A stretch of 64,000 nt of DNA from Candidatus Kerfeldbacteria bacterium. GTDB taxonomy: Bacteria > Patescibacteriota > Patescibacteriia > UBA9570 > XYC2-FULL-38-9. The notes beneath the pieces were generated by a model. It was given only the letters and a program-made list of their open reading frames with translations, did no database searches and had not been told where the DNA came from. Made by a program: the position numbers and the translations under genes. The DNA lies in NCBI GenBank assembly GCA_016182555.1, contig JACPGJ010000008.1, positions 28,272 through 92,271 of the forward strand, written 5' to 3'. Numbering within the stretch: position 1 is the first letter of the stretch; every line of letters starts with the position of its first letter. This document shows positions 1 through 64,000 of this stretch, in pieces.

Positions 1-846
1 TTTTCGGTTCGCGCGCGCCGCATAAATAAACAATTTCCCATGTCCAGTGAAGAAGTCAACCGCACACTCGGTGCGCGAATTGTGGAAGAGTATAACAAGC
101 AGGTGCAACTCACGAATCCAGATATTGAAGTGCGTATTTCGATAACCACAGATGGACAGTTTATCTCGTTTGCAAAACAGCGTGGTGCAGGCGGACTACC
201 AAATGGAACAAGCGGTAAGTTCATTTCTATGCTTTCATCTGGTATTGATTCACCAGTGGCTAGCTTCCGTATGATGAAGCGCGGCGCACGTGTGTTTTTT
301 CTGCATTTTCATAGTTATCCCATGACCTCGCGTGCGTCCATTGAAAACACCGAAGAGATCGTTCAACAGTTACAACAGTACCAACCAGATTCAATATTGC
401 TGCTGGCACCATTGGCTGAAATGCAAAAAGCGATCGTTCGACAAGCCCCACCATCATTTCGTATTTTGCTCTACCGAAAAGCGATGTTTGATATTGCGCA
501 GCGTTTGGCACACTTGCACCGTGCGAAAGGGGTAATTACGGGTGAAAGTCTTGGGCAAGTAGCTTCGCAAACGATTGAGAATATGACTGCTGTGACGCAG
601 GATATTCGTCTGCCCGTCTTACGCCCGCTGATCGGTTGTGATAAACAAGAAATTATGGATGAAGCACAGCGAATCGGCACGTACGATATTTCTATTCGTC
701 CGTATGAAGATTGTTGTTCTCTGTTGGTTCCGCCATCGGTAGAGACACGTGCACGGGCAGAAGATCTACGCCGATTCCAAGACCAATTACCATGGGAAGA
801 GATGATTGCAGACGTTATTGTCAACACCGAGCGGAGAGTGGTATAG
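1..846 (+). CDS. thiI: tRNA 4-thiouridine sulfurtransferase ThiI, C-terminal part; the frame is open to base 1, so the gene is 5'-truncated by the window edge
   Basis: ORF 40..846 in a frame that stays open to position 1. It shows the end of a THUMP-like region (KQRGAGGLPNGTSGKF) followed by a PP-loop-like SSGIDSPVA and the ThiI C-terminal architecture. Confidence 0.75.
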   Translation, partial: FSVRARRINKQFPMSSEEVNRTLGARIVEEYNKQVQLTNPDIEVRISITTDGQFISFAKQRGAGGLPNGTSGKFISMLSSGIDSPVASFRMMKRGARVFFLHFHSYPMTSRASIENTEEIVQQLQQYQPDSILLLAPLAEMQKAIVRQAPPSFRILLYRKAMFDIAQRLAHLHRAKGVITGESLGQVASQTIENMTAVTQDIRLPVLRPLIGCDKQEIMDEAQRIGTYDISIRPYEDCCSLLVPPSVETRARAEDLRRFQDQLPWEEMIADVIVNTERRVV

Positions 847-853
847 TATACGT

Positions 854-1030
854 ATGAATCCACTGATGAAAAAACAATATCGTTGTCAGGTGTGTGATAA
901 TGTTTCCTGGCGTCAAGAAGAGTGCCATGAAAAGCGCATGAAAGAACTCTGTTTTTGTGGCTCAGGAAAATTTCTGGAAGACTGTCACGGAAGTAGCCAA
1001 CCAACAAACCATAAACCAACCGCCAAATGA
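854..1030 (+). CDS. small SEC-C motif zinc-binding protein (58 aa)
   Basis: ATG at 854 inside ORF 806..1030. The C-terminal CFCGSGKFLEDCHG matches the SecA-type SEC-C metal-binding motif, and the stop overlaps the start of the next gene (ATGA). Confidence 0.45.
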   Translation: MNPLMKKQYRCQVCDNVSWRQEECHEKRMKELCFCGSGKFLEDCHGSSQPTNHKPTAK

Positions 1031-2379
1031 AATTAACATTTTGTGGCGCAAGCCGTGAAGTCACTGGCTCGTGTTATGTATTAGAAACAGCAACCAAAAA
1101 AATGGTTATTGATTGCGGTCTGTTTCAAGGGCAGCGTATTGCGGAACAACAAAATTTTGAAGATTTTCCTTTTGATCCCGCGAGCATTGATGTGTTGTTC
1201 ATTACCCATGCGCATTTGGATCACTGTGGTCGAATTCCGAAGCTTGTGCGTGATGGATTTCGTGGCCGTATTATTGCCACAAAACCAACCGCGCGTTTAG
1301 CACAACTCATTTTAGAAGATTCAGTTGATATTTTAGAACATGAAGCACGGCGACACCAGCACGAACCAATATTTTCTTTGGAAGACTTTGAACAAACCGT
1401 GACCCAGTTTGAAGAAACGTCTTACCGCACGCCGATCACACTCGATAGTGATACAACGGTGGAATTTTTCGATGCTGGGCATATTTTGGGTTCATCGAGT
1501 ATTCGTATCACTGCGGAAGGAAAATCTATTGTGTTTTCCGGCGACTTAGGCAATTGTCCTGCCCCTATTTTGAATTCAACAGATATGATTGGCGAAGCAG
1601 ATTATATAGTGATGGAGTCAACGTATGGTGGCCGCACACATGAAGATAAAAAAACGCGTACACTGTTATTGCAATCCGCTATTTATGAAATTGCCACAAT
1701 GAAAGGAGTGTTGATGATTCCCGCCTTTGCCATGGAGCGTACCCAAGAGTTACTCTTTGAATTAAATAATTTGACGAACAACAAAGATATTCCACCTGTT
1801 CCCATTTTTTTGGATAGTCCGCTGGCGATTAAAGCCACGGAAGTGTTTCGAGATTCCATAGAATATTTTAACTTGGAAACGCAAGAAATTATTCGAAAGG
1901 GAGATGATATTTTTCAATTTCCGAATTTGCATAATACACTCACGCCGCAAGAATCCAAAAAAATTCATGATATTCCGGCACCAAAAATTATTATTGCTGG
2001 GTCTGGAATGGCGCAAGGTGGCAGAATTGTGCACCACATTGAAGATTACATCAGCTTTTTTGCAAACCAATATTTGATCGTTGGGTTTCAAGTAAACGGG
2101 TCGCTTGGCCGGCGGTTATTAGAAGGGAAGAAGGAAATTTCTGTGAATGGAAAACCATTCCCAGTGAAAGCGAAAGTTCGCGCGATAGGAGCCTATTCGG
2201 CGCATGCAGACCAAAATGCGTTGCTGAAGTGGGTGGGTGGGTTTAACCAAAAACAGTTGCGAAAAATTTTTATTACGCATGGCGAAGAGGAACAAGCGGA
2301 GATATTGGCGGGGAATATCCGTCAAGTTGTTCAGGCTGACGTGAGTATCCCAGAATTGTTCTCAAGCGTTGATTTATAA
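1027..2379 (+). CDS. beta-CASP family RNA-metabolising metallo-beta-lactamase hydrolase
   Basis: 450-aa ORF with an N-terminal MBL fold and HAHLDHCG (HxHxDH) motif, and a length and C-terminal layout typical of beta-CASP ribonucleases. Confidence 0.7.
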   Translation: MKLTFCGASREVTGSCYVLETATKKMVIDCGLFQGQRIAEQQNFEDFPFDPASIDVLFITHAHLDHCGRIPKLVRDGFRGRIIATKPTARLAQLILEDSVDILEHEARRHQHEPIFSLEDFEQTVTQFEETSYRTPITLDSDTTVEFFDAGHILGSSSIRITAEGKSIVFSGDLGNCPAPILNSTDMIGEADYIVMESTYGGRTHEDKKTRTLLLQSAIYEIATMKGVLMIPAFAMERTQELLFELNNLTNNKDIPPVPIFLDSPLAIKATEVFRDSIEYFNLETQEIIRKGDDIFQFPNLHNTLTPQESKKIHDIPAPKIIIAGSGMAQGGRIVHHIEDYISFFANQYLIVGFQVNGSLGRRLLEGKKEISVNGKPFPVKAKVRAIGAYSAHADQNALLKWVGGFNQKQLRKIFITHGEEEQAEILAGNIRQVVQADVSIPELFSSVDL

Positions 2380-2469
2380 GGGGTTTTGTTCCTTTGTCAC
2401 ATCGTCTTTACACCGTGTTGAACAGATGCCGCAGCAACAGCTATTCAACCTGAAAGAGAGGGGAAGAGC

Positions 2470-2498
2470 TTGTTTTCATACAAATAATGCGCTATACT
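2470..2498 (+). promoter_or_regulatory. candidate sigma70-type promoter (-35 TTGTTT, 17-nt spacer, -10 TATACT) upstream of 2533
   Basis: Hexamer match and spacing read directly from the sequence, lying in a 153-nt intergenic spacer. Confidence 0.3.
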
Positions 2499-2532
2499 TC
2501 CCACTAAGAGAAGATCATTAACAACAACCTGT

Positions 2533-2868
2533 ATGAGTAACACAACACCTCGCCGTGCATCTAAATTTATTGTTGGTGCTGGCATTGCTGCCGCGGTTGC
2601 GGCTGGCGTCTTGACGTTCATCACGAACACAAAACGTGGAAAAGCCATTGCCAAAAAAGGTCGCGAACATGCGGCTGACTTGGCAAACGAAGTGGCGAAG
2701 CGCGCAGAAAAAATTCGTTCACTTACGCAACAACGCTACGAAGGCATGATTGATGATATCGTTGCGGAGTATCAAAAACGGAAAAAATTGACCACAGAAA
2801 CTGCCCAAGATTTAGCGAAGCAACTCAAGAAAGAATGGAACCACATAAAAAAAGAGCTCAAAAAATAA
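2533..2868 (+). CDS. YtxH-like membrane-anchored coiled-coil protein (hypothetical)
   Basis: 111-aa ORF with one N-terminal hydrophobic helix (FIVGAGIAAAVAAGVLTFI) followed by a Lys/Glu-rich helical tail. Confidence 0.4.
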   Translation: MSNTTPRRASKFIVGAGIAAAVAAGVLTFITNTKRGKAIAKKGREHAADLANEVAKRAEKIRSLTQQRYEGMIDDIVAEYQKRKKLTTETAQDLAKQLKKEWNHIKKELKK

Positions 2869-3239
2869 TACGGGGCATTGTTCGCCACGGAGATGGTCGT
2901 GGCAAACCGTTAGGTTTTCCCACAGCAAACATGCGGTTACACCAACCTATTCCAGAAGGTATTTATTGTGCGTATGCCACAATCGACAAACGAAGATATT
3001 CAGCGATCACATTTATTGGTGCCGCCAAAACATTTCATAAAACGAAACGCCAAGCCGAAACGTATATTTTAGATTTTGATAAAAATATTTATGGAAAGTG
3101 GCTACGCGTTATGTTGCTCAAAAAACTTCGCGGAAATAAAAAATTTCATTCTGTACAAGCGTTGATTCGTGCTATGCGGCTTGATGAAAAACAGGCGCGT
3201 ATATTTTTTTCTCAACGACACATAACCCACCAAAAATAA
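2835..3239 (+). CDS. standalone riboflavin kinase (RFK domain only)
   Basis: 134-aa ORF carrying the GxVxxGxGRGKxLGFPTAN riboflavin-kinase signature, with no FAD-synthetase domain. It overlaps the upstream gene by 34 nt. Confidence 0.65.
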   Translation: MEPHKKRAQKIIRGIVRHGDGRGKPLGFPTANMRLHQPIPEGIYCAYATIDKRRYSAITFIGAAKTFHKTKRQAETYILDFDKNIYGKWLRVMLLKKLRGNKKFHSVQALIRAMRLDEKQARIFFSQRHITHQK

Positions 3240-3243
3240 ACGT

Positions 3244-4980
3244 ATGGTCGAGCGCACACAAAAAAAGGAACTGGTTCCACGCATTATACAGGAAGTGATT
3301 ATCCCTGTACCATTGCGTGCACGTATTGAAAGAGAAGTAGGAGAGTTGAGTGAAGCATTCACTCGTGAGAATAACCATAATGTTTTACCTGGGTTGTTTT
3401 TGCGTATGATGGTGGGGAAATATATGAATAATGAATTGTTCCCTGGCGCATTGAGCGAATCGGATGCGGAGGAAGCCATAGAAGCGATTCACCACTTAGA
3501 AGAACATACAACAATAGATGGATTGACGGAGCTGGCAGGTAATAGGCGGCGTTTTACGGAAGAGATGAAACGCGTGTTTGCTCGTCTGCGTCAACAAAGA
3601 CCAGAATGCTCAACAGAAAGACGCCGAGGAAAATTGGAAAATGAATCATTTACCCTGGCCATTGTGGATATCGATTTTTTTAAAGATGTGAATACCTATG
3701 GCGGGCATTTGGCAGGAGATATTGCTTTGCAAGAATTAGTCCATATCATGAAAGACGTGTTGCGACCAACAGATAGTATTGATCGTTATGGCGGAGAAGA
3801 GTTTACTATTCGGATGCCAGCAACGGATGCGACAGGTGCGCAGCAAGCACTGCAGCGGTTACGTAAGCGCGTTCAAAAAGAATTATTTTCACGTGTGCAC
3901 ACTCAACTTCAGCAGGTCGATGTAGGCGCAGCTGCACAATTTTTTGCATATTATCAATCTAAACAGCCACCGTTGCGTATTACCATTAGTGCGGGTATCG
4001 CGGAGTATCGTGATACACCAACTCTCGATTTAGCATCCCATCAGACACCAGAAGATTTGACTAGTGATGCAGATCACGCATTATATGCCGCTAAACGCGG
4101 AACCCGAAATCGTGGACAGGGTAGAGACCGTATAGAAATTTTTCGATCAGATGTATGCAATATTCAACCGCGAATGGAACCAGCCGAACAGGGCACATTA
4201 GCAGATTTGCACACACACTATGAATTTTTAAAAAGTGAAATTGAACCGAAAGAAATTGTGCAAGCATATCAAGTCGCAAGTGAAGATCCAACAATCGCGA
4301 ATACCACTGTTGGAAAACTACAACGTTTTTTTTCCACATCAACTTTTGTCGAAGCCATTTTGACCCATGCACCAAGCGATATGCAGCATATTCATGGAGC
4401 GTTAGAACGGTTGCAACATTTTGCACGTATTGATGATTTAACCCAATTACCCAATCGTGTAGCGTATGAAGAAAAAATACAAGAACGTTTTGAATTAGCG
4501 AAAAGAACAGGCAAAGCCTTTTCTGTATTATCATTTGATATTGATAATTTTAAAAAAAGTATTAATGATGCCTGTGGCCATCCGTTTGGCGATAAGGTAC
4601 TCCGTCAATTAGGAGAGATTATTCGTACGCTTGTTCGCGGAGGAGAGTTTGCTGCTCGTGTTGGGGGAGATGAATTTAGTGTATTGATTGACACGGTAGA
4701 TCGAACTGAGGTAACTCATGCAGGGGAACGTTTTCGTGCAGCTGTAGAAAAAGAATTTGCAAACACGCAGGTTCCAGTGACCATTAGCGTCGGTGCCGCC
4801 ATTCCTGAAATGACGCCAACAACTCTTCATGGTCGTTCAGTGTGGGAATTCACGAATCCAACCGAGCTGCAGAGACAAGCGGATGCTGCTCATTTTTTCG
4901 CAAAAGAAGGAGGCAAAAATATCGTTTGCATTTATGACGCTCCACGTATGAGTGTGCTCCTTACGCCGCCGGAGGAGTAG
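3244..4980 (+). CDS. diguanylate cyclase with two tandem GGDEF domains
   Basis: 578-aa ORF. Domain 1 has DGLTELAGNRRRF...RPTD(I-site)SIDRYGGEEF. Domain 2 has DDLTQLPNRVAY...RVGGDEF. Both A-site motifs are intact. Confidence 0.8.
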   Translation: MVERTQKKELVPRIIQEVIIPVPLRARIEREVGELSEAFTRENNHNVLPGLFLRMMVGKYMNNELFPGALSESDAEEAIEAIHHLEEHTTIDGLTELAGNRRRFTEEMKRVFARLRQQRPECSTERRRGKLENESFTLAIVDIDFFKDVNTYGGHLAGDIALQELVHIMKDVLRPTDSIDRYGGEEFTIRMPATDATGAQQALQRLRKRVQKELFSRVHTQLQQVDVGAAAQFFAYYQSKQPPLRITISAGIAEYRDTPTLDLASHQTPEDLTSDADHALYAAKRGTRNRGQGRDRIEIFRSDVCNIQPRMEPAEQGTLADLHTHYEFLKSEIEPKEIVQAYQVASEDPTIANTTVGKLQRFFSTSTFVEAILTHAPSDMQHIHGALERLQHFARIDDLTQLPNRVAYEEKIQERFELAKRTGKAFSVLSFDIDNFKKSINDACGHPFGDKVLRQLGEIIRTLVRGGEFAARVGGDEFSVLIDTVDRTEVTHAGERFRAAVEKEFANTQVPVTISVGAAIPEMTPTTLHGRSVWEFTNPTELQRQADAAHFFAKEGGKNIVCIYDAPRMSVLLTPPEE

Positions 4981-6502
4981 GCGGTGCAATGGGAAGATGA
5001 ATGATCACCTTGGTGCCTTTGTTGATAGCGCTTTCTATAATAATATCCCCACCTTGCTGAGTGATAATTTCATGCGCAAGAAATAATCCGAGGCCCGATC
5101 CATCGGCTTGAATAGTTTGAATATTGGATCCACGGTAAAATTTGGTGAACAAACGATCTTGTTCTTCTGCAGGGATGCCATAACCGGTGTCACGTATCTG
5201 CGTGAGTACTTCATCGTTCGTTTTTTCAAATGCGATATCGACTGTCCCACCTTTTGGTGTATATTTGATAGCATTGTCAATAATATTATGAAATGCAAGT
5301 TTCATTTTTTCTGGGTCCATGGAAACAGCTGGTAAGGGGGTCGTTGGTTTCTCTACAGTGAAGATGATGCCTGTTTCTTTTGCTGCTGTATCAAATTCTT
5401 CAAAAAGTTCTTGTATAAACGGCACTAATTCTACTGAACGAGTTTCGTATGTGAGTTTTTTTGCTTCTACCTGTAACACGTCAAGCAAGCTATTGATCAG
5501 CAGTGTCATGCGATTGATATTATCTAATCCTTTTTTCAGTTGGTTTTTTGCTTCTGGAGAAATATCACCTAAATCGCCGTCTACGGTCATGCTGATTAAC
5601 CACTTAATGCCAGAGATTGGTGTGCGTAATTGGTGTGCAGCGATCGATAAAAATTCTGTTTTTTGTTGATCCAGTTTTCGTGTTTTTTCTAATTCAATCT
5701 TCAACGATTCCTGTGTTGCTTGAATTCGTTGAATCATAATATTAAATGTATCTGCAAATACGCCAAGCTCATCATGGCTATCAACCGTTGCTGGGCGAAA
5801 ACGTCCTTGTCCAATATCGTGCGCGACCGCTGTTAATTGTTCAAGCGGCTGTGTGACCGCGCGGCGCATAAAAATCGAAATAAAGATAAAAACAATAAAC
5901 GCTAAAAAGCCAATAATCGATACAATGGTGATTGTTTTCTGTACCGCATAAGCCGTGCTCTGTTCTTGGTTGCTCGTAAATTGTTGAATACGGTCTTCTA
6001 CCTCTTGCGAAACAAAATTGGAAAATGCATCACGGTTTTTTGACACGATCGCTTGAGCAGATGCCAATACCGTGTTGCTCGCTCCATTTTCATAAGCTTC
6101 AATCAGATCGTTCAATGAGCTATACACGGCATTGATATGTGTTTCAAAAGATTGTGTGAATTCTAATTCGGATTGTGATTGTGATAGCGAAAATAATTCC
6201 ACTTGCGCAATTAACGCTTGCCGAATCGCATTCTCATATTCTTTTTTGCTCGCCACGTCACCAGTTCGCACATATTCGTTGGCGGCAAGAATAGAGAGAT
6301 TGAGGTTGTCTTTGATGTTCGAAGTTTGAATGAGTCGATTTGTTTGTACAGAAAGTTTTTCAGTTTGTTGTTGAATGTCGCGAATGGAAAAAATATTCAA
6401 CACTCCAAGATTGAGCAGCAAAATAAACACTATACCAAAAATGAACACAATTTTATGTTTAATTTTGACGTTGCGGAGTTGTTCAATGATGGCAATAGAC
6501 AT
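4961..6502 (-). CDS. sensor histidine kinase (TM, periplasmic sensor, TM, HAMP, HisKA, HATPase_c)
   Basis: 513-aa ORF with two hydrophobic segments flanking a ~170-aa loop, an H-box LSIAAHQLRTP, and an ATP-lid DGSGLGLFLAHEIITQQGG. No response regulator lies adjacent. Confidence 0.85.
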   Translation of the reverse strand: MSIAIIEQLRNVKIKHKIVFIFGIVFILLLNLGVLNIFSIRDIQQQTEKLSVQTNRLIQTSNIKDNLNLSILAANEYVRTGDVASKKEYENAIRQALIAQVELFSLSQSQSELEFTQSFETHINAVYSSLNDLIEAYENGASNTVLASAQAIVSKNRDAFSNFVSQEVEDRIQQFTSNQEQSTAYAVQKTITIVSIIGFLAFIVFIFISIFMRRAVTQPLEQLTAVAHDIGQGRFRPATVDSHDELGVFADTFNIMIQRIQATQESLKIELEKTRKLDQQKTEFLSIAAHQLRTPISGIKWLISMTVDGDLGDISPEAKNQLKKGLDNINRMTLLINSLLDVLQVEAKKLTYETRSVELVPFIQELFEEFDTAAKETGIIFTVEKPTTPLPAVSMDPEKMKLAFHNIIDNAIKYTPKGGTVDIAFEKTNDEVLTQIRDTGYGIPAEEQDRLFTKFYRGSNIQTIQADGSGLGLFLAHEIITQQGGDIIIESAINKGTKVIIHLPIAPPTPPAA

Positions 6503-6613
6503 AGGTACTTATTAGTATAGCAGTTTTTTATTCATTGTGTACTATGTCGATATTATTATTATTTACAGTACTCAGGCATTTTGATATACTCAACATAATT
6601 CATCAATATCCTT

Positions 6614-7200
6614 ATGCCAGATTCAAACAATACCTTTCCACCACTTCCGCAAATGCCAGTACAACCCGGGACCATGCCGGCAGCTGACGCTTTTGATCCA
6701 CCACCAGCAGCACAATCACCAACGCAAGTATCGGTTCAAAAAACGCCTCAACCTCCCATACCGGTACAGTACCAACCACAACCAGTACAACCACTTCAGA
6801 CGCCGCCAACACCTGAAATATACGCTGTTGCACCGCAGCCGATGCCCCAAGCACCTCTTCCTCAACCAATACCAGAGCAAACTGTTCCTCCGGTGATTCC
6901 AGATCAACCCTTCCCTCAATCTGTTTATCAGCCACAACCAGCAGCGCCTGCGCCGTTTCCTGAAACACCGATGCAAGCTCCTGCACCGGTATTTACACCA
7001 CCTCCTGTTCAACCTGCTCCACAGCCACTACCACAAACACCAGTGTTCGAACCGCAGCCAGTAATGCCCCAACTAGCCACAGCGCCCGCACCAGCACCTA
7101 TCGCTACACCAGGACCTGCGCCAACACCAACAGGAAATTTTTTTGACCAACCGTTACCAAATCAGCAACCAGCACTTGCACCTATTGATCCTGGTATGAC
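6614..7200 (+). repeat. low-complexity CCN/CAR-rich coding repeat region (proline/glutamine codons)
   Basis: Degenerate short repeats (ccaccacc, cagccacaacc, cctgcacc) run through the 5' two-thirds of the proline-rich gene. Confidence 0.5.
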
Positions 7201-7534
7201 CTCGCCAACCTTCCAACAAGCGGCCCTCACTCAAGAAGAACAAGATCAATTATTTAGCCGAGAGCGCTTATCCACCGGACAAAAAATGGTTATTATTTTT
7301 ATTGCTATTGTTGCGTTGGGAATTATTGGGGGCGCTGGTTTTTGGTTGTATACCCAAATCAATGCTTCTCCTGGCACCATAAATACCAACCAACAAGTGG
7401 ATACAGATAAAGATGGATTGACCGATGCTCAAGAAGCGACGTATCGTACGAACCCAAATAAAGCCGATACGGATGGTGATGGCTACTTAGACGGAGAAGA
7501 AGTGAATACCAAGCATAATCCGTTAGGAAAATAA
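6614..7534 (+). CDS. proline-rich membrane protein with C-terminal thrombospondin-type-3-like calcium-binding repeats
   Basis: 306-aa ORF with ~200 aa of P/Q/A-rich low complexity, one TM helix (MVIIFIAIVALGIIGGAGFWLY), then DTDKDGLTDAQE...DTDGDGYLDGEE (DxDxDG motifs). Confidence 0.55.
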   Translation: MPDSNNTFPPLPQMPVQPGTMPAADAFDPPPAAQSPTQVSVQKTPQPPIPVQYQPQPVQPLQTPPTPEIYAVAPQPMPQAPLPQPIPEQTVPPVIPDQPFPQSVYQPQPAAPAPFPETPMQAPAPVFTPPPVQPAPQPLPQTPVFEPQPVMPQLATAPAPAPIATPGPAPTPTGNFFDQPLPNQQPALAPIDPGMTSPTFQQAALTQEEQDQLFSRERLSTGQKMVIIFIAIVALGIIGGAGFWLYTQINASPGTINTNQQVDTDKDGLTDAQEATYRTNPNKADTDGDGYLDGEEVNTKHNPLGK

Positions 7535-7545
7535 TTATTGCAGCT

Positions 7546-8694
7546 GTGAAAAAAATTGTTGTTGGCATGAGCGGAGGAGTGGATTCATCTGTTGCCGCGT
7601 ATTTGTTGAAGCAGCAGGGTTTTGATGTACTTGGTGTATTCATGAAAAATTGGGAAGATGCGACACCTGAACCTGGCTACCGACAACAAGAAACGATGGC
7701 TGGTTGCACCTGGGAAGAAGATTTTGCAGATGTACGTGCCGTTTGCCAACAATTAGATATTCCATACACGACGTTTAATTTTGTGGAAGAATACCGCGAC
7801 CGTGTTTTTGATTATTTTATTGCGGAACTCAAAGCTGGGCGAACACCGAACCCTGATATTTTGTGCAATCAAGAAATCAAATTTCAATTGTTTTTGGAAA
7901 AAGCATTGCGCTTGGAAGGGGTAGATGGCGTTGCCACGGGGCATTATGCGAAAATTGATAACCAAGGGCGTCTGTGCCGGCCGCGTGACCGGAACAAAGA
8001 CCAAACCTATTTTTTGTATCGCCTGGATCGTGCCGTGTTACCACGTGTTGTTTTTCCATTGGCTGACCTCACAAAAGAAGAGGTGCGCGCCATTGCAAAA
8101 CAGCAAAAATTTCCCAATGCAGATAAAAAGGATTCCACCGGCATTTGTTTTATTGGCAATATTGATTACAAGCAATTCATTGACCAGTATATTGAGAAAA
8201 GACCAGGGGTCATTCAAACACTGGATGGTGTTGTGGTGGGGAAGCATGATGGGCTTCATTTTTACACCATTGGGCAACGCCGCGGTATCAATATTGGTGG
8301 AACAGGTCCGTATTATGTAGTCAAAAAAGACCAAGAAAAAAATATATTGTTTGTCACCAATAATAAAGATGATTCGCAATTATTTCAAGCTTCCTGCCGC
8401 GTGAGTGATCTGCATTGGTTAACCGAATTTCCATTGCCGAAAGAAGCTGATGTGCAGATTCGCTATAGACAACAAGCACAACCGGCTGCGGTAGCGGCAG
8501 AATTCGGAGCGAGCATCGGCTTGCCACAAGGCAAACGTACCCCTGAGGGCACAAGCAGCTCGCGAGAATTACTGCCGCGAACGCAGCAAACGGTGAACGT
8601 TCTTTTTCAAGAACCACAACGTGCGGTTACTGCCGGCCAATCCGCCGTGTTCTATGCTGGCGATATTGTGCTTGGTGGTGGTATCATTCAGTAG
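7546..8694 (+). CDS. mnmA: tRNA-specific 2-thiouridylase MnmA
   Basis: 382-aa ORF with a GTG start and an N-terminal PP-loop VVGMSGGVDSSVAA, plus MnmA-like length and a conserved central region. Confidence 0.9.
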   Translation: MKKIVVGMSGGVDSSVAAYLLKQQGFDVLGVFMKNWEDATPEPGYRQQETMAGCTWEEDFADVRAVCQQLDIPYTTFNFVEEYRDRVFDYFIAELKAGRTPNPDILCNQEIKFQLFLEKALRLEGVDGVATGHYAKIDNQGRLCRPRDRNKDQTYFLYRLDRAVLPRVVFPLADLTKEEVRAIAKQQKFPNADKKDSTGICFIGNIDYKQFIDQYIEKRPGVIQTLDGVVVGKHDGLHFYTIGQRRGINIGGTGPYYVVKKDQEKNILFVTNNKDDSQLFQASCRVSDLHWLTEFPLPKEADVQIRYRQQAQPAAVAAEFGASIGLPQGKRTPEGTSSSRELLPRTQQTVNVLFQEPQRAVTAGQSAVFYAGDIVLGGGIIQ

Positions 8695-8699
8695 CTATT

Positions 8700-9317
8700 A
8701 TGCGAATATCCATTGACCGAATATCTTTGTGTACCACGATCAGTTTAAGCGCATTGTTTTTTGTATTTTCTCTCTATTTTGCATTCGGCCCACATGATTA
8801 TTTTAAAGTGGCTGCTGGTCTATTTTATACGTTTGCTGTTTTTGCTCCACGCTATTTGTATATGCACACTACCATGCATCAGTGGAGTTCATGGCGTACT
8901 ATCGCTTTTATTGAAATTGTGGGCGGACTATTTGTTTCTTTGAACGCTCTTGGCGCATTAAAGTTTTATTTAAGCGCAAGATATTTCGATATGGTACTGC
9001 ATCTCATTATTCCGCTATGCACGACGCTTCTCATCGCTATGCTGCTTGGGCAGTATTTGCAATTCATCGGTAAATATAGTTTACTATCTGTACAGTTTTT
9101 TTCAGCATCGTGTACCATTTTACTCATATTGTTGTGGGAATATTTTGAATGGCAATCCGATATGCTCTTTGGTACACACATGCATGGGCAAGCCGGTGAA
9201 CCCTATGATACGCTTTACGATATCATGGCTGGTGTTTCAGCTCAGCCTATCGCTCTCTTTATTATTTATCGTTATCTTCACGCATTACATGTATGGCTAC
9301 AACCTCCCAAGCGTTAA
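8700..9317 (+). CDS. hypothetical polytopic membrane protein
   Basis: 205-aa ORF with several hydrophobic helices. Its 3' end overlaps the alaS start by 25 nt. Confidence 0.45.
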   Translation: MRISIDRISLCTTISLSALFFVFSLYFAFGPHDYFKVAAGLFYTFAVFAPRYLYMHTTMHQWSSWRTIAFIEIVGGLFVSLNALGALKFYLSARYFDMVLHLIIPLCTTLLIAMLLGQYLQFIGKYSLLSVQFFSASCTILLILLWEYFEWQSDMLFGTHMHGQAGEPYDTLYDIMAGVSAQPIALFIIYRYLHALHVWLQPPKR

Positions 9318-11125
9318 GCGCTCACGAAATTCGCAGACGCTTTCTCAATTTTTTTCAAGAACGCGGCCACGTCATTATTCCGTCCGCTTCGCTGTTGCCA
9401 GAAAATGACCCCACATTGCTATTTACCAATAGTGGCATGTATCCGCTTGTGCCATACCTGATGGGAGAGGCGCATCCTTCAGGCACGCGCCTGGCTGATT
9501 CACAAAAATGTGTGCGCACCATTGATATTGATGAAGTGGGGGATAACCGACACCTTACGTTTTTTGAAATGCTCGGGTTTTGGAGTTTAGGCGATTATTT
9601 CAAGCGCGATACGATTTTGTGGACGTATGAACTGATGACAAACACTGAATATGGTTTTGGGTTAGACCCGCAGCGTATGTATGTGACCTGTTTTGAAGGA
9701 GAAGGCAATATTCCCAAAGACGAAGAAGCTGCGGCAATTTGGAAAGAAGCTGGCATGCCCGAAAACCGCATTTATTTTTTAGGACGAAAAGATAATTTTT
9801 GGGATCTGCCAACAAAAACTGGACCGTGTGGCCCAGACACCGAAATTTTTTATGATTGGCGTGGAACGTTGGGTGAGCTGACCCATGAAGAATTCGTTGC
9901 GGCCAATGACGCCGGTGATGTGGTAGAAATTGGCAATGATGTCTTCATGCAATTCAATAAAGATGGAAAAGGGGGCTACGATAACTTACCGAAACAAAAT
10001 GTAGATGTGGGTTGGGGGTTGGAACGTGTTACGCAAATGGTACAAGGAGTGACGAACGTTTTTGATACCGATTTATTTACTCCTATTTTAAACAAGATTG
10101 AAGAGGTTTCTAGCAAAAAATATGCTGAAGCTGAGCGCGCGTTCCGTATTATTGCGGACCACATGCGTACCGCCACATTTATTATTGGGGATGACCGTGG
10201 GGTGGAACCAAGTAACGTGGATCAAGGATATATTGTGCGGCGTTTAATTCGCCGAGCAGTACGTGAAGGCAAGCGCATTGGCATTGACCGAGCGTTTATT
10301 GGTGATATTGCTGAAGTGGTTGTGCGCGATTATGGAGAAGCGTATCCGGAACTGCAGCGTAATCGCGAACGGGTGATGAAAGCGCTGGCAGCAGAGGAAA
10401 GTAAATTTCAATCTACGCTGCATCACGGCTTAAAAGAATTTGAAAAGATTTTGGAAAAAGATGCGCAGAGTATTTCCGGGCACGATGCCTTTTTGCTCTT
10501 TCAAAGTTACGGCTTTCCCCTGGAGATGACCGTGGAACTGGCAAAAGAGCGCGGCGCGAATGTGGATGAAATGAGTTTTGACGCCGAGTTTGAAAAACAC
10601 CAACAAACATCACGCGCTGGCGCTGCAAAAAAATTCAAAGGGGGCCTAGCTGATCATTCGCTCGAATCTCGCCGGTTGCATACGGCAACACACTTGCTGC
10701 ATAAAGTGCTTAAAACTATGTTTGGTGAGCAATTAGAACAAAAGGGGTCGAATATTACCCCGCAGCGATTGCGTTTCGATTTCAATTTTGACCGCGCACT
10801 CACAGAGGAAGAACGCAAACATATTGAAGATACCATTAACGACGTGATCAAACGCGACCTTCCGGTATTTTGGAAAGAGATGACCACGCAGGAAGCCAAA
10901 GCCGCGCAAGCAATTGGGTATTTTGAAGATGAATACGCGAAACTTGGTAACAAGGTCAAAGTCTATTTTGTTGGTGAAGGCGCCGATAATTTCTCTGCAG
11001 AAATTTGTGGCGGGCCACATGTAGAACACACTGGTGAACTCGGCAGCTTCAAAATTACCTCCGAAAAATCTTCTTCAGCGGGCATTCGTCGCATTAAAGC
11101 CGAAGTGTCCGCAAATAATTCCTAG
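9293..11125 (+). CDS. alaS: alanine--tRNA ligase, short form (aminoacylation, tRNA-recognition and editing domains; no C-Ala domain)
   Basis: 610-aa ORF with N-terminus EIRRRFLNFFQERGH, class II AlaRS core motifs, editing-domain HTATHLLH and ICGGPHVEHTG, and a stop directly after the editing domain. Confidence 0.9.
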   Translation: MATTSQALSAHEIRRRFLNFFQERGHVIIPSASLLPENDPTLLFTNSGMYPLVPYLMGEAHPSGTRLADSQKCVRTIDIDEVGDNRHLTFFEMLGFWSLGDYFKRDTILWTYELMTNTEYGFGLDPQRMYVTCFEGEGNIPKDEEAAAIWKEAGMPENRIYFLGRKDNFWDLPTKTGPCGPDTEIFYDWRGTLGELTHEEFVAANDAGDVVEIGNDVFMQFNKDGKGGYDNLPKQNVDVGWGLERVTQMVQGVTNVFDTDLFTPILNKIEEVSSKKYAEAERAFRIIADHMRTATFIIGDDRGVEPSNVDQGYIVRRLIRRAVREGKRIGIDRAFIGDIAEVVVRDYGEAYPELQRNRERVMKALAAEESKFQSTLHHGLKEFEKILEKDAQSISGHDAFLLFQSYGFPLEMTVELAKERGANVDEMSFDAEFEKHQQTSRAGAAKKFKGGLADHSLESRRLHTATHLLHKVLKTMFGEQLEQKGSNITPQRLRFDFNFDRALTEEERKHIEDTINDVIKRDLPVFWKEMTTQEAKAAQAIGYFEDEYAKLGNKVKVYFVGEGADNFSAEICGGPHVEHTGELGSFKITSEKSSSAGIRRIKAEVSANNS

Positions 11126-11132
11126 CATTTTT

Positions 11133-13790
11133 ATGGCAGCCGAACGGCCAGAACAGAAGAAACGCTCCGTGCCCAGCGTTAAAAAATCGTATGGTGCTTC
11201 CATTCTTGCTCATGGGGCACTTCTGGGCGCGGCACTGGCCTTGCATGAACCACAGCCACCGCTTCCTTCTTCAGAAAGACCAAATGCGACCCAGAATATT
11301 CCTTCTCCAGGTCTAGAAGCAGGTGATGTTCTTCGTGACCAAGAGCGTATTGAGCGTCACAATAGAGAAGTGTTGGGAAAGCTGCGCCAAGAATATTGGG
11401 ACGCCGTTGATGAAACGATTGAAACATATATCCGGCCATCGTTGGAAAAAGAAAGATCAAGTGAGGAAATTCGTATGGCACCACCAGAATGGTATATTCA
11501 TCTTGATGTACTGCGTTTTGCTATTGAGTATCTTGAAAAACAACATACCCAATCCGTGGATATCCATGTACTAAAACAAAGAATGCATGCAGATGAAGAA
11601 CGCATGTTGAATATGTACCAGAAAAAATTGCAACACCTCTTCGAACGAACAGATGTAGAATGGACAGGTGATTTGATGCATGATTTACCGCAGATGCAAA
11701 CGCTATTATTTCTTGGTCCGGATCGTTTTTATACAAATAGTTTTCAAGATCAAACATATTTTTTACAAGGCAATGCTTCTTTTTCGGCGCAATTAGAATC
11801 AGGCATGGTTAATTGTCAGGTGTCGCGTATGACCGCGATATTGTTAGATGCGATTTATACACACTACCGTATCGATCGTGCCGTGCTTTCCCAACTGCGT
11901 ATCGTACATTGGGATGACCATATCGCCACAGCGATAGAATTTCCTGAGCGCGCAGATTCCGCATCAGTCGTTATGACTTTTAATGATATTGATCCCCAGG
12001 AGCCATTTACTTCAGGTACCCAACCATTTGCTGCTTTGGCTCCAGGAATTGTTGAACCATTGGCTGGACATGTGGTGACATATTTGAGTGATGATTGGGA
12101 TGGGTTATTGGCGGAACAGCAAGTACAAATTTCTGGTTCGGAAGATGGACAGGAATATCCACTGTTTAGCAACGCTGAATTGTCTAGAGGACCGATGCCG
12201 TTGCATACATTTGTCAATACTTTTTTACACGGTCACGCAGAAGCACAGGAAATTTCTTCTGCACAAATAGACGAAATGAAAAAGACTCTTTTGCGGGAGG
12301 GTTTAGAAAAGTTTTTTGAAACCACTCTCGATATTAATTCTCATTCTGAAGAATTATTTACAGTGCCGAAACTCTATCAATCTGCATCTTTTGTTAAATT
12401 TCTAAAACAGCCAGAGGTGATTAAACGAATGTATGATGAAGCTCGTTTGTCAGAAGTATTATTTCAATTGAAACTCGTTAAAGAAAATGAGTATAACGAC
12501 ATTGTGTCTATTATTGCAAAAGAATTGCAAAAACATCCAAAAAATATTCAACTGGTACTCTATCGTTTTCAGCCAAATGTTGCAGAAGATTTATTTGCTG
12601 AGTTGAGTACAGGGCCAAATTTTGCTAATGAATGGCAGAAAATCTATGATCGTTTATTCGCTCAGATGCCAACAGATACAATAGAACAAGCAAGATTGCA
12701 ACAAAATAGTGTAACTGCTGTTTTAATAAAAACATTCATGCTCAAACGGTTTACAGAATATTCGGGTGATTTGGCAAAAACAACAAACCAGTCATTTTAT
12801 GCTGATATAGAAAAACAGGCAGAACAACAGTATGCTCAAATGGAATCCTGGTGGACGTTGGCTGATTATACCGTTGCTGAATTACAAGCTCTTCCGAAAC
12901 AACGCATTCATGAGATTATACGCTTATTAAGCACATCAGGCAGCATACCGTCTGGAGGAGAAATCAAAGAGAAATTAGGAGTGGTAGTGGAACGCATACA
13001 AGATAACTCAGATGAGATGATAGATTTTTTTATCGCATTGATTGGTCGACATGGTATAAATATTTTACCGGAAATCAGCACATTTATTCAATCACAATTA
13101 CACCAACACCCAGAATTCACAAATAGATATAAAACGGCTATTTTTGATTTATTTCCGTTTTCAGCAGATCGTGCGACTAGGAATAGAAGTATACGGAATT
13201 TCGCTCAGGCGTATCTTCAATTACCGGTTTATACTCAACCTCCAGAGGGAGAGGCACCATTAGAACTAAAATTTGATTCGGTAGATTCTTTTTTGCAAAC
13301 CGCGAATATGGTTGCAGATTATCCAGAAGAATGGGTATTTTCGCATACGATTGAACACCTTCCAGAATATATTCCGTTTATGAACGATTTTTTGGGGCAC
13401 ATTAGATATGATAATGTAAAAAACCCTACCATTGACCAGCAAATTATTGATCTATACACCCGAACATTGAATCAACAAGAACGGTTGAAATTGTTGGATT
13501 TTCAAACAACAATCGATCGACACCAACCAATTATTCCGTTTTCAGCCTTATTCCGAGAAGATATTCCTTATGTAATTTCTGCTGATTGGAATGAACTGGC
13601 ACATGCTGGTGGGCAATCGAGTGGTACTACAGCAATGAAATTAAAATTGTTATATGATGGTGAATCTTTCAGCCATAATGATATGAAGCGACTATTTCCT
13701 CAAGATGAACCCAATAAAACCAATATTCTTTCTTTTTTTGCGTATCATCCTGAACAGCTGCCAGATATTTATTTAGGAATACAAGAGTAA
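11133..13790 (+). CDS. large hypothetical membrane-anchored protein (885 aa), no recognisable domain
   Basis: ATG at 11133, 8 nt after the alaS stop, inside ORF 11034..13790. One N-terminal hydrophobic helix (ASILAHGALLGAALAL). No catalytic motifs recognised. Confidence 0.45.
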   Translation: MAAERPEQKKRSVPSVKKSYGASILAHGALLGAALALHEPQPPLPSSERPNATQNIPSPGLEAGDVLRDQERIERHNREVLGKLRQEYWDAVDETIETYIRPSLEKERSSEEIRMAPPEWYIHLDVLRFAIEYLEKQHTQSVDIHVLKQRMHADEERMLNMYQKKLQHLFERTDVEWTGDLMHDLPQMQTLLFLGPDRFYTNSFQDQTYFLQGNASFSAQLESGMVNCQVSRMTAILLDAIYTHYRIDRAVLSQLRIVHWDDHIATAIEFPERADSASVVMTFNDIDPQEPFTSGTQPFAALAPGIVEPLAGHVVTYLSDDWDGLLAEQQVQISGSEDGQEYPLFSNAELSRGPMPLHTFVNTFLHGHAEAQEISSAQIDEMKKTLLREGLEKFFETTLDINSHSEELFTVPKLYQSASFVKFLKQPEVIKRMYDEARLSEVLFQLKLVKENEYNDIVSIIAKELQKHPKNIQLVLYRFQPNVAEDLFAELSTGPNFANEWQKIYDRLFAQMPTDTIEQARLQQNSVTAVLIKTFMLKRFTEYSGDLAKTTNQSFYADIEKQAEQQYAQMESWWTLADYTVAELQALPKQRIHEIIRLLSTSGSIPSGGEIKEKLGVVVERIQDNSDEMIDFFIALIGRHGINILPEISTFIQSQLHQHPEFTNRYKTAIFDLFPFSADRATRNRSIRNFAQAYLQLPVYTQPPEGEAPLELKFDSVDSFLQTANMVADYPEEWVFSHTIEHLPEYIPFMNDFLGHIRYDNVKNPTIDQQIIDLYTRTLNQQERLKLLDFQTTIDRHQPIIPFSALFREDIPYVISADWNELAHAGGQSSGTTAMKLKLLYDGESFSHNDMKRLFPQDEPNKTNILSFFAYHPEQLPDIYLGIQE

Positions 13791-13836
13791 GTACGGTGAA
13801 AAATATAATTTAGTTTTCCACACCCGGGGTTAGTCC

Positions 13837-13865
13837 TTGACACGAAAAAAGGCGACTGGTATAAT
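13837..13865 (+). promoter_or_regulatory. consensus sigma70 promoter (-35 TTGACA 13837-13842, 17-nt spacer, -10 TATAAT 13860-13865) driving the infA/ribosomal-protein operon
   Basis: Perfect consensus hexamers with optimal spacing in the 216-nt spacer upstream of infA. Confidence 0.55.
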
Positions 13866-14006
13866 CCGTTAGCAATTGAAAAATGGCGCAGACACACGAA
13901 CTTGGCAAAGAATCTGTTGATTTTCAAACAGTTCGTCTATCCTCTAAGCAAATTTTTTGCATAGAGACTATTATTTTTTTGCGCCAATTTCTCTATTTTT
14001 TACCCC

Positions 14007-14255
14007 ATGTCTACCTCGTCCACAAAAGGCGAAATCAAATCAAATAAAAAGGGCTTTATTGAAGTCAAGGGTTCTGTAGAAGAACAACTGCCTTCAGCCA
14101 CCTTTCGTGTCAAACTGGAAAGTGGCCATGAAATTTTAGCTCATCTTTCTGGGCGCATGCGCATGTATAAAATTCGTGTGCTTCCTGGTGATGAAGTGAT
14201 GGTAGAAATGACCCCTTACGATCTGACCAAAGGTCGTATTATAACCCGTTTATAA
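14007..14255 (+). CDS. infA: translation initiation factor IF-1
   Basis: 82-aa ORF with an S1-like fold sequence [57 protein letters not shown]. Confidence 0.9.
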
Positions 14256-14260
14256 CGTGT

Positions 14261-14374
14261 ATGAAAGTACGAGCATCCGTTCGCAAAATGTGCAATTCTT
14301 GCCGCACCACACGTCGCAAAGGCCGTGTGTGGGTGACATGTGTCAACCCAAAGCATAAACAACGACAAGGTTAA
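14261..14374 (+). CDS. rpmJ: 50S ribosomal protein L36 (37 aa; below the ORF-track size cutoff)
   Basis: Translated by hand: [37 protein letters not shown]. It carries the zinc-ribbon CxxC...C...H pattern and lies between infA and rpsM, as is typical. Confidence 0.85.
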
Positions 14375-14386
14375 TTTTTATTTTAT

Positions 14387-14779
14387 ATGGCACGTATCGC
14401 TGGAGTCACATTACCAAAAGAAAAACGCATTGAGATTGCGCTCACCTATATTTATGGTATCGGTCCTACATTAAGTAAACGTATTTTGTCTCAAACTGGA
14501 ATCAACTCAAATACACGAGTGAAAGATTTAATTGAAGACGAAGTTCGCAAATTGCGCGATGCTATTGAAAAAGGGGGAATCAAGATTGAAGGAGAATTGA
14601 AACGTGATGTGATGTCTAATGTAAAACGGTTGAAAGAGATCAATGCCTATCGTGGTGTGCGCCATGCGCGACATTTGCCTGTCCGTGGTCAACGAACCCG
14701 AACGAACAATCGAACGGTTCGTGGAAACGTAAGAAAGACCGCTGGTTCTGGCCGTAAACAAACTGATCAAAAGACATAA
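14387..14779 (+). CDS. rpsM: 30S ribosomal protein S13
   Basis: N-terminus [26 protein letters not shown] and a basic C-terminal tail. Confidence 0.95.
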
Positions 14780-14782
14780 TTT

Positions 14783-15262
14783 ATGACAGAGAAAGAATTA
14801 CAAACAACACCAACAGCTGCTGTTGAGGCTCCACAAACCGATGCCGCTGTTTCTGTTGAAGCAAAAGATGATGGCGCCAAGAAAGCCCGAAAAAAGAAAA
14901 AATCTAAAAAGAAAAATTTTTCTCGTGGTAAGGTGTATATTCAATCTACCTATAATAATACGATTGTTTCGTTTACGGATCAACAAGGAAATGTTGTTTC
15001 ACAATCTTCTGCTGGCCGCTGTGGATTCAAAGGACCAAAAAAATCTACTCCTTATGCCGCTGGTGTGATTGTAAAAGATGCGGCAGAACGTGTGCGTGAA
15101 ACCGGCTTAAAAGATGTTGAAGTATTTATTAGCGGTATTGGCAGCGGTCGTGAAGGGGCGATTCGTGCCCTGAACGCTCAAGGATTTAACATGCTGACAA
15201 TTCGTGACATTACCCCTATTCCGCATAACGGATGTCGACCTAAAAAACCACGTAGAGTATAA
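14783..15262 (+). CDS. rpsK: 30S ribosomal protein S11 with a lysine-rich N-terminal extension
   Basis: Core KVYIQSTYNNTIVSFTDQQGNVV...GSGREGAIRAL, preceded by about 45 extra residues including a KKARKKKKSKKK stretch. Confidence 0.9.
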   Translation: MTEKELQTTPTAAVEAPQTDAAVSVEAKDDGAKKARKKKKSKKKNFSRGKVYIQSTYNNTIVSFTDQQGNVVSQSSAGRCGFKGPKKSTPYAAGVIVKDAAERVRETGLKDVEVFISGIGSGREGAIRALNAQGFNMLTIRDITPIPHNGCRPKKPRRV

Positions 15263-15266
15263 ATAT

Positions 15267-15881
15267 ATGGCAAGAATGTTAGGACCAAAACATAAGCGGT
15301 GCCGTCGTTTGGGCGAACGGGTTTGTGGAAACGTGAAGTGCCCACTCACCAAGCGTAACTATGCTCCAGGAATGCACGGACCAAAAGGAAAACCACGGTT
15401 GACTGGCTATGGTATGCAGTTGCGTGAAAAACAGAAAGCGAAAGCGATTTATGGTGTTCTCGAACGTCAATTTCGTACCTATTATGAACGCGCAAAAGCA
15501 AAACGCGGCAAAACAGGTGAATTGATGCTCATCGGTTTAGAACGACGTTTAGATAATATTGCTTATCGCGCTGGGTTTGCCGGAACACGTCGCCAAGCTC
15601 GTCAGTTGGTTTCACATGCACAGTTTCAGGTGAATGGCAAAAGTGTCAATATCCCATCCTATCAAGTAAAAGCAGGTGATATAGTAACCGTAAAAACGGG
15701 AAAGGCGAAAAACGCTTATTGGACAGAAATAGCCAAAAATACGACTACCAATGGAGAAGTGCCGGCTTGGATGGTTGTAGATAAAAACAATTTGAAAGTT
15801 ACTATTACTCAGCTGCCATCGACAGAGATGATTCAATCCGATTTGCAAATGCATTTAATCATTGAGTTGTACTCTCTCTAA
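15267..15881 (+). CDS. rpsD: 30S ribosomal protein S4
   Basis: ATG at 15267 directly after the rpsK stop. N-terminus MARMLGPKHKRCRRLGE with a C4 zinc-like motif, followed by an S4 domain. Confidence 0.9.
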   Translation: MARMLGPKHKRCRRLGERVCGNVKCPLTKRNYAPGMHGPKGKPRLTGYGMQLREKQKAKAIYGVLERQFRTYYERAKAKRGKTGELMLIGLERRLDNIAYRAGFAGTRRQARQLVSHAQFQVNGKSVNIPSYQVKAGDIVTVKTGKAKNAYWTEIAKNTTTNGEVPAWMVVDKNNLKVTITQLPSTEMIQSDLQMHLIIELYSL

Positions 15882-15907
15882 ATTTTTACTACTTTTACCA
15901 TATCTTT

Positions 15908-16702
15908 ATGGAAAACATCTCTCTTCCTTCAACTATTCAATCGACGCCTATTGCCGGTGAACTGAATAAAGTGCAAATCAGCGTGAGCCCATGCTATCCT
16001 GGTTATGGCACCACGCTTGGCAATGCGATGCGCCGTGTCTTACTTTCGTCTCTTCCTGGTGTTGCGGTGACCGCTATTAAAATTAAAGGCGTTGATCATG
16101 AATTTTCCACTATCGACCATGTTAAGGAAGATGTGGTGGAAATTATTTTGAATATGAAAGCGCTTCGTTTCCGTTTACACAGTGAAGAGCCAGTGGAATT
16201 AGTGTTGGAAGTGAAAGGGGAGAAGGTAGTGACAGCTGGTGATTTTGAATCTAATGCGCAAGTTGAAATCGTGAACCCAGATGCAATGATTGCTACGCTC
16301 ACAGATAAAGCTGCTGAATTCCACATGAAAGCGATTATTCAACCAGGACGTGGATATGTGCCAGTGGAATCTCGGGAACATGAAAATATCGAAGTGGGAT
16401 ATATTGCCATCGACTCTATTTATAGCCCAGTGCGTAATGTAAATTTTCGTACGGAGCATGTTCGCGTAGGGCAGATGACCAATTACGATAAATTGCTGCT
16501 TGATGTTTCTACAGATGGCACAATGAGCCCAGAAGAAGCATTTCGTTCTGCAGCCAACATTCTTGTTGAACAATTTCAGGCGCTTTCTGCTTCTACATTT
16601 GAACTGCCTTCGGAAGAAACAGCTATTGCAGAAAGCGAAACAGCAGATGAAGAAACAGATGGAGAGGGTACGGCAGAACCGACTGAAACGACCGAAGAAT
16701 AA
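15908..16702 (+). CDS. rpoA: DNA-directed RNA polymerase alpha subunit, N-terminal domain only, with an acidic low-complexity tail
   Basis: 264-aa ORF aligning to the alpha-NTD (LGNAMRRVLLSSLPG ... GRGYVP ... YSPV). It ends in ETAIAESETADEETDGEGTAEPTETTEE with no alpha-CTD. Confidence 0.85.
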   Translation: MENISLPSTIQSTPIAGELNKVQISVSPCYPGYGTTLGNAMRRVLLSSLPGVAVTAIKIKGVDHEFSTIDHVKEDVVEIILNMKALRFRLHSEEPVELVLEVKGEKVVTAGDFESNAQVEIVNPDAMIATLTDKAAEFHMKAIIQPGRGYVPVESREHENIEVGYIAIDSIYSPVRNVNFRTEHVRVGQMTNYDKLLLDVSTDGTMSPEEAFRSAANILVEQFQALSASTFELPSEETAIAESETADEETDGEGTAEPTETTEE

Positions 16703-16722
16703 ATTGAATTCATTGATTTTGT

Positions 16723-17100
16723 ATGCGTCATAAAAAGAAAACCGTTGTTCTTGACCGAAATAGCGCCGCGAGAAAAGCATTAATGCGCACGTTGGCGATT
16801 AGTTTGATTATGCGTGGTCGCGTGCAAACGACTCCAGCAAAAGCGCGCGCAGTTAAATCGATGGTAGAGAAACTGATCACGAAAGGGAAAGAAAAAAATC
16901 CTTCAATCATTCGTCAGTTAGAAAGTGTATTAGGAAATAAGCAGGCAGCAATGCGCATTGTGAATATTCTTGGCCCACAATATCAGAAACGTCCGGGCGG
17001 ATATATTACTTCTGCAAAAGTTGCTGCACGCAAAGGTGATGGTGCTGCTCAAATGATGTTGGAATTGATTTCAGACGCAGCGGCCAAGCCAAAGTTATAA
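16723..17100 (+). CDS. rplQ: 50S ribosomal protein L17
   Basis: MRHKKKTVVLDRNSAARKALMRTLAISLIMRGRVQTT matches L17. Confidence 0.9.
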   Translation: MRHKKKTVVLDRNSAARKALMRTLAISLIMRGRVQTTPAKARAVKSMVEKLITKGKEKNPSIIRQLESVLGNKQAAMRIVNILGPQYQKRPGGYITSAKVAARKGDGAAQMMLELISDAAAKPKL

Positions 17101-17111
17101 ATTTTATATCT

Positions 17112-17471
17112 ATGTCAAAGAATTTTCAACGCGATGTACAAACAATTGATGCTACTGGACAATCACTCGGTCGGCTAGCTGCAAATATAGCCAGTATGCT
17201 GATGGGCAAACATCTCCCCACGTTTGAGCGTCATATCGACCATGGTGCGCGGGTTATTGTAAAAAATGCGGCGCAGATCAAGCTCACTGGGAAAAAGGTA
17301 GAACAGAAAGTGTATTATCGCAATACGGGTTATCCTGGTGGTATTCGAACAACGCTGGCAAAAGATTTAATCAAAAATGATCCAGCAAAAATGTTACGCA
17401 TGGCCGTACGAAAAATGTTACCGAATAATACCTTGCGAACAAATATGCTGAAACGATTAATCATAGAATAA
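17112..17471 (+). CDS. rplM: 50S ribosomal protein L13
   Basis: 119-aa ORF. L13-like: short and lacking part of the usual N-terminus, but it has the GRLA...LMGKH core. Confidence 0.85.
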   Translation: MSKNFQRDVQTIDATGQSLGRLAANIASMLMGKHLPTFERHIDHGARVIVKNAAQIKLTGKKVEQKVYYRNTGYPGGIRTTLAKDLIKNDPAKMLRMAVRKMLPNNTLRTNMLKRLIIE

Positions 17472-17472
17472 C

Positions 17473-17904
17473 ATGACGCCAGATTCAACTTCAACAAAAA
17501 AGAAACGCCAGAGTTACCTCTATACTGTTGGGCGAAGAAAAACGGCAACAGCACGAGTTCGTTTTATGAAATCTACGCAGCATCCTGCTGGTACAGTGCT
17601 GGTGAATGAGAAAGTGCATACAGATTGGTGCGCCTCTGATTTATCGCCAATTGTTGTTTCGCCTATTGATTTAATTGCTGCTCCATTAGATGGATATTTT
17701 TCTATTAAAGTAACTGGAGGCGGTCGCCGTTCACAAGCTGAAGCTTGTCGCCATGGTATTACACGCATGCTGATTAAAATGAATGAAGAATGGAAGACGG
17801 CATTGAAATCAAAAGGTTATGTGACTCGTGACCCACGCGCAAAAGAACGTAAGAAGCCGGGCCTCAAACGTGCAAGACGTTCTCCACAATGGTCGAAACG
17901 TTAA
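17473..17904 (+). CDS. rpsI: 30S ribosomal protein S9
   Basis: YLYTVGRRKTATARV ... GGGRRSQAEA and a C-terminal KRARRSPQWSKR. Confidence 0.9.
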   Translation: MTPDSTSTKKKRQSYLYTVGRRKTATARVRFMKSTQHPAGTVLVNEKVHTDWCASDLSPIVVSPIDLIAAPLDGYFSIKVTGGGRRSQAEACRHGITRMLIKMNEEWKTALKSKGYVTRDPRAKERKKPGLKRARRSPQWSKR

Positions 17905-17941
17905 TAGTCAGCCTGCCGTTACAGGCGTAAATCCATCGTAT

Positions 17942-19399
17942 ATGGGGGCATCAGGGCGCATCGCAAAAAATACGACCTATCTCACCATTGCGTCCATTTT
18001 GCAAAAGGTCATCTCTTTTGTTTATTATGGCTATTTAGCGTCTGGAATTGGTACCGCGAACTTAGGGAAATATGATACGGCGTTGCGCTTCTCTTCGATT
18101 TTTATTATTTTCATGGATTTTGGTCTTGGCGCACTATTTACTCGCGAAGTGGCAAAAGACGAAGATCGGTTACAACAACACTTTAATCGATTTTTTAGTA
18201 TCAAAATTGTACTGATTGCTGTGACGTTGGCCGTATATATTGTGGCCACGCAGCTCTCGCATATCGTGTTTCATAATGTCGACAGTACAGATGTGTATTT
18301 ATATTATCTTGCTGGTTGTATTATCGTGTTGGATACCTTAACCTTTACTCTGTTTACCATTTTTCGTTCATTGAAACAGATGCAATGGGAAGCGTTCGGC
18401 ATTCTCATCTATCAAAGTGTGATCTATGTTGCTGGGATTCTATTTTTACATTTTCACCTACCGATTGTGTATGTGTTATTACCATTATTGTTTGGCTCAT
18501 TCATACAGTTAGTATACATGTGGGTGTTGGTAAAATGGAAAACGGGACTGACATTTCACTTTCAATGGCAATGGAAAGATGTTAAAACAGTTATTTTCCT
18601 CGCCGCGCCATTTGCGATCGCTGGTATTTTTTTCCGGTTAAGTGGCACGGCAGATGGATTGATGCTGAAAATTATGATTAGCGATTCGCATGCGGGTTGG
18701 TTCGCCCTGCCCTATAAGTTGGCGTTTGCATTAACCGTACTGCCGGGTGCATTTGCGAGTAGCTACTTTCCTGTCGTGAGTCATTATTATAAGCATGCGA
18801 AGGATCAGCTACACCTTGCTGTAGAATCGGGTATCTTTTATATGTTTTTATTGAGCATGCCCATTGTCGGTGGTGTTCTGGTATTGGCAGATGAAATTAT
18901 TTTGCGTGGATGGGGAACAGTTTTTGCTGGTTCGATTACAACCTTGCGTATATTTATGATCGCCCTACCGTTTATTTTTTTGAACTATCCGATTGGAAAT
19001 TTTTTAAATGCGGTGAATCGTCAAAAGTTAAATACCGTCAACATGTGTATTTCACTGGTAGTGAATATTATCTTGAACTTTATCCTTATTCCGTATTATA
19101 CATTTAATGGTGCGGCAATTGCCGCAGTCATTTCGAATGTGTTGTTAGTTTTGCTCGGCTTGCCATGGGTGTACCGTATTTCTGGTTTCTCTATCCTTCG
19201 TGTATTTAAAAAATTTGCCGCAACCTTTTTTGCAGCTGGCGTCATGACGGTCGTGCTCTATTTCGTGCAATATACGTATAACATTTTGCTTCTTATTATT
19301 ATTGGTGGGGTATTGTATGCAACCGTATTGTTACTGACGAATGGATTGACAAAAGAAGAATTATATCAATTGAAAAAAGCGATTCTCAAACGCGGTTAG
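17942..19399 (+). CDS. polysaccharide/oligosaccharide flippase (MOP superfamily, Wzx-like)
   Basis: ATG at 17942, inside ORF 17828..19399, avoids overlap with rpsI. About 14 predicted TM helices with topology typical of polysaccharide biosynthesis proteins. Confidence 0.6.
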   Translation: MGASGRIAKNTTYLTIASILQKVISFVYYGYLASGIGTANLGKYDTALRFSSIFIIFMDFGLGALFTREVAKDEDRLQQHFNRFFSIKIVLIAVTLAVYIVATQLSHIVFHNVDSTDVYLYYLAGCIIVLDTLTFTLFTIFRSLKQMQWEAFGILIYQSVIYVAGILFLHFHLPIVYVLLPLLFGSFIQLVYMWVLVKWKTGLTFHFQWQWKDVKTVIFLAAPFAIAGIFFRLSGTADGLMLKIMISDSHAGWFALPYKLAFALTVLPGAFASSYFPVVSHYYKHAKDQLHLAVESGIFYMFLLSMPIVGGVLVLADEIILRGWGTVFAGSITTLRIFMIALPFIFLNYPIGNFLNAVNRQKLNTVNMCISLVVNIILNFILIPYYTFNGAAIAAVISNVLLVLLGLPWVYRISGFSILRVFKKFAATFFAAGVMTVVLYFVQYTYNILLLIIIGGVLYATVLLLTNGLTKEELYQLKKAILKRG

Positions 19400-19408
19400 T
19401 ATAAGCGT

Positions 19409-20557
19409 ATGAAAAAAACACTTCTCATGACACTGGATTATCCGCCGATGGTTGGTGGAGTAGCGAATTATTATAGACATTTGGTTGAACAGTTGCCACA
19501 AGAATCCATCGTCGTGCTCGATAATGCTCACGGCGAATTACTCTCGTCATCGCGCTGGGTATGGCCGAAATGGTTGAAGGCAGTATCATCGACTTATCGA
19601 TTGATAAAAAAAGAAAAAATAGAGCATCTATTGGTTGGGCAGATTTTACCATTAGGAACGGTTGCGCTTATGTTGCATTTGTGGCTGCGTATTCCCTATA
19701 CGGTGATGACGCACGCCATGGATGTCACGTTGCCATTTGGGCCAGAAGGTTCGCGTCGTAAACAATGGTTAATCAAGAACATTTTGCACAAAGCCGCTGC
19801 TGTTACAACGGTGAGTTCATTTACAAAAAATAAACTGCGTGAATTGGGTGTACAGTCACATAAAATTTTTTTAGTCTACCCTTGCCCGCATATTACCCCT
19901 GAATTATTATCTGCTAAACACCCTCCGCAAGACTACTCGCGCGAACTGCGTTTTGCTACGCAAAGCCGATGTTCGCTTGAGTATCTTGCTGCGGGTATTG
20001 CGCAAGGTAAAAAAATTATTTTAAGTGTGGGAAGGCTGGTTGAACGAAAAGGATTTGACATGGTGATACGTGCATTGCCTGAATTGCGAAAAATATTTCC
20101 GAATATTTTATACATTATTGTAGGCGATGGAACTGATCGTCAACGTTTAGAACAAATTGCCCGTGAGCAGCGCGTTGATGACATTGTTCACTTTACCGAA
20201 GTAATTTCTGACGAAGCAATCGCGCAATGGTTTGCCGCGTGTACATTTTTTGTCATGCCTTCTCGGAAGCTTAGCAATAATGATGTTGAAGGTTTTGGCA
20301 TTGTCTATTTGGAAGCGAACAGTTTTGGGAAACCAGTCATTGCCGGCAATAGTGGCGGCGTGCATGATGCCGTGATTGATGGTCAAACTGGTTTGCTTGT
20401 TGAGCCAGAAAATGTAACCATGCTTACCCAAGCGATGAATCGGTTTTTGGATGACTCAGCGTTTGCACAGCGTTTAGGCCAGCAAGGTCAAGCTCGCGTT
20501 CATGAACAGTTTCGTTGGTCACTACAGGCACAAACAGTACAACGAATGCTTGAATAG
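19409..20557 (+). CDS. glycosyltransferase family 4 (GT-B, retaining)
   Basis: C-terminal EGFGIVYLEANSFGKPVIAGNSGGVHDAVIDGQTGLLVEP, matching the GT4 EX7E-type motif. Confidence 0.8.
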   Translation: MKKTLLMTLDYPPMVGGVANYYRHLVEQLPQESIVVLDNAHGELLSSSRWVWPKWLKAVSSTYRLIKKEKIEHLLVGQILPLGTVALMLHLWLRIPYTVMTHAMDVTLPFGPEGSRRKQWLIKNILHKAAAVTTVSSFTKNKLRELGVQSHKIFLVYPCPHITPELLSAKHPPQDYSRELRFATQSRCSLEYLAAGIAQGKKIILSVGRLVERKGFDMVIRALPELRKIFPNILYIIVGDGTDRQRLEQIAREQRVDDIVHFTEVISDEAIAQWFAACTFFVMPSRKLSNNDVEGFGIVYLEANSFGKPVIAGNSGGVHDAVIDGQTGLLVEPENVTMLTQAMNRFLDDSAFAQRLGQQGQARVHEQFRWSLQAQTVQRMLE

Positions 20558-20611
20558 CCGCTTAACTTTGGCATTGACCGCGACGTTCAAAAACGATAGA
20601 ATTTTGTTTAT

Positions 20612-21778
20612 ATGGCATCCAACGATTGTTCTGGTCTTATACTATTGAACATGTCTCCGCGTTCAGACTGGGAGAGGGGAGTCGTGAATCGGAACTATCA
20701 TATTGCGCAGGGCTTACTCAATAGCGGGAAATTTAGTCACATTATTTCGGTGGATTTTTTACCATTTTCCTTTAAAAAAAAATTACGTGTACTGCTGAAA
20801 GAAAAACCATGGAAACGGAATGCGCACACCGTTTATTGGCGTCCATATATTCGTATTGATCGAGATGCGAAACAGAAGCAGTTATATCATGTCACGGCGA
20901 CTAGTTTGAAACACTTGCCAGCTATCCTTCGCCGGTTATCATTCCCACAACAACTGACTATTTGGTCATATAATCCGTTTACTGCGCCGCTTTTTCAAAA
21001 ATTTCCTGAGGCAAAAATTATTTTTGACGCCGTTGATAATTGGGCCGATCATCCCGTATATGCATCTCAGGCCGAACAACTGCGAGAACAGTATACAATC
21101 ATTCAAAAACGTGCTGATGTTATTTTTACCGTTTCTGAAGGATTAGTGGATTTTTTTGGAAAACAAAAAAATGTTTTTTATATTCCGAATGGCGTAGATG
21201 TAGCACATTTTGGCCATGCGCAGTGCCATATGCCTATTCCGATCAGTATTGATCAAACCGCAGGGGAGCGTCTCATCGGGTATCATGGGGTCATTCAGTC
21301 ACGCGTGAACTTTGCCATTATTGAATACTTGGCACAACAACATCCAGAATGGCACCAAGTGCTTATCGGTCCAGTGTGGAAAGACGTTGTCAAAGAGCTG
21401 CAACGGATAGTGAACACGTACCCCCATGTCCATGCCCTCGGCAGTGTTTCATATAATCAATTGCCAAGTGCGATTGCGTGTTTTGATGTGGCCATGATTC
21501 CACATAAAATTGACGCCTTCACTCATTCTATGAATCCGTTGAAAATGTATGAATACCTTGCGTGCGGTAAACCGATTGTTGCTACACCTATAGCGGGCAG
21601 CGATCAATTTCAGGATTTGATTACGACGGCCATCTCTCCAGAAGATTTTTCACAAGCGATTACACGCGCGCTTCAAGAACATACCCCAGAACTTCGTCAA
21701 CGGCGTATCTCTATGGCACAAGGTCATTCGTGGCAACACCGTATACAGAAGATGTTCGAAATTATGGACCGCAGTTAG
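20612..21778 (+). CDS. GT-B fold glycosyltransferase (GT1/GT4-like)
   Basis: 388-aa ORF with C-terminal NPLKMYEYLACGKPIVATPIAGS, typical of GT4-like enzymes. Confidence 0.6.
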   Translation: MASNDCSGLILLNMSPRSDWERGVVNRNYHIAQGLLNSGKFSHIISVDFLPFSFKKKLRVLLKEKPWKRNAHTVYWRPYIRIDRDAKQKQLYHVTATSLKHLPAILRRLSFPQQLTIWSYNPFTAPLFQKFPEAKIIFDAVDNWADHPVYASQAEQLREQYTIIQKRADVIFTVSEGLVDFFGKQKNVFYIPNGVDVAHFGHAQCHMPIPISIDQTAGERLIGYHGVIQSRVNFAIIEYLAQQHPEWHQVLIGPVWKDVVKELQRIVNTYPHVHALGSVSYNQLPSAIACFDVAMIPHKIDAFTHSMNPLKMYEYLACGKPIVATPIAGSDQFQDLITTAISPEDFSQAITRALQEHTPELRQRRISMAQGHSWQHRIQKMFEIMDRS

Positions 21779-21839
21779 CGGTGCCACGCGAATCTCATCA
21801 CTTGATTCCTTCTCTATTAAACGCTAGAGTATACCCTAT

Positions 21840-22730
21840 ATGGATATCTCCGTTATGATAGTAACATTCAATTCAGCCAATCATATTCGTGATTGTTTGC
21901 GTACTATTAAAGCACAAACACAGGGCATTACGTATGAAGTCATGGTGACCGATAATGCGTCAACAGACGGTACTCCAGAGATCATAAAAAAGGAATTTCC
22001 GTGGGTACGGCTCATTGAAAATACGGTCAACCGTGGATTTGGTGTAGCAAATAATCAGGCCGCAGAAATGGCGACTGGCGAGGTATTGTTTATTCTCAAC
22101 GATGACACCGTCCTAAAAGAAAATTCGTTGAAACTGTTCCATGATACACTCATGAGCGATAAATCTATTGGCGTACTTGGTTGCCATTTGATTTTTCCTG
22201 ATGGTCGTCATCAAGATTCAGTACGGCGGTATCCACGCATTTCCGACCAAGCAATCATTCTGAGCAAGCTGCATAATTTTTTCCCGAATTTGGGATCAAT
22301 CCGTCGGTATTTAGCACAGGATATTGATTACGCGAAAGAGCAGGAAGTGGACCAGGTTATGGGTGCCTGTATGGTGATGCGGCGCGAAGTGTTTGAACGC
22401 GCGCACGGTTTTGATGAACGTTTTTTTGTGTGGTTTGAAGAGGTGGATTTGCAAAAGCGTATTCACGAAGAGCAGGGTTTGCGTATTGTGTATTCGCCGC
22501 TTACAGAGATTATTCATCTAAAGGGAGCGACGTTTGGAAAAGTCATGACCCTCACGAATCAACGTCGACTCAACCGTAGTATGCGCCAATATTTTTATAA
22601 ACACCACGGGATCATGGCGGCGGCTGTGTTAACAATGCTACAACCGTTCAGCCTATTGCTGGCGTGGCTCGTTCACGTGTATACTCAATCTGGAAGAGAT
22701 ATAAAAAAATTGAAACATGGACAAAATTAG
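21840..22730 (+). CDS. glycosyltransferase family 2
   Basis: SVMIVTFNSANHIRDCL ... VMVTDNASTDGT ... ILNDD (DxD) in the N-terminal GT-A domain. Confidence 0.8.
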   Translation: MDISVMIVTFNSANHIRDCLRTIKAQTQGITYEVMVTDNASTDGTPEIIKKEFPWVRLIENTVNRGFGVANNQAAEMATGEVLFILNDDTVLKENSLKLFHDTLMSDKSIGVLGCHLIFPDGRHQDSVRRYPRISDQAIILSKLHNFFPNLGSIRRYLAQDIDYAKEQEVDQVMGACMVMRREVFERAHGFDERFFVWFEEVDLQKRIHEEQGLRIVYSPLTEIIHLKGATFGKVMTLTNQRRLNRSMRQYFYKHHGIMAAAVLTMLQPFSLLLAWLVHVYTQSGRDIKKLKHGQN

Positions 22731-24249
22731 TGCATCTATCCAAGATATTCGTCAGAGCCTTCGATTTGGGTGGGTCGCTCTTGCCATTGTTGTTATCGAA
22801 GTACTCTCATTTGCCGGTTTTGCATTTCCAGCGTTCCAGCACATCGTATTTTTTTGTTTCCTCTTTGCTGCATTGTTGATCACCCTCAAGAACCTCCACT
22901 ACGGCATAATTATTCTTCTGATGGAATTATGTGTGGGCTCAAAAGGATATTTATTTGCCGTGCCTGTCGGGGGAATGACTATCTCTATTCGTTTAGGGTT
23001 ATTTATTATTATTTTTTTCTGTTACCTCATTTGGATCATCCGCGAACGTTCTATGACTTTTTTTCATTGGCCATTGCGTTATCCATACATGCTGTTGTTC
23101 GCGATGATTCTGATCTCTCCATTGGTTGGTCGATTTCATGGAAACACACTGAGCAATATATTTTTTGATGCCAATGGATATCTGTATTTTCTATTGATTG
23201 GCCCGATGACACAAGCGATCAAAAATCGAAAACAGTTGAATCAATTACTTGCAGCGGTGACTGTCGCAGCTTTGCTCATCGCATTAGAAACACTTGTTCT
23301 ACTTTTTCTTTTCTCGCATATTAAAAATTTTCCACAAAGTTGGTATGTCATTTATCGGTGGATACGCGAAACTGGCGTAGGAGAGGTGACTATTTTCGGT
23401 AGCGGTTTTCCACGTATTTTTTTTCAAAGCCATCTTTATCAAACGATGCTCTTTTTCTTTTTTGGTTTTTTGCTTGCACATATACCAACCATTCGCTCTC
23501 GCGCCGCTCAGTTTCCATTCATCATCACCACCTCGTCACTCATGATTATTTTTTTAAGTTACTCACGCAGTTTTTGGTTAGCGACGTTTGTTGGGTTGGG
23601 GATGGCATTTTTCTGGTTATTCTGGAAAGAAAAAGTTAGTTGGCGGCGTCTCGGTATCACTCTTGGTATCTTGTTGATGATGTTTGTTATGGATTTTGGT
23701 ATAGCCTATGGCATTATTAATATTCCACTGAGCGGTTCTTCAGGGGTGAACGCTTCTTCGCTATTGACTCAGCGTACGAAAGATATTAGTACCGAACCCG
23801 CCGCAGCGAGCAGGTGGCAGCTATTAAAACCACTCGCGCAAAAAGCCATGGAGCACCCTCTGCTGGGTTCTGGTTTGGGTTCTACGCTCACCTATCATAC
23901 AGCTGACCCTCGGGTGTTAGAGCAACACCCAAATGGTGAATATACCACATACGCTTTTGAATGGGGGTATGGAGATCTTGCATTTAAATTTGGATTCATT
24001 GGTTTGTTGGTATTCGGGTATTTCTTTTTCAGTATTATTCATTCTGGTTGGCAAGCCGCCCAGCCGCATAACCAATATGCCCCAATGATTAGGGGATTCA
24101 TTTTGTCGCTGGTGGTGTTGCTGGGTATCCATTTCTTTACTCCCTATGTGAATCATCCACTTGGTATTGGTTGGATACTGATTATTTCCATTGCCTTTCC
24201 ATTGCTTGGCACAAATACTCACTCATCAATAGAAAAAAAACAATCATGA
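22717..24249 (+). CDS. O-antigen ligase/polymerase-like membrane protein (Wzy_C-type)
   Basis: 510-aa ORF with about 12 TM helices, a large loop after FLSYSRSFWLATFVGLG, and MEHPLLGSGLGS. Confidence 0.55.
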   Translation: MDKISASIQDIRQSLRFGWVALAIVVIEVLSFAGFAFPAFQHIVFFCFLFAALLITLKNLHYGIIILLMELCVGSKGYLFAVPVGGMTISIRLGLFIIIFFCYLIWIIRERSMTFFHWPLRYPYMLLFAMILISPLVGRFHGNTLSNIFFDANGYLYFLLIGPMTQAIKNRKQLNQLLAAVTVAALLIALETLVLLFLFSHIKNFPQSWYVIYRWIRETGVGEVTIFGSGFPRIFFQSHLYQTMLFFFFGFLLAHIPTIRSRAAQFPFIITTSSLMIIFLSYSRSFWLATFVGLGMAFFWLFWKEKVSWRRLGITLGILLMMFVMDFGIAYGIINIPLSGSSGVNASSLLTQRTKDISTEPAAASRWQLLKPLAQKAMEHPLLGSGLGSTLTYHTADPRVLEQHPNGEYTTYAFEWGYGDLAFKFGFIGLLVFGYFFFSIIHSGWQAAQPHNQYAPMIRGFILSLVVLLGIHFFTPYVNHPLGIGWILIISIAFPLLGTNTHSSIEKKQS

Positions 24250-25265
24250 TTCAACCGGCTTATTCTATCGTGATTGCAACGTATCATGGTGCTGAATTTA
24301 TGCCTGGTCTTTTTCATTCTATTCATGCACAGACCGTCCAGCCAGCAGAGGTTGTGGTGATCGACAATTCCACAACAGATGCGGGTGCATGTGCGGCAGC
24401 GATTCGTCAGTATTATCCAGAAGCAAAACTATTTGTACAACATGAAAATAGAGATTTTTGCGCTGGCTACAATTTGGGCATGCAAAAAGCACAAAGTGAA
24501 TATATCTTCATCTTGAATCAAGACATGGTTCTGGAGCCGCGTGCTGCAGAGGAATTATTGAGCACCCTCATGACGAATGAACGTATTGGGGCTGTGGCAC
24601 CAATCGTGCGCAGGCTCACTCCAGATAAAGAGAAAACATCTATTATTGATACGGTGGGAATTCAAGGAACACGTGCTCGCCGGTTTACCAATAGAGGTGA
24701 AGGAGAAGAAGATCGTGGTCAATATGTCAGCGCCACGGAACCATTTGGTATATCTGGTGCAGCAATGTTGTTTCGTAAAGCTGCTCTTACTGATGTCGCT
24801 CAACATGGTGGCGGAAAACCAGAAGAATATTTTGATGAAGACTTTGTGGCATATAAAGATGATGTGGATATGAGTTATCGTTTGCGTCATCGTGGATGGA
24901 GGATCTGTATTGTTCCAAGCGCAATGATCTACCACCAACGCACTGCACAGGAAACGAAAATCAACCAAACACGGGGAATATTCACCAATCGCAATCATAA
25001 ATCCTTTCGTATTCGTAGCTATTCACTCCGAAATCATTGGTCGGTATTGATCAAAAATGAGCCCCTGAGTAATATAGGTGTTCACGCCCCCTGGATTTTT
25101 TGGTACGAATTGCGTAAAATACTCTTTGTGCTCTTCTTTGAATGGGATACACTCAAAACGATCCCTTCTTTTATTAAATATTTTCCGCGCATGCTTGCTA
25201 AACGTCGTGCGATCCTTTCTTCTTCAACAATCAGCGCGAAACAATTACGATCTTGGTTTGCTTAA
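24246..25265 (+). CDS. glycosyltransferase family 2
   Basis: ATG at 24246 (ATGA overlap with the upstream stop). YSIVIATYHG ... VVVIDNSTTD ... ILNQDMVL ... DDVDMSYR. Confidence 0.75.
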   Translation: MIQPAYSIVIATYHGAEFMPGLFHSIHAQTVQPAEVVVIDNSTTDAGACAAAIRQYYPEAKLFVQHENRDFCAGYNLGMQKAQSEYIFILNQDMVLEPRAAEELLSTLMTNERIGAVAPIVRRLTPDKEKTSIIDTVGIQGTRARRFTNRGEGEEDRGQYVSATEPFGISGAAMLFRKAALTDVAQHGGGKPEEYFDEDFVAYKDDVDMSYRLRHRGWRICIVPSAMIYHQRTAQETKINQTRGIFTNRNHKSFRIRSYSLRNHWSVLIKNEPLSNIGVHAPWIFWYELRKILFVLFFEWDTLKTIPSFIKYFPRMLAKRRAILSSSTISAKQLRSWFA

Positions 25266-25269
25266 TGAT

Positions 25270-26055
25270 ATGAAATTATCATTTGTTATTTTGGGATACA
25301 AAGACTTGCATTATGTTCGTTTGTGTATCAAAAATATTTTGAAATTGAATCTATCCGTGAAATACGAAATTATTTATGTCGATAATGCTGGGCATGTTGG
25401 TATTCCGGAAATGGTGCGTTTGCTTTACCCTAAAGTTCGCATTGTTCAAAATGAAAAAAATCTTGGCCATCCAGCCGGCAATAACGCTGGTTTACGTGTG
25501 GCGCAGGGCGAATATATTCTCATGATTAACCCCGATATTGTGCTTCGTTCTGCCGAAGATATTCAACGCGTTTTGACCTATATGGATGAACACAAAGATA
25601 TCGCCATTCTTGGTCCACGTTTGAATAACACAGATGGCACCGTACAAAATTCCTGTTACCGAAAATATTCTAAACTCACACCGATTTTCCGCCGAACATT
25701 TTTAGGAAAATTACCATGGGGTAAAAAAGATATTGCTCGGCATTTGATGCTTGATTTCGATCATGATAAAACTCAAAACGTGGAATGGATACTGGGTGCC
25801 TGTCTCTTTTTACGAAAATCAATCATTGACCAAATTGGTTTGATGAATCCAAAATTCTTTATGTATTTTGGTGATTATGAATGGTGTGATCGCGCATGGG
25901 CAAGTGGATACCGTGTTGTGTACTTCCATGATGTGCATGGTATATTCCATTATCATAAACGTGAATCGGCATCAAGCCGTTTTTCTATTCCACAATTATT
26001 TTCGTATGCAACCCGTGTGCATTTAAAAGATTGGCTAACCTATTTACATATTTAA
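25270..26055 (+). CDS. glycosyltransferase family 2
   Basis: ATG at 25270, just after the upstream stop. LSFVILGYKD ... IIYVDNAGH ... MINPDIVL ... DYEWCDRA. Confidence 0.7.
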   Translation: MKLSFVILGYKDLHYVRLCIKNILKLNLSVKYEIIYVDNAGHVGIPEMVRLLYPKVRIVQNEKNLGHPAGNNAGLRVAQGEYILMINPDIVLRSAEDIQRVLTYMDEHKDIAILGPRLNNTDGTVQNSCYRKYSKLTPIFRRTFLGKLPWGKKDIARHLMLDFDHDKTQNVEWILGACLFLRKSIIDQIGLMNPKFFMYFGDYEWCDRAWASGYRVVYFHDVHGIFHYHKRESASSRFSIPQLFSYATRVHLKDWLTYLHI

Positions 26056-26058
26056 TCT

Positions 26059-28074
26059 ATGCATAACTTCGCACACCCATCCCATAGCACAAAAACAGCC
26101 AAAAAAGGCGGGAGTATACGAGAACGTTGGCGACGTCTTTCGCGTTTCAAAAAAACGATTATCACAACGATACTCGTACTCACCATCATTATTATTTTGC
26201 TGGGGGTGTGGGCACTGGTGAATATACGAGTAATGAAACGTGCGTATGCTGAAGGGTTAGCGGCAAAGCACAGTTTTGAATATGCACAGGTAGAGGTGGG
26301 AAATCAAAATTTTCCGCAAGCAATAAAAAATTTACAAGAAGCGAGCACACATTTTGATAATGCATATAGCCAATTGCGTCGGTTTGCGATTTATAAATAT
26401 ATTCCGGGTGTGCGCCCACAAATTCAAGCCGTGGAAAATATTTTGCTTGCCGGAAAAAGTTTGTCACAAGGTTTAGAGTCACTGGCCAATGTTGGCGCAG
26501 CAATAACCAGTGTCACGAATGTAAAAGATGCATCGTTTGCCGAAATTTCTGCAGAACAAAAGCGTGAATTGTTGAAAACATTAAACGAATCTACAGCCGA
26601 TTTACAAGGGGTAAAAGCCGAAATTGAGTTAGCCACAGTATTGATTGAAGAAATTCCCGACCATGGATTATTGAAACCAATTCGCTCTGCAGTAGAACCA
26701 GTGAAGCAGCAATTACCATTGCTCGAAACGTTGATTCATCAAGCTATTCCAACGGCAGAATCTTTACCATCCATTCTTGGGTACCCGAATGAAAAAACAT
26801 ATCTATTCCTTTTACAGAACAATCGTGAAATGCGACCAACGGGTGGGTTTATTGGTACGTATGGTATTCTCAAAATGGATGCCGGAGAGATTGCCGCATT
26901 TTCAACGGATAACGTATATAATTTAGATAATGCGTCTGAAGGCCGTGTCACAGAACCGTCACCGGGACCGATTGCGCAACATACGAGTACTCAAAATTGG
27001 CTCTTCCGCAATATTAACTGGTCACCAGATTTTCCAACGACGGCACGAAAGGCTGAAGATAAATATTATGAAGAAGGCGGAGCAGAGCAGAATATTGACG
27101 GAGTTATTGCCGTAACACCAACGTTTATCGAATCATTATTGGAATTAACCGGACCAATCACTGTTGATGGCATCGAATTCACCAGCGATAATTTTTTTGA
27201 AACATTAGAATATCAAGTGGAGCTGAATTATGACAACAATGGGTTAACCGAAGCACAACGCAAAGAGGTGATTGGCCACCTTTCAGAAGCATTATTGGAT
27301 AAATTATTAGGTTTGCCACGTTCACAATTTGCTACTATTTGGGAAACGTTTGTGAAAGATGTGAATTCTAAACAAATTCTTATCTATCTCGATGATTCCA
27401 CAACGCAAAATTTAGTTACAGAACAAAATTGGGCAGGAGAGATGAAATCTGCTGGAGAAGGGTCAGATTTTGTTATGGTTGTTGATGCAAATTTAGCGGC
27501 ACTGAAAACAGATGAAAAAATGGAACGTTCATTATCTTATGCAGTCACAAAAGAGGGAGATGACTATGTCGGAACACTTGATATGCATTATCAAAATAAT
27601 ACCGAGCATATTAACGAATTTTATACACGTTACCGCACCTATACTCGTATCTACCTTCCTGCTGGAACAGAACTGCTTGAACAATCTGGATTCATGACCA
27701 ACGATAAACTCCATAACGGCAAGCCAACGGATCCAGATGTGTATGAGGAATCCTATACTCAAATAAATGGAGAGCAATCTAGCTACACGGTGGTTGGTGG
27801 ATTTATCTCTATTGAACCACAGGAAACTGGTACATTGCATCTGAAATATCGCCTTCCGTCGATCGTTGCAGAGAAAATTAAGCAGGGCGAATATACACTC
27901 TATGTCCAAAAAGAAGCAGGAACGATTGCCCATGGACTTACGGTTTCCGTGGATGTCGGGAAAAAAATAACGAATGTTACACCATTTGACTTTACAAAAG
28001 AAATAGGGGATACTAGACTGTCACTGAGTACAGATCTCTCTATAGACAGGAAATTCAGTGTAGAGCTCAAATAA
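26059..28074 (+). CDS. DUF4012-like surface protein (N-terminal TM anchor)
   Basis: 671-aa ORF with one TM helix near the N-terminus, a central NNREMRPTGGFIGTYG motif remembered from DUF4012 proteins, and a position inside a glycan locus. Confidence 0.5.
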   Translation: MHNFAHPSHSTKTAKKGGSIRERWRRLSRFKKTIITTILVLTIIIILLGVWALVNIRVMKRAYAEGLAAKHSFEYAQVEVGNQNFPQAIKNLQEASTHFDNAYSQLRRFAIYKYIPGVRPQIQAVENILLAGKSLSQGLESLANVGAAITSVTNVKDASFAEISAEQKRELLKTLNESTADLQGVKAEIELATVLIEEIPDHGLLKPIRSAVEPVKQQLPLLETLIHQAIPTAESLPSILGYPNEKTYLFLLQNNREMRPTGGFIGTYGILKMDAGEIAAFSTDNVYNLDNASEGRVTEPSPGPIAQHTSTQNWLFRNINWSPDFPTTARKAEDKYYEEGGAEQNIDGVIAVTPTFIESLLELTGPITVDGIEFTSDNFFETLEYQVELNYDNNGLTEAQRKEVIGHLSEALLDKLLGLPRSQFATIWETFVKDVNSKQILIYLDDSTTQNLVTEQNWAGEMKSAGEGSDFVMVVDANLAALKTDEKMERSLSYAVTKEGDDYVGTLDMHYQNNTEHINEFYTRYRTYTRIYLPAGTELLEQSGFMTNDKLHNGKPTDPDVYEESYTQINGEQSSYTVVGGFISIEPQETGTLHLKYRLPSIVAEKIKQGEYTLYVQKEAGTIAHGLTVSVDVGKKITNVTPFDFTKEIGDTRLSLSTDLSIDRKFSVELK

Positions 28075-28098
28075 TTCCAATAACACTAGCAACCCTAT

Positions 28099-29106
28099 AT
28101 GTTTTTTCGGAAAATAGGCATCGATTTAGGCACAGCAAATACGCTCGTTTACGTTCCAAAACGAGGGATTGTTATTAATGAGCCATCGGTTGTTGCTATT
28201 TCAGTAAAAGACCGAAAAGTATTGGCTGTAGGCAATGAAGCTAAAGAAATGCTCGGGCGAACACCAGACACTATTGTGGCTCAAAAACCTTTGAAAGATG
28301 GAGTTATCGCTGATTATAAAACGACTGAAAGCATGTTGCGCTACTTTATCAATAAAGCGCTGGGCGGCGTACGTATTTTTGCCCCAGAAGTGATGATTGC
28401 GGTACCCGCAGGCATTACCTCAACCGAACGCCGCGCAGTAATTGATGCAACAATTCAAGCTGGTGCAAAGGCCGCCTACATTATTAAGCAACCAATTGCT
28501 TCAGCGATTGGCGCCGGTATTCCTATCGGTTCAGCTTCTGGGCACATGGTCATTGAAATTGGTGGGGGAACGTCAGAAATTGCGGTTATTTCTCTGGGCG
28601 GCATTGTCGCCAATACCTCTGTTCGTATTGGCGGAACGAAATTTGATGCGGCTATCCGTGAACTCATGCGTAAAAAACATAATCTAGCCATTGGAGAACG
28701 AACAGCAGAAGAATTAAAAATTCGCATCGGTTCTGCACTACCGCTCAAAGATCCGATGAGCATGGATGTTCGCGGTCGAGATGTGATTACTGGCTTGCCA
28801 CGTACAACAACGGTGACTTCTGATGATATTACAGAAGCGATTCAAACCGAATTACATGAATTAATTGAGGCGGTGAAATCGGTGCTCCAAGAAACACCTC
28901 CAGAACTGGCGGCAGATGTGATTGATAAAGGGATGGTGCTATCCGGTGGCAGCGGCATGTTGCGTAATTTAGACGAACTCCTGAGCCGTGCAACAGACGT
29001 GCCAGCCTATGTTGCCGATGATTCGTTATTGAACGTTGTCAAAGGAACAGGCATTGCGTTAGAAAATTTGGAATCCTACAAACGTTCAATAATGGAGAAT
29101 AAATGA
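28099..29106 (+). CDS. mreB: rod shape-determining protein MreB (paralog 1)
   Basis: IGIDLGTANTLVY ... actin-fold phosphate and adenosine motifs (VIEIGGGTSEIAV, GGSGMLRNLDELL). Confidence 0.85.
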   Translation: MFFRKIGIDLGTANTLVYVPKRGIVINEPSVVAISVKDRKVLAVGNEAKEMLGRTPDTIVAQKPLKDGVIADYKTTESMLRYFINKALGGVRIFAPEVMIAVPAGITSTERRAVIDATIQAGAKAAYIIKQPIASAIGAGIPIGSASGHMVIEIGGGTSEIAVISLGGIVANTSVRIGGTKFDAAIRELMRKKHNLAIGERTAEELKIRIGSALPLKDPMSMDVRGRDVITGLPRTTTVTSDDITEAIQTELHELIEAVKSVLQETPPELAADVIDKGMVLSGGSGMLRNLDELLSRATDVPAYVADDSLLNVVKGTGIALENLESYKRSIMENK

Positions 29107-29149
29107 TGGTGAATCACAAAACAGCAAATTGTTTTTTCATACAACATAT

Positions 29150-30262
29150 ATGATTATTGGGATTGATGCTTCACGCGCCAATAGCCTTACTCGCACCGGT
29201 ACAGAATGGTATTCCTACCACGTCATTCAAGAATTAAAAAAATTGATTCCCGCAGAACACGAAGTGGTGCTCTATTCAAAAGAGCCGCTTCGTGCAGATT
29301 TAGCTGATTTACCAGCGCATTGGCGATCACGCGTCTTACATTGGCCGCCAAAATTATTGTGGACGCAATTTCGACTCTCGCTTGAAATGTTGCTTCATCG
29401 CCCAGATGTGTTGTATATCCCGGCGCATACTATTCCCTTGATTCATCCCAAAAAAATTGCACTCGTCGTGCATGATGTCGGTTTTGAGCGTCAGACGGAG
29501 CTGTATTCAACCAAAGAAAAAGCATATCATCGTTTTGCCATGAAGCTTGCGGTGAAATATGCGACAAGCATTATCACGGTTTCAGCATTTTCAAAATCCG
29601 AAATTGTGGATGTATATCATATAGACCCAAAACGAATTACGGTTATTTTCAATGGTCTGAATAATTATGAATATGATTCGGCATCTATACCTTTTTCATC
29701 CCTTGAACAACGCTTACACATCCGCAAACCATACTTATTATTTATTGGTCGTGTTGAGCAGAAAAAAAACATTCCTTTTCTTATTGATATATTCGCTATT
29801 CTTAAAACGCAGTATCATTTCTCTGGGCAATTAATATTAGCCGGCTCACCAGGATTTGGTCATGATGACGTGATGAATCGCATTGCCGCACATCAGCTGA
29901 AGCAGGATGTTATTCAAACTGGTTGGATAGAAGAACATGAATTACGAACATTGATGCAGAATGCGACGCTTTTTGTATTTCCTTCTGCGTACGAAGGTTT
30001 TGGCATTCCCATTTTGGAAGCCATGCAAGCGGGTATTCCGGTGGTGTGCTCAGCGATACCAGCATTGCAAGAAGTTGGTGGAGAGGCCGCATGCTATATG
30101 GATATCCACTCATCCCACTCGGCAGCAGAAAAAATCAATGCACTCTTAGCAGCTCCAGACCAAATGATGACATTACGTCAAAAAGGCACAGAGCGAGTGA
30201 AGCAGTTTTCATGGTCTGCAACCGCGGCGCAAACATGGAAAACTATTTCCACGCTATTATGA
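29150..30262 (+). CDS. glycosyltransferase family 4
   Basis: ATG at 29150 is preferred over the TTG at 29129. C-terminal YEGFGIPILEAMQAGIPVVCSAIPALQEVGG. Confidence 0.75.
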   Translation: MIIGIDASRANSLTRTGTEWYSYHVIQELKKLIPAEHEVVLYSKEPLRADLADLPAHWRSRVLHWPPKLLWTQFRLSLEMLLHRPDVLYIPAHTIPLIHPKKIALVVHDVGFERQTELYSTKEKAYHRFAMKLAVKYATSIITVSAFSKSEIVDVYHIDPKRITVIFNGLNNYEYDSASIPFSSLEQRLHIRKPYLLFIGRVEQKKNIPFLIDIFAILKTQYHFSGQLILAGSPGFGHDDVMNRIAAHQLKQDVIQTGWIEEHELRTLMQNATLFVFPSAYEGFGIPILEAMQAGIPVVCSAIPALQEVGGEAACYMDIHSSHSAAEKINALLAAPDQMMTLRQKGTERVKQFSWSATAAQTWKTISTLL

Positions 30263-31152
30263 ATAGAGAACGATTACCATCCATGATTGCTGCATGGCCG
30301 AAGCAATGGAACGCTATACAAGAATTGGTCCGTTCTGGTACAATGCATCATGGATACGTTATCACAGGAAGTACAGATGCGCCCCTGCATCTTTTTCTCG
30401 AAGCGTGGTCCGCTTTCGTTCTTTGTACAAAAAGGATCACTTCAACAGAGGGCGACCAGCAATGTGGCCAGTGCCTTAGTTGCGTGCAATTCAATAAGCA
30501 TCTTCATCCAGACCTGCTCATCGTGCAGCCGGAACCAGGTACAGTATTCGGTGTGGATTCTGCACAGCGTGTTCGTGAGCACCTGCTTTTTTCGCCTATG
30601 CTGAGCACGAAGCGTATTGCCATTATTTACGATGCGCATGTATTGAGCACTACGGCAGTAAATGCACTGCTAAAAATAATAGAAGAACCGCCGGCATCGG
30701 CTATGATTCTGCTATCAACCACTCATCTGGAACAATTACCAGCTACTCTTCGGTCAAGGGTACATACGATGTATCTGCCACCGTCAAACGCAGTAGATGA
30801 AGAGGAAAAAACACTGGAATGCAAAGATTTTTTTCTTGCCAATATCGTACAACGGCAACAAATGGTTCAACAGCTTTTTTCTCAAGAATCTGATAGCAGT
30901 CTCGATTCTACTCAGCTTGCTCAAGTCATTCGACAGATGGAAACATTCATGCGCAACCTTCTCCTTGTTCAGTATGGTGTAGAAAGCGCGACAAATCAAA
31001 AATGGAATGCACAAGAATTACATCAGCTGGCACAACAATACCACGGAGAAGAAATTCAGCATTGGTTAGAACGGTTACATCAATGCCAAGAGATGCTCAG
31101 CCAAAAAGTAAATAAAAAAATGATTCTTGATTATTTGATCACTTCTCTCTAA
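30235..31152 (+). CDS. holB: DNA polymerase III delta-prime subunit-like clamp-loader protein
   Basis: ATG at 30235 inside ORF 30046..31152. It has the zinc module CGQCLSCVQFNKHLHPDL and an SRC-like motif TLRSRV, with a degenerate P-loop as is usual for delta-prime. Confidence 0.6.
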   Translation: MENYFHAIMNRERLPSMIAAWPKQWNAIQELVRSGTMHHGYVITGSTDAPLHLFLEAWSAFVLCTKRITSTEGDQQCGQCLSCVQFNKHLHPDLLIVQPEPGTVFGVDSAQRVREHLLFSPMLSTKRIAIIYDAHVLSTTAVNALLKIIEEPPASAMILLSTTHLEQLPATLRSRVHTMYLPPSNAVDEEEKTLECKDFFLANIVQRQQMVQQLFSQESDSSLDSTQLAQVIRQMETFMRNLLLVQYGVESATNQKWNAQELHQLAQQYHGEEIQHWLERLHQCQEMLSQKVNKKMILDYLITSL

Positions 31153-31156
31153 TCCT

Positions 31157-32266
31157 ATGAAACAGAAAAAACATCGTATCGCTTCATGGAGTGTTCTGCT
31201 CGTGAGTTTGCTATTTTTAGGCGCGTCGTGTGGTGGCACATCAGATGGCGGTTTTTTTGTCTCAACAGATTCAGGTACGAGCTGGGCGCGTAAAATTTTT
31301 ATCGCACAGCAAAATAAAAAAACACTCACTATTGCCAATGTCAGTGTTGGGAAAATTACTGTTGATCCGACAAACCCATCCGTAATATATATCGCTTCCA
31401 AAAATGCAGGCATATATAAAACGGAAACGGGTGGAGATCAATGGCGAGCATTACCACTCAAAGTCACCCAAGTACGTGACATAGCCGTGGATCCCAAAGC
31501 CCCAGCTACTGTCTATGCACTCGTCGACGCCAATATTCTACAAACCACTGATGGAGGAGATCATTGGCAAACAGTATATACTGATGCACAGCAAGCAATT
31601 ATCACCCATATCGCTATTGATTGGTTTAGCTCGAATCGAGTATTTGCGACCACCTCTATTGGTACGGTGTTATTTAGCGAAGATGCTGGGCAGCATTGGC
31701 GAGTGGTTTACGAAGTAGACGAGCCATTAGTCGGTATTCTTATTAGTACTGTTGATAGCCGAATTGTGTATGTGTTGGAATTAGATAAAGCGGTACACAA
31801 AACCATTGATGGCGGACAGACATGGGAAAATGTTTTTGATGGAGAAGGGTATAAAGCATTTGAAGAGAATAATGATAGAAATAATGTCGATGATATTCGA
31901 ACATTTGCGATGGATCCCAATGCACCACTCACACTGTACGTTTCTACCAATGCTGGTATTATTAAAACCACCGATGGGGGAGATAGTTGGAGTTTTATAG
32001 ATACTCTTTTGGCGCAAGATGCGGTACAAAATTTGCTGATTAAAAATATTACTGTGCAGCCGGGGAATTCTCAAAGCATTTTTTTCACGGTTGGTCGCTT
32101 GATTCATAAAACCACTGACGGTGGTCATACGTGGCAAACCATTGAAGATTTTATTTCCTCACGCCCGATTACCTCAATCGCTATCCCAACACAAAATACA
32201 ATCTATGCAGGAGTTGAACAAGCAGAAAAGAAAAAATGGAGTTTATTTCAAATTGGACCTAAATAA
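31157..32266 (+). CDS. BNR/Asp-box repeat lipoprotein
   Basis: Signal peptide plus lipobox LFLGASCGG. Six Asp-box motifs of S/TxDxGxxW type (STDSGTSW, TTDGGDHW, SEDAGQHW, TIDGGQTW, TTDGGDSW, TTDGGHTW). Confidence 0.65.
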   Translation: MKQKKHRIASWSVLLVSLLFLGASCGGTSDGGFFVSTDSGTSWARKIFIAQQNKKTLTIANVSVGKITVDPTNPSVIYIASKNAGIYKTETGGDQWRALPLKVTQVRDIAVDPKAPATVYALVDANILQTTDGGDHWQTVYTDAQQAIITHIAIDWFSSNRVFATTSIGTVLFSEDAGQHWRVVYEVDEPLVGILISTVDSRIVYVLELDKAVHKTIDGGQTWENVFDGEGYKAFEENNDRNNVDDIRTFAMDPNAPLTLYVSTNAGIIKTTDGGDSWSFIDTLLAQDAVQNLLIKNITVQPGNSQSIFFTVGRLIHKTTDGGHTWQTIEDFISSRPITSIAIPTQNTIYAGVEQAEKKKWSLFQIGPK

Positions 32267-32274
32267 TTATCTTT

Positions 32275-32811
32275 ATGGAAACAGATTTTTTTGAACAAAC
32301 AATCACTCACTTACATACGGAGCTCAATATGCTGCGTACAAACCGTGCAACCCCGGCGATGGTAGAAGATATTACCGTTCTCGCATATAACACCAAAATG
32401 TCCTTACAGGAACTCGCAAGCATTACTACCCCTGAAGCGCAAACATTAGCTATTCAACCATGGGATAAATCGTTAACGAAAGCTATTGAAAGTGCATTAC
32501 GAGAAAGTGATATGCAGTTGAATCCTGTGGTAGATGGAGAGATGATTCGTATTTTTTTCGCTCCACTCACGCAAGAACGGCGCAAAGAATTAGTGAAAGT
32601 TGTTCATGAAAAAGGGGAAGAGGCGCGTATTGCCATTCGCCGTACTCGAGAAGAATTAATTAAGAACTTAAAAGCGCAAGAAAAGACAGGAACGCTTTCT
32701 GAAGATGAATATTTCCGACAAGAAAAAGAAGTTCAAAAAATGGTGGATACCTTCAATGAAAAAGTGCAACGCCTGACCGCGGCAAAAGAGAAAGAAATCA
32801 TGACCATTTAA
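32275..32811 (+). CDS. frr: ribosome recycling factor
   Basis: 178 aa with typical RRF sequence (NMLRTNRATPAMVEDI ... IRRTREE). Confidence 0.9.
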   Translation: METDFFEQTITHLHTELNMLRTNRATPAMVEDITVLAYNTKMSLQELASITTPEAQTLAIQPWDKSLTKAIESALRESDMQLNPVVDGEMIRIFFAPLTQERRKELVKVVHEKGEEARIAIRRTREELIKNLKAQEKTGTLSEDEYFRQEKEVQKMVDTFNEKVQRLTAAKEKEIMTI

Positions 32812-32815
32812 TCCA

Positions 32816-33943
32816 ATGAGTACAATCATTATTTTCATTATTGTTCTCGGGTTCTTGGTCTGCATTCACGAATTTGGCCATTTCATTGCGGCCAAACGAG
32901 CGGGGATTCAAGTAGACGAATTTGGTTTCGGTTTTCCGCCGCGAATTATCGGGAAAAAATTTCGCGGAACGCTGTATTCTTTGAATTGGATTCCTTTGGG
33001 TGGCTTTGTGAAAATTAAAGGTGTTGCGGGTGATGACCCAAATGCGCATAAACAATTGCCGCACGGGCCAGATAGTTTTATTGGTCAAACATTTACGCGA
33101 AAATTCTTCATTCTCTTTGCTGGAATTGGTATGAACTTGCTGTTTGCTGTAGTTTTATTTTCCATTATTTTTAGCATCGGAATGCCCAGTGATCCCCACA
33201 CCGCCCCATCCGGTGGGAAAATATTGCAGCAGCAAGTAGTTATTTCTTCTATCCTATCAGATGGTCCTGCGGCACAAGCGCAACTGCAGACCGGTGATAT
33301 TGTATTGGATGTGAATGGAGAACCTATTGACGAATCAGACACCCTGCGTTCATTTTCTACTACACATCTGAACGAAGCGATAAATCTCCACATCCAACGT
33401 GAAAAGAAAGATATAACGGTCTCAATCACTCCAACAGCATTATCGTATCAAGACCAAGAATTTGTTGGTATCGGTGTTGGCTTGCAAGATTTCGCTGTCA
33501 TCCGTTATCCGTGGTATCGTTCTGTTGGATTAGGTGTCACTACAACAACTTCAACCACTGCACAAATTTTCCTTTCTCTTTATGAATTAGTCAAAAATAT
33601 TTTTACGACGGGAACAGTCAGTGAAGATATCTCCGGTCCGATTGGTATTGCCGTATTGACCCGCCAAGTCGCAGAACTAGGCTTCATCTATCTTCTGCAG
33701 TTTATGGCATTGCTATCAATTAATTTGGGGATATTTAATTTACTGCCTATCCCAGCGTTAGATGGTGGCCGGATTGCTTTTGTTATCCTGGAAAAAATTC
33801 GTCGTAAGCCTGTAGATCAACGCATTGAAGGGATCGTGCATACTATTGGTTTCCTTCTGTTGTTGGTATTAATTTTATTGGTCACGCTCAAAGATATTTC
33901 ACAATATCACATTTTTGGTTTCTTCAAAAGTCGCTTTTTTTAG
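32816..33943 (+). CDS. rseP: site-2 protease RseP (M50 family, with PDZ domain)
   Basis: HEFGHFIAAK zinc motif in TM1, a PDZ-like central region, and a C-terminal LDGG motif (NLLPIPALDGGRI). Confidence 0.85.
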   Translation: MSTIIIFIIVLGFLVCIHEFGHFIAAKRAGIQVDEFGFGFPPRIIGKKFRGTLYSLNWIPLGGFVKIKGVAGDDPNAHKQLPHGPDSFIGQTFTRKFFILFAGIGMNLLFAVVLFSIIFSIGMPSDPHTAPSGGKILQQQVVISSILSDGPAAQAQLQTGDIVLDVNGEPIDESDTLRSFSTTHLNEAINLHIQREKKDITVSITPTALSYQDQEFVGIGVGLQDFAVIRYPWYRSVGLGVTTTTSTTAQIFLSLYELVKNIFTTGTVSEDISGPIGIAVLTRQVAELGFIYLLQFMALLSINLGIFNLLPIPALDGGRIAFVILEKIRRKPVDQRIEGIVHTIGFLLLLVLILLVTLKDISQYHIFGFFKSRFF

Positions 33944-34027
33944 GTGCTTTTTTTAGGTGAATACAATAATTGTTCATTGTTTGACAGGTGATTGCTATAT
34001 CGATATACTATATCAGCTATATTTTTT

Positions 34028-35074
34028 ATGTTGAAACGTTTTTTTGGATCACTTTCAAAGGATTTAGGAATCGATATCGGCACATCGAATACTCTTGTAT
34101 ATGCAAAAGATAAAGGGATCGTCATTCAAGAACCATCGGTAGTAGCCATTAACACTCGTAATGATCAAATCATCGCTGTTGGCCATGCCGCAAAAGAGAT
34201 GATTGGGAAAACCCCAGCGCATATTGTTGCATCTCGTCCGTTATTGGATGGTGTCGTTTCTGATTTTGAAGTAGCAGAGAAAATGTTGAAATATTTTATT
34301 GATAAAGTGCATCGTGAAACTTTTTCTGTTATGCCTCGGCCTCGGGTCGTTATTACCATGCCATTAGATATTACGGAAGTGGAGCGCAAAGCCGTTGAAG
34401 ATGCGGTAAAAAATGCTGGTGCACGTGAAGTATTTTTGATTGAACAACCGATGGCTGCAGCGATCGGTTCACGCGTACCGATTCAAGATGCTACGGGGCA
34501 TATGATTGTGGATATTGGTGCAGGGACAACCGGCATTGCAGTTATCTCTCTTGGTGGTATTGTGGCATGGAAATCATTACGCTTAGGTGGCGATGAATTG
34601 AATAAAAATATTATTAATTACATTCGTGATCATTGTAATGTATTGCTTGGCGATAAAACGGCTGAACAAGCAAAAATCAGTATCGGTTCTGCGTATAGCG
34701 ATGATGAAGTGCTGGAAGCCAAGGTGCGTGGACGAGATTTACTATCTGGATTGCCTCGTGAAATTGTAATCAATAGTAATCATATTCGAGAAGCAATGGG
34801 CAGGTCATTGAACACCATTGTGGATAACATTAAAACAGTTATTGAATCCACACCTCCGGAGTTAGTGGCCGATATCTATGAACGCGGTATTTTACTTTCT
34901 GGTGGAACAGCATTGCTGCGTGGGCTCGATAAAAAAATTGCTCATGAAGTACGTATTCCTGTACAAGTGGTCGAAGATCCTTTAACGGCGGTTGTCCGTG
35001 GCACTGGTATTGTGCTCGAAGATATTGATGCTTCGAAAGATCTATTTGTGACCACGCAACCTGATCTTATTTAA
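34028..35074 (+). CDS. mreB: rod shape-determining protein MreB (paralog 2), first gene of the mreBCD-mrdA cluster
   Basis: ATG at 34028 in ORF 33992..35074. LGIDIGTSNTLVY ... MIVDIGAGTTGIAV ... LSGGTALLRGLD. Confidence 0.85.
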   Translation: MLKRFFGSLSKDLGIDIGTSNTLVYAKDKGIVIQEPSVVAINTRNDQIIAVGHAAKEMIGKTPAHIVASRPLLDGVVSDFEVAEKMLKYFIDKVHRETFSVMPRPRVVITMPLDITEVERKAVEDAVKNAGAREVFLIEQPMAAAIGSRVPIQDATGHMIVDIGAGTTGIAVISLGGIVAWKSLRLGGDELNKNIINYIRDHCNVLLGDKTAEQAKISIGSAYSDDEVLEAKVRGRDLLSGLPREIVINSNHIREAMGRSLNTIVDNIKTVIESTPPELVADIYERGILLSGGTALLRGLDKKIAHEVRIPVQVVEDPLTAVVRGTGIVLEDIDASKDLFVTTQPDLI

Positions 35075-35087
35075 CTAGAACAAATCC

Positions 35088-35906
35088 ATGACCTCTGTCT
35101 GGAAGAATAGACGAGCGACTGCTCCATGGGTAATCCCGGCGCTGATTAGTGTTGTGCTCATATTGCATTATTCGCATATCACACGGCCGCTGGATAATAT
35201 TATTACCTGGATCATACAGCCATTAGAAACGCGCACCTATCTTCTTTCCCAACGTTTTTTTGGCAACCAAGATCGTACGGAACAAAACCTCTCTTACAAT
35301 CAATTGCTCGCTCAACATACGGAAGATCAAGATACTATTCAAAACTTAATTATTGAAAATGCGCATTTACAGACATTAGTAGATGAAGTTCATTTATTAG
35401 AAGAGCAAAATACATTTTTACAAGAACGATCGTTTCAAGTAGTCACTGCACGAGTGACCAGTCGCTCAACCGATCAATTATCCCAAACAATGGTTATTAA
35501 TCGTGGTTCCAAACAGGGGATACAAACCGGATTACCGGTAATTGTGCAGAACGGTTTATTAGTGGGCATGATTCGTGAAGTGCAAGATTATTCAGCAGAA
35601 GTGTTATTATTGACCAGTTTTGATGCTCGTGTTAGCGGATTAGTCCAAAATGACAGTCAGAGTCCTGGTATTGTGACAGGAGCGCATAATCTCACTTTGG
35701 AAATGGATTTTATTCCACAATTTGATTCAGTAACCAGTGGGCAGTCCGTATTTACCAGTGGTACAGATCCCTTTATCCCTGGTGGTTTAGTCATTGGTCA
35801 AATTGCTGAAGTGAAGAGCGATGCTGGTTCTCTGTTTCAACATGCCTCTCTAGAATCCTTGTTTCAACCCGCTGAAATATCTATTGTTTCTATTATTTTA
35901 CCGTAA
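35088..35906 (+). CDS. mreC: rod shape-determining protein MreC
   Basis: N-terminal TM, a coiled-coil segment, a C-terminal beta-rich domain (GLPVIVQNGLLVGMIREV ... GIVTGA), and position after mreB. Confidence 0.7.
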   Translation: MTSVWKNRRATAPWVIPALISVVLILHYSHITRPLDNIITWIIQPLETRTYLLSQRFFGNQDRTEQNLSYNQLLAQHTEDQDTIQNLIIENAHLQTLVDEVHLLEEQNTFLQERSFQVVTARVTSRSTDQLSQTMVINRGSKQGIQTGLPVIVQNGLLVGMIREVQDYSAEVLLLTSFDARVSGLVQNDSQSPGIVTGAHNLTLEMDFIPQFDSVTSGQSVFTSGTDPFIPGGLVIGQIAEVKSDAGSLFQHASLESLFQPAEISIVSIILP

Positions 35907-35913
35907 GCGCATT

Positions 35914-36444
35914 ATGATGAAGCGTATGCTGACCATGAGTATTTGGATACTGACACTCCTCATCACGGCAGTGCTTTCTATTGCATTCTTTGGTTCATCA
36001 AATTTTTTCGCGCGCGCGATCAATATTCCATTAGTCCTTGGTTTTTCTTTCATTATTTTCCGATATCCCTATCGTGGATATGTTGTGCTTGCTGTTTTAT
36101 TCTATATTGTAGATCTGCATTCCGCGTTGCCATTTGGCATGATGTTGAGCGCCGGGTTATTGGCTGGATGGGGGATTGTATTCGTGCAACAAAACATTTT
36201 AAAAAATTTCGCATTGTACTCTGTAGTGCTGTATACGCTTATCGGAACAGCACTGTATTATCTTCTGCTCATGGTTATGATTCTGTGCGCACAACAACTA
36301 CACATATTGCAATCTGGCACAGTGGATTGGCATACATTTATCGTCACTGCCGCTACACAAATGGTGGTGCACAGCGTACTATTGGTGACCGTGTTCCTTT
36401 TTGTAAAATTTTTCCATCATCGGTTACTGCATCATTCTTCTTAA
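35914..36444 (+). CDS. mreD: rod shape-determining protein MreD-like membrane protein
   Basis: ATG at 35914 after the mreC stop. About 177 aa with 5-6 TM helices and synteny between mreC and mrdA. Confidence 0.5.
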   Translation: MMKRMLTMSIWILTLLITAVLSIAFFGSSNFFARAINIPLVLGFSFIIFRYPYRGYVVLAVLFYIVDLHSALPFGMMLSAGLLAGWGIVFVQQNILKNFALYSVVLYTLIGTALYYLLLMVMILCAQQLHILQSGTVDWHTFIVTAATQMVVHSVLLVTVFLFVKFFHHRLLHHSS

Positions 36445-36454
36445 AGAAAATGAT

Positions 36455-38332
36455 ATGAGCATGAAATCAAACGATCCATTCTTTATTGATACAGGCGATC
36501 AGCAACAAATGACGTTCAATCGGCCAGCAACACAATTTCGTATTCGTTTTCTCTTATGGATCATTGCCTTGTGCATCAGCATTATTATTGCCCGTGTATT
36601 TTTCCTACAAATTGTCTTTGGAAGCGATTATCGCCGTACCGCTGAAGGAAATCGGATTCAAACACACGTCGTAAAAGCACTCCGCGGAGTTATCTATGAT
36701 GCGAAAGGAGAATTATTGGTAAAGAATATTCCAAATTTTAGTTTAACCATCAATGCACAGCAGGCGCTCAATATTAAAAAAGAAGCACGTGAACAACTAG
36801 CGAACACCCTCGCTCATATTGCGCAATTATCACCAGCCGATATTGTAAATGCATTTGATCAAGCCAAGCGAAGTGGACAAAACGTAGTGCTCAAAGACCA
36901 CATTCCGTACACAGATGCGCTCCAAGATATGATTGCTATTCAACAACTGCCCGCTATTTCCGTTGAACCCTTTTACAGTCGGCAATATTTAGGCGGAGAA
37001 CCATACGCGCATTTGTTGGGATATACAGCAAAAATTTCTGAAACTGAATATGCCAATTTGAAAGATAACGGATATTTATTAACGGACGAAATTGGAAAAA
37101 GTGGAGTAGAAAAATCGTATGAACAAGCATTGCGCGGGAAAGATGGTGAGCAAGATATTGAAGTGGATTTTCGTGGAGCACAGCAATCCGTCGTCGCTGA
37201 TGTGGCGCCACAATCTGGTGATGCGGTTTACTTAAGCATTGAGCCAACACTACAGCGGTTGCTCTATGAGAAAATTAAAACCGCTGTTGATGAACAGCAT
37301 TTGCCTGGTGGTTCTGCGGTTGCCATTGATCCTCGAGATGGTCGAGTCCTCGCACTAGTCTCTTATCCTTCTTACGATAACAATACTTTTGCTCAAGGTA
37401 TTTCGCAAGACGCATACGACGCATTACAGAATGATGAACGCCACCCATTGTTTCACCGAAGCATTGCCGGCCAATATCCTTCGGGTTCTACATTTAAACC
37501 GATAGTCGCCGCGGCAGGCCTAGAAGAAGGAGTGGTAACGCCACAAACTACAATAGTCAGTACTGGAGGTTTACAAATAGATATTTATCGCTTTCCTGAT
37601 TGGAAACCGGGTGGACACGGAGTAACCGATTTGAATAAAGCCATGGCTGAATCCGTCAATACCTATTTTTACCTGCTCGGTGGCGGCGATAATAAAACCA
37701 GCACAGGTCTGGGTGTGGAACGTATTACCGCCTATGCACGGCGTTTTGGTTTAGGTGAGCAGGTCGGCATTGATGTTCCAGGTGAAGCCAGCGGATTCTT
37801 GCCAACGAAACAATGGAAAGAAGAATTTAAAAACGAGCAATGGTACATTGGGGATACCTATCATTATGCTATTGGCCAAGGAGATTTATTAGTCACTCCA
37901 CTACAAGTCGCTACGTATACGGCAATCATCGCGAATGGAGGCACGTTTTACCAACCACACGTGGTAGAAAAATTAGTTTCTGAAGCTGATGGAAGTACGC
38001 GAATCATTGATCCCATTATCAGCGACCCACAAGTCGTGAGTAAACCAACTATTGAAGCTGTACGACTTGCCATGCGTGAAGATGTTCTTTCTCCAACAGG
38101 GAGTGGTCGGACACTGCAATCCTTACCCGTATCAAGTGCAGGAAAAACAGGTACTGCACAAACCTACGGCGATGAACCGACCCATTCTTGGTTTACCGTT
38201 TTTGCTCCTTATGAAACCCCAGAGATAGCGTTAACGGTTTTAGTTGAAAAAGCAGGCCATGGATATGGTGCAGCCGTACCAATTGCTCGTGAAGTGTTGC
38301 AAGAATACTTCGTAAATCGTATACCGCAGTGA
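36455..38332 (+). CDS. mrdA: penicillin-binding protein 2 (class B transpeptidase)
   Basis: N-terminal TM, a dimerisation domain, and transpeptidase motifs STFKP, SVN and KTGTA. Confidence 0.85.
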   Translation: MSMKSNDPFFIDTGDQQQMTFNRPATQFRIRFLLWIIALCISIIIARVFFLQIVFGSDYRRTAEGNRIQTHVVKALRGVIYDAKGELLVKNIPNFSLTINAQQALNIKKEAREQLANTLAHIAQLSPADIVNAFDQAKRSGQNVVLKDHIPYTDALQDMIAIQQLPAISVEPFYSRQYLGGEPYAHLLGYTAKISETEYANLKDNGYLLTDEIGKSGVEKSYEQALRGKDGEQDIEVDFRGAQQSVVADVAPQSGDAVYLSIEPTLQRLLYEKIKTAVDEQHLPGGSAVAIDPRDGRVLALVSYPSYDNNTFAQGISQDAYDALQNDERHPLFHRSIAGQYPSGSTFKPIVAAAGLEEGVVTPQTTIVSTGGLQIDIYRFPDWKPGGHGVTDLNKAMAESVNTYFYLLGGGDNKTSTGLGVERITAYARRFGLGEQVGIDVPGEASGFLPTKQWKEEFKNEQWYIGDTYHYAIGQGDLLVTPLQVATYTAIIANGGTFYQPHVVEKLVSEADGSTRIIDPIISDPQVVSKPTIEAVRLAMREDVLSPTGSGRTLQSLPVSSAGKTGTAQTYGDEPTHSWFTVFAPYETPEIALTVLVEKAGHGYGAAVPIAREVLQEYFVNRIPQ

Positions 38333-38389
38333 GAAGGGCCCCTGGTGTTTGACTTATTTTATCACTAAGATTAGCAGTGTTTCTATGGG

Positions 38390-38418
38390 TTGACAGATAC
38401 AGCGAAGTATCCTATCAT
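38390..38418 (+). promoter_or_regulatory. candidate sigma70 promoter for greA (-35 TTGACA 38390-38395, 17-nt spacer, -10 TATCAT 38413-38418); SD-like AGAAGG upstream of ATG 38463
   Basis: Hexamers and spacing read from the sequence in a 130-nt intergenic spacer. Confidence 0.4.
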
Positions 38419-38462
38419 ATCTTCTAAATCTCTAAAAAGTTAATGGGTATTCCCAGAAGGCA

Positions 38463-38927
38463 ATGACGAAGAAAACGTTTATTACAAAAGCGGGGCTGCA
38501 AAAAATTCAAGACGAATTACAAGAACTCAAAACAACGAAGCGCAAAGAAATTGCTAACCGTATTCAGGAGGCAAAGGAATTAGGAGATCTTTCCGAAAAC
38601 GCTGAATATATTGAGGCAAAAGAAGAGCAGGGTTTTGTAGAAAGCCGTATTATTGAGTTAGAACAAATGCTCAAAAACACCGAACTGATCGCCCCAAGCA
38701 AAAAAATTCAAGGCGTGCAGATTGGTTCTACGATTACGATTACCGGCCCAGGTGACATAAAAATGACCTACACGATTGTGGGTTCTTCTGAAGCCGATCC
38801 AAAAGGAAACTTCATTTCCAATGAATCACCACTCGGAGCGGCATTTTTAGGGCGGGATGCCGGTGATGATGTGACCGTACGCACACCAAATGGGGAAGTG
38901 AGTTATACGATCGTTTCAGTTGAATAA
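38463..38927 (+). CDS. greA: transcription elongation factor GreA
   Basis: 154 aa with an N-terminal coiled coil (acidic tip LGDLSENAEY) and a C-terminal FKBP-like domain. Confidence 0.9.
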   Translation: MTKKTFITKAGLQKIQDELQELKTTKRKEIANRIQEAKELGDLSENAEYIEAKEEQGFVESRIIELEQMLKNTELIAPSKKIQGVQIGSTITITGPGDIKMTYTIVGSSEADPKGNFISNESPLGAAFLGRDAGDDVTVRTPNGEVSYTIVSVE

Positions 38928-38986
38928 TTTATCATTTTCCGCTAGAGTAACAGGGTGAATACTACACCCTGTTATTTATTTTACTT

Positions 38987-41083
38987 ATGTCACAAAATCA
39001 CGCTTCACCAATTGACGAATATCAACAACGTATAGCGAAGATGCAAGAACTGCGCGACCTTCAGATTGATCCTTACCCGGCTCAATCTGATCGAACGAGT
39101 ACGGTTGCGCAATTTTTGGAAACATTTGAACTCTTAGCAGCAGAACAGCGTACACAAACATTGACTGGCCGAATTCGATTAAAACGGGAACATGGTAAAT
39201 TAACCTTTGCTCACCTCCAAGACGCAAGTGGAAAAATTCAATTGGTGTTTTCTCAAGCTGAGCTTGGTGAAGATGCCTATGCACAGATGAATCGATTTTT
39301 TGATGTGGCTGATATTATTCAAATTACCGGAACACCTTTCCTGACCAAAAAAGGGGAACAATCAATCTTGGTCACGCAACCACCGCTGATGTTGGCAAAA
39401 GCCTTGCGCCCGTTACCAGAGAAGTGGAAAGGGATTCAAGATGAAGAAACACGTTTCCGCAAACGATACCTGGATATGGTCATGAACCCAGAATTGCGCG
39501 AAATGTTCGTGAAGAAAAGCCTTTTTTGGAATGCCATGCGTACATTTCTTATTGATGAAGGGTTTTTAGAAATTGAAACACCGATATTAGAATCGACACC
39601 TGGTGGCGCTGATGCTGAGCCATTTATTACACATCATAACGCACTGGGTATTGATTTATTTTTGCGCATTTCCGTTGGCGAGTTGTGGCAAAAACGGTTA
39701 ATGGTGGCGGGGTTTGAAAAAACATTCGAAATTGGTCGTGTATTTCGCAATGAGGGTATGAGTCCTGAACATTTACAAGATTATACAGCCATGGAGTTTT
39801 ATTGGGCATATGCGGATTATAACGATAGCATGAAGCTCGTGGAGCGTATGTACAAACATTGTATTATGGCGACATTTGGCACATTGCAATTTTCTATTCG
39901 TGGATTTCATATCAATTTTGATACAGAATGGGGCCACATCGATTATGCACAAACAATTCAGGAGCAATTAGATATTGATATTCTTGCTGCCAGTGATGAT
40001 GAAATTGCTGCGAAAGCAAGAACCATTGGTATGACGGTGGAAGAACATGCTAACCGTGCCCGGTTAGTAGATTCATTATGGAAATATTGTCGTAAATCGA
40101 TTGCTGGGCCGGTTTTTTTGGTGAATCATCCAGTAGATGTGTCACCACTCGCCAAACGAAAAGGCAGCGATGCACGTTTGGTGGAGCGATATCAAATTAT
40201 TATTGCTGGGAGCGAACAAGGAAATGGCTATTCCGAATTAAATGACCCCATGGACCAACGAGCACGTTTTGAAGAGCAAGCAAAACTGCGTGAAGCGGGC
40301 GATACTGAAGCACAAATGCATGATGAAGATTTCGTTGAAGCACTGGAGCATGGGATGCCGCCAACTACCGGCTTTGGTGTGAGTGAACGATTATTTTCCT
40401 TCTTAATGGATAAACCCATTCGTGAATGTGTAATGTTTCCGCTCTTGCGGCCAAAACAACCCGCAATGGTTGATTCGCCTGATACCATAACGTCCGCTAC
40501 GGAATCATCAGATTATTCATTGCAATCATTTGAAGCCGGTATATCAAGAGAACATGCACGAATGTGGCTTTTTCAAGAAGTGAAAGATGAAAATTTACGA
40601 CGTCACATGTTGGCTACGGAAGCGCTGATGAAAGCTCTTGCGCGTCATTTTGGAGCAGCTTCTCCAGAGAGTTGGGGAATAGCCGGGCTCTTGCATGATA
40701 TTGATTGGGAAAAAACATCTATGGATCAACATGGTCTTGTGGGCGCGGAAATGGCAAAAGAAAAAAATATTCATCCACTTATTGTTGACGCCATTCGTGA
40801 ACATAATTATCACCACAAGCTTGAACCAAAAACGCTGTTGTCAAAAGCGATGATGTGTTTAGAGCAGTTGACTGGTCTGATTTCTGCAGCCACATTTGTT
40901 CAGCCAGATAAAAATGTTCATTCAGTCAAGTTAAGTAGCGTGAAGAAAAAATTTAAAGATAAAGGCTTTGCCAAAGGGGTCGACCGAACAATGATTGCAA
41001 AATGTGAAGAACTCCTTGGCCTTTCACTTGATCAATCCATTGAAATCTGTTTAAAAGCCATGCAAGATTCGCCACAAGAATGA
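38987..41083 (+). CDS. lysS: lysine--tRNA ligase (class II) fused to a C-terminal HD-domain (YqeK/HDIG-like)
   Basis: 698 aa. Residues 1 to about 495 are a complete LysRS (OB fold, motifs 1-3, FRNEG, GGADA, PPTTGFGVSERL). Residues about 520-690 carry an HD-domain signature (RRHMLATEALMKALARHFG ... GLLHDIDWEK ... EHNYHH). Confidence 0.8.
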   Translation: MSQNHASPIDEYQQRIAKMQELRDLQIDPYPAQSDRTSTVAQFLETFELLAAEQRTQTLTGRIRLKREHGKLTFAHLQDASGKIQLVFSQAELGEDAYAQMNRFFDVADIIQITGTPFLTKKGEQSILVTQPPLMLAKALRPLPEKWKGIQDEETRFRKRYLDMVMNPELREMFVKKSLFWNAMRTFLIDEGFLEIETPILESTPGGADAEPFITHHNALGIDLFLRISVGELWQKRLMVAGFEKTFEIGRVFRNEGMSPEHLQDYTAMEFYWAYADYNDSMKLVERMYKHCIMATFGTLQFSIRGFHINFDTEWGHIDYAQTIQEQLDIDILAASDDEIAAKARTIGMTVEEHANRARLVDSLWKYCRKSIAGPVFLVNHPVDVSPLAKRKGSDARLVERYQIIIAGSEQGNGYSELNDPMDQRARFEEQAKLREAGDTEAQMHDEDFVEALEHGMPPTTGFGVSERLFSFLMDKPIRECVMFPLLRPKQPAMVDSPDTITSATESSDYSLQSFEAGISREHARMWLFQEVKDENLRRHMLATEALMKALARHFGAASPESWGIAGLLHDIDWEKTSMDQHGLVGAEMAKEKNIHPLIVDAIREHNYHHKLEPKTLLSKAMMCLEQLTGLISAATFVQPDKNVHSVKLSSVKKKFKDKGFAKGVDRTMIAKCEELLGLSLDQSIEICLKAMQDSPQE

Positions 41084-41108
41084 ATAATACGTAAAAAAAA
41101 TAACCTCT

Positions 41109-42380
41109 ATGCTAGACATTCAATACATTCGACAATACCCTGAACTTGTTCAACAAAACGCCGATAAACGTGGTGTGAAAGTGAATATGCAATTGCTTCT
41201 TCACCGTGATGAAGCATTGCGCAATCGAACCCAAGAGCTGGATACGTTACGCGCTGATCGCAATAGCATTGCTGCGCAAATGCAACAAACGGGAGGCAAA
41301 AATGTTGAGCTGATTGAACAAGGGAAATTAGTAAAAGTAAAAATTGCTGAAATTGAACAAGAAGTAGAACGGCTACGTGAAGAATTCCAAGCGCTCATGA
41401 TGCAGGTGCCCAATATGACGCATCCAGATTCACCGATTGGAAAAAATGATCTTGAAAATGTCGAAATTCGGCGGTTTCAAGAGCCCACTGAGTTTTCTTT
41501 TCCTCCAAAAGATCACGTGGAGCTCGGGAAGTCATTGGATCTTATCGATTTTGAACGTGGTGCCGATGTGGCAGGAAAGGGGTTTTACTATTTGAAAAAT
41601 GAAGCGGTATTACTCGAATTGGCACTGGTGAATTACGCTATGGATACCTGTATGGCTGAAGGATTTATGCCGATGATGACGCCAGACCTCGCGTATTCGC
41701 ACGTACTCGCGGGAACAGGCTTTGCTCCGCGGGGCCCGGAAACACAAATTTATAATCTTGAAAATACCAATTTATCTCTTATTGCGACCGCAGAAATTGG
41801 AGTTGCTGGCTATTATCAGAATCATCTTTTTGCAGCAGGTGAACTAGACCAACCGCTCAAAATTGTCGCTTTATCTCATTGTTTTCGCACAGAAGCAGGT
41901 TCGTATGGTCGAGAATCACGTGGTTTGTATCGCGTGCACCAATTTACGAAAGTGGAAATGTTTATCTATAGCAAGCCAGAAGATTCAGAAGCTATGCATC
42001 AGCATCTTTTGGAAGTAGAGGAAAAAATTATGCAACACTTAGAAATACCATATCGTGTCGTCGATATTTGTACCGGAGATTTAGGTGGAGCAGCTTATCG
42101 CAAATATGATGTAGAAGCCTGGATGCCATTTAAGCAAGATTGGGGAGAGGTCACTTCGACATCAAATTGTACGGATTATCAAGCTCGTCGATTGAATATT
42201 AAATATGTAAATGCGGAAGGAAAGAAAGAATATGTGCATACACTCAATGGCACCGCTATTGCGTTGTCTCGAACACCCATTGCTGTTTTAGAAAATTTTC
42301 AACAAGCGGATGGTTCGATTAAAATACCTCAAGTATTGCACCCATATATGTTTGGGAAAACCATGATCAATCGCCGTTAA
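41109..42380 (+). CDS. serS: serine--tRNA ligase
   Basis: 423 aa with an N-terminal coiled-coil arm and a class II core (FRTEAGSYGRESRGLYRVHQF). Confidence 0.9.
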   Translation: MLDIQYIRQYPELVQQNADKRGVKVNMQLLLHRDEALRNRTQELDTLRADRNSIAAQMQQTGGKNVELIEQGKLVKVKIAEIEQEVERLREEFQALMMQVPNMTHPDSPIGKNDLENVEIRRFQEPTEFSFPPKDHVELGKSLDLIDFERGADVAGKGFYYLKNEAVLLELALVNYAMDTCMAEGFMPMMTPDLAYSHVLAGTGFAPRGPETQIYNLENTNLSLIATAEIGVAGYYQNHLFAAGELDQPLKIVALSHCFRTEAGSYGRESRGLYRVHQFTKVEMFIYSKPEDSEAMHQHLLEVEEKIMQHLEIPYRVVDICTGDLGGAAYRKYDVEAWMPFKQDWGEVTSTSNCTDYQARRLNIKYVNAEGKKEYVHTLNGTAIALSRTPIAVLENFQQADGSIKIPQVLHPYMFGKTMINRR

Positions 42381-43105
42381 CGACGTGCTTCCCAAGGAGT
42401 TTCATTTGAGCGTTTGAACACGCATTGAGAAAGCCAGTTAGTAAACCACGACCAGAGTAAACAGCCCCACCCATCGCGATGGATGCGCCTTCCGGACATC
42501 CGCATCGGATATTTCATCCAGACGCGAGTTTTTCCTAAACGAGTAAGACGGTGAAAAATATCCCAATCTTCTGAGGTGTAGAGTGCTGGGTTATAGCCAT
42601 TGATCTCTTCAAAAGAAGCGCGACGAATAATTTGACAATCTCCACCAGCACCACCAAGCCCGATCATGTTGACGAAGTACATATTCGCATTCACCACGCC
42701 AAACCAAAAACGGTCAATAACCCGCTCTTCTTCTGGATAGAGCCGTGAAGGGAGAGCCACAGCAATTAATTTTTTTTGCTGAGCAAATTGTTGCTTTACC
42801 AAAGAGAGTACCGCATTCAGGTGCGGAATCAATACGTCAGCATCAGTAAAGAAAAGAACATCCCCAGTAGCGACGCGAGCGCCACGGTTGCGACACTCGC
42901 CAATACTGGAACGCTCTGATTCTGTAATAGAGAGCACTGTATCTGCCAACGGCGCAGCTATTTTCGTGGTCATATCACTACTACCATTATCAGAAATAAT
43001 AATTTCACAATCTGTGCCACGAAACGGTTGCCACTGTTCGAGAGTTTTCCTTATACGTTTTTCTTCATTATATGTGGGAATGATGACAGATATTTTCATA
43101 CGCAT
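42377..43105 (-). CDS. glycosyltransferase family 2 (last gene of the minus-strand operon)
   Basis: Start chosen at the ATG encoding MRMKISVIIPTYNEE (43105), 10 nt after the upstream stop. DNGSSD ... FTDADV (DxD). Confidence 0.7.
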   Translation of the reverse strand: MRMKISVIIPTYNEEKRIRKTLEQWQPFRGTDCEIIISDNGSSDMTTKIAAPLADTVLSITESERSSIGECRNRGARVATGDVLFFTDADVLIPHLNAVLSLVKQQFAQQKKLIAVALPSRLYPEEERVIDRFWFGVVNANMYFVNMIGLGGAGGDCQIIRRASFEEINGYNPALYTSEDWDIFHRLTRLGKTRVWMKYPMRMSGRRIHRDGWGCLLWSWFTNWLSQCVFKRSNETPWEARR

Positions 43106-43115
43106 GATATGGAGA

Positions 43116-44165
43116 TTACCAAAAACCTCTTTTAATACGGCGCGCAGTTTCAATAATGCGAGTAAGATAATATTTCGACCGAATAGGATAATCCTGACAA
43201 GGAAGTAAATCAATACGCTCTCCACCAAAACCGGTTTTGAATGTCGTCACGCCGGCAAACGGATGTGGCCGTCGGGTGATACGCGAACGCATTTTATTCT
43301 CTGGTACAATACCCCAAAAATTATAGGCAAGACACCCACGTCGCTTTGCTTCACGTATTGCTTCCCATTGTAATAGATACGACGCTGGAATTTTTTGAAA
43401 TTCACTTAATGAGGCCCCATGATGATACGAAGCCATATCGCCGTAAAACATGATCATGGCTGCGGCAATCACTTTCCCTTCATATTCTGCTAAAAACATG
43501 GCGACTTGATCAGCTTTGACAAATGCACGAAATTGAGCACGAAAAAAATCGTCTTTATAGGGAACAAAACCGTGCCGTTCAACAGTGCTTTTGTGAATGC
43601 GAATGAAATGTTCAACATCGTCTGGATTTTTACTCATCCGAATCGTAACGCCATCACGAGTAGCACGACGAATAAGATTACGCATCGTTTTTCGCATCCC
43701 AACAAGTAGCGTATCTTCTGCTGGTGTAATATCCAACCACCATACATGTTCAGCAAGCATGTGCAATGGAGCACGCCGCCAACCTGCACGATAATACAAC
43801 GCACGATTATCTTTTGCGTCAACAATAAAGGGAGACGAGCGGATGAAGTCGATATTCAGCTCTTTTGCTTTTTTCACGACATACTGTGTAAGCTCGGGTA
43901 CATACTGCCATTTATGCATCTGAAATACTGGACCATAGGGAAGATAAAAAAAATGTCCACGCTTTGCGCGCACAATGACCACAAAAGCCACGCCAATGAG
44001 TATGTTATCTTCTTTCACTCCAATGAGGAGTGATGATTCGCCAACCGTTTCGTGGACCTCGCGCATATACCACGATTGTAAAAATGGCGGCCGAGGAAAA
44101 CCCAATAAAAAATTTTCCCATTCTTCCTGGTTGATCTTTTCAGTGATGACAAGATTAGCGTTCAT
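43116..44165 (-). CDS. FemAB-family aminoacyl/peptidyl transferase (FemX-like)
   Basis: 349 aa with an N-terminal LPYGPV, two GNAT-like halves, and a C-terminal FKTGFGG typical of FemABX. It overlaps the upstream gene by 11 nt. Confidence 0.6.
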   Translation of the reverse strand: MNANLVITEKINQEEWENFLLGFPRPPFLQSWYMREVHETVGESSLLIGVKEDNILIGVAFVVIVRAKRGHFFYLPYGPVFQMHKWQYVPELTQYVVKKAKELNIDFIRSSPFIVDAKDNRALYYRAGWRRAPLHMLAEHVWWLDITPAEDTLLVGMRKTMRNLIRRATRDGVTIRMSKNPDDVEHFIRIHKSTVERHGFVPYKDDFFRAQFRAFVKADQVAMFLAEYEGKVIAAAMIMFYGDMASYHHGASLSEFQKIPASYLLQWEAIREAKRRGCLAYNFWGIVPENKMRSRITRRPHPFAGVTTFKTGFGGERIDLLPCQDYPIRSKYYLTRIIETARRIKRGFW

Positions 44166-45420
44166 GGAGGATCTGAATGATATGTTGGCTTATATTCTCC
44201 GCTTGCTGTTTGCTCGTTTGAATGGAGGTGGGTAAATTCACTACACGCCGAGCTGTTTCTTCTGCGTTGGGGCAACTTCCGTTTGTATACTGTGCTGCGG
44301 TCAGCGAGGCATCTTTTGGATCAATAACGTGCCGATACCAGTCTCCGAGGAGTATGCCTTCTTTTCGCATTTTTTTCAAGAGTATTTCCGCTTGTGCAGG
44401 TGAAACTTGTATTGGAAAGCGTAAAAATATGGGTTCGTCGCTTTCTCGTATAGTGGGAAGTTGAATTTCTTTCTGTTTTGCAAATGCGGCCTGGTACATG
44501 TCGGCGAGTTTTTTCCGGTGCGTATTTTTTATCTCTAAATCACTATATTGTTGCAAAGCCCATTCCGCAATAACATTGGGTAAACGAAAACCATGCAATT
44601 GTTGTCCCTGTTTTTCTTCTGTTTCTAATACTAATGGCCACAAATGCAATGAGCGTGTTCCTTCGATCAATAATTTTCCGAGTGAAAAAAAATAGTAAAA
44701 CTGTTTTGCCACGGCAAAAATTAATGGGTGGAGTAATCGCTTTTTTACCCATAATCGAGAGGGGAGAGATAACCCATCAACATAAGCGCGAACGCCTTGA
44801 GCTATATCTGTATTATGAGTGATCGCCAACCCACCAGAAACAGAAGAGATGACCTTATCGCGGCCAAAAGAAAACATTGCGGCATCACCAAATGTGCCAA
44901 CGAGTTTTCCATTCACGGCAGCGCCCAAGGCATGGGCACAATCTTCAATCAAGAGAACACCATGTAAACGGCAGAGTGCCTGTATGCGCTCAATATCTGC
45001 TGGAATACCAAAGGTGTGTTGCACAATCACTGCACGAATATGTTGTTCATGACGGAGGATGGTTTCTAGGGAATCGACATCAATATTATACGAATCATCA
45101 ATATCTACATATCGTGGTTTGCCGCCAGCCGCAATAATGGTATTCGGTACAGAGATACAGGTAAAGGATTGTAATATCACCTTATCGTCGGGACGCAATT
45201 TGAGAGCGTCCATAAGCGCATATAATGCGGTACGACCAGCATCAAAAGCAATGGCGTGCGGCATGCCATAATCTTCTTTAAAACGTTTTTCCAACGCAAA
45301 TACGGCTGTTCCGCGCATCCATCGAAGCCAATGCCACGGATAAAAAATGCGACTCAACACAAATTGAATATCACGCTTAGTCACATTCGGAGAGATGTTT
45401 GATGAAATAGGTGTGCGCAT
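44155..45420 (-). CDS. DegT/DnrJ/EryC1/StrS-family PLP-dependent sugar aminotransferase
   Basis: AIAFDAGRTALYAL ... DCAHALGA ... SFGRDKVISSVSGG (the PLP lysine region). The start is uncertain among 45498, 45471 and 45420; 45420 avoids overlap with the MurF-like gene. Confidence 0.75.
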   Translation of the reverse strand: MRTPISSNISPNVTKRDIQFVLSRIFYPWHWLRWMRGTAVFALEKRFKEDYGMPHAIAFDAGRTALYALMDALKLRPDDKVILQSFTCISVPNTIIAAGGKPRYVDIDDSYNIDVDSLETILRHEQHIRAVIVQHTFGIPADIERIQALCRLHGVLLIEDCAHALGAAVNGKLVGTFGDAAMFSFGRDKVISSVSGGLAITHNTDIAQGVRAYVDGLSLPSRLWVKKRLLHPLIFAVAKQFYYFFSLGKLLIEGTRSLHLWPLVLETEEKQGQQLHGFRLPNVIAEWALQQYSDLEIKNTHRKKLADMYQAAFAKQKEIQLPTIRESDEPIFLRFPIQVSPAQAEILLKKMRKEGILLGDWYRHVIDPKDASLTAAQYTNGSCPNAEETARRVVNLPTSIQTSKQQAENISQHIIQILHER

Positions 45421-45436
45421 ATTTTTTTCAGGCGAG

Positions 45437-47026
45437 TTATCTCGTAGCCATATACTCTCGTAGCAACCCATGAATTCTTCCTTCAATGAGTACCGCATCC
45501 CTATCTGTTATTGTAGAGAGGTGGTGTTTTATCATGCGAGATGGGCGATCGTCAATAATGATCTGTTCTCGAGCCATCCCTCCTGCAAGCGCTCCACGCA
45601 ATAAGGTTTGGGCAAAATCTTTTTTGGTAATATAGAGTGTATCCGCGACAGCACCAATCGCACGACCAATTTCTTCATGTTTTGCATCAGACTGCTGTCC
45701 CAATTCTTGCATGCCAGGAGTCAGCACTATTTTTTTCTTACCCGTATAGACTTGTAAATAGCGAAGGGCCGCTATAAATCCATCTGGGTTAGCATTATAT
45801 CCATCGTCAATGACCGTCGCGTGATTTTTACCAAGCGATACATCCATTGTTCCTGGTATCGTTTGTAATGTATTCATGCCATGAACAATCTGTTGCATGG
45901 TGAGACCAAGATGATCAGCAACGGTAACAGCAGCGAGGATAGCAGGAATGACCTGCGCACCAAACAATCGAACGGTGACCGGCGTAGAAACGTTTCCAAT
46001 ATGCAGAACAAATTGTATATGCCGTGGAAATACATGAATATCAGTGGCATAAACGTGCGCAATATCTTGTACCGAAAAAAATTTTTTCTTCGCATGAGTG
46101 CGATCAGCAACCGCCAAGCAATGGGGATTGTCACGGTTAATCACTGCAAGGCCCGAGCTTGGTAGTGCTTCCAATAATTCAGCTTTCGTATTTTTTGTTG
46201 TTTCAATATCACGAAAAAATGCAAGATGCTGTTCGTTAATAGCGGTGAGTATACCAATAATCGGCGAAACTAATTCGCAAGTTGAACGAATGTCGCCAGG
46301 AATATACGCTCCCATTTCGGCAATAAACACCTCGTGTTGTGGTTTCAGTTGGTGAAGTATGGTTTGTGCCACACCGATATCAACATTCACATTTTTTGAG
46401 GTGGCGAGAACAGAGAATTTTTCTGAGAGAATCGTTTTTAAAAATTCTTTTGTTGAAGATTTTCCATAACTACCAGTAATGCCAATGACAATAGGATTGA
46501 CGTGTCGTATTTTTTCTTTAGCGCGTCGAATCACTCGCTGTTTTTCCCGGTGCGTCATCGGTTCAAAACTGATAATAAACGCACTCACGAGAATTGGAAC
46601 GAGCATCACCGCAACCACCAATACGAAAAACATCGTATTATTGGTATAAAAAATAAACCCAGGGATACTATTCAAAACACATAGTATACTCATCATCAGT
46701 AGTATTTTTGCGGTAAATTTTGGTCGCCAACGTTTTCGCAACCAATCAACAATTTCTCCAATAGCGAGAAGAGAGAAATACAAAACGGCATGTGAAGGAA
46801 AAATGAATGCGATAATGAGTATAAGAAACTCTACAAAAAATATCCAAGAGAAAATCGTTCGCTTGCCTGAACGTGTGTGCAAAAAATCACGCATGCGATC
46901 ACGTCGATACTCTTTTAATTGCCAAATGTAAAACCAAAAAAGCATTTTGGTACCAATAATCGCACACCACAAAATAAAAATCATCAGTATAAATAATTGA
47001 TGAGAATACGTATTGAATATATCCAT
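45437..47026 (-). CDS. MurF-like Mur-ligase with an N-terminal ~170-aa polytopic membrane domain
   Basis: 529 aa with about four N-terminal TM helices. The soluble part has Mur-ligase P-loop IGITGSYGKSSTKE and a MurF-type DDGYNANP motif. Confidence 0.75.
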   Translation of the reverse strand: MDIFNTYSHQLFILMIFILWCAIIGTKMLFWFYIWQLKEYRRDRMRDFLHTRSGKRTIFSWIFFVEFLILIIAFIFPSHAVLYFSLLAIGEIVDWLRKRWRPKFTAKILLMMSILCVLNSIPGFIFYTNNTMFFVLVVAVMLVPILVSAFIISFEPMTHREKQRVIRRAKEKIRHVNPIVIGITGSYGKSSTKEFLKTILSEKFSVLATSKNVNVDIGVAQTILHQLKPQHEVFIAEMGAYIPGDIRSTCELVSPIIGILTAINEQHLAFFRDIETTKNTKAELLEALPSSGLAVINRDNPHCLAVADRTHAKKKFFSVQDIAHVYATDIHVFPRHIQFVLHIGNVSTPVTVRLFGAQVIPAILAAVTVADHLGLTMQQIVHGMNTLQTIPGTMDVSLGKNHATVIDDGYNANPDGFIAALRYLQVYTGKKKIVLTPGMQELGQQSDAKHEEIGRAIGAVADTLYITKKDFAQTLLRGALAGGMAREQIIIDDRPSRMIKHHLSTITDRDAVLIEGRIHGLLREYMATR

Positions 47027-47028
47027 AT

Positions 47029-47820
47029 TTATTCAGCTAAAAATGCAACAATATCTTCTGCGATCTGCTGTGCATGAGTCGTATGAATGCCATGCCGTCC
47101 ATCTCCAAAAATACGAACATCAGCATGGGGAATTTTATTCTTCATAAATTCACTCTGTTCTACCGGTACATAAGAATCATGCTGGCCCCAAAAAATTTTT
47201 ACCGGTTGAGTAATGGTTTCAAACACCGGAGATAAATCTTCAGCAATGACGTTCTGAAATGTTTGCTTCATCACACCTGATGTATGTAAATAATCATGAC
47301 CACCAATTAACATGTACCCCCATTTTTTGACTGTAGGGAATAACCGGTTAAGTAGGGGCAGTTCAAAAATGACTTTCATTGCAGTCGCTAAGCGAGTAAT
47401 GACCCCAATACGTTTTTCATGATTACGAATGCCAGCCGGAGCAATATAGACTACGCGACGAACACGATTCGGATGTTCATACAATAATTTTGTCGTGACA
47501 CGCCCGCCAAAAGAGTGGCTCACAAGAATAACCTGTTTAATGTGAAGAACGTCTAAATATTTTACGACGCATTCAGCATACGCATGAACATTCCAGGGTT
47601 GGGTAGGAGCAGGGGAGCGACCAAAGCCTGGAAAATCTATCGCAATAAGACGCCGTGCAATCTGCCCATTAATGAGTTCCTGCCAGAGCGCCTGGAATGA
47701 CATCGCCGATCCACCCCACCCATGAAGAAATAAGATAGGAATAGCCTCGTTGTTTGCTTCAAATTCAATGTAAGAGACGATTTGATGGTTCAATGTTAGC
47801 TGTTTTCTTGTGCCAATCAT
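47029..47820 (-). CDS. alpha/beta-fold hydrolase (first gene of the minus-strand operon)
   Basis: HGWGGS oxyanion region and a nucleophile elbow VSHSFGG. ATG at 47820 is preferred over the GTG at 47844. The stop lies 2 nt before the MurF-like start. Confidence 0.7.
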   Translation of the reverse strand: MIGTRKQLTLNHQIVSYIEFEANNEAIPILFLHGWGGSAMSFQALWQELINGQIARRLIAIDFPGFGRSPAPTQPWNVHAYAECVVKYLDVLHIKQVILVSHSFGGRVTTKLLYEHPNRVRRVVYIAPAGIRNHEKRIGVITRLATAMKVIFELPLLNRLFPTVKKWGYMLIGGHDYLHTSGVMKQTFQNVIAEDLSPVFETITQPVKIFWGQHDSYVPVEQSEFMKNKIPHADVRIFGDGRHGIHTTHAQQIAEDIVAFLAE

Positions 47821-47943
47821 ATGTGTATTATAGCGAATATTCACCTATAGCACCAATTCTTCGAGAGCTTCGTTTGGCTTCGCAAAGCCGTGCTCTCTCC
47901 AGAATTGCTGCTCCGGCAAATATACAGTAAAATACTATATGAT

Positions 47944-49134
47944 ATGTTCAAATTCATCCTTCAACAAAGAAACAGGAAACGGATACGGGCGATGCAAAAC
48001 CAACGGCCTACCAATTTTCGAAGTACAAAAATTCCTTCGCCACAAAAAACAGCATCCAGTGAAATATGGCGCGTCATCTGTTCATGGATAAAAAAAGATG
48101 GTTGGGCAATCATTGGTATTATCGGGATGATGGGAGTAACGAGCTGGTACTTTGGGTTCCACCAACAACATTTTCATATTCATGATGTGCATATTGAAGG
48201 AAATAAATTTATTCATACAGAAGATATTCAACATGTTGTTGATCAATTTACTTCCAGCAAAACTATCATTTTTTTGAAACGAAACACGTTTTGGACATTC
48301 AAAGCTGAGGCTCTTGAAAAACAATTGTATCAATCTTTGAGTAGCACCTATGCATTAGAACAGGTAGAAGTGCAAAAAAAATTTCCAAATAGTGTAGCGA
48401 TAACGGTTACCGAACGGATACCCAGTGTCACCTGGGTCACCACGTCTTCTGGAACAGAGCATTGGTATACGGTAGACCGAGAGGGCATTGTTACGCAAGT
48501 GTTGGGTTCGCCAGACCAGGCGGATACATCATTTCCGATTATCCGTGATACTAATCGTGATCAATTTGAAGCTGGTTGGCATATCATTTCTTCTCAATAT
48601 ATTGATTTTGTTTTACATCTGCATGAACAAATGGAAAACACAACTGGGACACATGTGGATTCTTATGTATTGCCGCTGATGCAATGCCAAGAACAACAAT
48701 ATGTGACCGAGGAAATTTTTAAACAAGAATTACAGAATTCTGCTTCTGATGAATTTCGTGACAAGAAACGTGAAATTCAAGAAAAATTTCAACGCGGAGA
48801 ATTAACAGTTGATGAAAGTTTAGAAGAATTAGAAAAAATTAAAGAAGAAGAGTTTCAACAAAATCATGAAGGAGAAGATACTAAAGGGGTGCAAGGGCAT
48901 GTTGAATGGCAAACGGTGTATGTTCCTGTAACGTGTGATTTTGTGAACGTCGCTACTGAAGTACATGTCATGACTAGCGGAGACCATGCTGGTTACCAAG
49001 TATATATGGATACCAGCCTCGATCTTTCTACCCAATTGCAAAATCTAGAATCCGTTTTACAAGAAAAAATTAGCGATCCAACAGCTATTCAATACATTGA
49101 TGTGCGTTTTGCTGATCGTGTCTATTATCAATAA
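47944..49134 (+). CDS. ftsQ: FtsQ/DivIB-like cell-division protein with an acidic insertion
   Basis: TM helix WAIIGIIGMMGVTSWYFGF, a POTRA-like IHDVHIEGNKFIHTEDI, and KFPNSVAITVTERIPSVTW. The ORF track begins with GTG at 47890; ATG 47944 is used here (start uncertain). Confidence 0.5.
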   Translation: MFKFILQQRNRKRIRAMQNQRPTNFRSTKIPSPQKTASSEIWRVICSWIKKDGWAIIGIIGMMGVTSWYFGFHQQHFHIHDVHIEGNKFIHTEDIQHVVDQFTSSKTIIFLKRNTFWTFKAEALEKQLYQSLSSTYALEQVEVQKKFPNSVAITVTERIPSVTWVTTSSGTEHWYTVDREGIVTQVLGSPDQADTSFPIIRDTNRDQFEAGWHIISSQYIDFVLHLHEQMENTTGTHVDSYVLPLMQCQEQQYVTEEIFKQELQNSASDEFRDKKREIQEKFQRGELTVDESLEELEKIKEEEFQQNHEGEDTKGVQGHVEWQTVYVPVTCDFVNVATEVHVMTSGDHAGYQVYMDTSLDLSTQLQNLESVLQEKISDPTAIQYIDVRFADRVYYQ

Positions 49135-49148
49135 GTGTCGTAAAATAT

Positions 49149-49598
49149 ATGAATCGGAAAAATCGTCTACCGAAAAAAGGGGACGGATATCATGTAGCTA
49201 TTGCCATTATCCGTTATCAAAATAATATCTTATTAACACGGCGGAACGATCCAGAAAGCCCATGGCATGACTTTTGGGAGTTTCCTGGTGGAGGCGTTGA
49301 AGCTGACGAAACAATTGACATGGCTCTCCAAAGAGAAATTTTTGAAGAAGTTGGTATGCAAATAGGCATTGGTGATTATGTGTACATGAAGACATATATG
49401 TATACAGGCAACAAAACTACAAAATCGATTTATTTGCATGTCTATAGTATACAGTGCAAGGATGAGCCAAAAATTGTATTAGACCCACTAGAGTCTAGTG
49501 CCTATGAGTGGGTAGAAGTGAGTGAAGTGGCTCATTACCCGGGCTTATTGCCACAAAATATTGAAATGATTGATGATTATATAAGTGCAGATATATAA
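49149..49598 (+). CDS. NUDIX hydrolase
   Basis: Nudix box GGGVEADETIDMALQREIFEEVG. Confidence 0.8.
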   Translation: MNRKNRLPKKGDGYHVAIAIIRYQNNILLTRRNDPESPWHDFWEFPGGGVEADETIDMALQREIFEEVGMQIGIGDYVYMKTYMYTGNKTTKSIYLHVYSIQCKDEPKIVLDPLESSAYEWVEVSEVAHYPGLLPQNIEMIDDYISADI

Positions 49599-49731
49599 AA
49601 ACGTTTTATATGCGTCGTAAAAGGTATATTGTGCGACACATTAAATATTTCAAAACAACACTTCCCCCTGCAATACATCAACGCTAAGTTGCAGGGATAG
49701 GAATTAGGAGAACTATAATTTCTATTGGATA

Positions 49732-50889
49732 TTATTTTAATTGGTTTTCAATAGCCATTAGATACCCTTTCCCTAAAGTTGGATTCCCATAGATTGCTTT
49801 AATTAACTTTCGCAATGCAGGAACTCGATTCATTCTGTCTACTTTCATATCATAATCTTCAAAATAGGCATCTATTAACAGCTGCTCATCAATACCTGCA
49901 TCAATCATTTTCTGAATTGCTGCGCGTTCATCTTGATAAAATTCAGAATCTGCTTGTTGCAGTAAACGCAACCTAATTCGTTCCGTCATCCCTTCATTTA
50001 ACCAGCGAAATCGAGTAAATTCTTCTATAATGAAAGGTTTTTCAATACCTTTTTGGTATCCATATCGAAATCGTAAACCAGAGCGTTGAAAATCAATCTT
50101 TTTCTTCAAAATATCACCAAATTCATCAGTATGAGTAATATCCTCTCGCTCAATAAGGTTACGGGCCGCAATCGCATGTGTTAATTCATGAAAAACAGTT
50201 TCACGTTTAGATTCATCATCTTGCCATGTATCGACGGTAGACACCCATCTATTCCAGTCACCAAATGAATGTAGGTATGATGCACTGTCACGCAACATAA
50301 TTTTTGTTTCTTGAACACGTTCTCGTACCGTTTCTTCTGATAAAGGTAACCAGCCATCACGAATTCCTTGAATACAGGTTGCAATAAACTCCTGTTTCCA
50401 TACCTCACATTGTTTCTCAAATTTCTTTCTCTCCTCTTCCATGTATTTGCTATGAAACCGTAACACATCTAAAAATAATTCCTTGGGCATTGTATCAACT
50501 GCTATATGAGCTTGGCCATTCTGTACGGAAAAATAATTTAAAATTTCCTTTTTATAATTGGGGCTGCGAATATATTTATAAAGCATTTCAGTAAACAATA
50601 ACTTCCCCACAGAATCCTGTCCAGAAAGTATTTGAGAAAATGTTTTTTGGTTTAATTCTAAATGTTCATCACGTCTTTGAAGAATGACTTCCTCTGTCCA
50701 CGGTTGCTGCCGGCCATCATGTAATTTTTCAAGATACCCTTGCCATTCATCATATTGTCGAACGGCATATTCACCGAAGACTTGCTGGGATTTTTCCGCA
50801 TCTGAATGCGAATCTGTCTTTGCTTTTTCTACGCGAGGATCATGTTGATCAACTTTGGATATTTGTACGCTTCGAGGGTATTCTCGCAT
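49732..50889 (-). CDS. hypothetical protein with a gluzincin-type HExxH(x18)E motif (putative zinc metallopeptidase)
   Basis: 385 aa with FHELTHAIAARNLIEREDITHTDEF (HELTH followed by Glu 18 residues after the second His) and no signal peptide. Confidence 0.4.
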   Translation of the reverse strand: MREYPRSVQISKVDQHDPRVEKAKTDSHSDAEKSQQVFGEYAVRQYDEWQGYLEKLHDGRQQPWTEEVILQRRDEHLELNQKTFSQILSGQDSVGKLLFTEMLYKYIRSPNYKKEILNYFSVQNGQAHIAVDTMPKELFLDVLRFHSKYMEEERKKFEKQCEVWKQEFIATCIQGIRDGWLPLSEETVRERVQETKIMLRDSASYLHSFGDWNRWVSTVDTWQDDESKRETVFHELTHAIAARNLIEREDITHTDEFGDILKKKIDFQRSGLRFRYGYQKGIEKPFIIEEFTRFRWLNEGMTERIRLRLLQQADSEFYQDERAAIQKMIDAGIDEQLLIDAYFEDYDMKVDRMNRVPALRKLIKAIYGNPTLGKGYLMAIENQLK

Positions 50890-50919
50890 ATAACCATTTT
50901 ATTATTATCGTATAAAAAA

Positions 50920-52113
50920 TTATTCTACCATGCACACAATACTCTTCAGATAAAAGGATTCAGGAAAATATGGCGAAATGGGGTGGTCTGGCGCTTGTTG
51001 AACCATATCAATGATCCTCACCCGCCGATTGTTTTGTATCGAAGCCCGCTTAAGTATATTCAGTAAATCTTCTTCACTCAAATACTGCGAACAGCTAGAG
51101 GTAACAAATAATCCACCTGGTTCCACCAAGCGCATCGCTGCACGGTTTAAAAAATGATAAGCCTTCAATCCATGTTCTTGATCTTTTTGCGATTTTATTA
51201 ACGCGGGCGGGTCCATGAGTACCATACCGTAAGTTTGTCCACGCCTGGAGCCATCGCTCAGCCATTGAAAAATATCCGCTTTTTCTTGGGTCAAGTGCTC
51301 TGGTGAATACCCAGCAAGCAAACGATGGCGTTCACCACCAGCCAGAGCTTCTTCAGACGCATCTACGTTACATACAGTGACTGCGCCACCAGCCAGCGCC
51401 GCCATACCCGCAGCACCAGTATACGAAAAAAGATTCAAAACGGTTTTCCCTTTTGCCCACTGGCGAACACGCTGGCGTAAATCCTTCTGATCTAAGAAAA
51501 AACCCGTTTTTTGGCCTTGCAGTGGATCAACAATATATTCAAGGCCATATTCTGTTATCAATAATGAGTCTGGAAGGGCGCCAAACACAATACCGGTTAC
51601 CTCTGACAGTTGCTCTTTCAGCCGTTCCCCAGTATCACTCTTCTCCACAATACAGTCCGGAGAAAAAACCGATTGTAATGCAGCAATAATCATTTCACGG
51701 AGACGATCCATGCCTGCTGTATTGATTTGCATAACAAAAACTTGGTTATATCGATCGATAATCAACCCTGGAATGCCATCTGATTCGCCAAATATCAACC
51801 GATAACTGTTTGTTGGAGTTTTTGGTCCATATCCAAGCATTTCCCGCTCTGCTTGCCGAGCGCGAAACTGTTTTACAAACCAATCTTGAGTAATTGCCGC
51901 TTGAGCAAATTCAAGTATGCGCACGGCTATCTGCGAATGGCGGGAATACATACCGGTGGCGATTATTTCTCCTGTACTCGTTACTAAATACACCAGATCG
52001 CCATGCTGAACCGTGTCTGGGATTTGTTGTAGCGCACCAGAAAACACCCACGGATGGTGATAGTGCAACGCTGCCTCTTTCCCAGGCCGTAGAGATATAA
52101 CAGGATATATCAT
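50920..52113 (-). CDS. rlmI: class I SAM-dependent rRNA (cytosine-C5) methyltransferase, RlmI-like (PUA plus MTase)
   Basis: N-terminal HPWVFSGAL, a SAM-binding LNLFSYTGAAG, and DPP motif VLMDPPA. Confidence 0.8.
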   Translation of the reverse strand: MIYPVISLRPGKEAALHYHHPWVFSGALQQIPDTVQHGDLVYLVTSTGEIIATGMYSRHSQIAVRILEFAQAAITQDWFVKQFRARQAEREMLGYGPKTPTNSYRLIFGESDGIPGLIIDRYNQVFVMQINTAGMDRLREMIIAALQSVFSPDCIVEKSDTGERLKEQLSEVTGIVFGALPDSLLITEYGLEYIVDPLQGQKTGFFLDQKDLRQRVRQWAKGKTVLNLFSYTGAAGMAALAGGAVTVCNVDASEEALAGGERHRLLAGYSPEHLTQEKADIFQWLSDGSRRGQTYGMVLMDPPALIKSQKDQEHGLKAYHFLNRAAMRLVEPGGLFVTSSCSQYLSEEDLLNILKRASIQNNRRVRIIDMVQQAPDHPISPYFPESFYLKSIVCMVE

Positions 52114-52254
52114 AAATACAATTTGCTTGCCAATTTATCTGCTCTCTACTATACTTCACTTCATCAACTAATTCAATTTTATGGCCTCTGGGCTCATACA
52201 AATAGCAATCGTCGTTTTCCTTGTTATTTTCATTAACGGGGTGATAAAAAGTCA

Positions 52255-52300
52255 CTAAAAAAAGTGCTAGCTAAACAATACCGTTATAGCACTTTTTTTA
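52255..52300 (-). terminator. rho-independent terminator downstream of the M23 peptidase gene
   Basis: A 7-bp inverted repeat AGTGCTA...TAGCACT is flanked by an A-run on one side and a T-run on the other. On the minus strand the stem is followed by a U-tract. Confidence 0.45.
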
Positions 52301-52304
52301 TTTA

Positions 52305-53645
52305 TTATGGGAGATAGAGCAATGGGTCAACCGCAGTAATACCAGCGACGCGAATTTCAAAATGTAAATGCGAACCAGTAGAATCTCCAGAACCAGGAGT
52401 TCCGGGGAATCCCCCACTCCAACCAATCAGTTGGCCTCGACGAACATATTGGTCTGGCGAAACATTGATACCGCTCACATGCAGGTAACGACTGTTCAGT
52501 TCTTGGTCCTCTGGTCCACCGTGGTCGATGACAATAAGCGCAAGTCCCGCACTGTTAGGATCAAACCGTGCAATGGTCACATACCCCGATTCAGCAGCAT
52601 ACACCGGGCTCCCCTGTTGCATAGCAATATCGATACCTGAGTGTGGACCCCATTTATCCGAATATGGAGTTATACAACCAAAAAAACAGGTAATATAATG
52701 CGATTCACTGGGCCATTGAAAAGAAAAATTTCCAGCGTAGTGATCAAGCAACGTTTCTTCTGATTCGGTAAGATCTTCTTGCGCTTCATCACTATTCAAT
52801 TTTTGTTCAATACCTTCACGTATTTTACGAATTTTATCCTGCGCAGATTGTTCTAATTGATTAACTTCCGCTTCAACCCGTGCGTGTTCGGCTCTTGCAT
52901 CTTCCAACAATTGTGAAAATTTTTCCTCGGATTCTTGTGTCGTGTCAAGCAACGTATCTTTGTACGTTTTCTGTGCGGACAATTCTTCTTGTTGTATACC
53001 TAAATTGGTTTTTTGCAATGCCGCTTGAGCTTTTTTTTCCTTCAATTCTGTTCTATGCGCTTCTAATTCTTTTTTCACTGTTCGCAATGATTGTACTGTA
53101 TCATGAATATCATTTTGGATACGATTTGTGTATTCAAGTTGATTATAAAATCCGGAAAACGTATGCTCGGAAAACATAATCTCGATCGGGGTTTGTTGTT
53201 CCTGCGTATTCATTTCACGAATGAGCTGCGTTAACGTGGATTTATTTTTTGTCAGATCTTCTTCCGCGATATGTATTTGTTGACTTGCCAATTCAATCTG
53301 TGTTTGCGTTAATTCAATTTCTTTTTGTGTTTTTTCAATTTGTATATTTGTTTCTTCCGTTTGGTCATCAATGACCGTAATTTCATTCAGCAATGTGCGT
53401 TCTTCTTGCTGCTTCTGGTCAACCTGCTCTTGATATACATGTAAACGTTCAGCAATATCTTGCACCTCTGCCGATTTATCTGTAATTTCTTTGTTGAGTT
53501 CATTAATATGGTCGTCTTTATCAATTTCTGCTTGGACTTGGTCATCAATTTCATCTGCGTATGCAGGAATAACAAACAATAAAGCGCATGTAGCAACACC
53601 AATGAGCAAGATTGATAAAAAAATAGTGCGACGTGAATAGATCAT
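52305..53645 (-). CDS. M23-family peptidoglycan DD-metalloendopeptidase with a long N-terminal coiled coil (EnvC-like)
   Basis: Signal/TM, about 280 aa of Q/E-rich coiled coil, and a C-terminal HSGIDIA ... GSHLHFEIR (HxxxD, HxH). Confidence 0.85.
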   Translation of the reverse strand: MIYSRRTIFLSILLIGVATCALLFVIPAYADEIDDQVQAEIDKDDHINELNKEITDKSAEVQDIAERLHVYQEQVDQKQQEERTLLNEITVIDDQTEETNIQIEKTQKEIELTQTQIELASQQIHIAEEDLTKNKSTLTQLIREMNTQEQQTPIEIMFSEHTFSGFYNQLEYTNRIQNDIHDTVQSLRTVKKELEAHRTELKEKKAQAALQKTNLGIQQEELSAQKTYKDTLLDTTQESEEKFSQLLEDARAEHARVEAEVNQLEQSAQDKIRKIREGIEQKLNSDEAQEDLTESEETLLDHYAGNFSFQWPSESHYITCFFGCITPYSDKWGPHSGIDIAMQQGSPVYAAESGYVTIARFDPNSAGLALIVIDHGGPEDQELNSRYLHVSGINVSPDQYVRRGQLIGWSGGFPGTPGSGDSTGSHLHFEIRVAGITAVDPLLYLP

Positions 53646-55147
53646 TGGTGTGGTGTTAATATTGTTTGTGCATACTGAAGACGTTTGAGTGTTTCTTCTT
53701 TGCCAAGTATTTCAGCCAATTCAAACGGCGATGGAGATTTATCTACACCAGAAAGAGCATATCGCATGGGCCAAAGCACATCGCCATTCCCCCACCCGGT
53801 TGTGGGAATCCATTGCATAAAGATGTCATTCAACGGTTTTGCCAGAAATTGTTCTTCCGAAATGTGCGCAATTTTTTCTTGCAGCGCTATATAGACTTTG
53901 CACGTTTCTTCCACTGTCGATTTTTTCCATACCAATTTTTTCGGATCATACTCTTGCGCTCCTTCCACCACAACAATGCTTTCGGCAACTTCACGCAAGG
54001 TATGGGTTCTCTCTTTCAAACTCCCCCAAATAGATTCCTGACGAGGGGTCGAAAGACTAGAAAACCATTGAACAAATTTTTTGTACAACGGCGATATTTC
54101 TTCAGCATTTTCGGATAAATTCCGTATGTTTTCCAATAACTGTAGCACACTCAATTTTTTCATGTAGTGTTGATTGATCCAATCCAATTTTTCTGTTTCA
54201 AATACCGGGTTTGCTTTGTGTATTTGCGTGAGTTCAAAACGCTCCGTTAATTCTTCCAACGTAAAAAATTCTTCAGTCGTTTTTGGGTTCCAACCAAGCA
54301 ATGCCGCAAAATTCACCACCGCTTCTGGCAAATACCCCTGATCTCGAAAATGCAACAACGATGTATCTCCATGACGCTTACTCATCTTTCCCCCTTGTTT
54401 TGAAAGGAAAATAGACAAGTGCGTAAATTCGGGCGCTGCCCAGCCAAATAATTGGTACAGTAAAATATGTTTTGGGGTGGAAGGCAACCACTCTTCACCA
54501 CGAATCACATGAGTAATTTGCATCAAGTGATCGTCAATCACATTTGCTAAATGATATGTTGGATAGCCATCAGATTTCATCAATACTTGGTCATCAATAT
54601 CGTGCCAATCAAAAACAATATCACCGCGTACAATATCGTGAATCGTTATCTTTCCGGATTCTGGAACTGTTAAACGCACGACAAAATTTACGCCTTTTGC
54701 CAATGCTGCTTGAACGGCTTCGTCTGTCATTCGGCGGCAATAACGGTCATAACGTGGTGGTTGCTTTTGTGCTTGCTGTTCTTTACGCATGGCATCTAAA
54801 CGTTCGGAGGTGCAAAAACAATAATAAGCAGCTTTTTTTGCAATCAATTCTTTGGCATAACGCTGGTAAATATCTAAGCGCTGGCTTTGAATATAGGGAC
54901 CATGTTCCCCGCCAACTTCCGGGCCTTCATCCCATGTCAACCCCAGCCAACGTAAACCCTCGGTAATCTGAGCAACCCCATTTTCTACTTCACGGGTTTT
55001 ATCTGTATCTTCAATGCGTAATAAAAACTGACCATTATTCTTTTTGGCCCATAAATAGGCAAATAGTGCTGTACGCGCCCCACCAATGTGCAATTTCCCT
55101 GTTGGTGACGGCGCAAAACGTGTACGAACGACATTCCGGGTATTCAT
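53642..55147 (-). CDS. gltX: glutamate--tRNA ligase
   Basis: PSPTGKLHIGGARTA (HIGH) and KMSKR. The stop overlaps the M23 gene start (ATGA). Confidence 0.9.
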   Translation of the reverse strand: MNTRNVVRTRFAPSPTGKLHIGGARTALFAYLWAKKNNGQFLLRIEDTDKTREVENGVAQITEGLRWLGLTWDEGPEVGGEHGPYIQSQRLDIYQRYAKELIAKKAAYYCFCTSERLDAMRKEQQAQKQPPRYDRYCRRMTDEAVQAALAKGVNFVVRLTVPESGKITIHDIVRGDIVFDWHDIDDQVLMKSDGYPTYHLANVIDDHLMQITHVIRGEEWLPSTPKHILLYQLFGWAAPEFTHLSIFLSKQGGKMSKRHGDTSLLHFRDQGYLPEAVVNFAALLGWNPKTTEEFFTLEELTERFELTQIHKANPVFETEKLDWINQHYMKKLSVLQLLENIRNLSENAEEISPLYKKFVQWFSSLSTPRQESIWGSLKERTHTLREVAESIVVVEGAQEYDPKKLVWKKSTVEETCKVYIALQEKIAHISEEQFLAKPLNDIFMQWIPTTGWGNGDVLWPMRYALSGVDKSPSPFELAEILGKEETLKRLQYAQTILTPHQ

Positions 55148-55192
55148 GAAAAATATTATACCATAAACTCGTCAGAACTAAAAATGTATGTA

Positions 55193-55221
55193 TTGACCAG
55201 CAAACAGATATTCAGTACGAT
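55193..55221 (+). promoter_or_regulatory. candidate promoter (-35 TTGACC, 17-nt spacer, -10 TACGAT) immediately upstream of ATG 55228; possible leaderless transcript
   Basis: Hexamers read from the sequence. The -10 ends 6 nt before the start codon. Confidence 0.25.
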
Positions 55222-55227
55222 CATCGT

Positions 55228-55851
55228 ATGAAAAAATATAGATATCGATTTGAATCAAGAGAAAAACCGAAATTTACTTTATTGAATTTTTTTGGTGGTG
55301 CTGAACGTCCATTATATAATACTCCCGAATTAAGGGATAAAAAAAGATTGACCAATAGAGATATTGAAACGTATATTCAACAAGACATCAAAGAATTAGC
55401 ACAACTGGAATCAATGGGTATCAAGCTGGATGAACTATATACATTTATGCATCACCTCTTAAATGAAGGATATACGCACCCTGATATGACTCTGGTTGAT
55501 AATCAATTTCAAGTATATTTTAATCGCAAAAATATTATTGAAGGGCGTAAAGGATGGTTTAATTGGGAAGAGTTTGGAAAATGTCCTGTATCAACATGTG
55601 GTCAATGGTATGACCCAAATAGAGATGTATTGTTTCATCCTGCGGAAAATGCGAATAACCCAGAGGTTATCAATCAATCATTACACCATCCACCATTCCG
55701 AATCAATGACATAGTCATTCATCTTGCGGCAGCACACGGAATATGGGAAAAAGGAGAACATGCATGGGATCAATGTTATCCAACATCACCACTGCAATTT
55801 GCGAAAGAGGTGTACTTGCCTTGGAAAGAAAAACAGACAATACAGCAATAA
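55228..55851 (+). CDS. hypothetical protein (207 aa)
   Basis: Clean ORF with no recognisable motif. Confidence 0.4.
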   Translation: MKKYRYRFESREKPKFTLLNFFGGAERPLYNTPELRDKKRLTNRDIETYIQQDIKELAQLESMGIKLDELYTFMHHLLNEGYTHPDMTLVDNQFQVYFNRKNIIEGRKGWFNWEEFGKCPVSTCGQWYDPNRDVLFHPAENANNPEVINQSLHHPPFRINDIVIHLAAAHGIWEKGEHAWDQCYPTSPLQFAKEVYLPWKEKQTIQQ

Positions 55852-55868
55852 TGCCCTGGATACTTTTG

Positions 55869-56603
55869 TTATAGAAAGAAAACCGAAAATAGGTGTATAA
55901 ACTTTTTCATTATCACTGTGCAAGGAAATAGAATCAATGCTCGAAAAATTCGGGTAATACGTCGCGGCTCATGAACCAGACGCCACAGCCATTCAAAACG
56001 AACGCGTTGAACCCAGTGTGGCGCACGTTGCGCTACACCGGTCCAAAAATCGAATGCGCCGCCAATACCAACACCAATCCGTACAGAAGGAATGTCTTTT
56101 AAATGTTCGGCCAGCCAATATTCTTGTTCAGGAAAACCAAAACCGACAAAAATAATATGTGGAGCGAATGTGTTCATTTGCTCTACTACCGTGCTGTTGC
56201 GCCAATCGGATTTATGTACAGCAATCCCCTGCACCACCGCACACGGTGCTCGCTGTTGAACGGCGCGAACAATCTGGTCGAGTGACGAACGACCATCGGC
56301 GCGCACCAGGCAATAAACGCGTAATTGTTTTTCGTCTGCCATCTTCAACAATGCCTCCGCAAAAGAAACACCTGTCACGGTATGCTTAATACCGGAAACC
56401 AGACGCAACCCAAAGCCATCTGGCAGAGCAAGATGGGAACTATTCAATACCCGTCGATATTCTTCACTCTTTGCTGCATATAACAAAATTTCCGGATTTG
56501 GAGTAATAATGAAGTGAGGCACAGAAGATGACAAAAAATGCTTAGCTTTTTTTATCGCTTCGGTAAATGGAATATTATCGATTTTTACTCCTAAAATGTT
56601 CAT
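55869..56603 (-). CDS. WecB/TagA/CpsF-family glycosyltransferase (GT26)
   Basis: 244 aa with ILGVKIDNIPF ... PNPEIL ... LPDGFGL ... RVRFEWLWRLVHEPRR, characteristic of GT26. Confidence 0.8.
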   Translation of the reverse strand: MNILGVKIDNIPFTEAIKKAKHFLSSSVPHFIITPNPEILLYAAKSEEYRRVLNSSHLALPDGFGLRLVSGIKHTVTGVSFAEALLKMADEKQLRVYCLVRADGRSSLDQIVRAVQQRAPCAVVQGIAVHKSDWRNSTVVEQMNTFAPHIIFVGFGFPEQEYWLAEHLKDIPSVRIGVGIGGAFDFWTGVAQRAPHWVQRVRFEWLWRLVHEPRRITRIFRALILFPCTVIMKKFIHLFSVFFL

Positions 56604-56765
56604 ATAAAATCATCAAACACTGTTGTGATGGCCTGAATCGGCAATTCCACAGCGACCATCTTTTCGCTTAGCGAAATGAGGGAGCGAGTAATTGACGTGA
56701 AAGGCCATCCTGATAAAGAGCCAAAAGTTGATTTATAATCCATATTTTACTATACTATCATAAGA

Positions 56766-58253
56766 ATGAACAATACTTCCGATCGCCCTCGAACCATTCA
56801 GGTCAGCATTCCTTTTTTTGTTTTTTTATTACTCTTCATCCTGCATACTCCCCCAGCCCACGCATTCACGTTTACGAAAAATTTACTCATTACTGATAAA
56901 GAAGCTGCAGACGATCAATACCTCTCTACTGATGGCATACAAGCATTTCTGGAAGAAAAAGGTTCTATTCTAGCTAGCTATGTTACCCAAGATTCCGATG
57001 GTGCCGTAAAAACCGCTGCCGAAATTATTTCAACAGTAACGCAAAAATATTCACTCAATCCCCTGCTCTTTTTAGTCATGGGGAATAAGGAATCAAGCGC
57101 GATTACTAGCCATACCATGACCAGCGCTATTGAAAATTATTGGCTCGGTTTTGGTCGATGTGACAGCTGTTCTGAATCTGTTGCTGAACCTTATAAAGGA
57201 TTTACAAAACAAATTTACGCTGCTGCAGAACGCATACGAAACGGATATTTACAAGATATTGTGACCCGTGGATATACCATTTCTGGGTGGGGGCCAGGAA
57301 TTTCCAAAATAACCATTGATGGTGTGGAAGTGACACCAGTAAACGATATTACGGCCGCACTATATACCTATAATCCATGCGTAGGACCATACGGCGGCGC
57401 AGGTGGATACACACAATTCGGATGCAACTCACTCTTTCAAAAGCTGTGGCAAGAATGGTACACATCAAAATATACCTATCGGTATCCGAGCGGTTCATTG
57501 CTGCAAATTGGAGAGGTGGTGTATTTAATTCAAGGCGGAAAAAAACACCCCTTTACCTCCAAGGGGGCGCTATTAACGAATTATCGACTGGATGAAATTA
57601 TTGCCGTCCCTGCCGTTGTTGGCGAACAATATGAACTGAGTACACCAATTCAATTTTCAGAATATTCCCTCCTACAAGATCCTGCTGGCACGATATATAT
57701 GTATGTGGATGGTAAAAAACGAGGTTTTACGAGTCGCCAAGCGTTACTCACCAATGGTTTTTATCCTGAGGAAGCTGTCGCCGTAACCTGGAAAGATATT
57801 CACGCGATTCCTGATGGAGAACCAATTACAACGTATACTGCTCATCCATTGGGTATGGTTGTACAAAATGCGACCACTGGTGCGGTGTCGTATATTGACT
57901 CAAAAAACCACATTCACCCCATTTGGTCAAAAGAAATTTTGCAAAACCGATTCCCCGGGCAAACGATTGTTCAACAAACTCCAGAGGACTTGGCACAATA
58001 CGAAGCAGGAGCACCAGTGCAGTTAAAAGATGGAACCTTGGTACGCAGTGTTTCAGGAAATGCGGTATATGTCATTTCCAACCACCATCGTCGACCATTT
58101 GCTTCACGAGAAGTTTTTGATAGCTATGGATATGAATGGCATCGCGTTATTCAAGTACCACAAAACGTGCTACAATTACATGCAAAAGGGAAATATATCA
58201 AATTAGAAACGGTGAAACCAAAGAAGAAAAAACATTCATCATCCAAAAAATAA
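56766..58253 (+). CDS. secreted hypothetical protein with four ~60-aa C-terminal internal repeats
   Basis: Signal peptide FFVFLLLFILHTPPAHA. The repeats centre on GGKKHPFTSKGALLTNY, DGKKRGFTSRQALLTNGFY and NHHRRPFASREVFDSYGY, and it ends in a K-rich tail. Confidence 0.5.
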   Translation: MNNTSDRPRTIQVSIPFFVFLLLFILHTPPAHAFTFTKNLLITDKEAADDQYLSTDGIQAFLEEKGSILASYVTQDSDGAVKTAAEIISTVTQKYSLNPLLFLVMGNKESSAITSHTMTSAIENYWLGFGRCDSCSESVAEPYKGFTKQIYAAAERIRNGYLQDIVTRGYTISGWGPGISKITIDGVEVTPVNDITAALYTYNPCVGPYGGAGGYTQFGCNSLFQKLWQEWYTSKYTYRYPSGSLLQIGEVVYLIQGGKKHPFTSKGALLTNYRLDEIIAVPAVVGEQYELSTPIQFSEYSLLQDPAGTIYMYVDGKKRGFTSRQALLTNGFYPEEAVAVTWKDIHAIPDGEPITTYTAHPLGMVVQNATTGAVSYIDSKNHIHPIWSKEILQNRFPGQTIVQQTPEDLAQYEAGAPVQLKDGTLVRSVSGNAVYVISNHHRRPFASREVFDSYGYEWHRVIQVPQNVLQLHAKGKYIKLETVKPKKKKHSSSKK

Positions 58254-58258
58254 CGCTT

Positions 58259-59023
58259 ATGCCACTTGTTTTTACCGCCGCCATTCCGAACGCTCCAGCA
58301 CTTGCTTCAGAACTTGCTCCTGATTTTTCAGGTACACATTCAAAAACGTATACCGCGTTACAAGAACTCATTGGCGAGCTCTATTTCATGAAACCAGATA
58401 CGCTCATTTTTTTAACTGCCGCAGGTTCACAAATACCGGAATTGATGAACACGAATATTTCCAGCACCCTACGCAATAAAACACTGAATCACTGTTTTAA
58501 CAGTGATGTCGAATTTGCTGCGCATTTAAAAGAAACAATAGATTTAGGAGAGAGAAAAGAGCCCATGACGATTATTGCCGAAACAGACGTGGCGCCAGAA
58601 GTCAGTGTACCGCTGGCATACGTGCTTGCGCACTTAGAAAAAACAAAAGTGGTCATGGTATCCACAGCGCAGTTATCATTGAAAGAACATTATGCATTTG
58701 GCGAATTTTTGCGACATGCAGCACTCGATACCAATAAACGAGTGGCCGTACTCGCTTCTGGTTCACTTGGAGTCACTGAACATACAGCAGATACGCACGC
58801 ACAAACATTTGATACACTCTGTTGTGATTTTATTCGCCACAAAGAACAGGAAAAAATTCTTCAAATCAATCCAGAAATTATTCAAACGGCAAAGGCCGAT
58901 ATTGTCCAACCATTATCTGTATTACTTGGCGTCATTCATAAATTGAATGTTCGCCCAGAGGTATTGTCCTACGAATTGTTGCATGGTGCTGGGCAACTCG
59001 TTGCCAATTTTGTGCTGTTATAA
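58259..59023 (+). CDS. hypothetical protein, possibly a degenerate LigB/Memo-like fold
   Basis: ATG at 58259 after the upstream stop. It weakly resembles class III extradiol dioxygenase/Memo family layout (AAIPNAP where HGSP is expected; VAVLASGSLGV). Low confidence. Confidence 0.3.
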   Translation: MPLVFTAAIPNAPALASELAPDFSGTHSKTYTALQELIGELYFMKPDTLIFLTAAGSQIPELMNTNISSTLRNKTLNHCFNSDVEFAAHLKETIDLGERKEPMTIIAETDVAPEVSVPLAYVLAHLEKTKVVMVSTAQLSLKEHYAFGEFLRHAALDTNKRVAVLASGSLGVTEHTADTHAQTFDTLCCDFIRHKEQEKILQINPEIIQTAKADIVQPLSVLLGVIHKLNVRPEVLSYELLHGAGQLVANFVLL

Positions 59024-59027
59024 AACA

Positions 59028-60704
59028 ATGATCGCACAGATTATTCCGTATACTCGAACAATCCGTGGCAAGGAATTTTTTGATTATGCTATTCCTGAAG
59101 GCATGGTTGTTACACCGGGTATGGTGGTCATCATCCCCTTTCGTTCACTGAAAATATTTGGCCTCGTATGGAATGTAGGAAAAACAAGTGTTCACATCAA
59201 ATTAAGACCGATCATATCTGTTGTGACCAATGATTTATGGGGCAATAGTGAACGTCAACATTTTCTTCAATGGTTTGCAGCATATTATGCAATATCTCTT
59301 CCGCATGCATGGAAAACAATGCAATACCCATTGTTGAAAAAACCAAAACCAATCGCCCACTCCATATTTGCGTTACACAAAGAACACTCCACAACAACCG
59401 TGCGTATTCCCTATTCCCAAGTACAACACATACAAGAAGCGATAAAAACCATTGCTTCTTCGCGAATCAATCTTGTTCACTATAGCCACCGCGATGATTG
59501 TTTAGCGTTCTATCTCTCCTATGTGCAGCGCAGCCAAGGAACAACGTTAATTATTATACCGGAATACCATACGATGAAGGCGCTTGCCTCTGCATTGCAA
59601 CATATTCCAATCTGCATCGTGCCAGATAATGCATCACCATCGTTTTGGCATGCCTTGGTGGAAACCCTACATCATAATTCAAACGCGCCACGCATTGTGC
59701 TCGCAACAAAAAAAGCAATGTTTTTGCCCATGCAATATTTCCAAACAGTTATTTTGGACCAAGAACATTCCGCATTCCATAAACAGGTCGACCTCAACCC
59801 ACGTTATCATGTACGCGATCTATTCTATAAGCTTGCTGGCCAGAAACAGAAACAAATGGCTACACCTTGGCCAATATTCATACTCACCAGCCACGCACCA
59901 AGCATGGAAGCCGAATACCACAAACAGCAACACCATGATGTATCAATTGATATTCGCCGCCCAGCATCATCTGCACGCGTTATGGTCGTCAATATGGAAG
60001 ATGAAAAACGAAATAAAAACTATTCTTGGTTTTCAGAAGCATTACTCCACCGGATATCAACCTCGCAGCATGCATTGCTCTTTTTAAATCGTACTGGTCG
60101 GTTTAGTGTTGCCATCTGCAATGACTGTTCCACCATTCTACCGCTAGAAACTACTGTCTGTTCGCATTGTCACGGAGCCCATATTCGTTTTGCGAGTAAA
60201 GGAACTGAGCGTTTAGAAGAAGAACTCCATGAACTCTTTCCACAAAAAAAGATTTTTCGTATTGACCGACATCAAGATGAAAAACAATTAGCCACTGATG
60301 AGTGGAAAGATGCAGAAATTATTGTGGGCACAGAAAAAATTTTTCGTTTTGTTCCACTCCATTTTTTTGACTTGATTGGTATATTATCCATCGACCATTT
60401 GCTTGTTTATCCTCATTTTCAAGCCCATGAACGAGTATTCCAATTACTCACCATGCTCTTTTTTTCTGGTAGACCAGTCATCATACAAACGCATGCTCCT
60501 GAACATCCACTCATTTCCGCCGCTGTAACAAACAGCTATGACACGTATGCAAAAAATGAATTGGAAATACGTACTGTACTGAAGTTACCACCAATATATC
60601 CAGCGATACAACTCATTGACACAAAAACGAAAAAACGAGTACGCCTACAAGGAACACTCGATGTTTCAACACTCTCTCCGACAACGGTAGTTGATCGATT
60701 ATAG
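59028..60704 (+). CDS. priA: primosomal protein N' (PriA) homolog with degenerate helicase motifs
   Basis: ATG at 59028. N-terminal 3'-DNA-binding region (FDYAIPEGMVVTPGMVVIIPF), a Walker B-like ILDQEH, a zinc-finger remnant CNDC...CSHC, and C-terminal QTHAPEHP. No GxGKT Walker A and no AGRAGR motif. Confidence 0.7.
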   Translation: MIAQIIPYTRTIRGKEFFDYAIPEGMVVTPGMVVIIPFRSLKIFGLVWNVGKTSVHIKLRPIISVVTNDLWGNSERQHFLQWFAAYYAISLPHAWKTMQYPLLKKPKPIAHSIFALHKEHSTTTVRIPYSQVQHIQEAIKTIASSRINLVHYSHRDDCLAFYLSYVQRSQGTTLIIIPEYHTMKALASALQHIPICIVPDNASPSFWHALVETLHHNSNAPRIVLATKKAMFLPMQYFQTVILDQEHSAFHKQVDLNPRYHVRDLFYKLAGQKQKQMATPWPIFILTSHAPSMEAEYHKQQHHDVSIDIRRPASSARVMVVNMEDEKRNKNYSWFSEALLHRISTSQHALLFLNRTGRFSVAICNDCSTILPLETTVCSHCHGAHIRFASKGTERLEEELHELFPQKKIFRIDRHQDEKQLATDEWKDAEIIVGTEKIFRFVPLHFFDLIGILSIDHLLVYPHFQAHERVFQLLTMLFFSGRPVIIQTHAPEHPLISAAVTNSYDTYAKNELEIRTVLKLPPIYPAIQLIDTKTKKRVRLQGTLDVSTLSPTTVVDRL

Positions 60705-60725
60705 AAAATATGGTAGATACAGTAT

Positions 60726-61223
60726 ATGTCTTTACGCATTTATACTATTCAAGAACCAGAAGTACGGCAGGAATCAACCCCTATTTCTGTGGAAGAATTA
60801 CGGCAACCTGCTATGCAACAATTTGCCAACGACCTTATTGAAGCAATGATTCGTTTTCAAGGTATTGGTATTGCATCGTGCCAGGTGGGTAGAACTATTC
60901 GCATGGTCGTGATTACCAAAGAATATACGGAAGAGAAAGAACACCTCGTGCTCGTTAACCCGCGTTTAGTTTCTGTCGCTGAAAAAACGTCGGTGTTAGA
61001 AGAAGGATGTTTATCCGTTCCCGGAGTATTTGGACCAGTGGAGCGACCATCAAAAGTCCGCGTGAAAGCATTATCACGTAACGGTGAACCGCTGGATATT
61101 AAAGCCAAAGGTATGCTTGCACGTATTTTACAGCATGAAATTGACCATATTAATGGAATCCTTTTTGTCGATAAAGCATCTACAATTCGGGAAACGCAAG
61201 AAGAAATTTTGACTAACGTATAA
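60726..61223 (+). CDS. def: peptide deformylase
   Basis: GIGIASCQVG, EGCLSVPG and QHEIDHING motifs. Confidence 0.9.
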   Translation: MSLRIYTIQEPEVRQESTPISVEELRQPAMQQFANDLIEAMIRFQGIGIASCQVGRTIRMVVITKEYTEEKEHLVLVNPRLVSVAEKTSVLEEGCLSVPGVFGPVERPSKVRVKALSRNGEPLDIKAKGMLARILQHEIDHINGILFVDKASTIRETQEEILTNV

Positions 61224-61225
61224 GC

Positions 61226-62125
61226 ATGGCCAACGCAGACGCACATCATCTCCGCATCGTATTTTTCGGTACACCAGATTTTGCTGTGCCATGTTTACGT
61301 ATTCTTTCAGAACACACCACAGTGGTTGGATGCGTTACACAACCTGATAAACCACAAGGGCGAAAACAAGTACTTACTCCCCCACCAACAAAAGCATTTG
61401 CAGAGCAACAAGGCATTCTCGTATGGCAGCCCAACACATTACGCTCAAATAAACCTATTGGCCAAGAATTTCAAAAAAAATTTGCAGAACTTGCCCCTGA
61501 TGTAGCGGTTGTCGTTGCCTATGGAAAAATAATTCCAAAAGAGTTACTAAGCATTCCACGTTATGGATTTATCAATGTCCATGGATCATTATTACCAAAA
61601 TTCCGTGGCGCTTCTCCAGTGCAACAAGCGATTGCTGATGGTATGACCGAAACTGGGGTAACCATTATGCTCATGGATGAAGGGATGGATACTGGCCCAA
61701 TGCTTTCCACACACACCGTACCCATAGAGCAAACAGACACCGCAGGAACACTCTATGATAAGGTATATATCGTTGGTGCCAAACTACTTTATGAAACCAT
61801 TGTCGGATATATCAACGGGAGTATTCATCCAATTGAACAACCACACGCACAAGCTACCTATACCAAAATCATCACAAAAGAAGATGGCTTAATTGATTGG
61901 TCGACAGGCGCTGCAGCGATTGAACGGAAAATACGCGCACTCACGCCCTGGCCAGGAACATATACTATCTGTAATGGCAAACGAGTAAAAATCCTTCGTG
62001 CACATCTCAGTGAAACAAAACACCTCGTGATTGACGAGGTTCAGCCGGAAGGGAAAAAACCGATGTCGTTTACGGCGTTCAGCGCAGGCTACCCAGATTG
62101 CGCACGCACTTTTTTGGTCGTATAA
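61226..62125 (+). CDS. fmt: methionyl-tRNA formyltransferase
   Basis: RIVFFGTPDFAVP ... NVHGSLLPKFRGASP, and position directly after def. Confidence 0.9.
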   Translation: MANADAHHLRIVFFGTPDFAVPCLRILSEHTTVVGCVTQPDKPQGRKQVLTPPPTKAFAEQQGILVWQPNTLRSNKPIGQEFQKKFAELAPDVAVVVAYGKIIPKELLSIPRYGFINVHGSLLPKFRGASPVQQAIADGMTETGVTIMLMDEGMDTGPMLSTHTVPIEQTDTAGTLYDKVYIVGAKLLYETIVGYINGSIHPIEQPHAQATYTKIITKEDGLIDWSTGAAAIERKIRALTPWPGTYTICNGKRVKILRAHLSETKHLVIDEVQPEGKKPMSFTAFSAGYPDCARTFLVV

Positions 62126-63579
62126 AACCCAAGCCGCTTCCCCAACATCAACCGAGTTTGTGCATCTAATGCAGGAATAGAACCGAACACAATAAGGGTG
62201 ATCGGGAGAAGAATCCATTGCCCCAAAATCACCAGTACCCACATCCATTTTTTTCCTGGTGCATCTTTGGGCAACAGGAAAATATTCAATATTGCAGAGG
62301 TAAAAATGCCAATCATGGCTGAACGCATAATCCACTGCAAGACATGAGGCGCATTTTGAGCAATCACCGTTGTTTTCTCCACATCACCAGCAAACCATAG
62401 TGGTAGATATCCTAAAAATAATATTAACAGCGGAGTGGTTGACCAAGAAAACATTCCTTCCGTTAAGTTAAATACCAAATGCCATTTTTTCCGTGGTAAT
62501 TCCGATTTCCAGAAATGCCAAATCATAAATGGAAAATGCTCAATACCCCATGCCCATCGGCGTTGTTGCTTATATAAATTTTTCACTGTCTGCTTCACCG
62601 AACCGGCATGGGCAGTATCCATGGACACTGGAATATATAATGGCGTGACTTCATAGTCACCATCATAATAAATAAAACACTGTAAAAAAATACGCGAATC
62701 TTCAGTGACAATATCATTTTGCCAAAAACCGACATCGACTAATGCACGAAAACTCATACTGTGTGAAGAAAATGTCCATAACGGTTTTGGGCGGGCTAAC
62801 TCGGCCATTAACCAAAATGTGGTTGAATTTGCGACCACACGGGCAAATGAAGGCGATTCCCAAACATTGTTATTATACAATGCTAATGGTTGATAACTAG
62901 ACCGCGTTGGATTCGGGTGATTCAAATAGACATACGTTAGATGAGAAAAATATTCCGGGTGCACCACCGTATCAATATCAAACGAAGACACAATCATGTC
63001 ATCATAGTTCCAACCATGAGAATCAATAAATGCCTTCACGTGTGTGCCGGCCCAATGCAAATTCGCCCCCTTGGCGGCAATTTCTCCAGGAACATCTTTG
63101 GGGTGAATAGTCACAAGCAAACGGAAAAAAAGGTTTCCATATTCTGCTTCTATCTTGGCGACATTCTGGCGAAACGTTTCTAACTCACGCTCTTCGCCAG
63201 CAAGTACAACAATCATTTTTTCTTTTGGGTAGGATGAGTTCCGTAAAGCATCCATCGTTTGGCGCAGTACATGAATATCTTCATCAACCGTTGGTAAGAA
63301 AATAATATGATAAATTTTTTCCCACCCATCAATAGCTCGTACTTTATCCATCCATGGCACCAATTTCTGTTTTTGATATTCTCGCCAAGATAATGAAAGA
63401 TAAATAATAAAATACAATACACGCAACAGCCAATAAAAATCAAAAGCTATAGCGAAATAGATCATCCAGAGTGGACGAATATAACACAGCAGCACAACAG
63501 CAATGAGCGTAGTCCAGGCGAGTAAGCCCGGAAATATTTCCAACATGCGGTATTGACGATACGTGCGAAAAGTAAACAT
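62089..63579 (-). CDS. processive membrane glycosyltransferase, GT2 (cellulose/chitin/hyaluronan-synthase-like, QxxRW)
   Basis: ATG at 63579 is preferred over the TTG at 63585. N- and C-terminal TM helices with a cytoplasmic GT-A domain carrying FDIDT and TEDSRIF, plus QQRRWAWG. Confidence 0.7.
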   Translation of the reverse strand: MFTFRTYRQYRMLEIFPGLLAWTTLIAVVLLCYIRPLWMIYFAIAFDFYWLLRVLYFIIYLSLSWREYQKQKLVPWMDKVRAIDGWEKIYHIIFLPTVDEDIHVLRQTMDALRNSSYPKEKMIVVLAGEERELETFRQNVAKIEAEYGNLFFRLLVTIHPKDVPGEIAAKGANLHWAGTHVKAFIDSHGWNYDDMIVSSFDIDTVVHPEYFSHLTYVYLNHPNPTRSSYQPLALYNNNVWESPSFARVVANSTTFWLMAELARPKPLWTFSSHSMSFRALVDVGFWQNDIVTEDSRIFLQCFIYYDGDYEVTPLYIPVSMDTAHAGSVKQTVKNLYKQQRRWAWGIEHFPFMIWHFWKSELPRKKWHLVFNLTEGMFSWSTTPLLILFLGYLPLWFAGDVEKTTVIAQNAPHVLQWIMRSAMIGIFTSAILNIFLLPKDAPGKKWMWVLVILGQWILLPITLIVFGSIPALDAQTRLMLGKRLGFYTTKKVRAQSG

Positions 63580-63590
63580 ATCCAAATAGG

Positions 63591-64000
63591 TTAAACAAAC
63601 AGATTGACTAGTTCATAGCATACACCGCCCAAAAACACCAGCTCGATGCCTCGAATCAGCGCTGGGATAGTGCGAATCGTATATTCTGGTTCTCGATCAC
63701 CAGTTCGCTTCGCCCGGAGAAACATTTCAAAAATGAGCACCCCTTGAGCACCACCGCTGACGGCACCAATAATACTAATCATTTGAATAAAATTCGTCAC
63801 GTGCAAAAGATAGAGCACAAGTGGGATAAGTAAGGCAACAAATAATGCAAAAAATTTTGGGTAGTGAAAATCGTATCGATACATTTCTTGCAGCACAAAC
63901 CCAGAAGTAATAAACGCATTGCCAATAGCCATGATACCGAAAAGCGAACCAACAACAGCAACAATGGGTCCCAGAGCACTACCAAGCCCCGCAATGGCGC
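63591..64000 (-). CDS. polytopic membrane protein, 5'-truncated by the window edge (frame open to position 64000)
   Basis: The ORF from 63932 continues upstream in frame with hydrophobic sequence (…AIAGLGSALGPIVAVVGSLFGIMAIGNAF…) until the window ends. Confidence 0.4.
   Translation of the reverse strand, partial: AIAGLGSALGPIVAVVGSLFGIMAIGNAFITSGFVLQEMYRYDFHYPKFFALFVALLIPLVLYLLHVTNFIQMISIIGAVSGGAQGVLIFEMFLRAKRTGDREPEYTIRTIPALIRGIELVFLGGVCYELVNLFV

Follow-up and report, generated by a model that had tools for sequence, protein, structure and literature searches.

YqeK (COG1713, TIGR00488) is the symmetrical Ap4A hydrolase of Firmicutes, for which structures 2O08, 2OGI, 3CCG, 8JJA and 8WMY are available. 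The yqeK genes lie with nadD. The HD domain of Cca is a 2',3'-cyclic phosphodiesterase/phosphatase. Mutation of the lysine of the YqeK HDxxK motif (Lys62 in S. pyogenes) strongly reduces Ap4A cleavage. ApaH has been reported from proteobacteria, and reports of YqeK come from Firmicutes, Thermotogae and Deinococcus-Thermus (PMC10148737). The ligand pattern H..HD..H..H..D is published as diagnostic for dinuclear HD sites, that of YqeK among them, and an arginine approximately three residues before the first histidine is a hallmark of HD phosphatases (PMC8177086). The classical Ap4A synthetase, and the most efficient one, is lysyl-tRNA synthetase (LysRS; PMC7705103). No description of a LysRS-HD fusion was found in the literature, including work on the architectures of CPR aminoacyl-tRNA synthetases, and no paper was found on Ap4A turnover in Patescibacteria.

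Architecture and origin of the lysS-HD fusion

The gene described here lies in a 64,000-nt stretch of DNA from Candidatus Kerfeldbacteria bacterium (GCA_016182555.1, JACPGJ010000008.1, positions 28,272-92,271 of the forward strand), referred to below as the window, and all of the features discussed are on its + strand. It is a single open reading frame (38987..41083) with an ATG start and 698 codons plus the stop, and it encodes a class II LysRS, a flexible linker of approximately 28 residues and a complete HDIG-type HD module. The protein is 100% identical to the NCBI entry P0271, derived from a metagenome-assembled genome and named 'lysine--tRNA ligase [Candidatus Kerfeldbacteria bacterium]'. 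All of the sources that name such fusion proteins call them plain 'lysine--tRNA ligase', and the extra enzyme is therefore invisible in annotation.

The sequence-only reading had described an open reading frame longer than that of a normal LysRS, with a synthetase core complete to FPLLRPK, and this was confirmed. The complete LysRS module occupies residues 1-490 (38987..40456), as delimited by Pfam, NCBIfam and alignment with the Geobacillus LysRS 3A74. It includes an OB anticodon-binding domain (residues 58-130, 39158-39376; Pfam tRNA_anti-codon, PF01336) and the tRNA-synt_2 catalytic core (residues 152-486, 39440-40444; PF00152, E 8e-70), and it scored above the NCBIfam cut-offs for both NF001756 (537.3 bits, cut-off 468) and TIGR00499 lysS_bact (492.7 bits, cut-off 427.6). 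Residues 8-490 of the fusion aligned with residues 5-493 of 3A74 (E 1.7e-121), class II motif 2 (FRNEG) and the motif 3 arginine included. As the native C-terminus of 3A74 ('...FPLLRPK') coincides with fusion residue 490, the HD tail begins exactly where a normal LysRS stops. The gene is flanked by greA upstream (38463..38927; Pfam GreA_GreB_N and GreA_GreB), with a gap of 59 nt, and by serS downstream (41109..42380; Pfam Seryl_tRNA_N and tRNA-synt_2b), with a gap of 25 nt. The greA position is shared by the related loci L004 and L086, and the serS position by L001, L004 and L086. In L086 an unfused LysRS of 490 residues lies in the same M50-mreB-mreC-PBP2-greA-lysS-serS-femAB block, which is also present in L004. 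Since it occupies the slot that the unfused lysS has in relatives, the LysRS part is the orthologue of housekeeping lysS, and this position lends indirect support to the predicted lysylation of tRNA(Lys).

The interdomain linker (residues 491-518, 40457..40540) is of low complexity and poorly conserved. Its identity to fused relatives was 4-31%, compared with 42-67% for both domains, and the linkers of other fusions were 19-72 residues long. In the full-length AF2 model (pTM 0.63) the pLDDT was below 50 at residues 488-507, and the LysRS and HD modules had neither a confident packing nor a fixed interface, so that proximity of the two active sites could not be argued. Searches of the whole window with Rfam and ARAGORN gave no matches, and thus pointed to no nearby tRNA(Lys) gene or riboswitch as a clue to function.

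One explanation of the long open reading frame is an artefact of assembly, sequencing or gene calling, in which lysS and an HD gene behind it were joined because a stop or frameshift was overlooked. The presence of two separate genes in five related loci (L004, L007, L025, L030 and L068) would be in keeping with this. Across the junction (40400-40580), however, only frame 0 was open, both alternative frames being interrupted by stops, and in 40300-40700 no base was repeated 6 or more times in a row. An uninterrupted fusion was found in the independent assemblies L001, L002, L006 and L085, and a continuous frame was recovered from independent JGI, ENA, NCBI and Logan assemblies at 35-65% identity. 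The artefact is effectively refuted and carries a practically negligible probability, and the read-through assumed from the sequence is real. Of the 120 best-matching database clusters (at 90% identity), more than 100 were full-length fusions, from many Patescibacteria, and the fusion is conserved. The separate-gene arrangement that had been put forward as grounds for doubting the fusion does exist, but alongside many true fusions, and the loci therefore represent an evolutionary series rather than a sequencing error. The LysRS-HD fusion is genuine, common in relatives and undescribed.

Among relatives, the HD gene was found 2.3 kb from lysS, 31-77 nt downstream of it, fused to it, or absent, and there was one apparent fusion in the reverse order. 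In a sample of 80 species-level loci, LysRS was the only HD fusion partner (2 loci); the HD gene lay 31-77 nt downstream of lysS in 4 more and 2.3 kb away in 1. Most family members, including many from CPR, were unlinked to lysS. Conversely, the HD module was present in 36 of the 150 nearest LysRS cluster representatives, one of which was the apparent reverse-order HD-LysRS protein (P0190). Fused copies appeared at no fewer than 4-5 places in a rough neighbour-joining tree of HD modules, which has no support values and only hints at multiple fusion or fission events. By these sequence comparisons, the HD gene repeatedly came to lie beside lysS in Patescibacteria and fused with it. The tail is missing in some Kerfeldbacteria (L086).

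Other modules were also found at this site. A NUDIX (P0244) or a HAD domain (P0130) was inserted between LysRS and HD, and since neither matched a specific subfamily, they gave no clue to the substrate. NUDIX and Ham1 genes adjoin the HD gene in L004 and L085. The C-terminal combinations on LysRS included B3/4-HD (P0124), tRNA_bind-B3/4-HD (P0131), DUF2000-HD (P0203) and B3/4-DUF2000 (P0214), with the tRNA_bind domain of P0131 matching the PheT N-terminus and the YtpR and TapR tRNA-binding families. A link of DUF2000 with tRNA was not found described in the literature. TPR and enolase_C were further, apparently unrelated, C-terminal additions. Outside CPR, the commonest neighbour of the HD gene was RNase R, followed by SmpB (11 of the 80 loci). 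A defence or phage origin was considered and rejected, as PADLOC and PHROGs gave 0 families at E <=0.01.

The HD module and its family

The HD module (residues 519-698, 40541..41080) was delimited by alignment, by HD and HDIG scores above cut-off and by AF2. The proposed HD signature was borne out by the Pfam and NCBIfam searches of the tail: HD (PF01966) matched at residues 539-619 with 37.1-39.6 bits (gathering score 22), and HDIG (TIGR00277) with 40.9-43.4 bits (cut-off 27.6). The module itself reads HDID at this motif, not HDIG. The AF2 model of the module (pLDDT 93.7) is an all-helical HD fold. In the alignment, the tail corresponds to an entire standalone protein of approximately 183 residues, counted from the Met1 of the latter. 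The standalone family was present in at least 598 species genomes, from many bacterial phyla and Bathyarchaeia, and on sequence grounds the module is a member of this large, uncharacterised family.

The predicted di-metal site comprises six ligands in the order H..HD..H..H..D/E. The first is His540 (40604..40606), which matches YqeK ligand 1 in the alignment, and this is followed by the HD dyad, H570 and D571, in H570-D571-I572-D573 (40694..40705). His582 (40730..40732), the third histidine and a ligand of the second metal, aligns with YqeK His91 (8jja/8wmy). The fourth histidine is His606 (40802..40804), and the terminal acidic ligand, Glu626 (40862..40864), aligns with the last aspartate of YqeK. 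His582 and His606 are invariant. All six ligands were kept in 39 of 39 fused copies and, with a single alignment gap at H540, throughout the 235 sequences compared. That gap is the sole exception to the invariance of His540 (39/39 fused, 190/191 standalone), while position 626 was acidic (D or E) in all 235 sequences. The family-specific D573 was present in 37 of 39 fused and all 191 standalone sequences. The module also has a distinctive C-terminal motif, FKxKxFAxGxxR, and F661, A662 and R667 were kept in every one of the 39 fused copies, as in the 191 standalone proteins. The motifs singled out in the sequence-only reading (RRH540..., GLLH570D571IDW and REH606N) are present and are invariant family positions. 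This conservation of the ligands and of F661, A662 and R667 in fused copies argues for active-site selection on the module. As the six ligands are retained in all 39 fused copies, the HD module is very probably catalytic.

The relation to YqeK is less direct. The five best PDB profile matches of the module were all YqeK proteins (best E 1e-6), and the 2O08 di-metal motif (H21, H50, D51, H83, H109 and D127) is matched by H540, H570, D571, H582, H606 and E626. The best Foldseek match was also YqeK (8wmy), a weak one with E 0.011 and TM 0.46. Foldseek gave no match to the module at E <1e-3 (TM ~0.46), and when PDB was searched with the tail sequence by itself, chance matches alone were returned (RAF kinase and others, E >0.1). 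TIGR00488 did not match the fusion tail at E up to 1; in a set of 30 family members it weakly matched 13 (best E 4.6e-5), and PRK07152 (NadD-YqeK) weakly matched 23. At the position of YqeK Lys62 the fusion has W574, and across the 235 fused and standalone sequences this residue was W, Y, F, V, I or L, rarely R or M, and never K. In the segment N-L537-R-R-H540, position -3 is a leucine and the basic residues are at -1 and -2; position -1 was basic in most standalone members (Lys in 150 and Arg in 21 of 191). No nadD was present among the annotated flanking genes, greA and serS being the neighbours. YqeK membership therefore fails, on the lack of a TIGR00488 match, the replacement of Lys62 and the lack of nadD context. 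The YqeK/HDIG likeness that had been suggested from the sequence holds in part: the HDIG assignment stands above its cut-off and YqeK structures are the nearest, if weakly so, but placing the module in the YqeK family is not supported. The occurrence of the family in Bacillota and Thermaceae, lineages with reported YqeK, also argues against simple functional equivalence.

Similarity to other HD proteins was no less evident. In the same 30 family members, HDIG matched 30, PRK12703 (archaeal Trm56-HD) 30 (best E 1.5e-12) and RNase Y 29 (best E 1.3e-10), in each case with better E-values than TIGR00488. The family was not closer to YqeK than to RNase Y or to the Trm56-fused, TIGR00295 or DVU_1551 HD domains, and for this reason, and because all Foldseek matches were weak, assignment of a substrate by homology is impossible. 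Similarity to HDOD (Pfam) was weak.

Candidate functions of the HD module

The leading candidate is that the HD module hydrolyses a phosphate compound linked to LysRS, Ap4A/NpnN in the first place, an assignment that we favour only tentatively and at somewhat less than even confidence. LysRS makes Ap4A, Ap3A or Ap4N when ATP, ADP or NTP, instead of tRNA, attacks lysyl-AMP, and the tethered HD module would then destroy these dinucleoside polyphosphate by-products at source. By analogy with other di-metal HD enzymes, a metal-bridged water may attack the phosphoanhydride, with the invariant Arg667 (FAxGxxR) and neighbouring lysines possibly standing in for the phosphate-binding lysine of YqeK. 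Candidate substitutes for Lys62 are R667, K642, K657 and R521. The ADP or ATP released would be returned to a cell dependent on salvaged nucleotides. The coupling of Ap4A synthesis to turnover that had been envisaged from the sequence is a reasonable hypothesis, not a homology-based assignment, because YqeK membership fails on TIGR00488, Lys62 and nadD context.

The hydrolysis of a LysRS product fits the LysRS-specific link, the conservation of the ligands, the YqeK proteins as top PDB and Foldseek matches, and the company of NUDIX, HAD and Ham1. Against Ap4A, the YqeK lysine is missing in all copies and the arginine at -3 is replaced by leucine; a NUDIX and an HD that both cleaved Ap4A would duplicate each other within a single chain; and the co-fused B3/4, tRNA_bind and DUF2000 modules point to tRNA rather than to nucleotides. 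The lack of the tail in some Kerfeldbacteria and of a predicted LysRS-HD interface also count against it.

The tRNA-directed company of the module raises the possibility, which we regard as doubtful, that HD is a phosphoesterase whose targets are tRNA(Lys) or RNA ends. Like the Cca HD, it might for example open a 2',3'-cyclic phosphate or take off a 3'-phosphate, and LysRS would then carry its own substrate-repair or quality-control activity beside the B3/4 and DUF2000 of sister proteins. Such modules combine with HD on the LysRS C-terminus (P0124, P0131 and P0203), and with each other in P0214. The Trm56-HD (30/30) and RNase Y (29/30) models were matched better than YqeK, but that similarity is limited to the generic HDIG core (tail residues ~39-127). 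The GlyRS beta HD domain was among the top Foldseek matches (7eiv_D, E 0.02). RNase R and SmpB were the commonest neighbours outside CPR, although lineage-specific synteny (an eno-secG-rnr-smpB block) may account for the closeness of RNase R. By our inference, the HAD and HD of P0130 resemble a 3'-phosphatase and cyclic phosphodiesterase pair, and the C-terminal half of the module has many invariant Lys and Arg residues. However, the module has no KH, S1 or other RNA-binding domain, and LysRS as the only fusion partner is not what would be expected of a general RNA- or tRNA-end enzyme. An extended form, in which HD and the alternating or combining B3/4, tRNA_bind and DUF2000 would equip Patescibacterial LysRS with a platform of its own for the quality control and repair of tRNA(Lys), is speculative and improbable. 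If it were true, HD would heal 2',3'-cyclic or 3'-phosphate tRNA ends, or remove an aberrant phosphate-linked modification, and the same polypeptide would recharge the tRNA. To our knowledge, there is no description of an aminoacyl-tRNA synthetase that heals or repairs tRNA in this way.

It is unlikely that HD is instead a general house-cleaning or salvage hydrolase, of (d)NMP/NTP or non-canonical nucleotides for example, that is mechanistically unconnected with LysRS, and that the fusion arose as a by-product of genome compaction when the stop codon between co-transcribed housekeeping neighbours was lost. Where the two genes are adjacent, the gaps of 31-77 nt are indeed comparable with the ~84-nt linker, which is flexible; the full-length model shows no interface, close relatives do without the tail (L086), and Ham1 and NUDIX are neighbours (L004 and L085). 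The LysRS C-terminus also accepts the apparently unrelated TPR and enolase_C, and most of the HD family, many CPR members included, is unlinked to lysS. Several clades nevertheless have fused copies, HD is found at either terminus of LysRS, some fusions carry inserted domains, and the fusion is kept down to 35% identity with no other HD fusion partner in the sampled loci, which argues for selection on the LysRS link. A non-catalytic role, in which HD would be a nucleotide-sensing or tRNA-binding appendage regulating LysRS, as proposed for some HD-like domains of aminoacyl-tRNA synthetases, is very improbable. The GlyRS beta HD-fold domain found among the Foldseek matches has a tRNA-contacting role (cf. 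PMC8464048), and the similarity to HDOD would be compatible with such a role; however, the HDOD score was under the cut-off, and the six ligands and the invariant pocket residues in 39/39 fused copies are indistinguishable from those of standalone proteins.

The repeated fusion and adjacency constitute 'Rosetta stone' evidence that ties an uncharacterised HDIG family to LysRS chemistry, and the link provides this family with a short, testable list of substrates. If Ap4A/NpnN were the substrate, the module would represent a further family of Ap4A hydrolases, filling a gap in phyla without reported ApaH or YqeK, and a natural synthase-hydrolase pair for asking whether Ap4A is a by-product or a signal. 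The CPR LysRS stands out as a hotspot of accessory hydrolase modules (HD, B3/4, DUF2000, NUDIX and HAD), a finding of relevance to translational fidelity and to the nucleotide economy of very small genomes.

Comparison with known systems

Like YqeK (~185-195 residues), the HD module is small and all-helical, with the full H..HD..H..H..D/E set, and YqeK is likewise known fused to a nucleotide-metabolism enzyme (NadD-YqeK, PRK07152). The two differ in the spacing from the HD dyad to the third histidine, which is 12 residues in the HD module and ~33 in YqeK, and the FKxKxFAxGxxR motif sets the module apart. The RNase Y/PgpH-type HDIG phosphodiesterases share the HDIG signature region and the di-metal ligand pattern. 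Compared with RNase Y, the module is without KH or transmembrane parts and has 'HDID[WY]' instead of 'HDIGK', and the RNase Y model matched over the core ~90 residues only, with 24.6 bits against a cut-off of 454.

In the GlyRS beta subunit, Cca and archaeal Trm56-HD (PRK12703), an HD fold is likewise carried covalently on a tRNA-handling enzyme. These belong to different HD subfamilies and have different partners, and, unlike them, the module of LysRS-HD is a whole independent protein joined through a disordered linker. Identity with LysX (MprF-LysRS) was considered and rejected, as NF002821 gave 441.3 bits against a cut-off of 742 over the LysRS half only, with no MprF/LPG_synthase domain. 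LysX (NF002821) is nonetheless a parallel, since there too a class II LysRS of the housekeeping type is joined to an enzyme that consumes what LysRS makes, in this case Lys-tRNA for lipid lysinylation. Its MprF domain is N-terminal and in the membrane, whereas the partner in LysRS-HD is a soluble phosphohydrolase.

The LysRS-HD open reading frame

The open reading frame at 38987-41083 (+) encodes 698 residues, as the sequence-only reading had placed it, and consists of a whole LysRS, a linker (aa 491-518) and a whole HD protein (the tail, aa 519-698). Pfam located an OB anticodon-binding domain at aa 58-130, a class II D/K/N catalytic core at aa 152-486 (E 8e-70) and an HD domain at aa 539-619, the last scoring above the gathering threshold in the whole protein and likewise in the isolated tail. 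With the NCBIfam models, the N-terminal 490 residues exceeded the curated cut-offs of TIGR00499 (492.7; cut-off 427.6) and of the LysRS model NF001756 (537.3; cut-off 468), and the tail scored 41-43 against the HDIG model TIGR00277 (cut-off 27.6). The Geobacillus LysRS 3A74 aligned with the synthetase part end to end (E 1.7e-121). The final residue of this 493-aa protein lay opposite residue 490, so the additional ~200 residues have been appended to a complete synthetase and do not come from expansion within it. Class II motif 3 (40352-40378, aa ~456-464) reads GFGVS-ERLF in the window clade, including L006, P0121, P0001, P0002 and P0134; compared with GLGIGVDRL, the canonical form in solved LysRS, it lacks one residue and has Ser in place of the third Gly, with the motif Arg retained.

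The LysRS frame was the only one open across 40400-40580, the other two having several stops each, and no homopolymer of six or more bases was present in 40300-40700. The passage from the LysRS C-terminus into the HD module was continuous in contig-end fragments from two unrelated metagenomes (JGI 3300037465 and ENA ERZ27393964; 53-57% identity), one of which also has serS and then femAB after the fusion, matching the window. In the species-level genome collection, the frame was uninterrupted in the closest relative (L006, 64-67% identical) and in a distant one (L085, 42-49%). Identity between the window and its relatives was 42-67% for both domains and 4-31% for the linker, which varied in length; a variable, poorly conserved segment between two conserved domains is what a true interdomain linker looks like. 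The claimed fusion and HD identity are both upheld by Pfam, NCBIfam, the open frame and independent assemblies, and there is practically no chance that the fusion is an artefact. In the predicted full-length model (pTM 0.63) each domain was confident individually and pLDDT fell below 50 at aa 488-507, as for a flexible tether.

A protein 100% identical to that of the window (P0271) is encoded on a 598,550-bp contig and annotated 'MAG: lysine--tRNA ligase [Candidatus Kerfeldbacteria bacterium]'. Of the best 120 clusters at the 90% identity level, over 100 are proteins of 677-744 aa with 95-100% query coverage. The taxonomic distribution of the fusion takes in Kerfeldbacteria, Jacksonbacteria, Gribaldobacteria and 'Patescibacteria group', the labels given by those sources that name these proteins, and Candidatus Parcubacteria, the source of a further representative (P0140). 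Where sources name the public fusion sequences, it is plainly as 'lysine--tRNA ligase', and literature searches found no description of the LysRS-HD fusion or of the function of its HD family. NCBI assigns one 686-aa fusion (P0317), which shares 58% identity with the window protein, to 'Candidatus Thermoplasmatota archaeon'; its 3.7-kb contig is probably mis-binned Patescibacteria.

Accessory modules and gene neighbourhoods

Among the 150 nearest LysRS in a library of 50%-identity representatives, 36 carried the HD module, the most divergent being 35% identical to the window protein, and 38 had an extension longer than 100 aa that was not HD. The HD-bearing combinations were LysRS-HD, LysRS-B3/4-HD, LysRS-tRNA_bind-B3/4-HD, LysRS-DUF2000-HD, LysRS-HAD-HD and LysRS-NUDIX-HD; those lacking HD were LysRS-DUF2000, LysRS-B3/4 and LysRS-B3/4-DUF2000, besides MprF-like, TPR and enolase_C tails (module-bearing proteins P0124, P0127, P0130, P0131, P0134, P0151, P0172, P0203, P0214 and P0244). 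In the PheRS beta subunit, B3/4 serves as the editing domain. The insert of LysRS-tRNA_bind-B3/4-HD matched the PheT N-terminus and the tRNA-binding proteins YtpR and TapR. DUF2000, which may be related in fold to peptidyl-tRNA hydrolase 2, had a single structure match, 2GAX, of unknown function. The C-terminus of Patescibacterial LysRS is thus a hotspot where accessory modules combine in various orders, with or without a terminal HD.

In the window, the fusion gene lies in a housekeeping block comprising an RseP-like M50 protease gene, mreB, mreC, an unannotated membrane ORF, PBP2, greA, lysS-HD and serS, followed on the opposite strand by a GT2 glycosyltransferase, femAB, a DegT aminotransferase and a Mur ligase. 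In a related Kerfeldbacteria locus (L086) the block is identical, yet LysRS ends at 490 aa with serS 9 nt on, and no HD gene was found there. Another Patescibacteria MAG (L004) has PBP2, greA, lysS (494 aa), five small genes, HD, HTH, NUDIX, Ham1 and serS, and its 184-aa HD protein is 56% identical to the window tail. In a survey of 80 species loci that carry the HD family, the HD gene was fused to LysRS in two, lay 31-77 nt 3' of lysS in four (L007, L025, L030 and L068) and 2.3 kb from lysS in one; in the remaining loci (other phyla and some CPR genomes), lysS was absent within 8 kb. From L086, L004 and this survey, all stages (near, adjacent, fused and absent) are seen. A separate tail gene at homologous loci, which the sequence-only reading had coupled with a sequencing error here as grounds against the fusion, does occur (L004 and the four adjacent cases), alongside many true fusions.

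No HD fusion partner other than LysRS was found in the 80 loci, and the HD-LysRS linkage is recurrent and LysRS-specific. In a rough NJ tree without support values, fused modules fell at at least 4-5 separate positions, interleaved with standalone ones. A single representative (P0190, 715 aa) has the reverse order, with HD at aa 1-179 and LysRS at aa 222-713, and looks like an independent fusion event. The tree and this protein both hint that fusion or fission happened more than once and that the link to LysRS has been selected for. Outside CPR, the commonest HD neighbour was RNase R, directly downstream and co-oriented in 11 of the 80 loci, mostly Bacillota-like, in a block eno-secG-(H+-PPase)-HD-rnr-smpB (L003, L040 and nine more; in L003, eno-secG-H+-PPase-(4HBT)-HD-rnr-smpB). 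Ham1/RdgB lay immediately 3' of the HD gene in three CPR loci.

Several other features of the window were recorded. Between mreC and PBP2, where mreD is expected, there are two overlapping ORFs in different frames (35884-36444 and 35943-36458, +), the first hydrophobic and with no Pfam match; L086 has an unannotated 177-aa gene in the equivalent slot. A sigma-70 consensus match (11/12) lies 5' of greA at 38390-38418 (+), and a hairpin with a 13-bp stem and a T-rich run at 38945-38977 (+) in the 59-nt greA/lysS-HD gap; site counts in the region showed no excess over shuffled controls. The FemAB-family gene (43116-44165, -), of a family whose donor is aminoacyl-tRNA, is convergent to serS and followed by the DegT aminotransferase and Mur ligase genes, an arrangement conserved in related Kerfeldbacteria-like loci (femAB at 2238-3278 in L001 and 8741-9787 in L086); the GT2 ORF (42377-43228) sits between serS and femAB in the window and overlaps the listed femAB ORF by ~110 nt. 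A gene for a 149-aa NUDIX hydrolase (49149-49598, +), whose Nudix box is canonical, lies 8 kb downstream of the fusion, adjoins an FtsQ-type POTRA gene (47890-49134) and is weakly similar (26%) to the NUDIX next to the HD gene in L004. Gene orientation flips from + to - at ~42.4 kb, and GC skew turns from mostly positive to negative across ~42-50 kb, with the cumulative maximum there; this switch (~42400-50000) is compatible with a replication terminus or other strand-bias boundary. No tRNA or tmRNA genes, and no Rfam families at the gathering threshold, were found in the whole 64-kb window.

Possible roles of the HD module

A search with the tail retrieved 758 proteins, nearly all standalone and 183-186 aa long, annotated only as 'HDIG domain-containing metalloprotein', 'phosphohydrolase' or 'putative nucleotidyltransferase with HDIG domain'. 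The tail is a whole HD protein, as the alignment starts at the standalone Met1 (window residue 519) and runs almost to the C-terminus. The family is very widespread, being present in at least 598 species genomes, with Patescibacteria, Chloroflexota, Bacillota, Desulfobacterota, Elusimicrobiota, Gemmatimonadota, Thermaceae, Planctomycetota and Bathyarchaeia among the matches listed. Invariant residues are H540, H570, D571, D573, H582 and H606, with an acidic residue at 626, T629-G630, P640 and F661-A662...R667. The pattern H..HD..H..H..D/E is diagnostic of the dinuclear HD site of YqeK, HD-GYP, PgpH and HD oxygenases (PMC8177086). The AlphaFold model of the module, with the family alignment as input, was confident (pLDDT 93.7, pTM 0.89) and all-helical. 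The six ligands and F661, A662 and R667 were retained in 39/39 fused copies, as in 191 standalone copies. Such conservation is not expected of an HD-like domain that has decayed to a scaffold or that only binds tRNA, so a non-catalytic appendage is very improbable, and the residues point to an active metal-dependent hydrolase.

The module would act on a compound made or handled by LysRS, with the phosphoanhydride by-products Ap4A, Ap3A and Ap4N as candidate substrates. Such coupling, proposed for Ap4A in the sequence-only reading, is plausible, and hydrolysis of these by-products is tentatively favoured at somewhat less than even chances: LysRS has long been known to produce them and does so most efficiently (PMC7705103), the closest structural relatives of characterised function (YqeK) hydrolyse exactly such compounds, the NUDIX, HAD and Ham1 company is nucleotide-centred, and literature searches found no report of Ap4A turnover in Patescibacteria. 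Against it, the family lacks the YqeK lysine and occurs in lineages from which YqeK has been reported (Bacillota and Thermaceae, compared at lineage level), and if NUDIX and HD both cleaved Ap4A, a chain carrying the two would duplicate the activity. Chiefly because of the B3/4, tRNA_bind and DUF2000 co-fusions on LysRS, a phosphoesterase acting on tRNA(Lys) or RNA ends stays a serious rival, if a rather unlikely one, to which the RNase R neighbourhood of standalone genes also points, as does the resemblance of the family to RNase Y and Trm56-HD. An unrelated nucleotide house-cleaning enzyme, fused through genome compaction, is unlikely. LysRS-HD is a robust, widespread and unannotated, putatively bifunctional synthetase, giving a concrete handle on an orphan HD family and on how bacteria with minimal genomes manage Ap4A or tRNA.

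Comparison with YqeK and other known systems

The likeness to YqeK noticed from the sequence was real but generic. The five best PDB sequence matches to the family profile were all YqeK (8JJA, E 1e-6; 8WMY, 2e-5; 2OGI, 5e-5; 3CCG; 2O08), with the H, HD, H, H, D positions in line. Foldseek against the PDB also ranked YqeK first for the module, weakly (E 0.011, TM 0.46) and closely followed by the GlyRS beta subunit HD domain, Ddi2 cyanamide hydratase and HDOD proteins; no match reached E < 1e-3. YqeK holds no privileged place among the curated family models: of 30 family members, all matched HDIG (best 4e-18) and PRK12703, the HD part of the archaeal Trm56 methyltransferase model (best 1.5e-12), 29 RNase Y (best 1.3e-10), 26 TIGR00295 and just 13 the YqeK model TIGR00488 (best 4.6e-5), which the window tail did not match.

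Mutation of Lys62 in S. pyogenes YqeK, the Lys of HDxxK, strongly reduced Ap4A cleavage (PMC11857287). The window has W574 at this position, and none of 235 family sequences has Lys there. At the position three residues before the first His, the window tail has Leu instead of the YqeK Arg, and the spacing from HD to the third His is 12 residues, versus ~33 in YqeK. As these hallmarks are missing, the spacing differs and the YqeK model is unprivileged, this is a distinct HDIG family that has a YqeK-like di-metal centre but is not YqeK. Domains appended to aminoacyl-tRNA synthetases and HD phosphohydrolases are each well known, so LysRS-HD falls within known kinds and is no new category.

What the first reader, a model, noticed from the sequence alone, without database searches (positions are those of the whole stretch)
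42377..47844. Five-gene minus-strand operon pairing a membrane-anchored MurF-like ligase with DegT aminotransferase, FemAB transferase, GT2 and an alpha/beta hydrolase
Five genes on the minus strand abut or overlap each other with at most 16 nt between them (and up to 11 nt of overlap): hydrolase 47820-47029, MurF-like 47026-45437, DegT 45420-44155, FemAB 44165-43116, GT2 43105-42377. This is consistent with a single transcript. MurF, FemX and their kin normally act on soluble UDP-MurNAc-peptide or on lipid II. Here the Mur ligase carries its own ~170-aa polytopic membrane domain and is co-transcribed with an amino-sugar-forming aminotransferase and a glycosyltransferase. That combination suggests a dedicated pathway building a peptide-decorated, amino-sugar-containing lipid-linked envelope precursor, for example a non-canonical stem peptide or branch. 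It does not look like housekeeping murF, because housekeeping murF normally sits in a mur/dcw cluster and no such cluster is present around this gene. I do not recall this gene combination being described.
Basis: partly seen in the sequence, partly recalled or inferred. Interest (0 to 1): 0.72.

Follow-up and report, generated by a model that had tools for sequence, protein, structure and literature searches.

The report
Membrane-embedded MurF cell-wall operon
This is a conserved cell-wall precursor operon of a Patescibacteria (CPR) bacterium, and its MurF ligase carries a five-helix membrane domain where the usual nucleotide-binding domain should be; it is most likely the organism's ordinary MurF rather than a separate pathway, but I found no description of this membrane-bound form in the papers searched.

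Summary
**Observation: confirmed.** Five minus-strand genes sit 2, 16, -11 and 10 nt apart. They encode an alpha/beta hydrolase, a MurF-type ligase with an N-terminal membrane domain, a DegT aminotransferase, a FemX-like transferase and a GT2.

**Interpretation (a dedicated pathway, not housekeeping murF): mostly not supported.**
- The window comes from a Candidatus Kerfeldbacteria MAG.
- In 85 related loci the hydrolase lies just upstream of the membrane MurF in 76 of 79 testable cases.
- In Patescibacteria the block is MreC-PBP2-GreA-LysS-SerS-hydrolase-MurF-DegT-FemAB-FtsQ.
- In some Patescibacteria it sits inside a full cell-wall cluster: MurC-MurB-MurA-GlmU-GlmS ... MurF-DegT-FemAB-DagK-MraY-FtsW-MurG-FtsQAZ.
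- In Poribacteria, hydrolase-MurF-Ddl occupies the canonical murF slot between murE and mraY.
- No other MurF-type gene appears in any of these clusters.
- GT2 is specific to this genome.

**What remains new.** Membrane MurFs form one clade (97/100 bootstraps) across several phyla. Their N-terminal domain has invariant motifs on the predicted cytoplasmic loops (WQLKEYRxxR and PxxT). I found no description of them in the literature searched.

**Not settled.**
- Whether a second, soluble MurF exists elsewhere in this genome could not be tested.
- The roles of the hydrolase and of DegT are unknown.

The parts
47029..47820 (-). Cytoplasmic alpha/beta-fold serine hydrolase (263 aa from ATG 47820; an alternative GTG lies at 47844). 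It is the conserved upstream partner of the membrane MurF.
   Evidence: - Pfam Abhydrolase_1 at 3.7e-27.
- No hydrophobic segment.
- The oxyanion-hole motif H41-G42-W43 is conserved at 92-100% in 69 orthologues from several phyla. The catalytic triad S111, D223 and H251 is 100% conserved.
- It lies within 3 kb upstream on the same strand in 47 of 49 Patescibacteria-type loci and 29 of 30 other loci.
45437..47026 (-). Membrane-embedded MurF-type ligase, 529 aa.
   Evidence: - NCBIfam TIGR01143 (murF) scores 243 bits. It matches profile positions 64-403 of 418 only; the cut-off is 288.6.
- The best solved sequence relative is E. coli MurF 1GG4 at 5.8e-36, aligning residues 176-461 to chain residues 98-383.
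- The ten best Foldseek PDB matches are all MurF.
- It is 100% identical to a protein of a Candidatus Kerfeldbacteria MAG, on a 598,550-bp contig.
46499..47026 (-). N-terminal five-helix membrane domain plus linker helix (residues 1-176). It replaces Mur ligase domain 1.
   Evidence: - Hydropathy and AlphaFold2 models support the helices.
- A scan of 1.84 billion representative proteins found the domain only at the N-terminus of roughly 510-570 aa proteins, or of shorter proteins that may be fragments.
- It is homologous across phyla.
46895..46930 (-). Invariant motif Y33-x-W35-Q36-L-K38-E39-Y40-x-x-x-R44 on a predicted cytoplasmic loop.
   Evidence: - These residues are invariant in alignments A1 and A2.
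- A relaxed form, Q-[LQ]-x-x-Y-[KR]-x-x-R, is seen in Poribacteria, Clostridia, Bacteroidales, Bacilli and Chloroflexota.
44155..45420 (-). DegT/DnrJ/EryC1-family PLP enzyme, 421 aa.
   Evidence: - Pfam DegT_DnrJ_EryC1 at 9.3e-60.
- The PLP lysine K189 is conserved in all 41 orthologues.
- Solved relatives (perosamine synthetase 3bn1 at 3.3e-29, ArnB and others) align only to residues 31-219.
- It is present downstream in 39 of 48 Patescibacteria-type loci and in 0 of 30 others.
43116..44165 (-). FemX-like aminoacyl-tRNA-dependent transferase, 349 aa.
   Evidence: - Pfam FemAB at 2.5e-35.
- The best solved relative is Weissella FemX, the UDP-MurNAc-pentapeptide:L-Ala transferase, at 2e-11.
- It is present downstream in 42 of 46 Patescibacteria-type loci.
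42377..43105 (-). Small soluble GT2 glycosyltransferase, 242 aa. It is a genome-specific tail gene, not part of the conserved module.
   Evidence: - Pfam Glycos_transf_2 at 6.7e-22. NCBIfam TIGR04283 scores 108 bits against a cut-off of 182.
- In other Kerfeldbacteria the slot after FemAB is empty (L001, L086) or holds a methyltransferase (L087).
- Among the other related loci there is only one weak, non-adjacent match.
47890..49134 (+). FtsQ-type POTRA division protein, divergent neighbour (context).
   Evidence: - Pfam POTRA_1 at 3.7e-09.
- FtsQ follows FemAB directly in several relatives, including L005, L007 and L039.
41109..42380 (+). Seryl-tRNA synthetase, convergent neighbour (context).
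   Evidence: - It is called SerRS by homology to genes that carry Seryl_tRNA_N and tRNA-synt_2b in relatives.
- SerRS lies within 3 kb upstream of the module in 37 of 46 Patescibacteria-type loci.
36455..38332 (+). Class B PBP (PBP2) of the MreB-MreC-PBP2 elongasome block (context).
   Evidence: - Pfam Transpeptidase at 2.2e-64 and PBP_dimer at 8.6e-38.
- MreB and MreC lie upstream.
- The same order is seen in most Patescibacteria loci.

Best explanation
**What it is.** The operon is the Patescibacteria version of the late cytoplasmic steps of peptidoglycan precursor synthesis.

**MurF.** The 529-aa protein is the lineage's MurF.
- Its central and C-terminal domains use ATP to add the D-Ala-D-Ala dipeptide to the MurNAc-tripeptide precursor. 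This is inferred from homology.
- The usual N-terminal domain is replaced by a five-helix membrane domain. Its conserved, positively charged cytoplasmic loops lie next to the catalytic domains.
- This fixes the reaction at the membrane, next to MraY. The placement is inferred.

**Other genes.**
- The FemX-like enzyme then adds an amino acid from an aminoacyl-tRNA to the stem peptide, to start a cross-bridge. This is inferred. Linkage to SerRS hints at serine.
- The alpha/beta hydrolase is an obligate, catalytically intact partner of this MurF form in every phylum that has it. Its substrate is unknown.
- DegT is a Patescibacteria-specific addition of unknown substrate.
- GT2 is a genome-specific passenger.
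For: **Catalytic identity**
- The murF model is by far the best NCBIfam match: 243 bits, against 88 bits or less for the murE and murD single-enzyme models. The only other strong matches are murF models themselves or fusions that contain MurF.
- The MurF hallmark D-D-x-Y-N-A-N-P is conserved.
- The ten best structural matches are all MurF.

**Synteny in Patescibacteria**
- The hydrolase-MurF-DegT-FemAB core is conserved in Kerfeldbacteria, Gracilibacteria, Peribacteria, Magasanikbacteria, Staskawiczbacteria and other groups.
- L047 reads MurC-MurB-MurA-GlmU-GlmS ... hydrolase-MurF-DegT-FemAB-DagK-MraY-FtsW-MurG-FtsQ-FtsA-FtsZ.
- L038 reads FtsI-MurE-MurC-MurA-NTP transferase-x-GlmS-hydrolase-MurF-DegT-FemAB.
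- L007 reads MraY-x-MurD-FtsW-MurG-x-LysS-SerS-hydrolase-MurF-DegT-FemAB-FtsQ.
- The gene after MurE is MurC, scoring above the curated cut-off, so no canonical MurF sits in that slot (L088 and L089).

**Outside Patescibacteria**
- Seven Poribacteria loci read FtsI-MurE-hydrolase-MurF-Ddl-MraY, and six of them continue through MurD to MurC.
- 29 of 31 non-Patescibacteria loci have an ordinary D-Ala-D-Ala ligase right after this MurF.

**Membrane domain**
- It is conserved and found only in this architecture.

**Partner enzymes**
- Hydrolase catalytic triad: 100% conserved.
- DegT PLP lysine: 100% conserved.
- FemAB: closest solved relative is Weissella FemX.
Against: - I could not scan the rest of this genome, or any complete Patescibacteria genome, for a second soluble MurF or for Ddl.
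- Membrane MurFs form a clade separate from the canonical MurFs of E. coli, Bacillus, Limosilactobacillus and Monoglobus (97/100). The form also occurs in Bacilli, Clostridia and Bacteroidales, where it is probably a second copy. It can therefore be a paralogue.
- In Aquibacillus the module is followed by a D-Ala-D-Ala dipeptidase-like gene, which suggests a specialised role there.
- No Ddl lies within 10 kb in any Patescibacteria locus.
- The TIGR01143 score is below its cut-off.
- Nothing explains why a sugar-type aminotransferase and a serine hydrolase belong with MurF.
- Co-transcription is inferred from spacing alone.
Confidence: 0.7

Rival explanations
1. **Lipid-linked reading.** The enzyme has the same MurF chemistry, but the substrate is the undecaprenyl-pyrophosphate-linked MurNAc-tripeptide (lipid I or lipid II lacking D-Ala-D-Ala) rather than UDP-MurNAc-tripeptide. 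The membrane domain would bind the polyprenyl-pyrophosphate where domain 1 normally binds UDP.
For: - Domain 1 is replaced exactly at the boundary with the central domain (residue ~176 aligns to E. coli MurF residue 98).
- In MurE and MurF complexes the substrate pyrophosphate sits at that boundary. MurT, which acts on lipid II, lacks domain 1 for this reason (PMC6113224, read).
- The invariant basic and polar motifs K38, R44, P102 and T105 lie on predicted cytoplasmic loops.
- The MurE that I looked up in Patescibacteria also lacks domain 1.
Against: - There is no direct evidence.
- MraY would have to transfer a tripeptide precursor.
- Poribacteria pair this MurF with a full-length MurE.
- The FemX-like protein most resembles the Weissella enzyme, which uses the UDP-linked pentapeptide.
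Confidence: 0.2
2. **Salvage reading.** The hydrolase trims scavenged or recycled stem peptides (for example tetrapeptide to tripeptide, analogous to the LD-carboxypeptidase LdcA), and the membrane MurF restores D-Ala-D-Ala. The pair would act mainly in recycling of own or host-derived muropeptides.
For: - The strict hydrolase-MurF pairing, with an intact Ser-Asp-His triad, is seen in 76 of 79 loci.
- The hydrolase matches Pfam Hydrolase_4, the serine aminopeptidase S33 family, at 2.6e-14.
- Patescibacteria are thought to depend on external building blocks (PMC6851277).
- The module coexists with what are probably canonical MurFs in Firmicutes and Bacteroidales.
Against: - The module sits in the murF slot of the dcw cluster in Poribacteria and next to MraY in L047, with no other MurF nearby.
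- The hydrolase's closest solved relatives are arylesterases and C-C hydrolases, not peptidases.
Confidence: 0.1
3. **The first reader's reading.** This is a dedicated pathway, separate from housekeeping peptidoglycan synthesis. It would build a peptide-decorated, amino-sugar-containing lipid-linked envelope glycoconjugate using DegT, GT2, FemAB and a specialised Mur ligase.
For: - DegT-family enzymes normally make amino sugars.
- A GT2 closes the operon.
- The ligase belongs to a clade distinct from canonical MurF.
- FemAB relatives occur in exopolysaccharide loci; NCBIfam TIGR03019 scores 48.6 bits, below its cut-off.
Against: - GT2 is unique to this genome.
- The module is embedded in Mur, Mra and Fts clusters, and no other MurF is seen there.
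- No dehydratase or oxidoreductase that could supply a keto-sugar to DegT lies in the module.
- Some Patescibacteria loci lack DegT altogether.
- Outside Patescibacteria the partner gene is a plain Ddl.
Confidence: 0.08
4. **Ddl-replacement reading.** In Patescibacteria, DegT and FemAB stand in for Ddl. They would supply or install the C-terminal residues of the stem peptide by a PLP-dependent and tRNA-dependent route instead of an ATP-grasp D-Ala-D-Ala ligase.
For: - DegT-FemAB occupies the position right after MurF that Ddl holds in 29 of 31 non-Patescibacteria loci.
- No Ddl lies within 10 kb in any Patescibacteria locus.
- SerRS and LysRS are tightly linked to the module.
Against: - The evidence is purely positional.
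- Fem transferases acylate amino groups with L-amino acids or glycine, and there is no precedent for them making the MurF dipeptide substrate.
- Several Patescibacteria loci lack DegT.
- The presence or absence of Ddl elsewhere in these genomes was not tested.
Confidence: 0.04

Closest known systems
Canonical MurF (UDP-MurNAc-tripeptide:D-Ala-D-Ala ligase; E. coli 1GG4, P. aeruginosa 4CVK, A. baumannii 4QF5, T. maritima 3ZL8)
   Same: - It has the same central ATP-binding and C-terminal domains, the P-loop GITGSYGKS and the DDxYNANP motif.
- MurF is the best sequence, profile and structure match.
- In relatives the gene sits beside murE, ddl and mraY.
   Different: - Domain 1 (about 95 residues, which binds the UDP part of the substrate) is absent. 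A roughly 175-residue five-helix membrane domain with its own invariant motifs takes its place.
- It forms a separate clade (97/100).
- It is almost always preceded by an alpha/beta hydrolase.
- It scores below the TIGR01143 cut-off.
MurT of the MurT/GatD lipid II amidotransferase
   Same: It is a Mur-ligase homologue that lacks domain 1 and works at the membrane on a lipid-linked precursor. Its closest structural relatives are MurF enzymes (PMC6113224).
   Different: - MurT is soluble, pairs with the glutaminase GatD and amidates D-Glu.
- The present protein matches the MurT models only at E of about 1e-4 to 1e-3.
- It keeps the MurF motifs, is itself an integral membrane protein, and pairs with a serine hydrolase.
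PgsB/CapB poly-gamma-glutamate synthase
   Same: It is a membrane-anchored member of the Mur ligase superfamily. This statement rests on my own knowledge.
   Different: - It matches only weakly (TIGR04012 at 17 bits against a cut-off of 222.7).
- It has a different product.
- It lacks the homologous membrane domain.
Weissella viridescens FemX (UDP-MurNAc-pentapeptide:L-alanine transferase), compared with the FemAB gene
   Same: - It has the same family and a similar size (349 aa against 335 aa).
- It is the best solved relative (2e-11) and the best NCBIfam match.
- It acts directly on the product of MurF.
   Different: - The NCBIfam score is only 54 bits against a cut-off of 500.
- The donor amino acid and the acceptor are unknown.
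Sugar aminotransferases of the DegT family (PseC, LegC, perosamine synthetase, ArnB), compared with the DegT gene
   Same: - The PLP-binding half is shared and the catalytic lysine is conserved.
- It scores 160-167 bits against PseC and LegC.
   Different: - All scores are far below the curated cut-offs.
- Residues 220-421 do not align to solved members, although they are strongly conserved within Patescibacteria.
- No partner dehydratase is present.
- It is linked to MurF, which is not a known context for this family.

Membership tests
MurF (Mur ligase adding D-Ala-D-Ala) | Central Mur ligase domain with an ATP-binding P-loop | tested here: met
   - Pfam Mur_ligase_M at 1.2e-31, covering residues 183-370.
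- The residues G182, I183, T184, G185, S186, G188 and K189 are invariant in 20 homologues.
MurF (Mur ligase adding D-Ala-D-Ala) | C-terminal Mur ligase domain with the MurF-type DDxYNANP motif | tested here: met
   - Pfam Mur_ligase_C at 1.7e-13.
- D407, Y410, N413 and P414 are conserved, and this stretch aligns to the corresponding DDSYNAN stretch of E. coli MurF.
MurF (Mur ligase adding D-Ala-D-Ala) | N-terminal domain 1 that binds the UDP-MurNAc part of the substrate | tested here: not met
   - There is no PF01225 match.
- The TIGR01143 match starts at profile position 64.
- The alignment to E. coli MurF starts at chain residue 98.
- Residues 1-176 are modelled as membrane helices.
MurF (Mur ligase adding D-Ala-D-Ala) | Score at or above the curated cut-off of NCBIfam TIGR01143 | tested here: not met
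   It scores 243.4 bits against a cut-off of 288.6. Only profile positions 64-403 of 418 are matched, so the shortfall plausibly reflects the missing N-terminal part.
MurF (Mur ligase adding D-Ala-D-Ala) | MurF structures are the closest structural relatives | tested here: met
   Foldseek PDB ranks 1-10 are all MurF (best 4qf5 at E 3.7e-27, 375 aligned columns). MurE and MurC follow.
MurF (Mur ligase adding D-Ala-D-Ala) | Genomic placement with murE, ddl, mraY and other dcw genes | tested here: met
   - This is not met in the window itself, where only FtsQ and MreBC-PBP2 lie nearby.
- It is met in relatives: seven Poribacteria loci, plus L047, L038 and L007.
MurF (Mur ligase adding D-Ala-D-Ala) | Sole MurF of the genome (housekeeping role) | not testable with these tools
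   - Only 64 kb of the genome is visible. It holds no other Mur ligase, Ddl or MraY.
- Whole-genome scans of the source MAG were not possible.
MurF (Mur ligase adding D-Ala-D-Ala) | Catalyses ATP-dependent addition of D-Ala-D-Ala to a MurNAc-tripeptide | not testable with these tools
   This needs a biochemical assay or genetic complementation.
FemAB family (aminoacyl-tRNA-dependent peptidoglycan branch transferases) | Pfam FemAB above the gathering score, with solved Fem proteins as the nearest structures | tested here: met
   - PF02388 scores 122.6 bits against a cut-off of 24.
- PDB matches: FemX (Weissella) 2e-11, S. aureus FemX 2.9e-09, FemA 4.7e-07.
FemAB family (aminoacyl-tRNA-dependent peptidoglycan branch transferases) | Equivalence to a characterised member (FemX, UDP-MurNAc-pentapeptide-lysine alanyltransferase) | tested here: not met
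   NF047883 scores 54.2 bits against a cut-off of 500. The protein belongs to the family, but its specificity is unknown.
DegT/DnrJ/EryC1/StrS aminotransferases | Family profile match and a conserved PLP-binding lysine | tested here: met
   - PF01041 scores 203 bits against a cut-off of 19.8.
- K189 in the motif S-F-x-R-D-K is 100% conserved in 41 orthologues.
DegT/DnrJ/EryC1/StrS aminotransferases | Assignment to a characterised nucleotide-sugar substrate class (PseC, LegC, ArnB, WecE and others) | tested here: not met
   - All equivalog models score far below their cut-offs. The best is PseC, at 167 bits against 423.5.
- Solved relatives align only to residues 31-219.
MurT (lipid II isoglutaminyl synthase subunit) | Profile match to MurT and a GatD partner gene | tested here: not met
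   - NF052464 scores 21.3 bits and NF045635 scores 18.4 bits, each against a cut-off of 800.
- No glutamine amidotransferase was seen beside the MurF in the window or in the annotated loci.

The most novel reading that the evidence does not exclude
In Patescibacteria, and wherever this MurF form is the only one, the last stem-peptide step is not done on the soluble UDP-MurNAc precursor. It is done on the undecaprenyl-pyrophosphate-linked precursor in the membrane plane. The five-helix domain would hold the lipid carrier where domain 1 normally holds UDP, and the paired serine hydrolase would act on the same membrane-bound intermediate. The domain-1-less MurE found in the Patescibacteria loci I looked up would point the same way. 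If so, the textbook order (MurF, then MraY) would be inverted in a large part of bacterial diversity.
Probability: 0.15. Interest if true: 0.9.

Novelty: new variant of a known kind. Interest (0 to 1): 0.6.

Why it matters
MurF is taught as a soluble cytoplasmic enzyme and is a drug target. The data here show three things.
- A monophyletic MurF form is an integral membrane protein.
- It appears to be the cell-wall-cluster MurF of a whole superphylum (Patescibacteria) and of Poribacteria.
- It always travels with a conserved serine hydrolase of unknown role.

That raises three concrete, testable questions.
- Where and on which carrier is D-Ala-D-Ala added in these organisms?
- What does the hydrolase do?
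- What do the Patescibacteria-specific DegT and FemX-like enzymes add to the wall? The wall chemistry of these episymbionts was not described in any paper I found.

The result also corrects a likely misreading: this gene cluster should not be annotated as a separate glycoconjugate pathway.

Tried and rejected
- **Second MurF or Ddl in this genome.** This could not be tested. A tblastn search of the 64-kb window with MurE, MurC, MurD, MurA, GlmS, MraY and Ddl queries hit only the MurF gene itself.
- **AlphaFold-database fold search.** The library was not available.
- **Plasmid search with the Aquibacillus homologue.** It found only the catalytic domains of canonical MurFs, at about 32% identity. 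This gives no sign of a mobile resistance module.
- **A vancomycin-resistance-like reading of the non-Patescibacteria module.** I rejected this as a general explanation. The linked ligases pass the D-Ala-D-Ala ligase cut-offs and fail all the Van ligase cut-offs. Only Aquibacillus has a dipeptidase next door.
- **Promoter and terminator scans.** They showed nothing above the shuffled expectation.
- **Literature.** Eight searches found no description of a membrane MurF or of this gene combination. The library is partial, so this is not proof of absence.
- **Longest-ORF starts for DegT (45498) and GT2 (43228).** I rejected both. They overlap the upstream genes by 62 and 113 nt and exceed the lengths of the homologues.

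Full report
**1. Observation**

The five minus-strand ORFs are present. With start codons that fit the homologue lengths, the junctions are a 2 nt gap (hydrolase to MurF), a 16 nt gap (MurF to DegT), an 11 nt overlap (DegT to FemAB) and a 10 nt gap (FemAB to GT2).

The Pfam calls are all well above threshold:
- Abhydrolase_1
- Mur_ligase_M plus Mur_ligase_C
- DegT_DnrJ_EryC1
- FemAB
- Glycos_transf_2

The Mur ligase has no N-terminal Mur ligase domain. The murF model TIGR01143 matches only profile positions 64-403 of 418, scoring 243 bits against a cut-off of 288.6. E. coli MurF aligns from its residue 98 onward.

Residues 1-176 are membrane helices.
- There are five hydropathy peaks.
- AlphaFold2 models helices at 2-37, 61-98, 106-128 and 133-153, followed by a linker helix, with pLDDT 89.8.
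- Modelling the domain alone gives the same result.
- Lys and Arg cluster in loops 38-60 and 96-107 and after residue 153. This gives an N-out, C-in topology and puts the conserved loops on the cytoplasmic face. That placement is an inference from the sequence.

Promoter and terminator scans add nothing, so co-transcription rests on spacing alone.

**2. Source and context**

The MurF protein is identical to one from a Candidatus Kerfeldbacteria MAG, on a 598,550-bp contig.

The window holds the following genes around the operon:
- Upstream: MreB, another MreB, MreC and PBP2, then GreA, a long LysRS and SerRS.
- Downstream, divergently: an FtsQ-type POTRA gene and a NUDIX gene.

So the statement that no cell-wall or division genes are nearby is not accurate. 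It is true, however, that murC, murD, murE, mraY, murG and ddl are absent from the 64 kb.

**3. The module in other genomes**

The 120 best homologues are nearly all 490-570 aa and cover 86-99% of the query, membrane domain included. Six shorter or insert-bearing entries cover less.

Gene neighbourhoods came from two sources: seven homologues with precomputed Pfam calls and 80 loci from species-representative genomes. I compared them by BLAST of the window proteins against all locus ORFs.

| Feature | Patescibacteria-type loci | Other loci |
|---|---|---|
| Hydrolase within 3 kb upstream, same strand | 47 of 49 | 29 of 30 |
| DegT downstream | 39 of 48 | 0 of 30 |
| FemAB downstream | 42 of 46 | 0 of 30 |
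| SerRS within 3 kb upstream | 37 of 46 | none found |
| Ddl following MurF | none within 10 kb | 29 of 31 |

In the gene calls, the hydrolase stop and the MurF start often lie within 1-4 nt of each other or overlap by 4 nt.

The usual Patescibacteria order is MreC-(MreD)-PBP2-GreA-LysS-SerS-hydrolase-MurF-DegT-FemAB-FtsQ.

GT2 is not conserved. In three other Kerfeldbacteria loci the slot after FemAB is empty (two loci) or holds a methyltransferase (one locus).

**4. Is it the housekeeping MurF?**

Four lines of evidence say yes.
- *L047.* This locus is labelled Gammaproteobacteria, but its gene content is of the Patescibacteria type. It reads MurC-MurB-MurA-GlmU-GlmS ... hydrolase-MurF-DegT-FemAB-DagK-MraY-FtsW-MurG-FtsQ-FtsA-FtsZ.
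- *L038.* This locus reads FtsI-MurE-MurC-MurA-nucleotidyltransferase-x-GlmS-hydrolase-MurF-DegT-FemAB.
- *The slot after MurE.* In L038 and in two Levybacteria contigs, the gene after MurE is MurC, scoring above the curated cut-off. The canonical murF slot therefore holds no three-domain MurF.
- *Poribacteria.* Seven loci read FtsI-MurE-hydrolase-MurF-Ddl-MraY, and six of them continue through MurD to MurC. The membrane MurF sits exactly where murF belongs.

Across these clusters every other Mur step is seen, and the only MurF-type gene is the membrane form.

Against this, I could not scan any complete genome. The form is also a distinct clade: a neighbour-joining tree of the catalytic domains groups all membrane MurFs apart from the canonical MurFs of E. 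coli, Bacillus thuringiensis, Limosilactobacillus oris and Monoglobus in 97 of 100 bootstraps. It also occurs in Bacilli, Clostridia and Bacteroidales, where a canonical MurF very probably exists too (my own knowledge). I put the housekeeping reading for Patescibacteria at about 0.7-0.75.

**5. The membrane domain**

- It is homologous across all these phyla.
- Within Patescibacteria, the invariant residues are Y33, W35, Q36, K38, E39, Y40, R44, G54, P102 and T105.
- A scan of 1.84 billion representative proteins found it only at the N-terminus of this architecture, or in shorter proteins that may be fragments.
- All 80 homologues in which my P-loop pattern matched show hydrophobic peaks before the P-loop, in most cases three to six.

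The domain replaces domain 1 exactly at the boundary with the central domain. In MurE and MurF complexes the substrate's pyrophosphate lies at that boundary. MurT, which acts on lipid II, lacks domain 1 for that reason (PMC6113224).

This geometry makes a lipid-linked substrate conceivable, and I keep that as the most novel reading. Nothing here shows it. A simpler reading is that the domain tethers MurF beside MraY.

**6. The partners**

- *Hydrolase.* It has no hydrophobic segment, so I take it to be cytoplasmic. S111, D223 and H251 are 100% conserved, and the oxyanion-hole motif HGW is conserved at 92-100%, in 69 orthologues. Its nearest solved relatives are arylesterases and C-C bond hydrolases, which does not identify a substrate.
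- *FemAB protein.* It is a genuine Fem-family member of the short Weissella FemX type. That enzyme acts on the MurF product. Some lineages carry a second copy between the hydrolase and MurF. The tight linkage to SerRS and LysRS is suggestive for the donor amino acid, but it may simply be inherited synteny.
- *DegT.* It keeps the PLP lysine and has a Patescibacteria-specific, well-conserved C-terminal half that does not align to solved members. Its substrate is unknown. It is missing from several Patescibacteria loci.
- *Ddl outside Patescibacteria.* The gene after MurF is an ordinary D-Ala-D-Ala ligase. It scores above the Ddl cut-offs and below all the Van ligase cut-offs. Only Aquibacillus adds a D-Ala-D-Ala dipeptidase-like gene.

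**7. Comparison with what is known**

In sequence, structure and genomic placement the protein is a MurF. It fails two formal MurF criteria: presence of domain 1 and the curated score cut-off. The score shortfall plausibly reflects the missing N-terminal part of the profile. It is not MurT and not PgsB.

Eight literature searches and two targeted readings found no description of a membrane MurF, of the hydrolase pairing, or of the MurF-DegT-FemAB combination. Databases simply name it MurF.

**8. Verdict**

- What is really there is a conserved four-gene cell-wall precursor module built around a membrane-embedded MurF variant. I found no description of this variant in the literature searched. 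It is widespread and always paired with a serine hydrolase.
- I rate it a new variant of a known kind, of moderate to fairly high interest.

Noticed in passing
L038:2114-3340; also L088:10001-11239 and L089:10001-11170: The Patescibacteria MurE I looked up also lacks Mur ligase domain 1. It is 389-412 aa, matches the murE profile only from position 71, and starts right after FtsI. Most of the 120 best homologues are about 390-415 aa and all carry only the middle and C-terminal Pfam domains.
   Followed up: partly
window 38987-41083 (+): The lysyl-tRNA synthetase is 698 aa, about 200 aa longer than usual, with a C-terminal HD-like extension (HDIDWEK ... HNYHH). A Kerfeldbacteria homologue carries a weak Pfam HD hit, and in L024 and L033 the extension is a separate ORF.
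   Followed up: partly
L057:9213-13652 (Aquibacillus kalidii): In this cultured Bacillaceae genome the hydrolase-membrane MurF-Ddl trio is followed by a Peptidase_M15 D-Ala-D-Ala dipeptidase-like gene. The arrangement resembles a van-type cluster, but the ligase scores as an ordinary D-Ala-D-Ala ligase.
   Followed up: partly
L009, L013, L014, L043 (just upstream of the MurF gene): Some Patescibacteria carry a second, more divergent FemAB-family gene directly upstream of the membrane MurF, in addition to the one after DegT. In L009, L013 and L043 it lies between the hydrolase and MurF. In L014 the contig ends before any hydrolase would be seen.
   Followed up: no
L030, L034, L047, L085: Records labelled 'uncultured Gammaproteobacteria' (L030, L034, L047) and 'Chloroflexota' (L085) carry the Patescibacteria-type hydrolase-MurF-DegT-FemAB block, with SerRS directly upstream in L030 and L034. 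The taxon labels of these MAGs look doubtful.
   Followed up: no
window 42377-42380: SerRS (+) and GT2 (-) converge with overlapping stop codons. This leaves no intergenic space for a terminator on either strand.
   Followed up: no
window 28099-29106 and 33992-35074 (+): There are two full-length MreB paralogues in one small-genome bacterium. One sits beside a glycosyltransferase cluster and the other heads MreC-PBP2.
   Followed up: no
window 17828-28074 (+): A polysaccharide cluster lies upstream of the elongasome genes. It comprises a Wzx-like flippase, GT4 and GT2 transferases, a Wzy_C protein and a 671-aa DUF4012 protein.
   Followed up: no
window 11034-13790 (+), 56766-58253 (+): Two large ORFs (918 aa and 495 aa) have no Pfam match. 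The 495-aa gene is syntenic in other Kerfeldbacteria (L001, L086), where it also has no Pfam hit.
   Followed up: no
window 3244-4980 (+) and 4961-6502 (-): A GGDEF diguanylate cyclase and a HAMP histidine kinase converge with overlapping 3' ends. I thought this signalling gene content worth recording for a Patescibacteria genome.
   Followed up: no

Follow-up and report, generated by a model that had tools for sequence, protein, structure and literature searches.

A MurF-type ligase with a five-helix membrane domain in place of MurF domain 1 in a Kerfeldbacteria genome

MurF is an essential enzyme and a long-studied antibiotic target. In textbooks and recent surveys, it is treated as a soluble cytoplasmic enzyme (for instance PMC10214165). 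The locus described here, from the CPR genome of a Candidatus Kerfeldbacteria bacterium, contains a single gene that joins a strongly hydrophobic N-terminus to a MurF-type ligase. It raises the question of whether such a protein is genuine and, if so, what the hydrophobic region contributes and which step of peptidoglycan synthesis the protein carries out. The features of the window, which is the whole 64-kb stretch of DNA that was analysed, are listed in Table 1, and the protein is called TM-MurF.

Table 1. TM-MurF, its domains and motifs, and the neighbouring genes. Coordinates are positions in the window.
Feature	Coordinates	Strand	Basis
TM-MurF, membrane-embedded MurF-type ligase, 529 aa	45437..47026 (stop codon included)	minus	ORF, Pfam, NCBIfam, AF2, Foldseek
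N-terminal five-helix membrane domain, residues 1-154, in place of MurF domain 1	46565..47026	minus	hydropathy, AF2, positive-inside, profile
Cytoplasmic-face motif W35-Q-L-K-E-Y-R-x-D-R44, directly after TM1	46895..46924	minus	conservation
Cytoplasmic-face motif P102-x-x-T105-x-K107, directly before TM4	46706..46723	minus	conservation
Linker helix, residues 155-176, TM5 to ligase; counterpart of the last part of MurF domain 1 plus linker	46499..46564	minus	AF2
Mur ligase central ATP-binding domain, residues 177-375; P-loop G182-T192 at 46451-46483	45902..46498	minus	Pfam PF08245, 1.2e-31
Mur ligase C-terminal domain, residues 376-529; DDGYNANP 407-414	45440..45901	minus	Pfam PF02875, 1.7e-13
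EstV-like alpha/beta serine hydrolase, 271 aa, partner gene	47029..47844	minus	Pfam Abhydrolase_1; NCBIfam 'EstV family lipase' 105 bits
DegT/DnrJ/EryC1-type PLP aminotransferase	44155..45420 (probable ATG 45420; longest ORF to 45498)	minus	Pfam PF01041, 9e-60
FemX-like FemAB-family transferase, 349 aa	43116..44165	minus	Pfam FemAB, 2.5e-35
GT2 glycosyltransferase, final operon gene	42377..43105 (probable ATG near 43105; longest ORF to 43228)	minus	Glycos_transf_2, 6.7e-22
FtsQ-type POTRA protein, divergent from the operon	47890..49134	plus	Pfam POTRA_1, 3.7e-9

The TM-MurF gene is a single, uninterrupted reading frame with an ATG start. It contains no N bases, and both alternative frames are stop-rich at the domain junction. 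An earlier note on this DNA had named an assembly or frameshift artefact as an observation that would refute its reading. In such an artefact, a separate upstream membrane-protein gene would have been joined to a truncated murF through a sequencing or assembly error. The only feature found that could favour such a fusion is an A6 run at codon 171, near the junction. The homolog consensus is kept in frame on either side of this run (A169 and K172, then the P-loop), and the AF2 linker helix is continuous and confident. More than 100 independent TM-MurF-like homologs of 520-550 aa cover more than 90% of the protein. The same architecture is present in more than 100 independent assemblies and in 80 named genomes, cultured isolates among them. 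An artefact is extremely improbable, and a frameshift or assembly fusion is ruled out by the independent homologs, the named genomes and the closed alternative frames.

Five strong hydrophobic segments lie upstream of residue 155 in the Kyte-Doolittle profile. The AF2 model places helices at residues 2-37, 61-75, 77-98, 106-128 and 133-153, followed by the linker helix at residues 155-176. Model confidence is high for the full-length protein (pLDDT 95.8, pTM 0.92) and for the membrane domain alone (pLDDT 93.1). Across 109 homologs, the mean K+R count alternates between segments: 0.05 in the N-tail, 5.7 in loop 1, 0.06 in loop 2, 4.7 in loop 3, 0.55 in loop 4 and 6.7 in the linker. This alternation predicts an N-out/C-in topology, with the N-terminus outside and the ligase domains in the cytoplasm. 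The hydrophobic, multi-helix N-terminus described in the earlier note is a polytopic membrane domain formed by the first ~155 residues (hydropathy, AF2). Its helix count of four is revised to five by the Kyte-Doolittle profile, AF2 and positive-inside statistics.

The two cytoplasmic-face motifs are strongly conserved. In the N-domain alignment (A2), W35, Q36, Y40 and R44 are invariant, and Q36 and Y40 are 95-100% conserved in CPR and non-CPR members alike. P102 and T105 are also invariant (T105 is 100% conserved in the CPR and in the non-CPR group), and position 107 is K in 91% of CPR members and R in 97% of non-CPR members. The loop that carries these three positions has a fixed length (sd 0.7). 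In the linker helix, A169 is invariant. A search for homologs that share the N-terminal extension returns 1,344 representative protein clusters (at 50% identity) that match the N-domain profile. In the best 150 of these matches, the domain is always N-terminal, most proteins are ligase-length, and none carries the domain alone or in a different architecture. The short matches look like truncated ORFs, since all align from about residue 1. Homology of the N-domain is demonstrated among CPR, Firmicutes, Bacteroidales, Poribacteria and Chloroflexota. A PDB fold search with the membrane domain returns no match (best E = 1.4). A generic membrane anchor is ruled out because cytoplasmic-face residues are invariant across phyla and the loops are of fixed length. 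By these sequence criteria, the five helices make up a conserved module whose invariant residues are predicted to face the cytoplasm.

The remainder of the protein is most closely related to MurF. Its best NCBIfam match is TIGR01143 murF at 243.4 bits, and the MurE, MurD and MurC models score 62-88 bits. The top PDB phmmer matches are all MurF, as are the ten best Foldseek matches in the PDB (4qf5: E = 9.7e-27, rmsd 2.6 A over 375 columns). K189, N214, E237, H267, E283 and E441 are 100% conserved among homologs, and the carbamoyl-Lys of the E. coli enzyme, K202, has K281 as its aligned counterpart. Conservation is nearly complete at D407, Y410, N413 and P414 and extends to the DDGYNANP and ELG...H motifs, and NCBI labels members of the family MurF. 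In these comparisons, MurF is a nearer relative of TM-MurF than MurC, MurD, MurE or any other Mur-family enzyme.

In the Pfam search, TM-MurF matches solely Mur_ligase_M (183-370) and Mur_ligase_C (399-516), and the N-terminal Mur domain (PF01225) is not matched. The TIGR01143 alignment begins at model position 64 of 418, in the linker helix. Alignment to the sequences of MurF structures sets residue 176 against E. coli MurF residue 98, which defines the domain boundary. Together, these three results indicate that MurF domain 1, which binds uridine and touches the pyrophosphate (PMC6085368), is absent. The TIGR01143 score does not reach the curated cutoff of 288.6, and this shortfall fits the lack of domain 1. 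The Foldseek alignment to MurF structures spans only about 375 columns. The MurF-type assignment in the earlier note agrees with the best NCBIfam family and with the best PDB sequence and structure matches, and the ligase motifs that it quoted are located at residues 182-194 (GITGSYGKSSTKE) and 407-414 (DDGYNANP). Contrary to that note, the MurF core is not complete, since domain 1 is absent. Nor is the N-terminal region an anchor added onto MurF; the five-helix domain substitutes for the uridine-binding domain.

The TM-MurF family ranges over CPR, Poribacteria, Chloroflexota, Clostridia, Bacilli, Bacteroidales and Treponemataceae. In the Poribacteria, the gene order is ftsI-murE-hydrolase-TM-MurF-ddl-mraY-murD-ftsW-murG-murC-ftsQ, and TM-MurF fills the murF slot. 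The CPR dcw clusters hold murC, murD, murE, mraY and murG. A position among the other precursor genes of a dcw cluster is seen in Poribacteria loci L065 and L050 and in CPR loci L034, L083, L045 and L005. In the dcw clusters of both CPR and Poribacteria, the TM form is the sole MurF-type gene. The Bacteroidota contain both a canonical MurF and a TM-type set, and in some lineages the TM form is thus accompanied by another MurF. No full-length TM-MurF was found on plasmids. A literature search for TM-MurF in CPR or within Mur surveys returned nothing; to date, Helicobacter is the one genus for which the membrane form has been noted, and the family is large and barely described. The earlier note set the tethered form against the soluble canonical Mur ligases, and the extension is genuine and conserved. 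A membrane MurF is not unprecedented, given the H. pylori report and the presence of the family in many phyla.

In the Kerfeldbacteria window, TM-MurF adjoins ftsQ and lies near mreBC-pbp2, and neither murE nor mraY is adjacent. No second Mur ligase, Ddl, MraY, MurD, FtsW or MurG is present within the 64 kb. The stop codon of the hydrolase gene lies 2 nt ahead of the murF ATG. In the PDB, the DegT-type protein is closest to perosamine synthetase and further NDP-sugar aminotransferases, and the FemAB protein is closest to Weissella FemX (2e-11). The start of the GT2 gene at ~43105 is placed by translation, and this gene is not a conserved cassette member in other loci.

An EstV-like hydrolase is directly upstream of TM-MurF in 75 of 83 loci, and its S111/D223/H251 triad is intact in 73 of 73 sequences. 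For these partner hydrolases, 'EstV family lipase' is the best or second-best NCBIfam match; EstV is the H. pylori enzyme. The gene that follows TM-MurF differs between groups. Outside CPR it is Ddl, which is near TM-MurF in 31 of 35 non-CPR loci and in none of the 48 CPR-type loci. In CPR, the place of Ddl is occupied instead by a DegT-type aminotransferase and a FemX-like tRNA-dependent transferase. The DegT-type gene follows TM-MurF in 38 of the 83 loci and the FemX-like gene is present in 39, all of them CPR-type; in 23 CPR-type loci, FtsQ comes after FemAB. Neighbouring Ddl proteins, at 343 and 340 bits, pass the NCBIfam D-Ala-D-Ala ligase cutoff of 262 rather than those of the VanA/VanG models. 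In Aquibacillus, the module is beside a VanX-type M15 dipeptidase and resembles a van-like accessory cluster.

TM-MurF is probably the housekeeping MurF of the organism, integrated into the membrane, with the five-helix domain standing in for domain 1, and working with the upstream EstV-like hydrolase. In this reading, it would catalyze the ATP-dependent addition of D-Ala-D-Ala to the peptidoglycan stem tripeptide. The five-helix domain would keep the intact central and C-terminal ligase domains at the cytoplasmic face of the membrane. Its two fixed-length, basic cytoplasmic loops (Q36, Y40 and R44; P102, T105 and K/R107) may recognize the UDP-pyrophosphate end of UDP-MurNAc-tripeptide. With recognition by the loops, the pentapeptide would be produced beside MraY, a membrane enzyme that acts next in the pathway. 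Of the two functions suggested in the earlier note, scaffolding to MraY reappears in this putative placement, and a membrane-bound substrate reappears in the lipid-linked alternative below. The EstV-like serine hydrolase would be cytoplasmic, cooperate with TM-MurF and probably be translationally coupled to it.

The missing domain 1 also bears on an alternative in which D-Ala-D-Ala is added after MraY, to undecaprenyl-pyrophosphoryl-MurNAc-tripeptide (lipid I or lipid II tripeptide), with the polyprenyl-pyrophosphate end held by the membrane domain. Among Mur-family enzymes, only MurT has a known activity on lipid II, and its substrate is without the uridine that domain 1 binds (PMC6085368). 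The invariant basic and polar residues of TM-MurF are at the membrane-cytoplasm interface, where the lipid pyrophosphate would sit, and the domain, being polytopic and conserved, exceeds the needs of a simple anchor. We nevertheless consider this alternative unlikely. Lipid-linked tripeptide intermediates are not known from any organism with TM-MurF, the ligase domains are typical of MurF and remote from MurT (NCBIfam MurT E about 1e-4), and the poribacterial order murE-(hydrolase)-murF-ddl-mraY is that of the canonical pathway. The adjacent FemAB protein of CPR is also nearest to Weissella FemX, a user of soluble UDP-MurNAc-pentapeptide.

A specialised paralog, which would add another dipeptide or amino acid within a precursor-modifying cassette (DegT and FemX in CPR; Ddl and a VanX-like protein elsewhere), is quite unlikely. 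In CPR and Poribacteria, the dcw clusters hold no other MurF-type gene, and the genomes of CPR bacteria are very small (598,550 bp for the source contig). The D-Ala-D-Ala ligase cutoff, rather than those of VanA/VanG, is passed by the neighbouring Ddl proteins (343 and 340 vs. 262), and an essential role is described for the membrane MurF of H. pylori (PMC9507126). The van-like Aquibacillus module with its M15 dipeptidase is congruent with a paralog. Three further observations favour a paralog and are counted against the housekeeping assignment: Ddl, the dipeptide supplier, is not nearby in 48 of 48 CPR-type loci, where DegT and FemAB are found instead; the TIGR01143 score is under the cutoff (243 vs. 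288.6); and the Bacteroidota have a canonical MurF as well as the TM-type set.

A broader proposal, which we regard as doubtful, is that the membrane domain and the EstV-like hydrolase are parts of one membrane complex and that the final addition to the stem peptide departs there from the textbook pathway. The addition would take place on a lipid-linked tripeptide after MraY, or it would be in obligate physical coupling with MraY and with a hydrolase-dependent step. In CPR, the terminus of the stem peptide may then bypass the classical Ddl route.

The main leads from this locus are the absence of domain 1 and the hydrolase partner. Far from being peculiar to Helicobacter, membrane MurF proteins without the uridine-binding domain form a family of more than 1,300 clusters (50% identity). 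Inhibitors aimed at the domain 1 contacts of soluble MurF would miss the membrane forms, very probably including that of H. pylori.

Among known systems, canonical soluble MurF (E. coli 1GG4, A. baumannii 4QF5, P. aeruginosa 4CVM) shares with TM-MurF the central and C-terminal domains, the catalytic residues and, in relatives, the dcw position. Canonical domain 1 (~residues 1-97 in E. coli) is replaced in TM-MurF by a 155-residue five-helix domain and linker. Unlike the canonical enzyme, TM-MurF is predicted to be an integral membrane protein, and it has a hydrolase neighbour in 75 of 83 loci.

MurT is similar to TM-MurF as a Mur-family protein that lacks the uridine-binding N-domain and has its site of action at the membrane, where its substrate is lipid-linked (PMC6085368). 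It differs in that it is soluble, has a GatD glutaminase partner and amidates D-Glu. Membership in the MurT group is rejected, as TM-MurF scores 21 bits against NF052464 and 18 bits against NF045635, where the cutoffs are 800, and has no GatD-like neighbour. PgsB/CapB is a Mur-family protein that is membrane-anchored at its N-terminus and encoded in the pgsBCA operon. Its anchor is short, whereas the membrane domain of TM-MurF is polytopic and conserved. Membership in PgsB/CapB is also rejected (TIGR04012, 17 bits vs. a cutoff of 222.7), and the neighbours of TM-MurF are the hydrolase, DegT and FemAB.

The closest parallels are in the Campylobacterota, in C. jejuni and H. pylori. In C. jejuni, ddl, the alpha/beta-fold hydrolase Cj0796c (possibly essential) and murF (Cj0795c) are clustered; Cj0796c precedes murF, and ddl is just upstream (PMC5530802). 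By published gene order, the adjacency of Cj0796c and Cj0795c corresponds to the hydrolase-murF pairing of the Kerfeldbacteria locus. C. jejuni has ddl nearby, whereas the CPR TM-MurF loci are without Ddl and carry DegT and FemX-like genes. The H. pylori murF gene is 1485 bp (494 aa), which is above the canonical MurF length (PMC6501431). PMC9448923, citing Blair 2018, places its product in the inner membrane and gives it four TM domains at the N-terminus. Two membrane proteins, Csd5 and Csd7, co-purify with it (PMC9448923, PMC9507126). By published description, H. pylori MurF (HP0740) has several N-terminal TM helices, as does the Kerfeldbacteria TM-MurF; four are reported in the former and five are predicted in the latter. 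Very probably, the single TM-MurF family member noted in the literature is this H. pylori enzyme.

The ORF encoding TM-MurF, the membrane-associated Mur ligase of the window, contains no ambiguous bases. It carries both motifs cited in the earlier note (GITGSYGKSSTKE at residues 182-194 and DDGYNANP at residues 407-414). The hydrophobic N-terminus claimed there appears as five strong segments ahead of residue 155 in a 19-residue Kyte-Doolittle scan. Both alternative frames are closed over the membrane-ligase junction. The only homopolymer near the junction is an A6 at codon 171, and the family consensus is in frame on both sides of it. A homolog search returns more than 100 proteins of 520-550 aa from independent assemblies, covering more than 90% of TM-MurF and sharing the N-terminal extension. 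Together, these results rule out the sequencing or assembly fusion that had been raised as a possible artefact, and the architecture is genuine.

Coordinates of TM-MurF and of other features (nucleotide positions of the window unless a locus or residues are given)
Feature	Position	Strand	Remarks
TM-MurF ORF	45437..47026	minus	529 aa, ATG start, uninterrupted
Membrane helices	residues 2-37, 61-75, 77-98, 106-128, 133-153		AlphaFold2; last kinked at P144
Linker helix	residues 155-176		AlphaFold2
Mur ligase central domain	residues 183-370		Pfam
Mur ligase C-terminal domain	residues 399-516		Pfam
DegT and FemX-like genes	42377-45420	minus	after TM-MurF
DegT-type protein	44155-45498	minus	421-447 aa
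MreB paralogs	28099-29106; 33992-35074	plus	two copies
MreC	35088-35906		after second MreB
Possible MreD	35884-36444
PBP2-type transpeptidase	36455-38332
Lysyl-tRNA synthetase	38987-41083	plus	698 aa; C-terminal extension of ~190 aa with HD-like LLHDID motif, read off translation
Surface-polysaccharide cluster	17828-28074	plus	Wzx-like flippase, several GT4 and GT2 glycosyltransferases
Wzy_C O-antigen-ligase-like protein	22717-24249		in polysaccharide cluster
DUF4012 protein	26059-28074		in polysaccharide cluster
Alanyl-tRNA synthetase	9293-11125		short, 610 aa
ORF without Pfam match	11034-13790	plus	918 aa; overlaps 3' end of alanyl-tRNA synthetase gene
DUF5652 ORF	L002:11641-11847		68 aa; between TM-MurF and DegT, one CPR genome
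Aquibacillus kalidii gene set	L059:9213-14820

The top NCBIfam family for TM-MurF is murF (TIGR01143, 243 bits). Competing families score far lower (62-88 bits for MurE, MurD and MurC; about 20 bits for MurT and PgsB). The best PDB sequence matches are all MurF. An AlphaFold2 model based on 109 homologs (pLDDT 95.8, pTM 0.92) likewise has nothing but MurF structures among its ten best Foldseek hits in the PDB. The proposed MurF-type core is therefore confirmed. The catalytic residues K189, N214, E237, H267, E283 and E441 are 100% conserved across the family. About 85% of members also have lysine at K281, the counterpart of carbamoyl-Lys K202 in E. coli. Position 281 is Glu in about 13-17% of the family (alignment A1 and 78 locus members), where it would mimic the carbamate of carbamoyl-lysine.

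Contrary to the earlier note, the core is not complete. The TIGR01143 score is below the curated cutoff of 288.6, and the alignment starts at model position 64 of 418. Residues 1-180 have no Pfam assignment, and E. coli MurF residue 98 pairs with residue 176 in the PDB sequence alignment. Alignment to MurF structures recovers the MurF fold of the ligase part and no full-length match (for 4qf5, E = 9.7e-27 and rmsd 2.6 Å over 375 columns). Because the matches are confined to the ligase part, the membrane region takes the place of MurF domain 1 and is not an anchor added to a full core. Domain 1 of MurF binds the substrate uridine and contacts the substrate pyrophosphate (PMC6085368). TM-MurF is a MurF-type ligase with an intact catalytic set, yet an incomplete MurF.

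Five membrane helices, not the four first counted, are found by hydropathy, AlphaFold2 and K+R alternation. Across 109 sequences, K+R content is 0.05 in the N-tail, 5.7, 0.06, 4.7 and 0.55 in loops 1 to 4, and 6.7 in the linker. The basic loops are near-constant in length (sd 0.2 and 0.7) and the remaining loops are variable. This alternating pattern points to a five-pass topology that leaves the N-terminus outside and the ligase on the cytoplasmic side. Conservation is strongest in the two cytoplasmic loops (W35-Q-L-K-E-Y-R-x-D-R44 and P102-x-x-T105-x-K107); P156 and A169 are also among the most conserved positions of the membrane domain and linker. Q36, Y40, P102, T105 and K/R107 are kept in CPR and non-CPR members alike (alignment of 78 members from named genomes), so the membrane domains are homologous across phyla. 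A domain-only profile search gives 1,344 matches at E <= 1e-3 and 864 at E <= 1e-10, counted as representatives of 50%-identity clusters. In every one of the best 150, the domain is at the extreme N-terminus. Most of these proteins are 480-585 aa long; those that are shorter resemble truncated ORFs. A structural search of the PDB with the model of the domain alone (pLDDT 93.1) gives no significant match (best E = 1.4). The membrane domain is a conserved module.

Scanning species-representative genomes yielded 80 loci. Three to six TM helices joined to a MurF-like ligase, named MurF by NCBI, occur across many CPR lineages. The same architecture is present in Poribacteria, Chloroflexota, Clostridia, Tissierellia, Bacteroidales, Treponemataceae and Aquibacillus kalidii, including the cultured Schnuerera ultunensis (Clostridia/Tissierellia group) and Alistipes finegoldii (Bacteroidales). 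Hydrolase, TM-MurF and Ddl sets are found in Bacteroidales loci L046, L055, L058, L066, L069 and L071-L081. Canonical MurF exists in Bacteroidota too (PLSDB matches H36 and H49; the Riemerella version is a bifunctional MurF/alanine racemase), so not every group relies on the TM form alone. This implies two MurF systems within one phylum, and possibly within one cell.

Of 83 loci, 75 have an alpha/beta hydrolase gene directly upstream of TM-MurF and in the same orientation, with examples in every phylum. The stop codon of the window's hydrolase gene is 2 nt ahead of the murF ATG. All of 73 partner hydrolases have the triad S111/D223/H251, the HGWGG oxyanion motif is conserved among them, and most lack a hydrophobic segment; from these sequence features, the partner is predicted to be an active cytoplasmic serine hydrolase. 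Among NCBIfam families, 'EstV family lipase' ranks first or second for this hydrolase (105-150 bits, below cutoff).

Downstream, a bona fide D-Ala-D-Ala ligase gene follows TM-MurF in 31 of 35 non-CPR loci, and none is found within 10 kb in the 48 CPR-type loci. The latter contain a DegT-type aminotransferase (38), a FemAB-family protein (39) and often FtsQ (23). The window fits this pattern, as do loci L001-L040 and others; its DegT is nearest to NDP-sugar aminotransferases and its FemAB protein to Weissella FemX. The window DegT-type protein is longer than is typical of the family, and its alignments to the Pfam and NCBIfam models fall into two blocks, pointing to an insertion beyond about residue 238. 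In Aquibacillus kalidii (Bacillaceae), the hydrolase, TM-MurF and Ddl are followed by a VanX-type M15 D-Ala-D-Ala dipeptidase and a 385-aa familyless protein. The arrangement resembles a van-like accessory set, and the genome presumably also has a canonical ddl-murF pair.

In Poribacteria, the gene order (rsmH-ftsI-murE-hydrolase-TM-ligase-ddl-mraY-murD-ftsW-murG-murC-ftsQ) places the TM-ligase in the canonical murF slot. In CPR loci, the cassette lies amid ftsI, murE, murC, mraY, murD, ftsW and murG and holds the sole MurF-type gene there. The window operon adjoins ftsQ, near mreB-mreC-pbp2, and no second Mur ligase is present within the 64,000 nt. Against this background, a specialised second ligase is an improbable reading of TM-MurF, the less probable of the two alternatives considered. 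The other, that the substrate is lipid-linked, draws on an analogy with MurT and is also unlikely.

In the preferred reading, TM-MurF is probably the housekeeping MurF. Working on the cytoplasmic side of the membrane, it would extend the stem tripeptide by D-Ala-D-Ala. The UDP-pyrophosphate end would be held not by domain 1 but by the cytoplasmic loops with their conserved basic and aromatic residues, and the product would pass straight to MraY. TM-MurF is a MurF-type ATP-dependent ligase in which a conserved five-helix membrane domain stands where the uridine-binding domain would be. Its gene is coupled to that of a serine hydrolase and located in cell-wall gene clusters.

In a 2023 survey of Mur gene arrangements (PMC10214165), MurF counts as cytoplasmic, and neither a TM form nor the hydrolase is mentioned; no literature on TM-MurF in CPR was found. 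The family breadth, the loss of domain 1, the cytoplasmic motifs, the near-constant hydrolase partner and the CPR-specific DegT and FemX in place of a neighbouring Ddl are apparently undescribed. The departure from soluble Mur ligases proposed in the earlier note holds for the membrane form, which is not without precedent. There is one earlier mention of a membrane MurF; proteins of this kind are known but barely characterised. PMC9448923 describes H. pylori MurF as an inner-membrane protein with four N-terminal TM domains (citing Blair 2018), compared with five predicted in the window. H. pylori MurF (HP0740, 1485 bp; PMC6501431) is essential, and the membrane proteins Csd5 and Csd7 co-purify with it (PMC9507126). 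By architecture, synteny and the link to the H. pylori enzyme EstV, Campylobacterota MurFs appear to belong to the TM-MurF family, very probably so for H. pylori MurF. In C. jejuni, the alpha/beta-fold hydrolase Cj0796c, whose attempted deletion was unsuccessful, adjoins MurF Cj0795c, with Ddl Cj0798c just upstream (PMC5530802).
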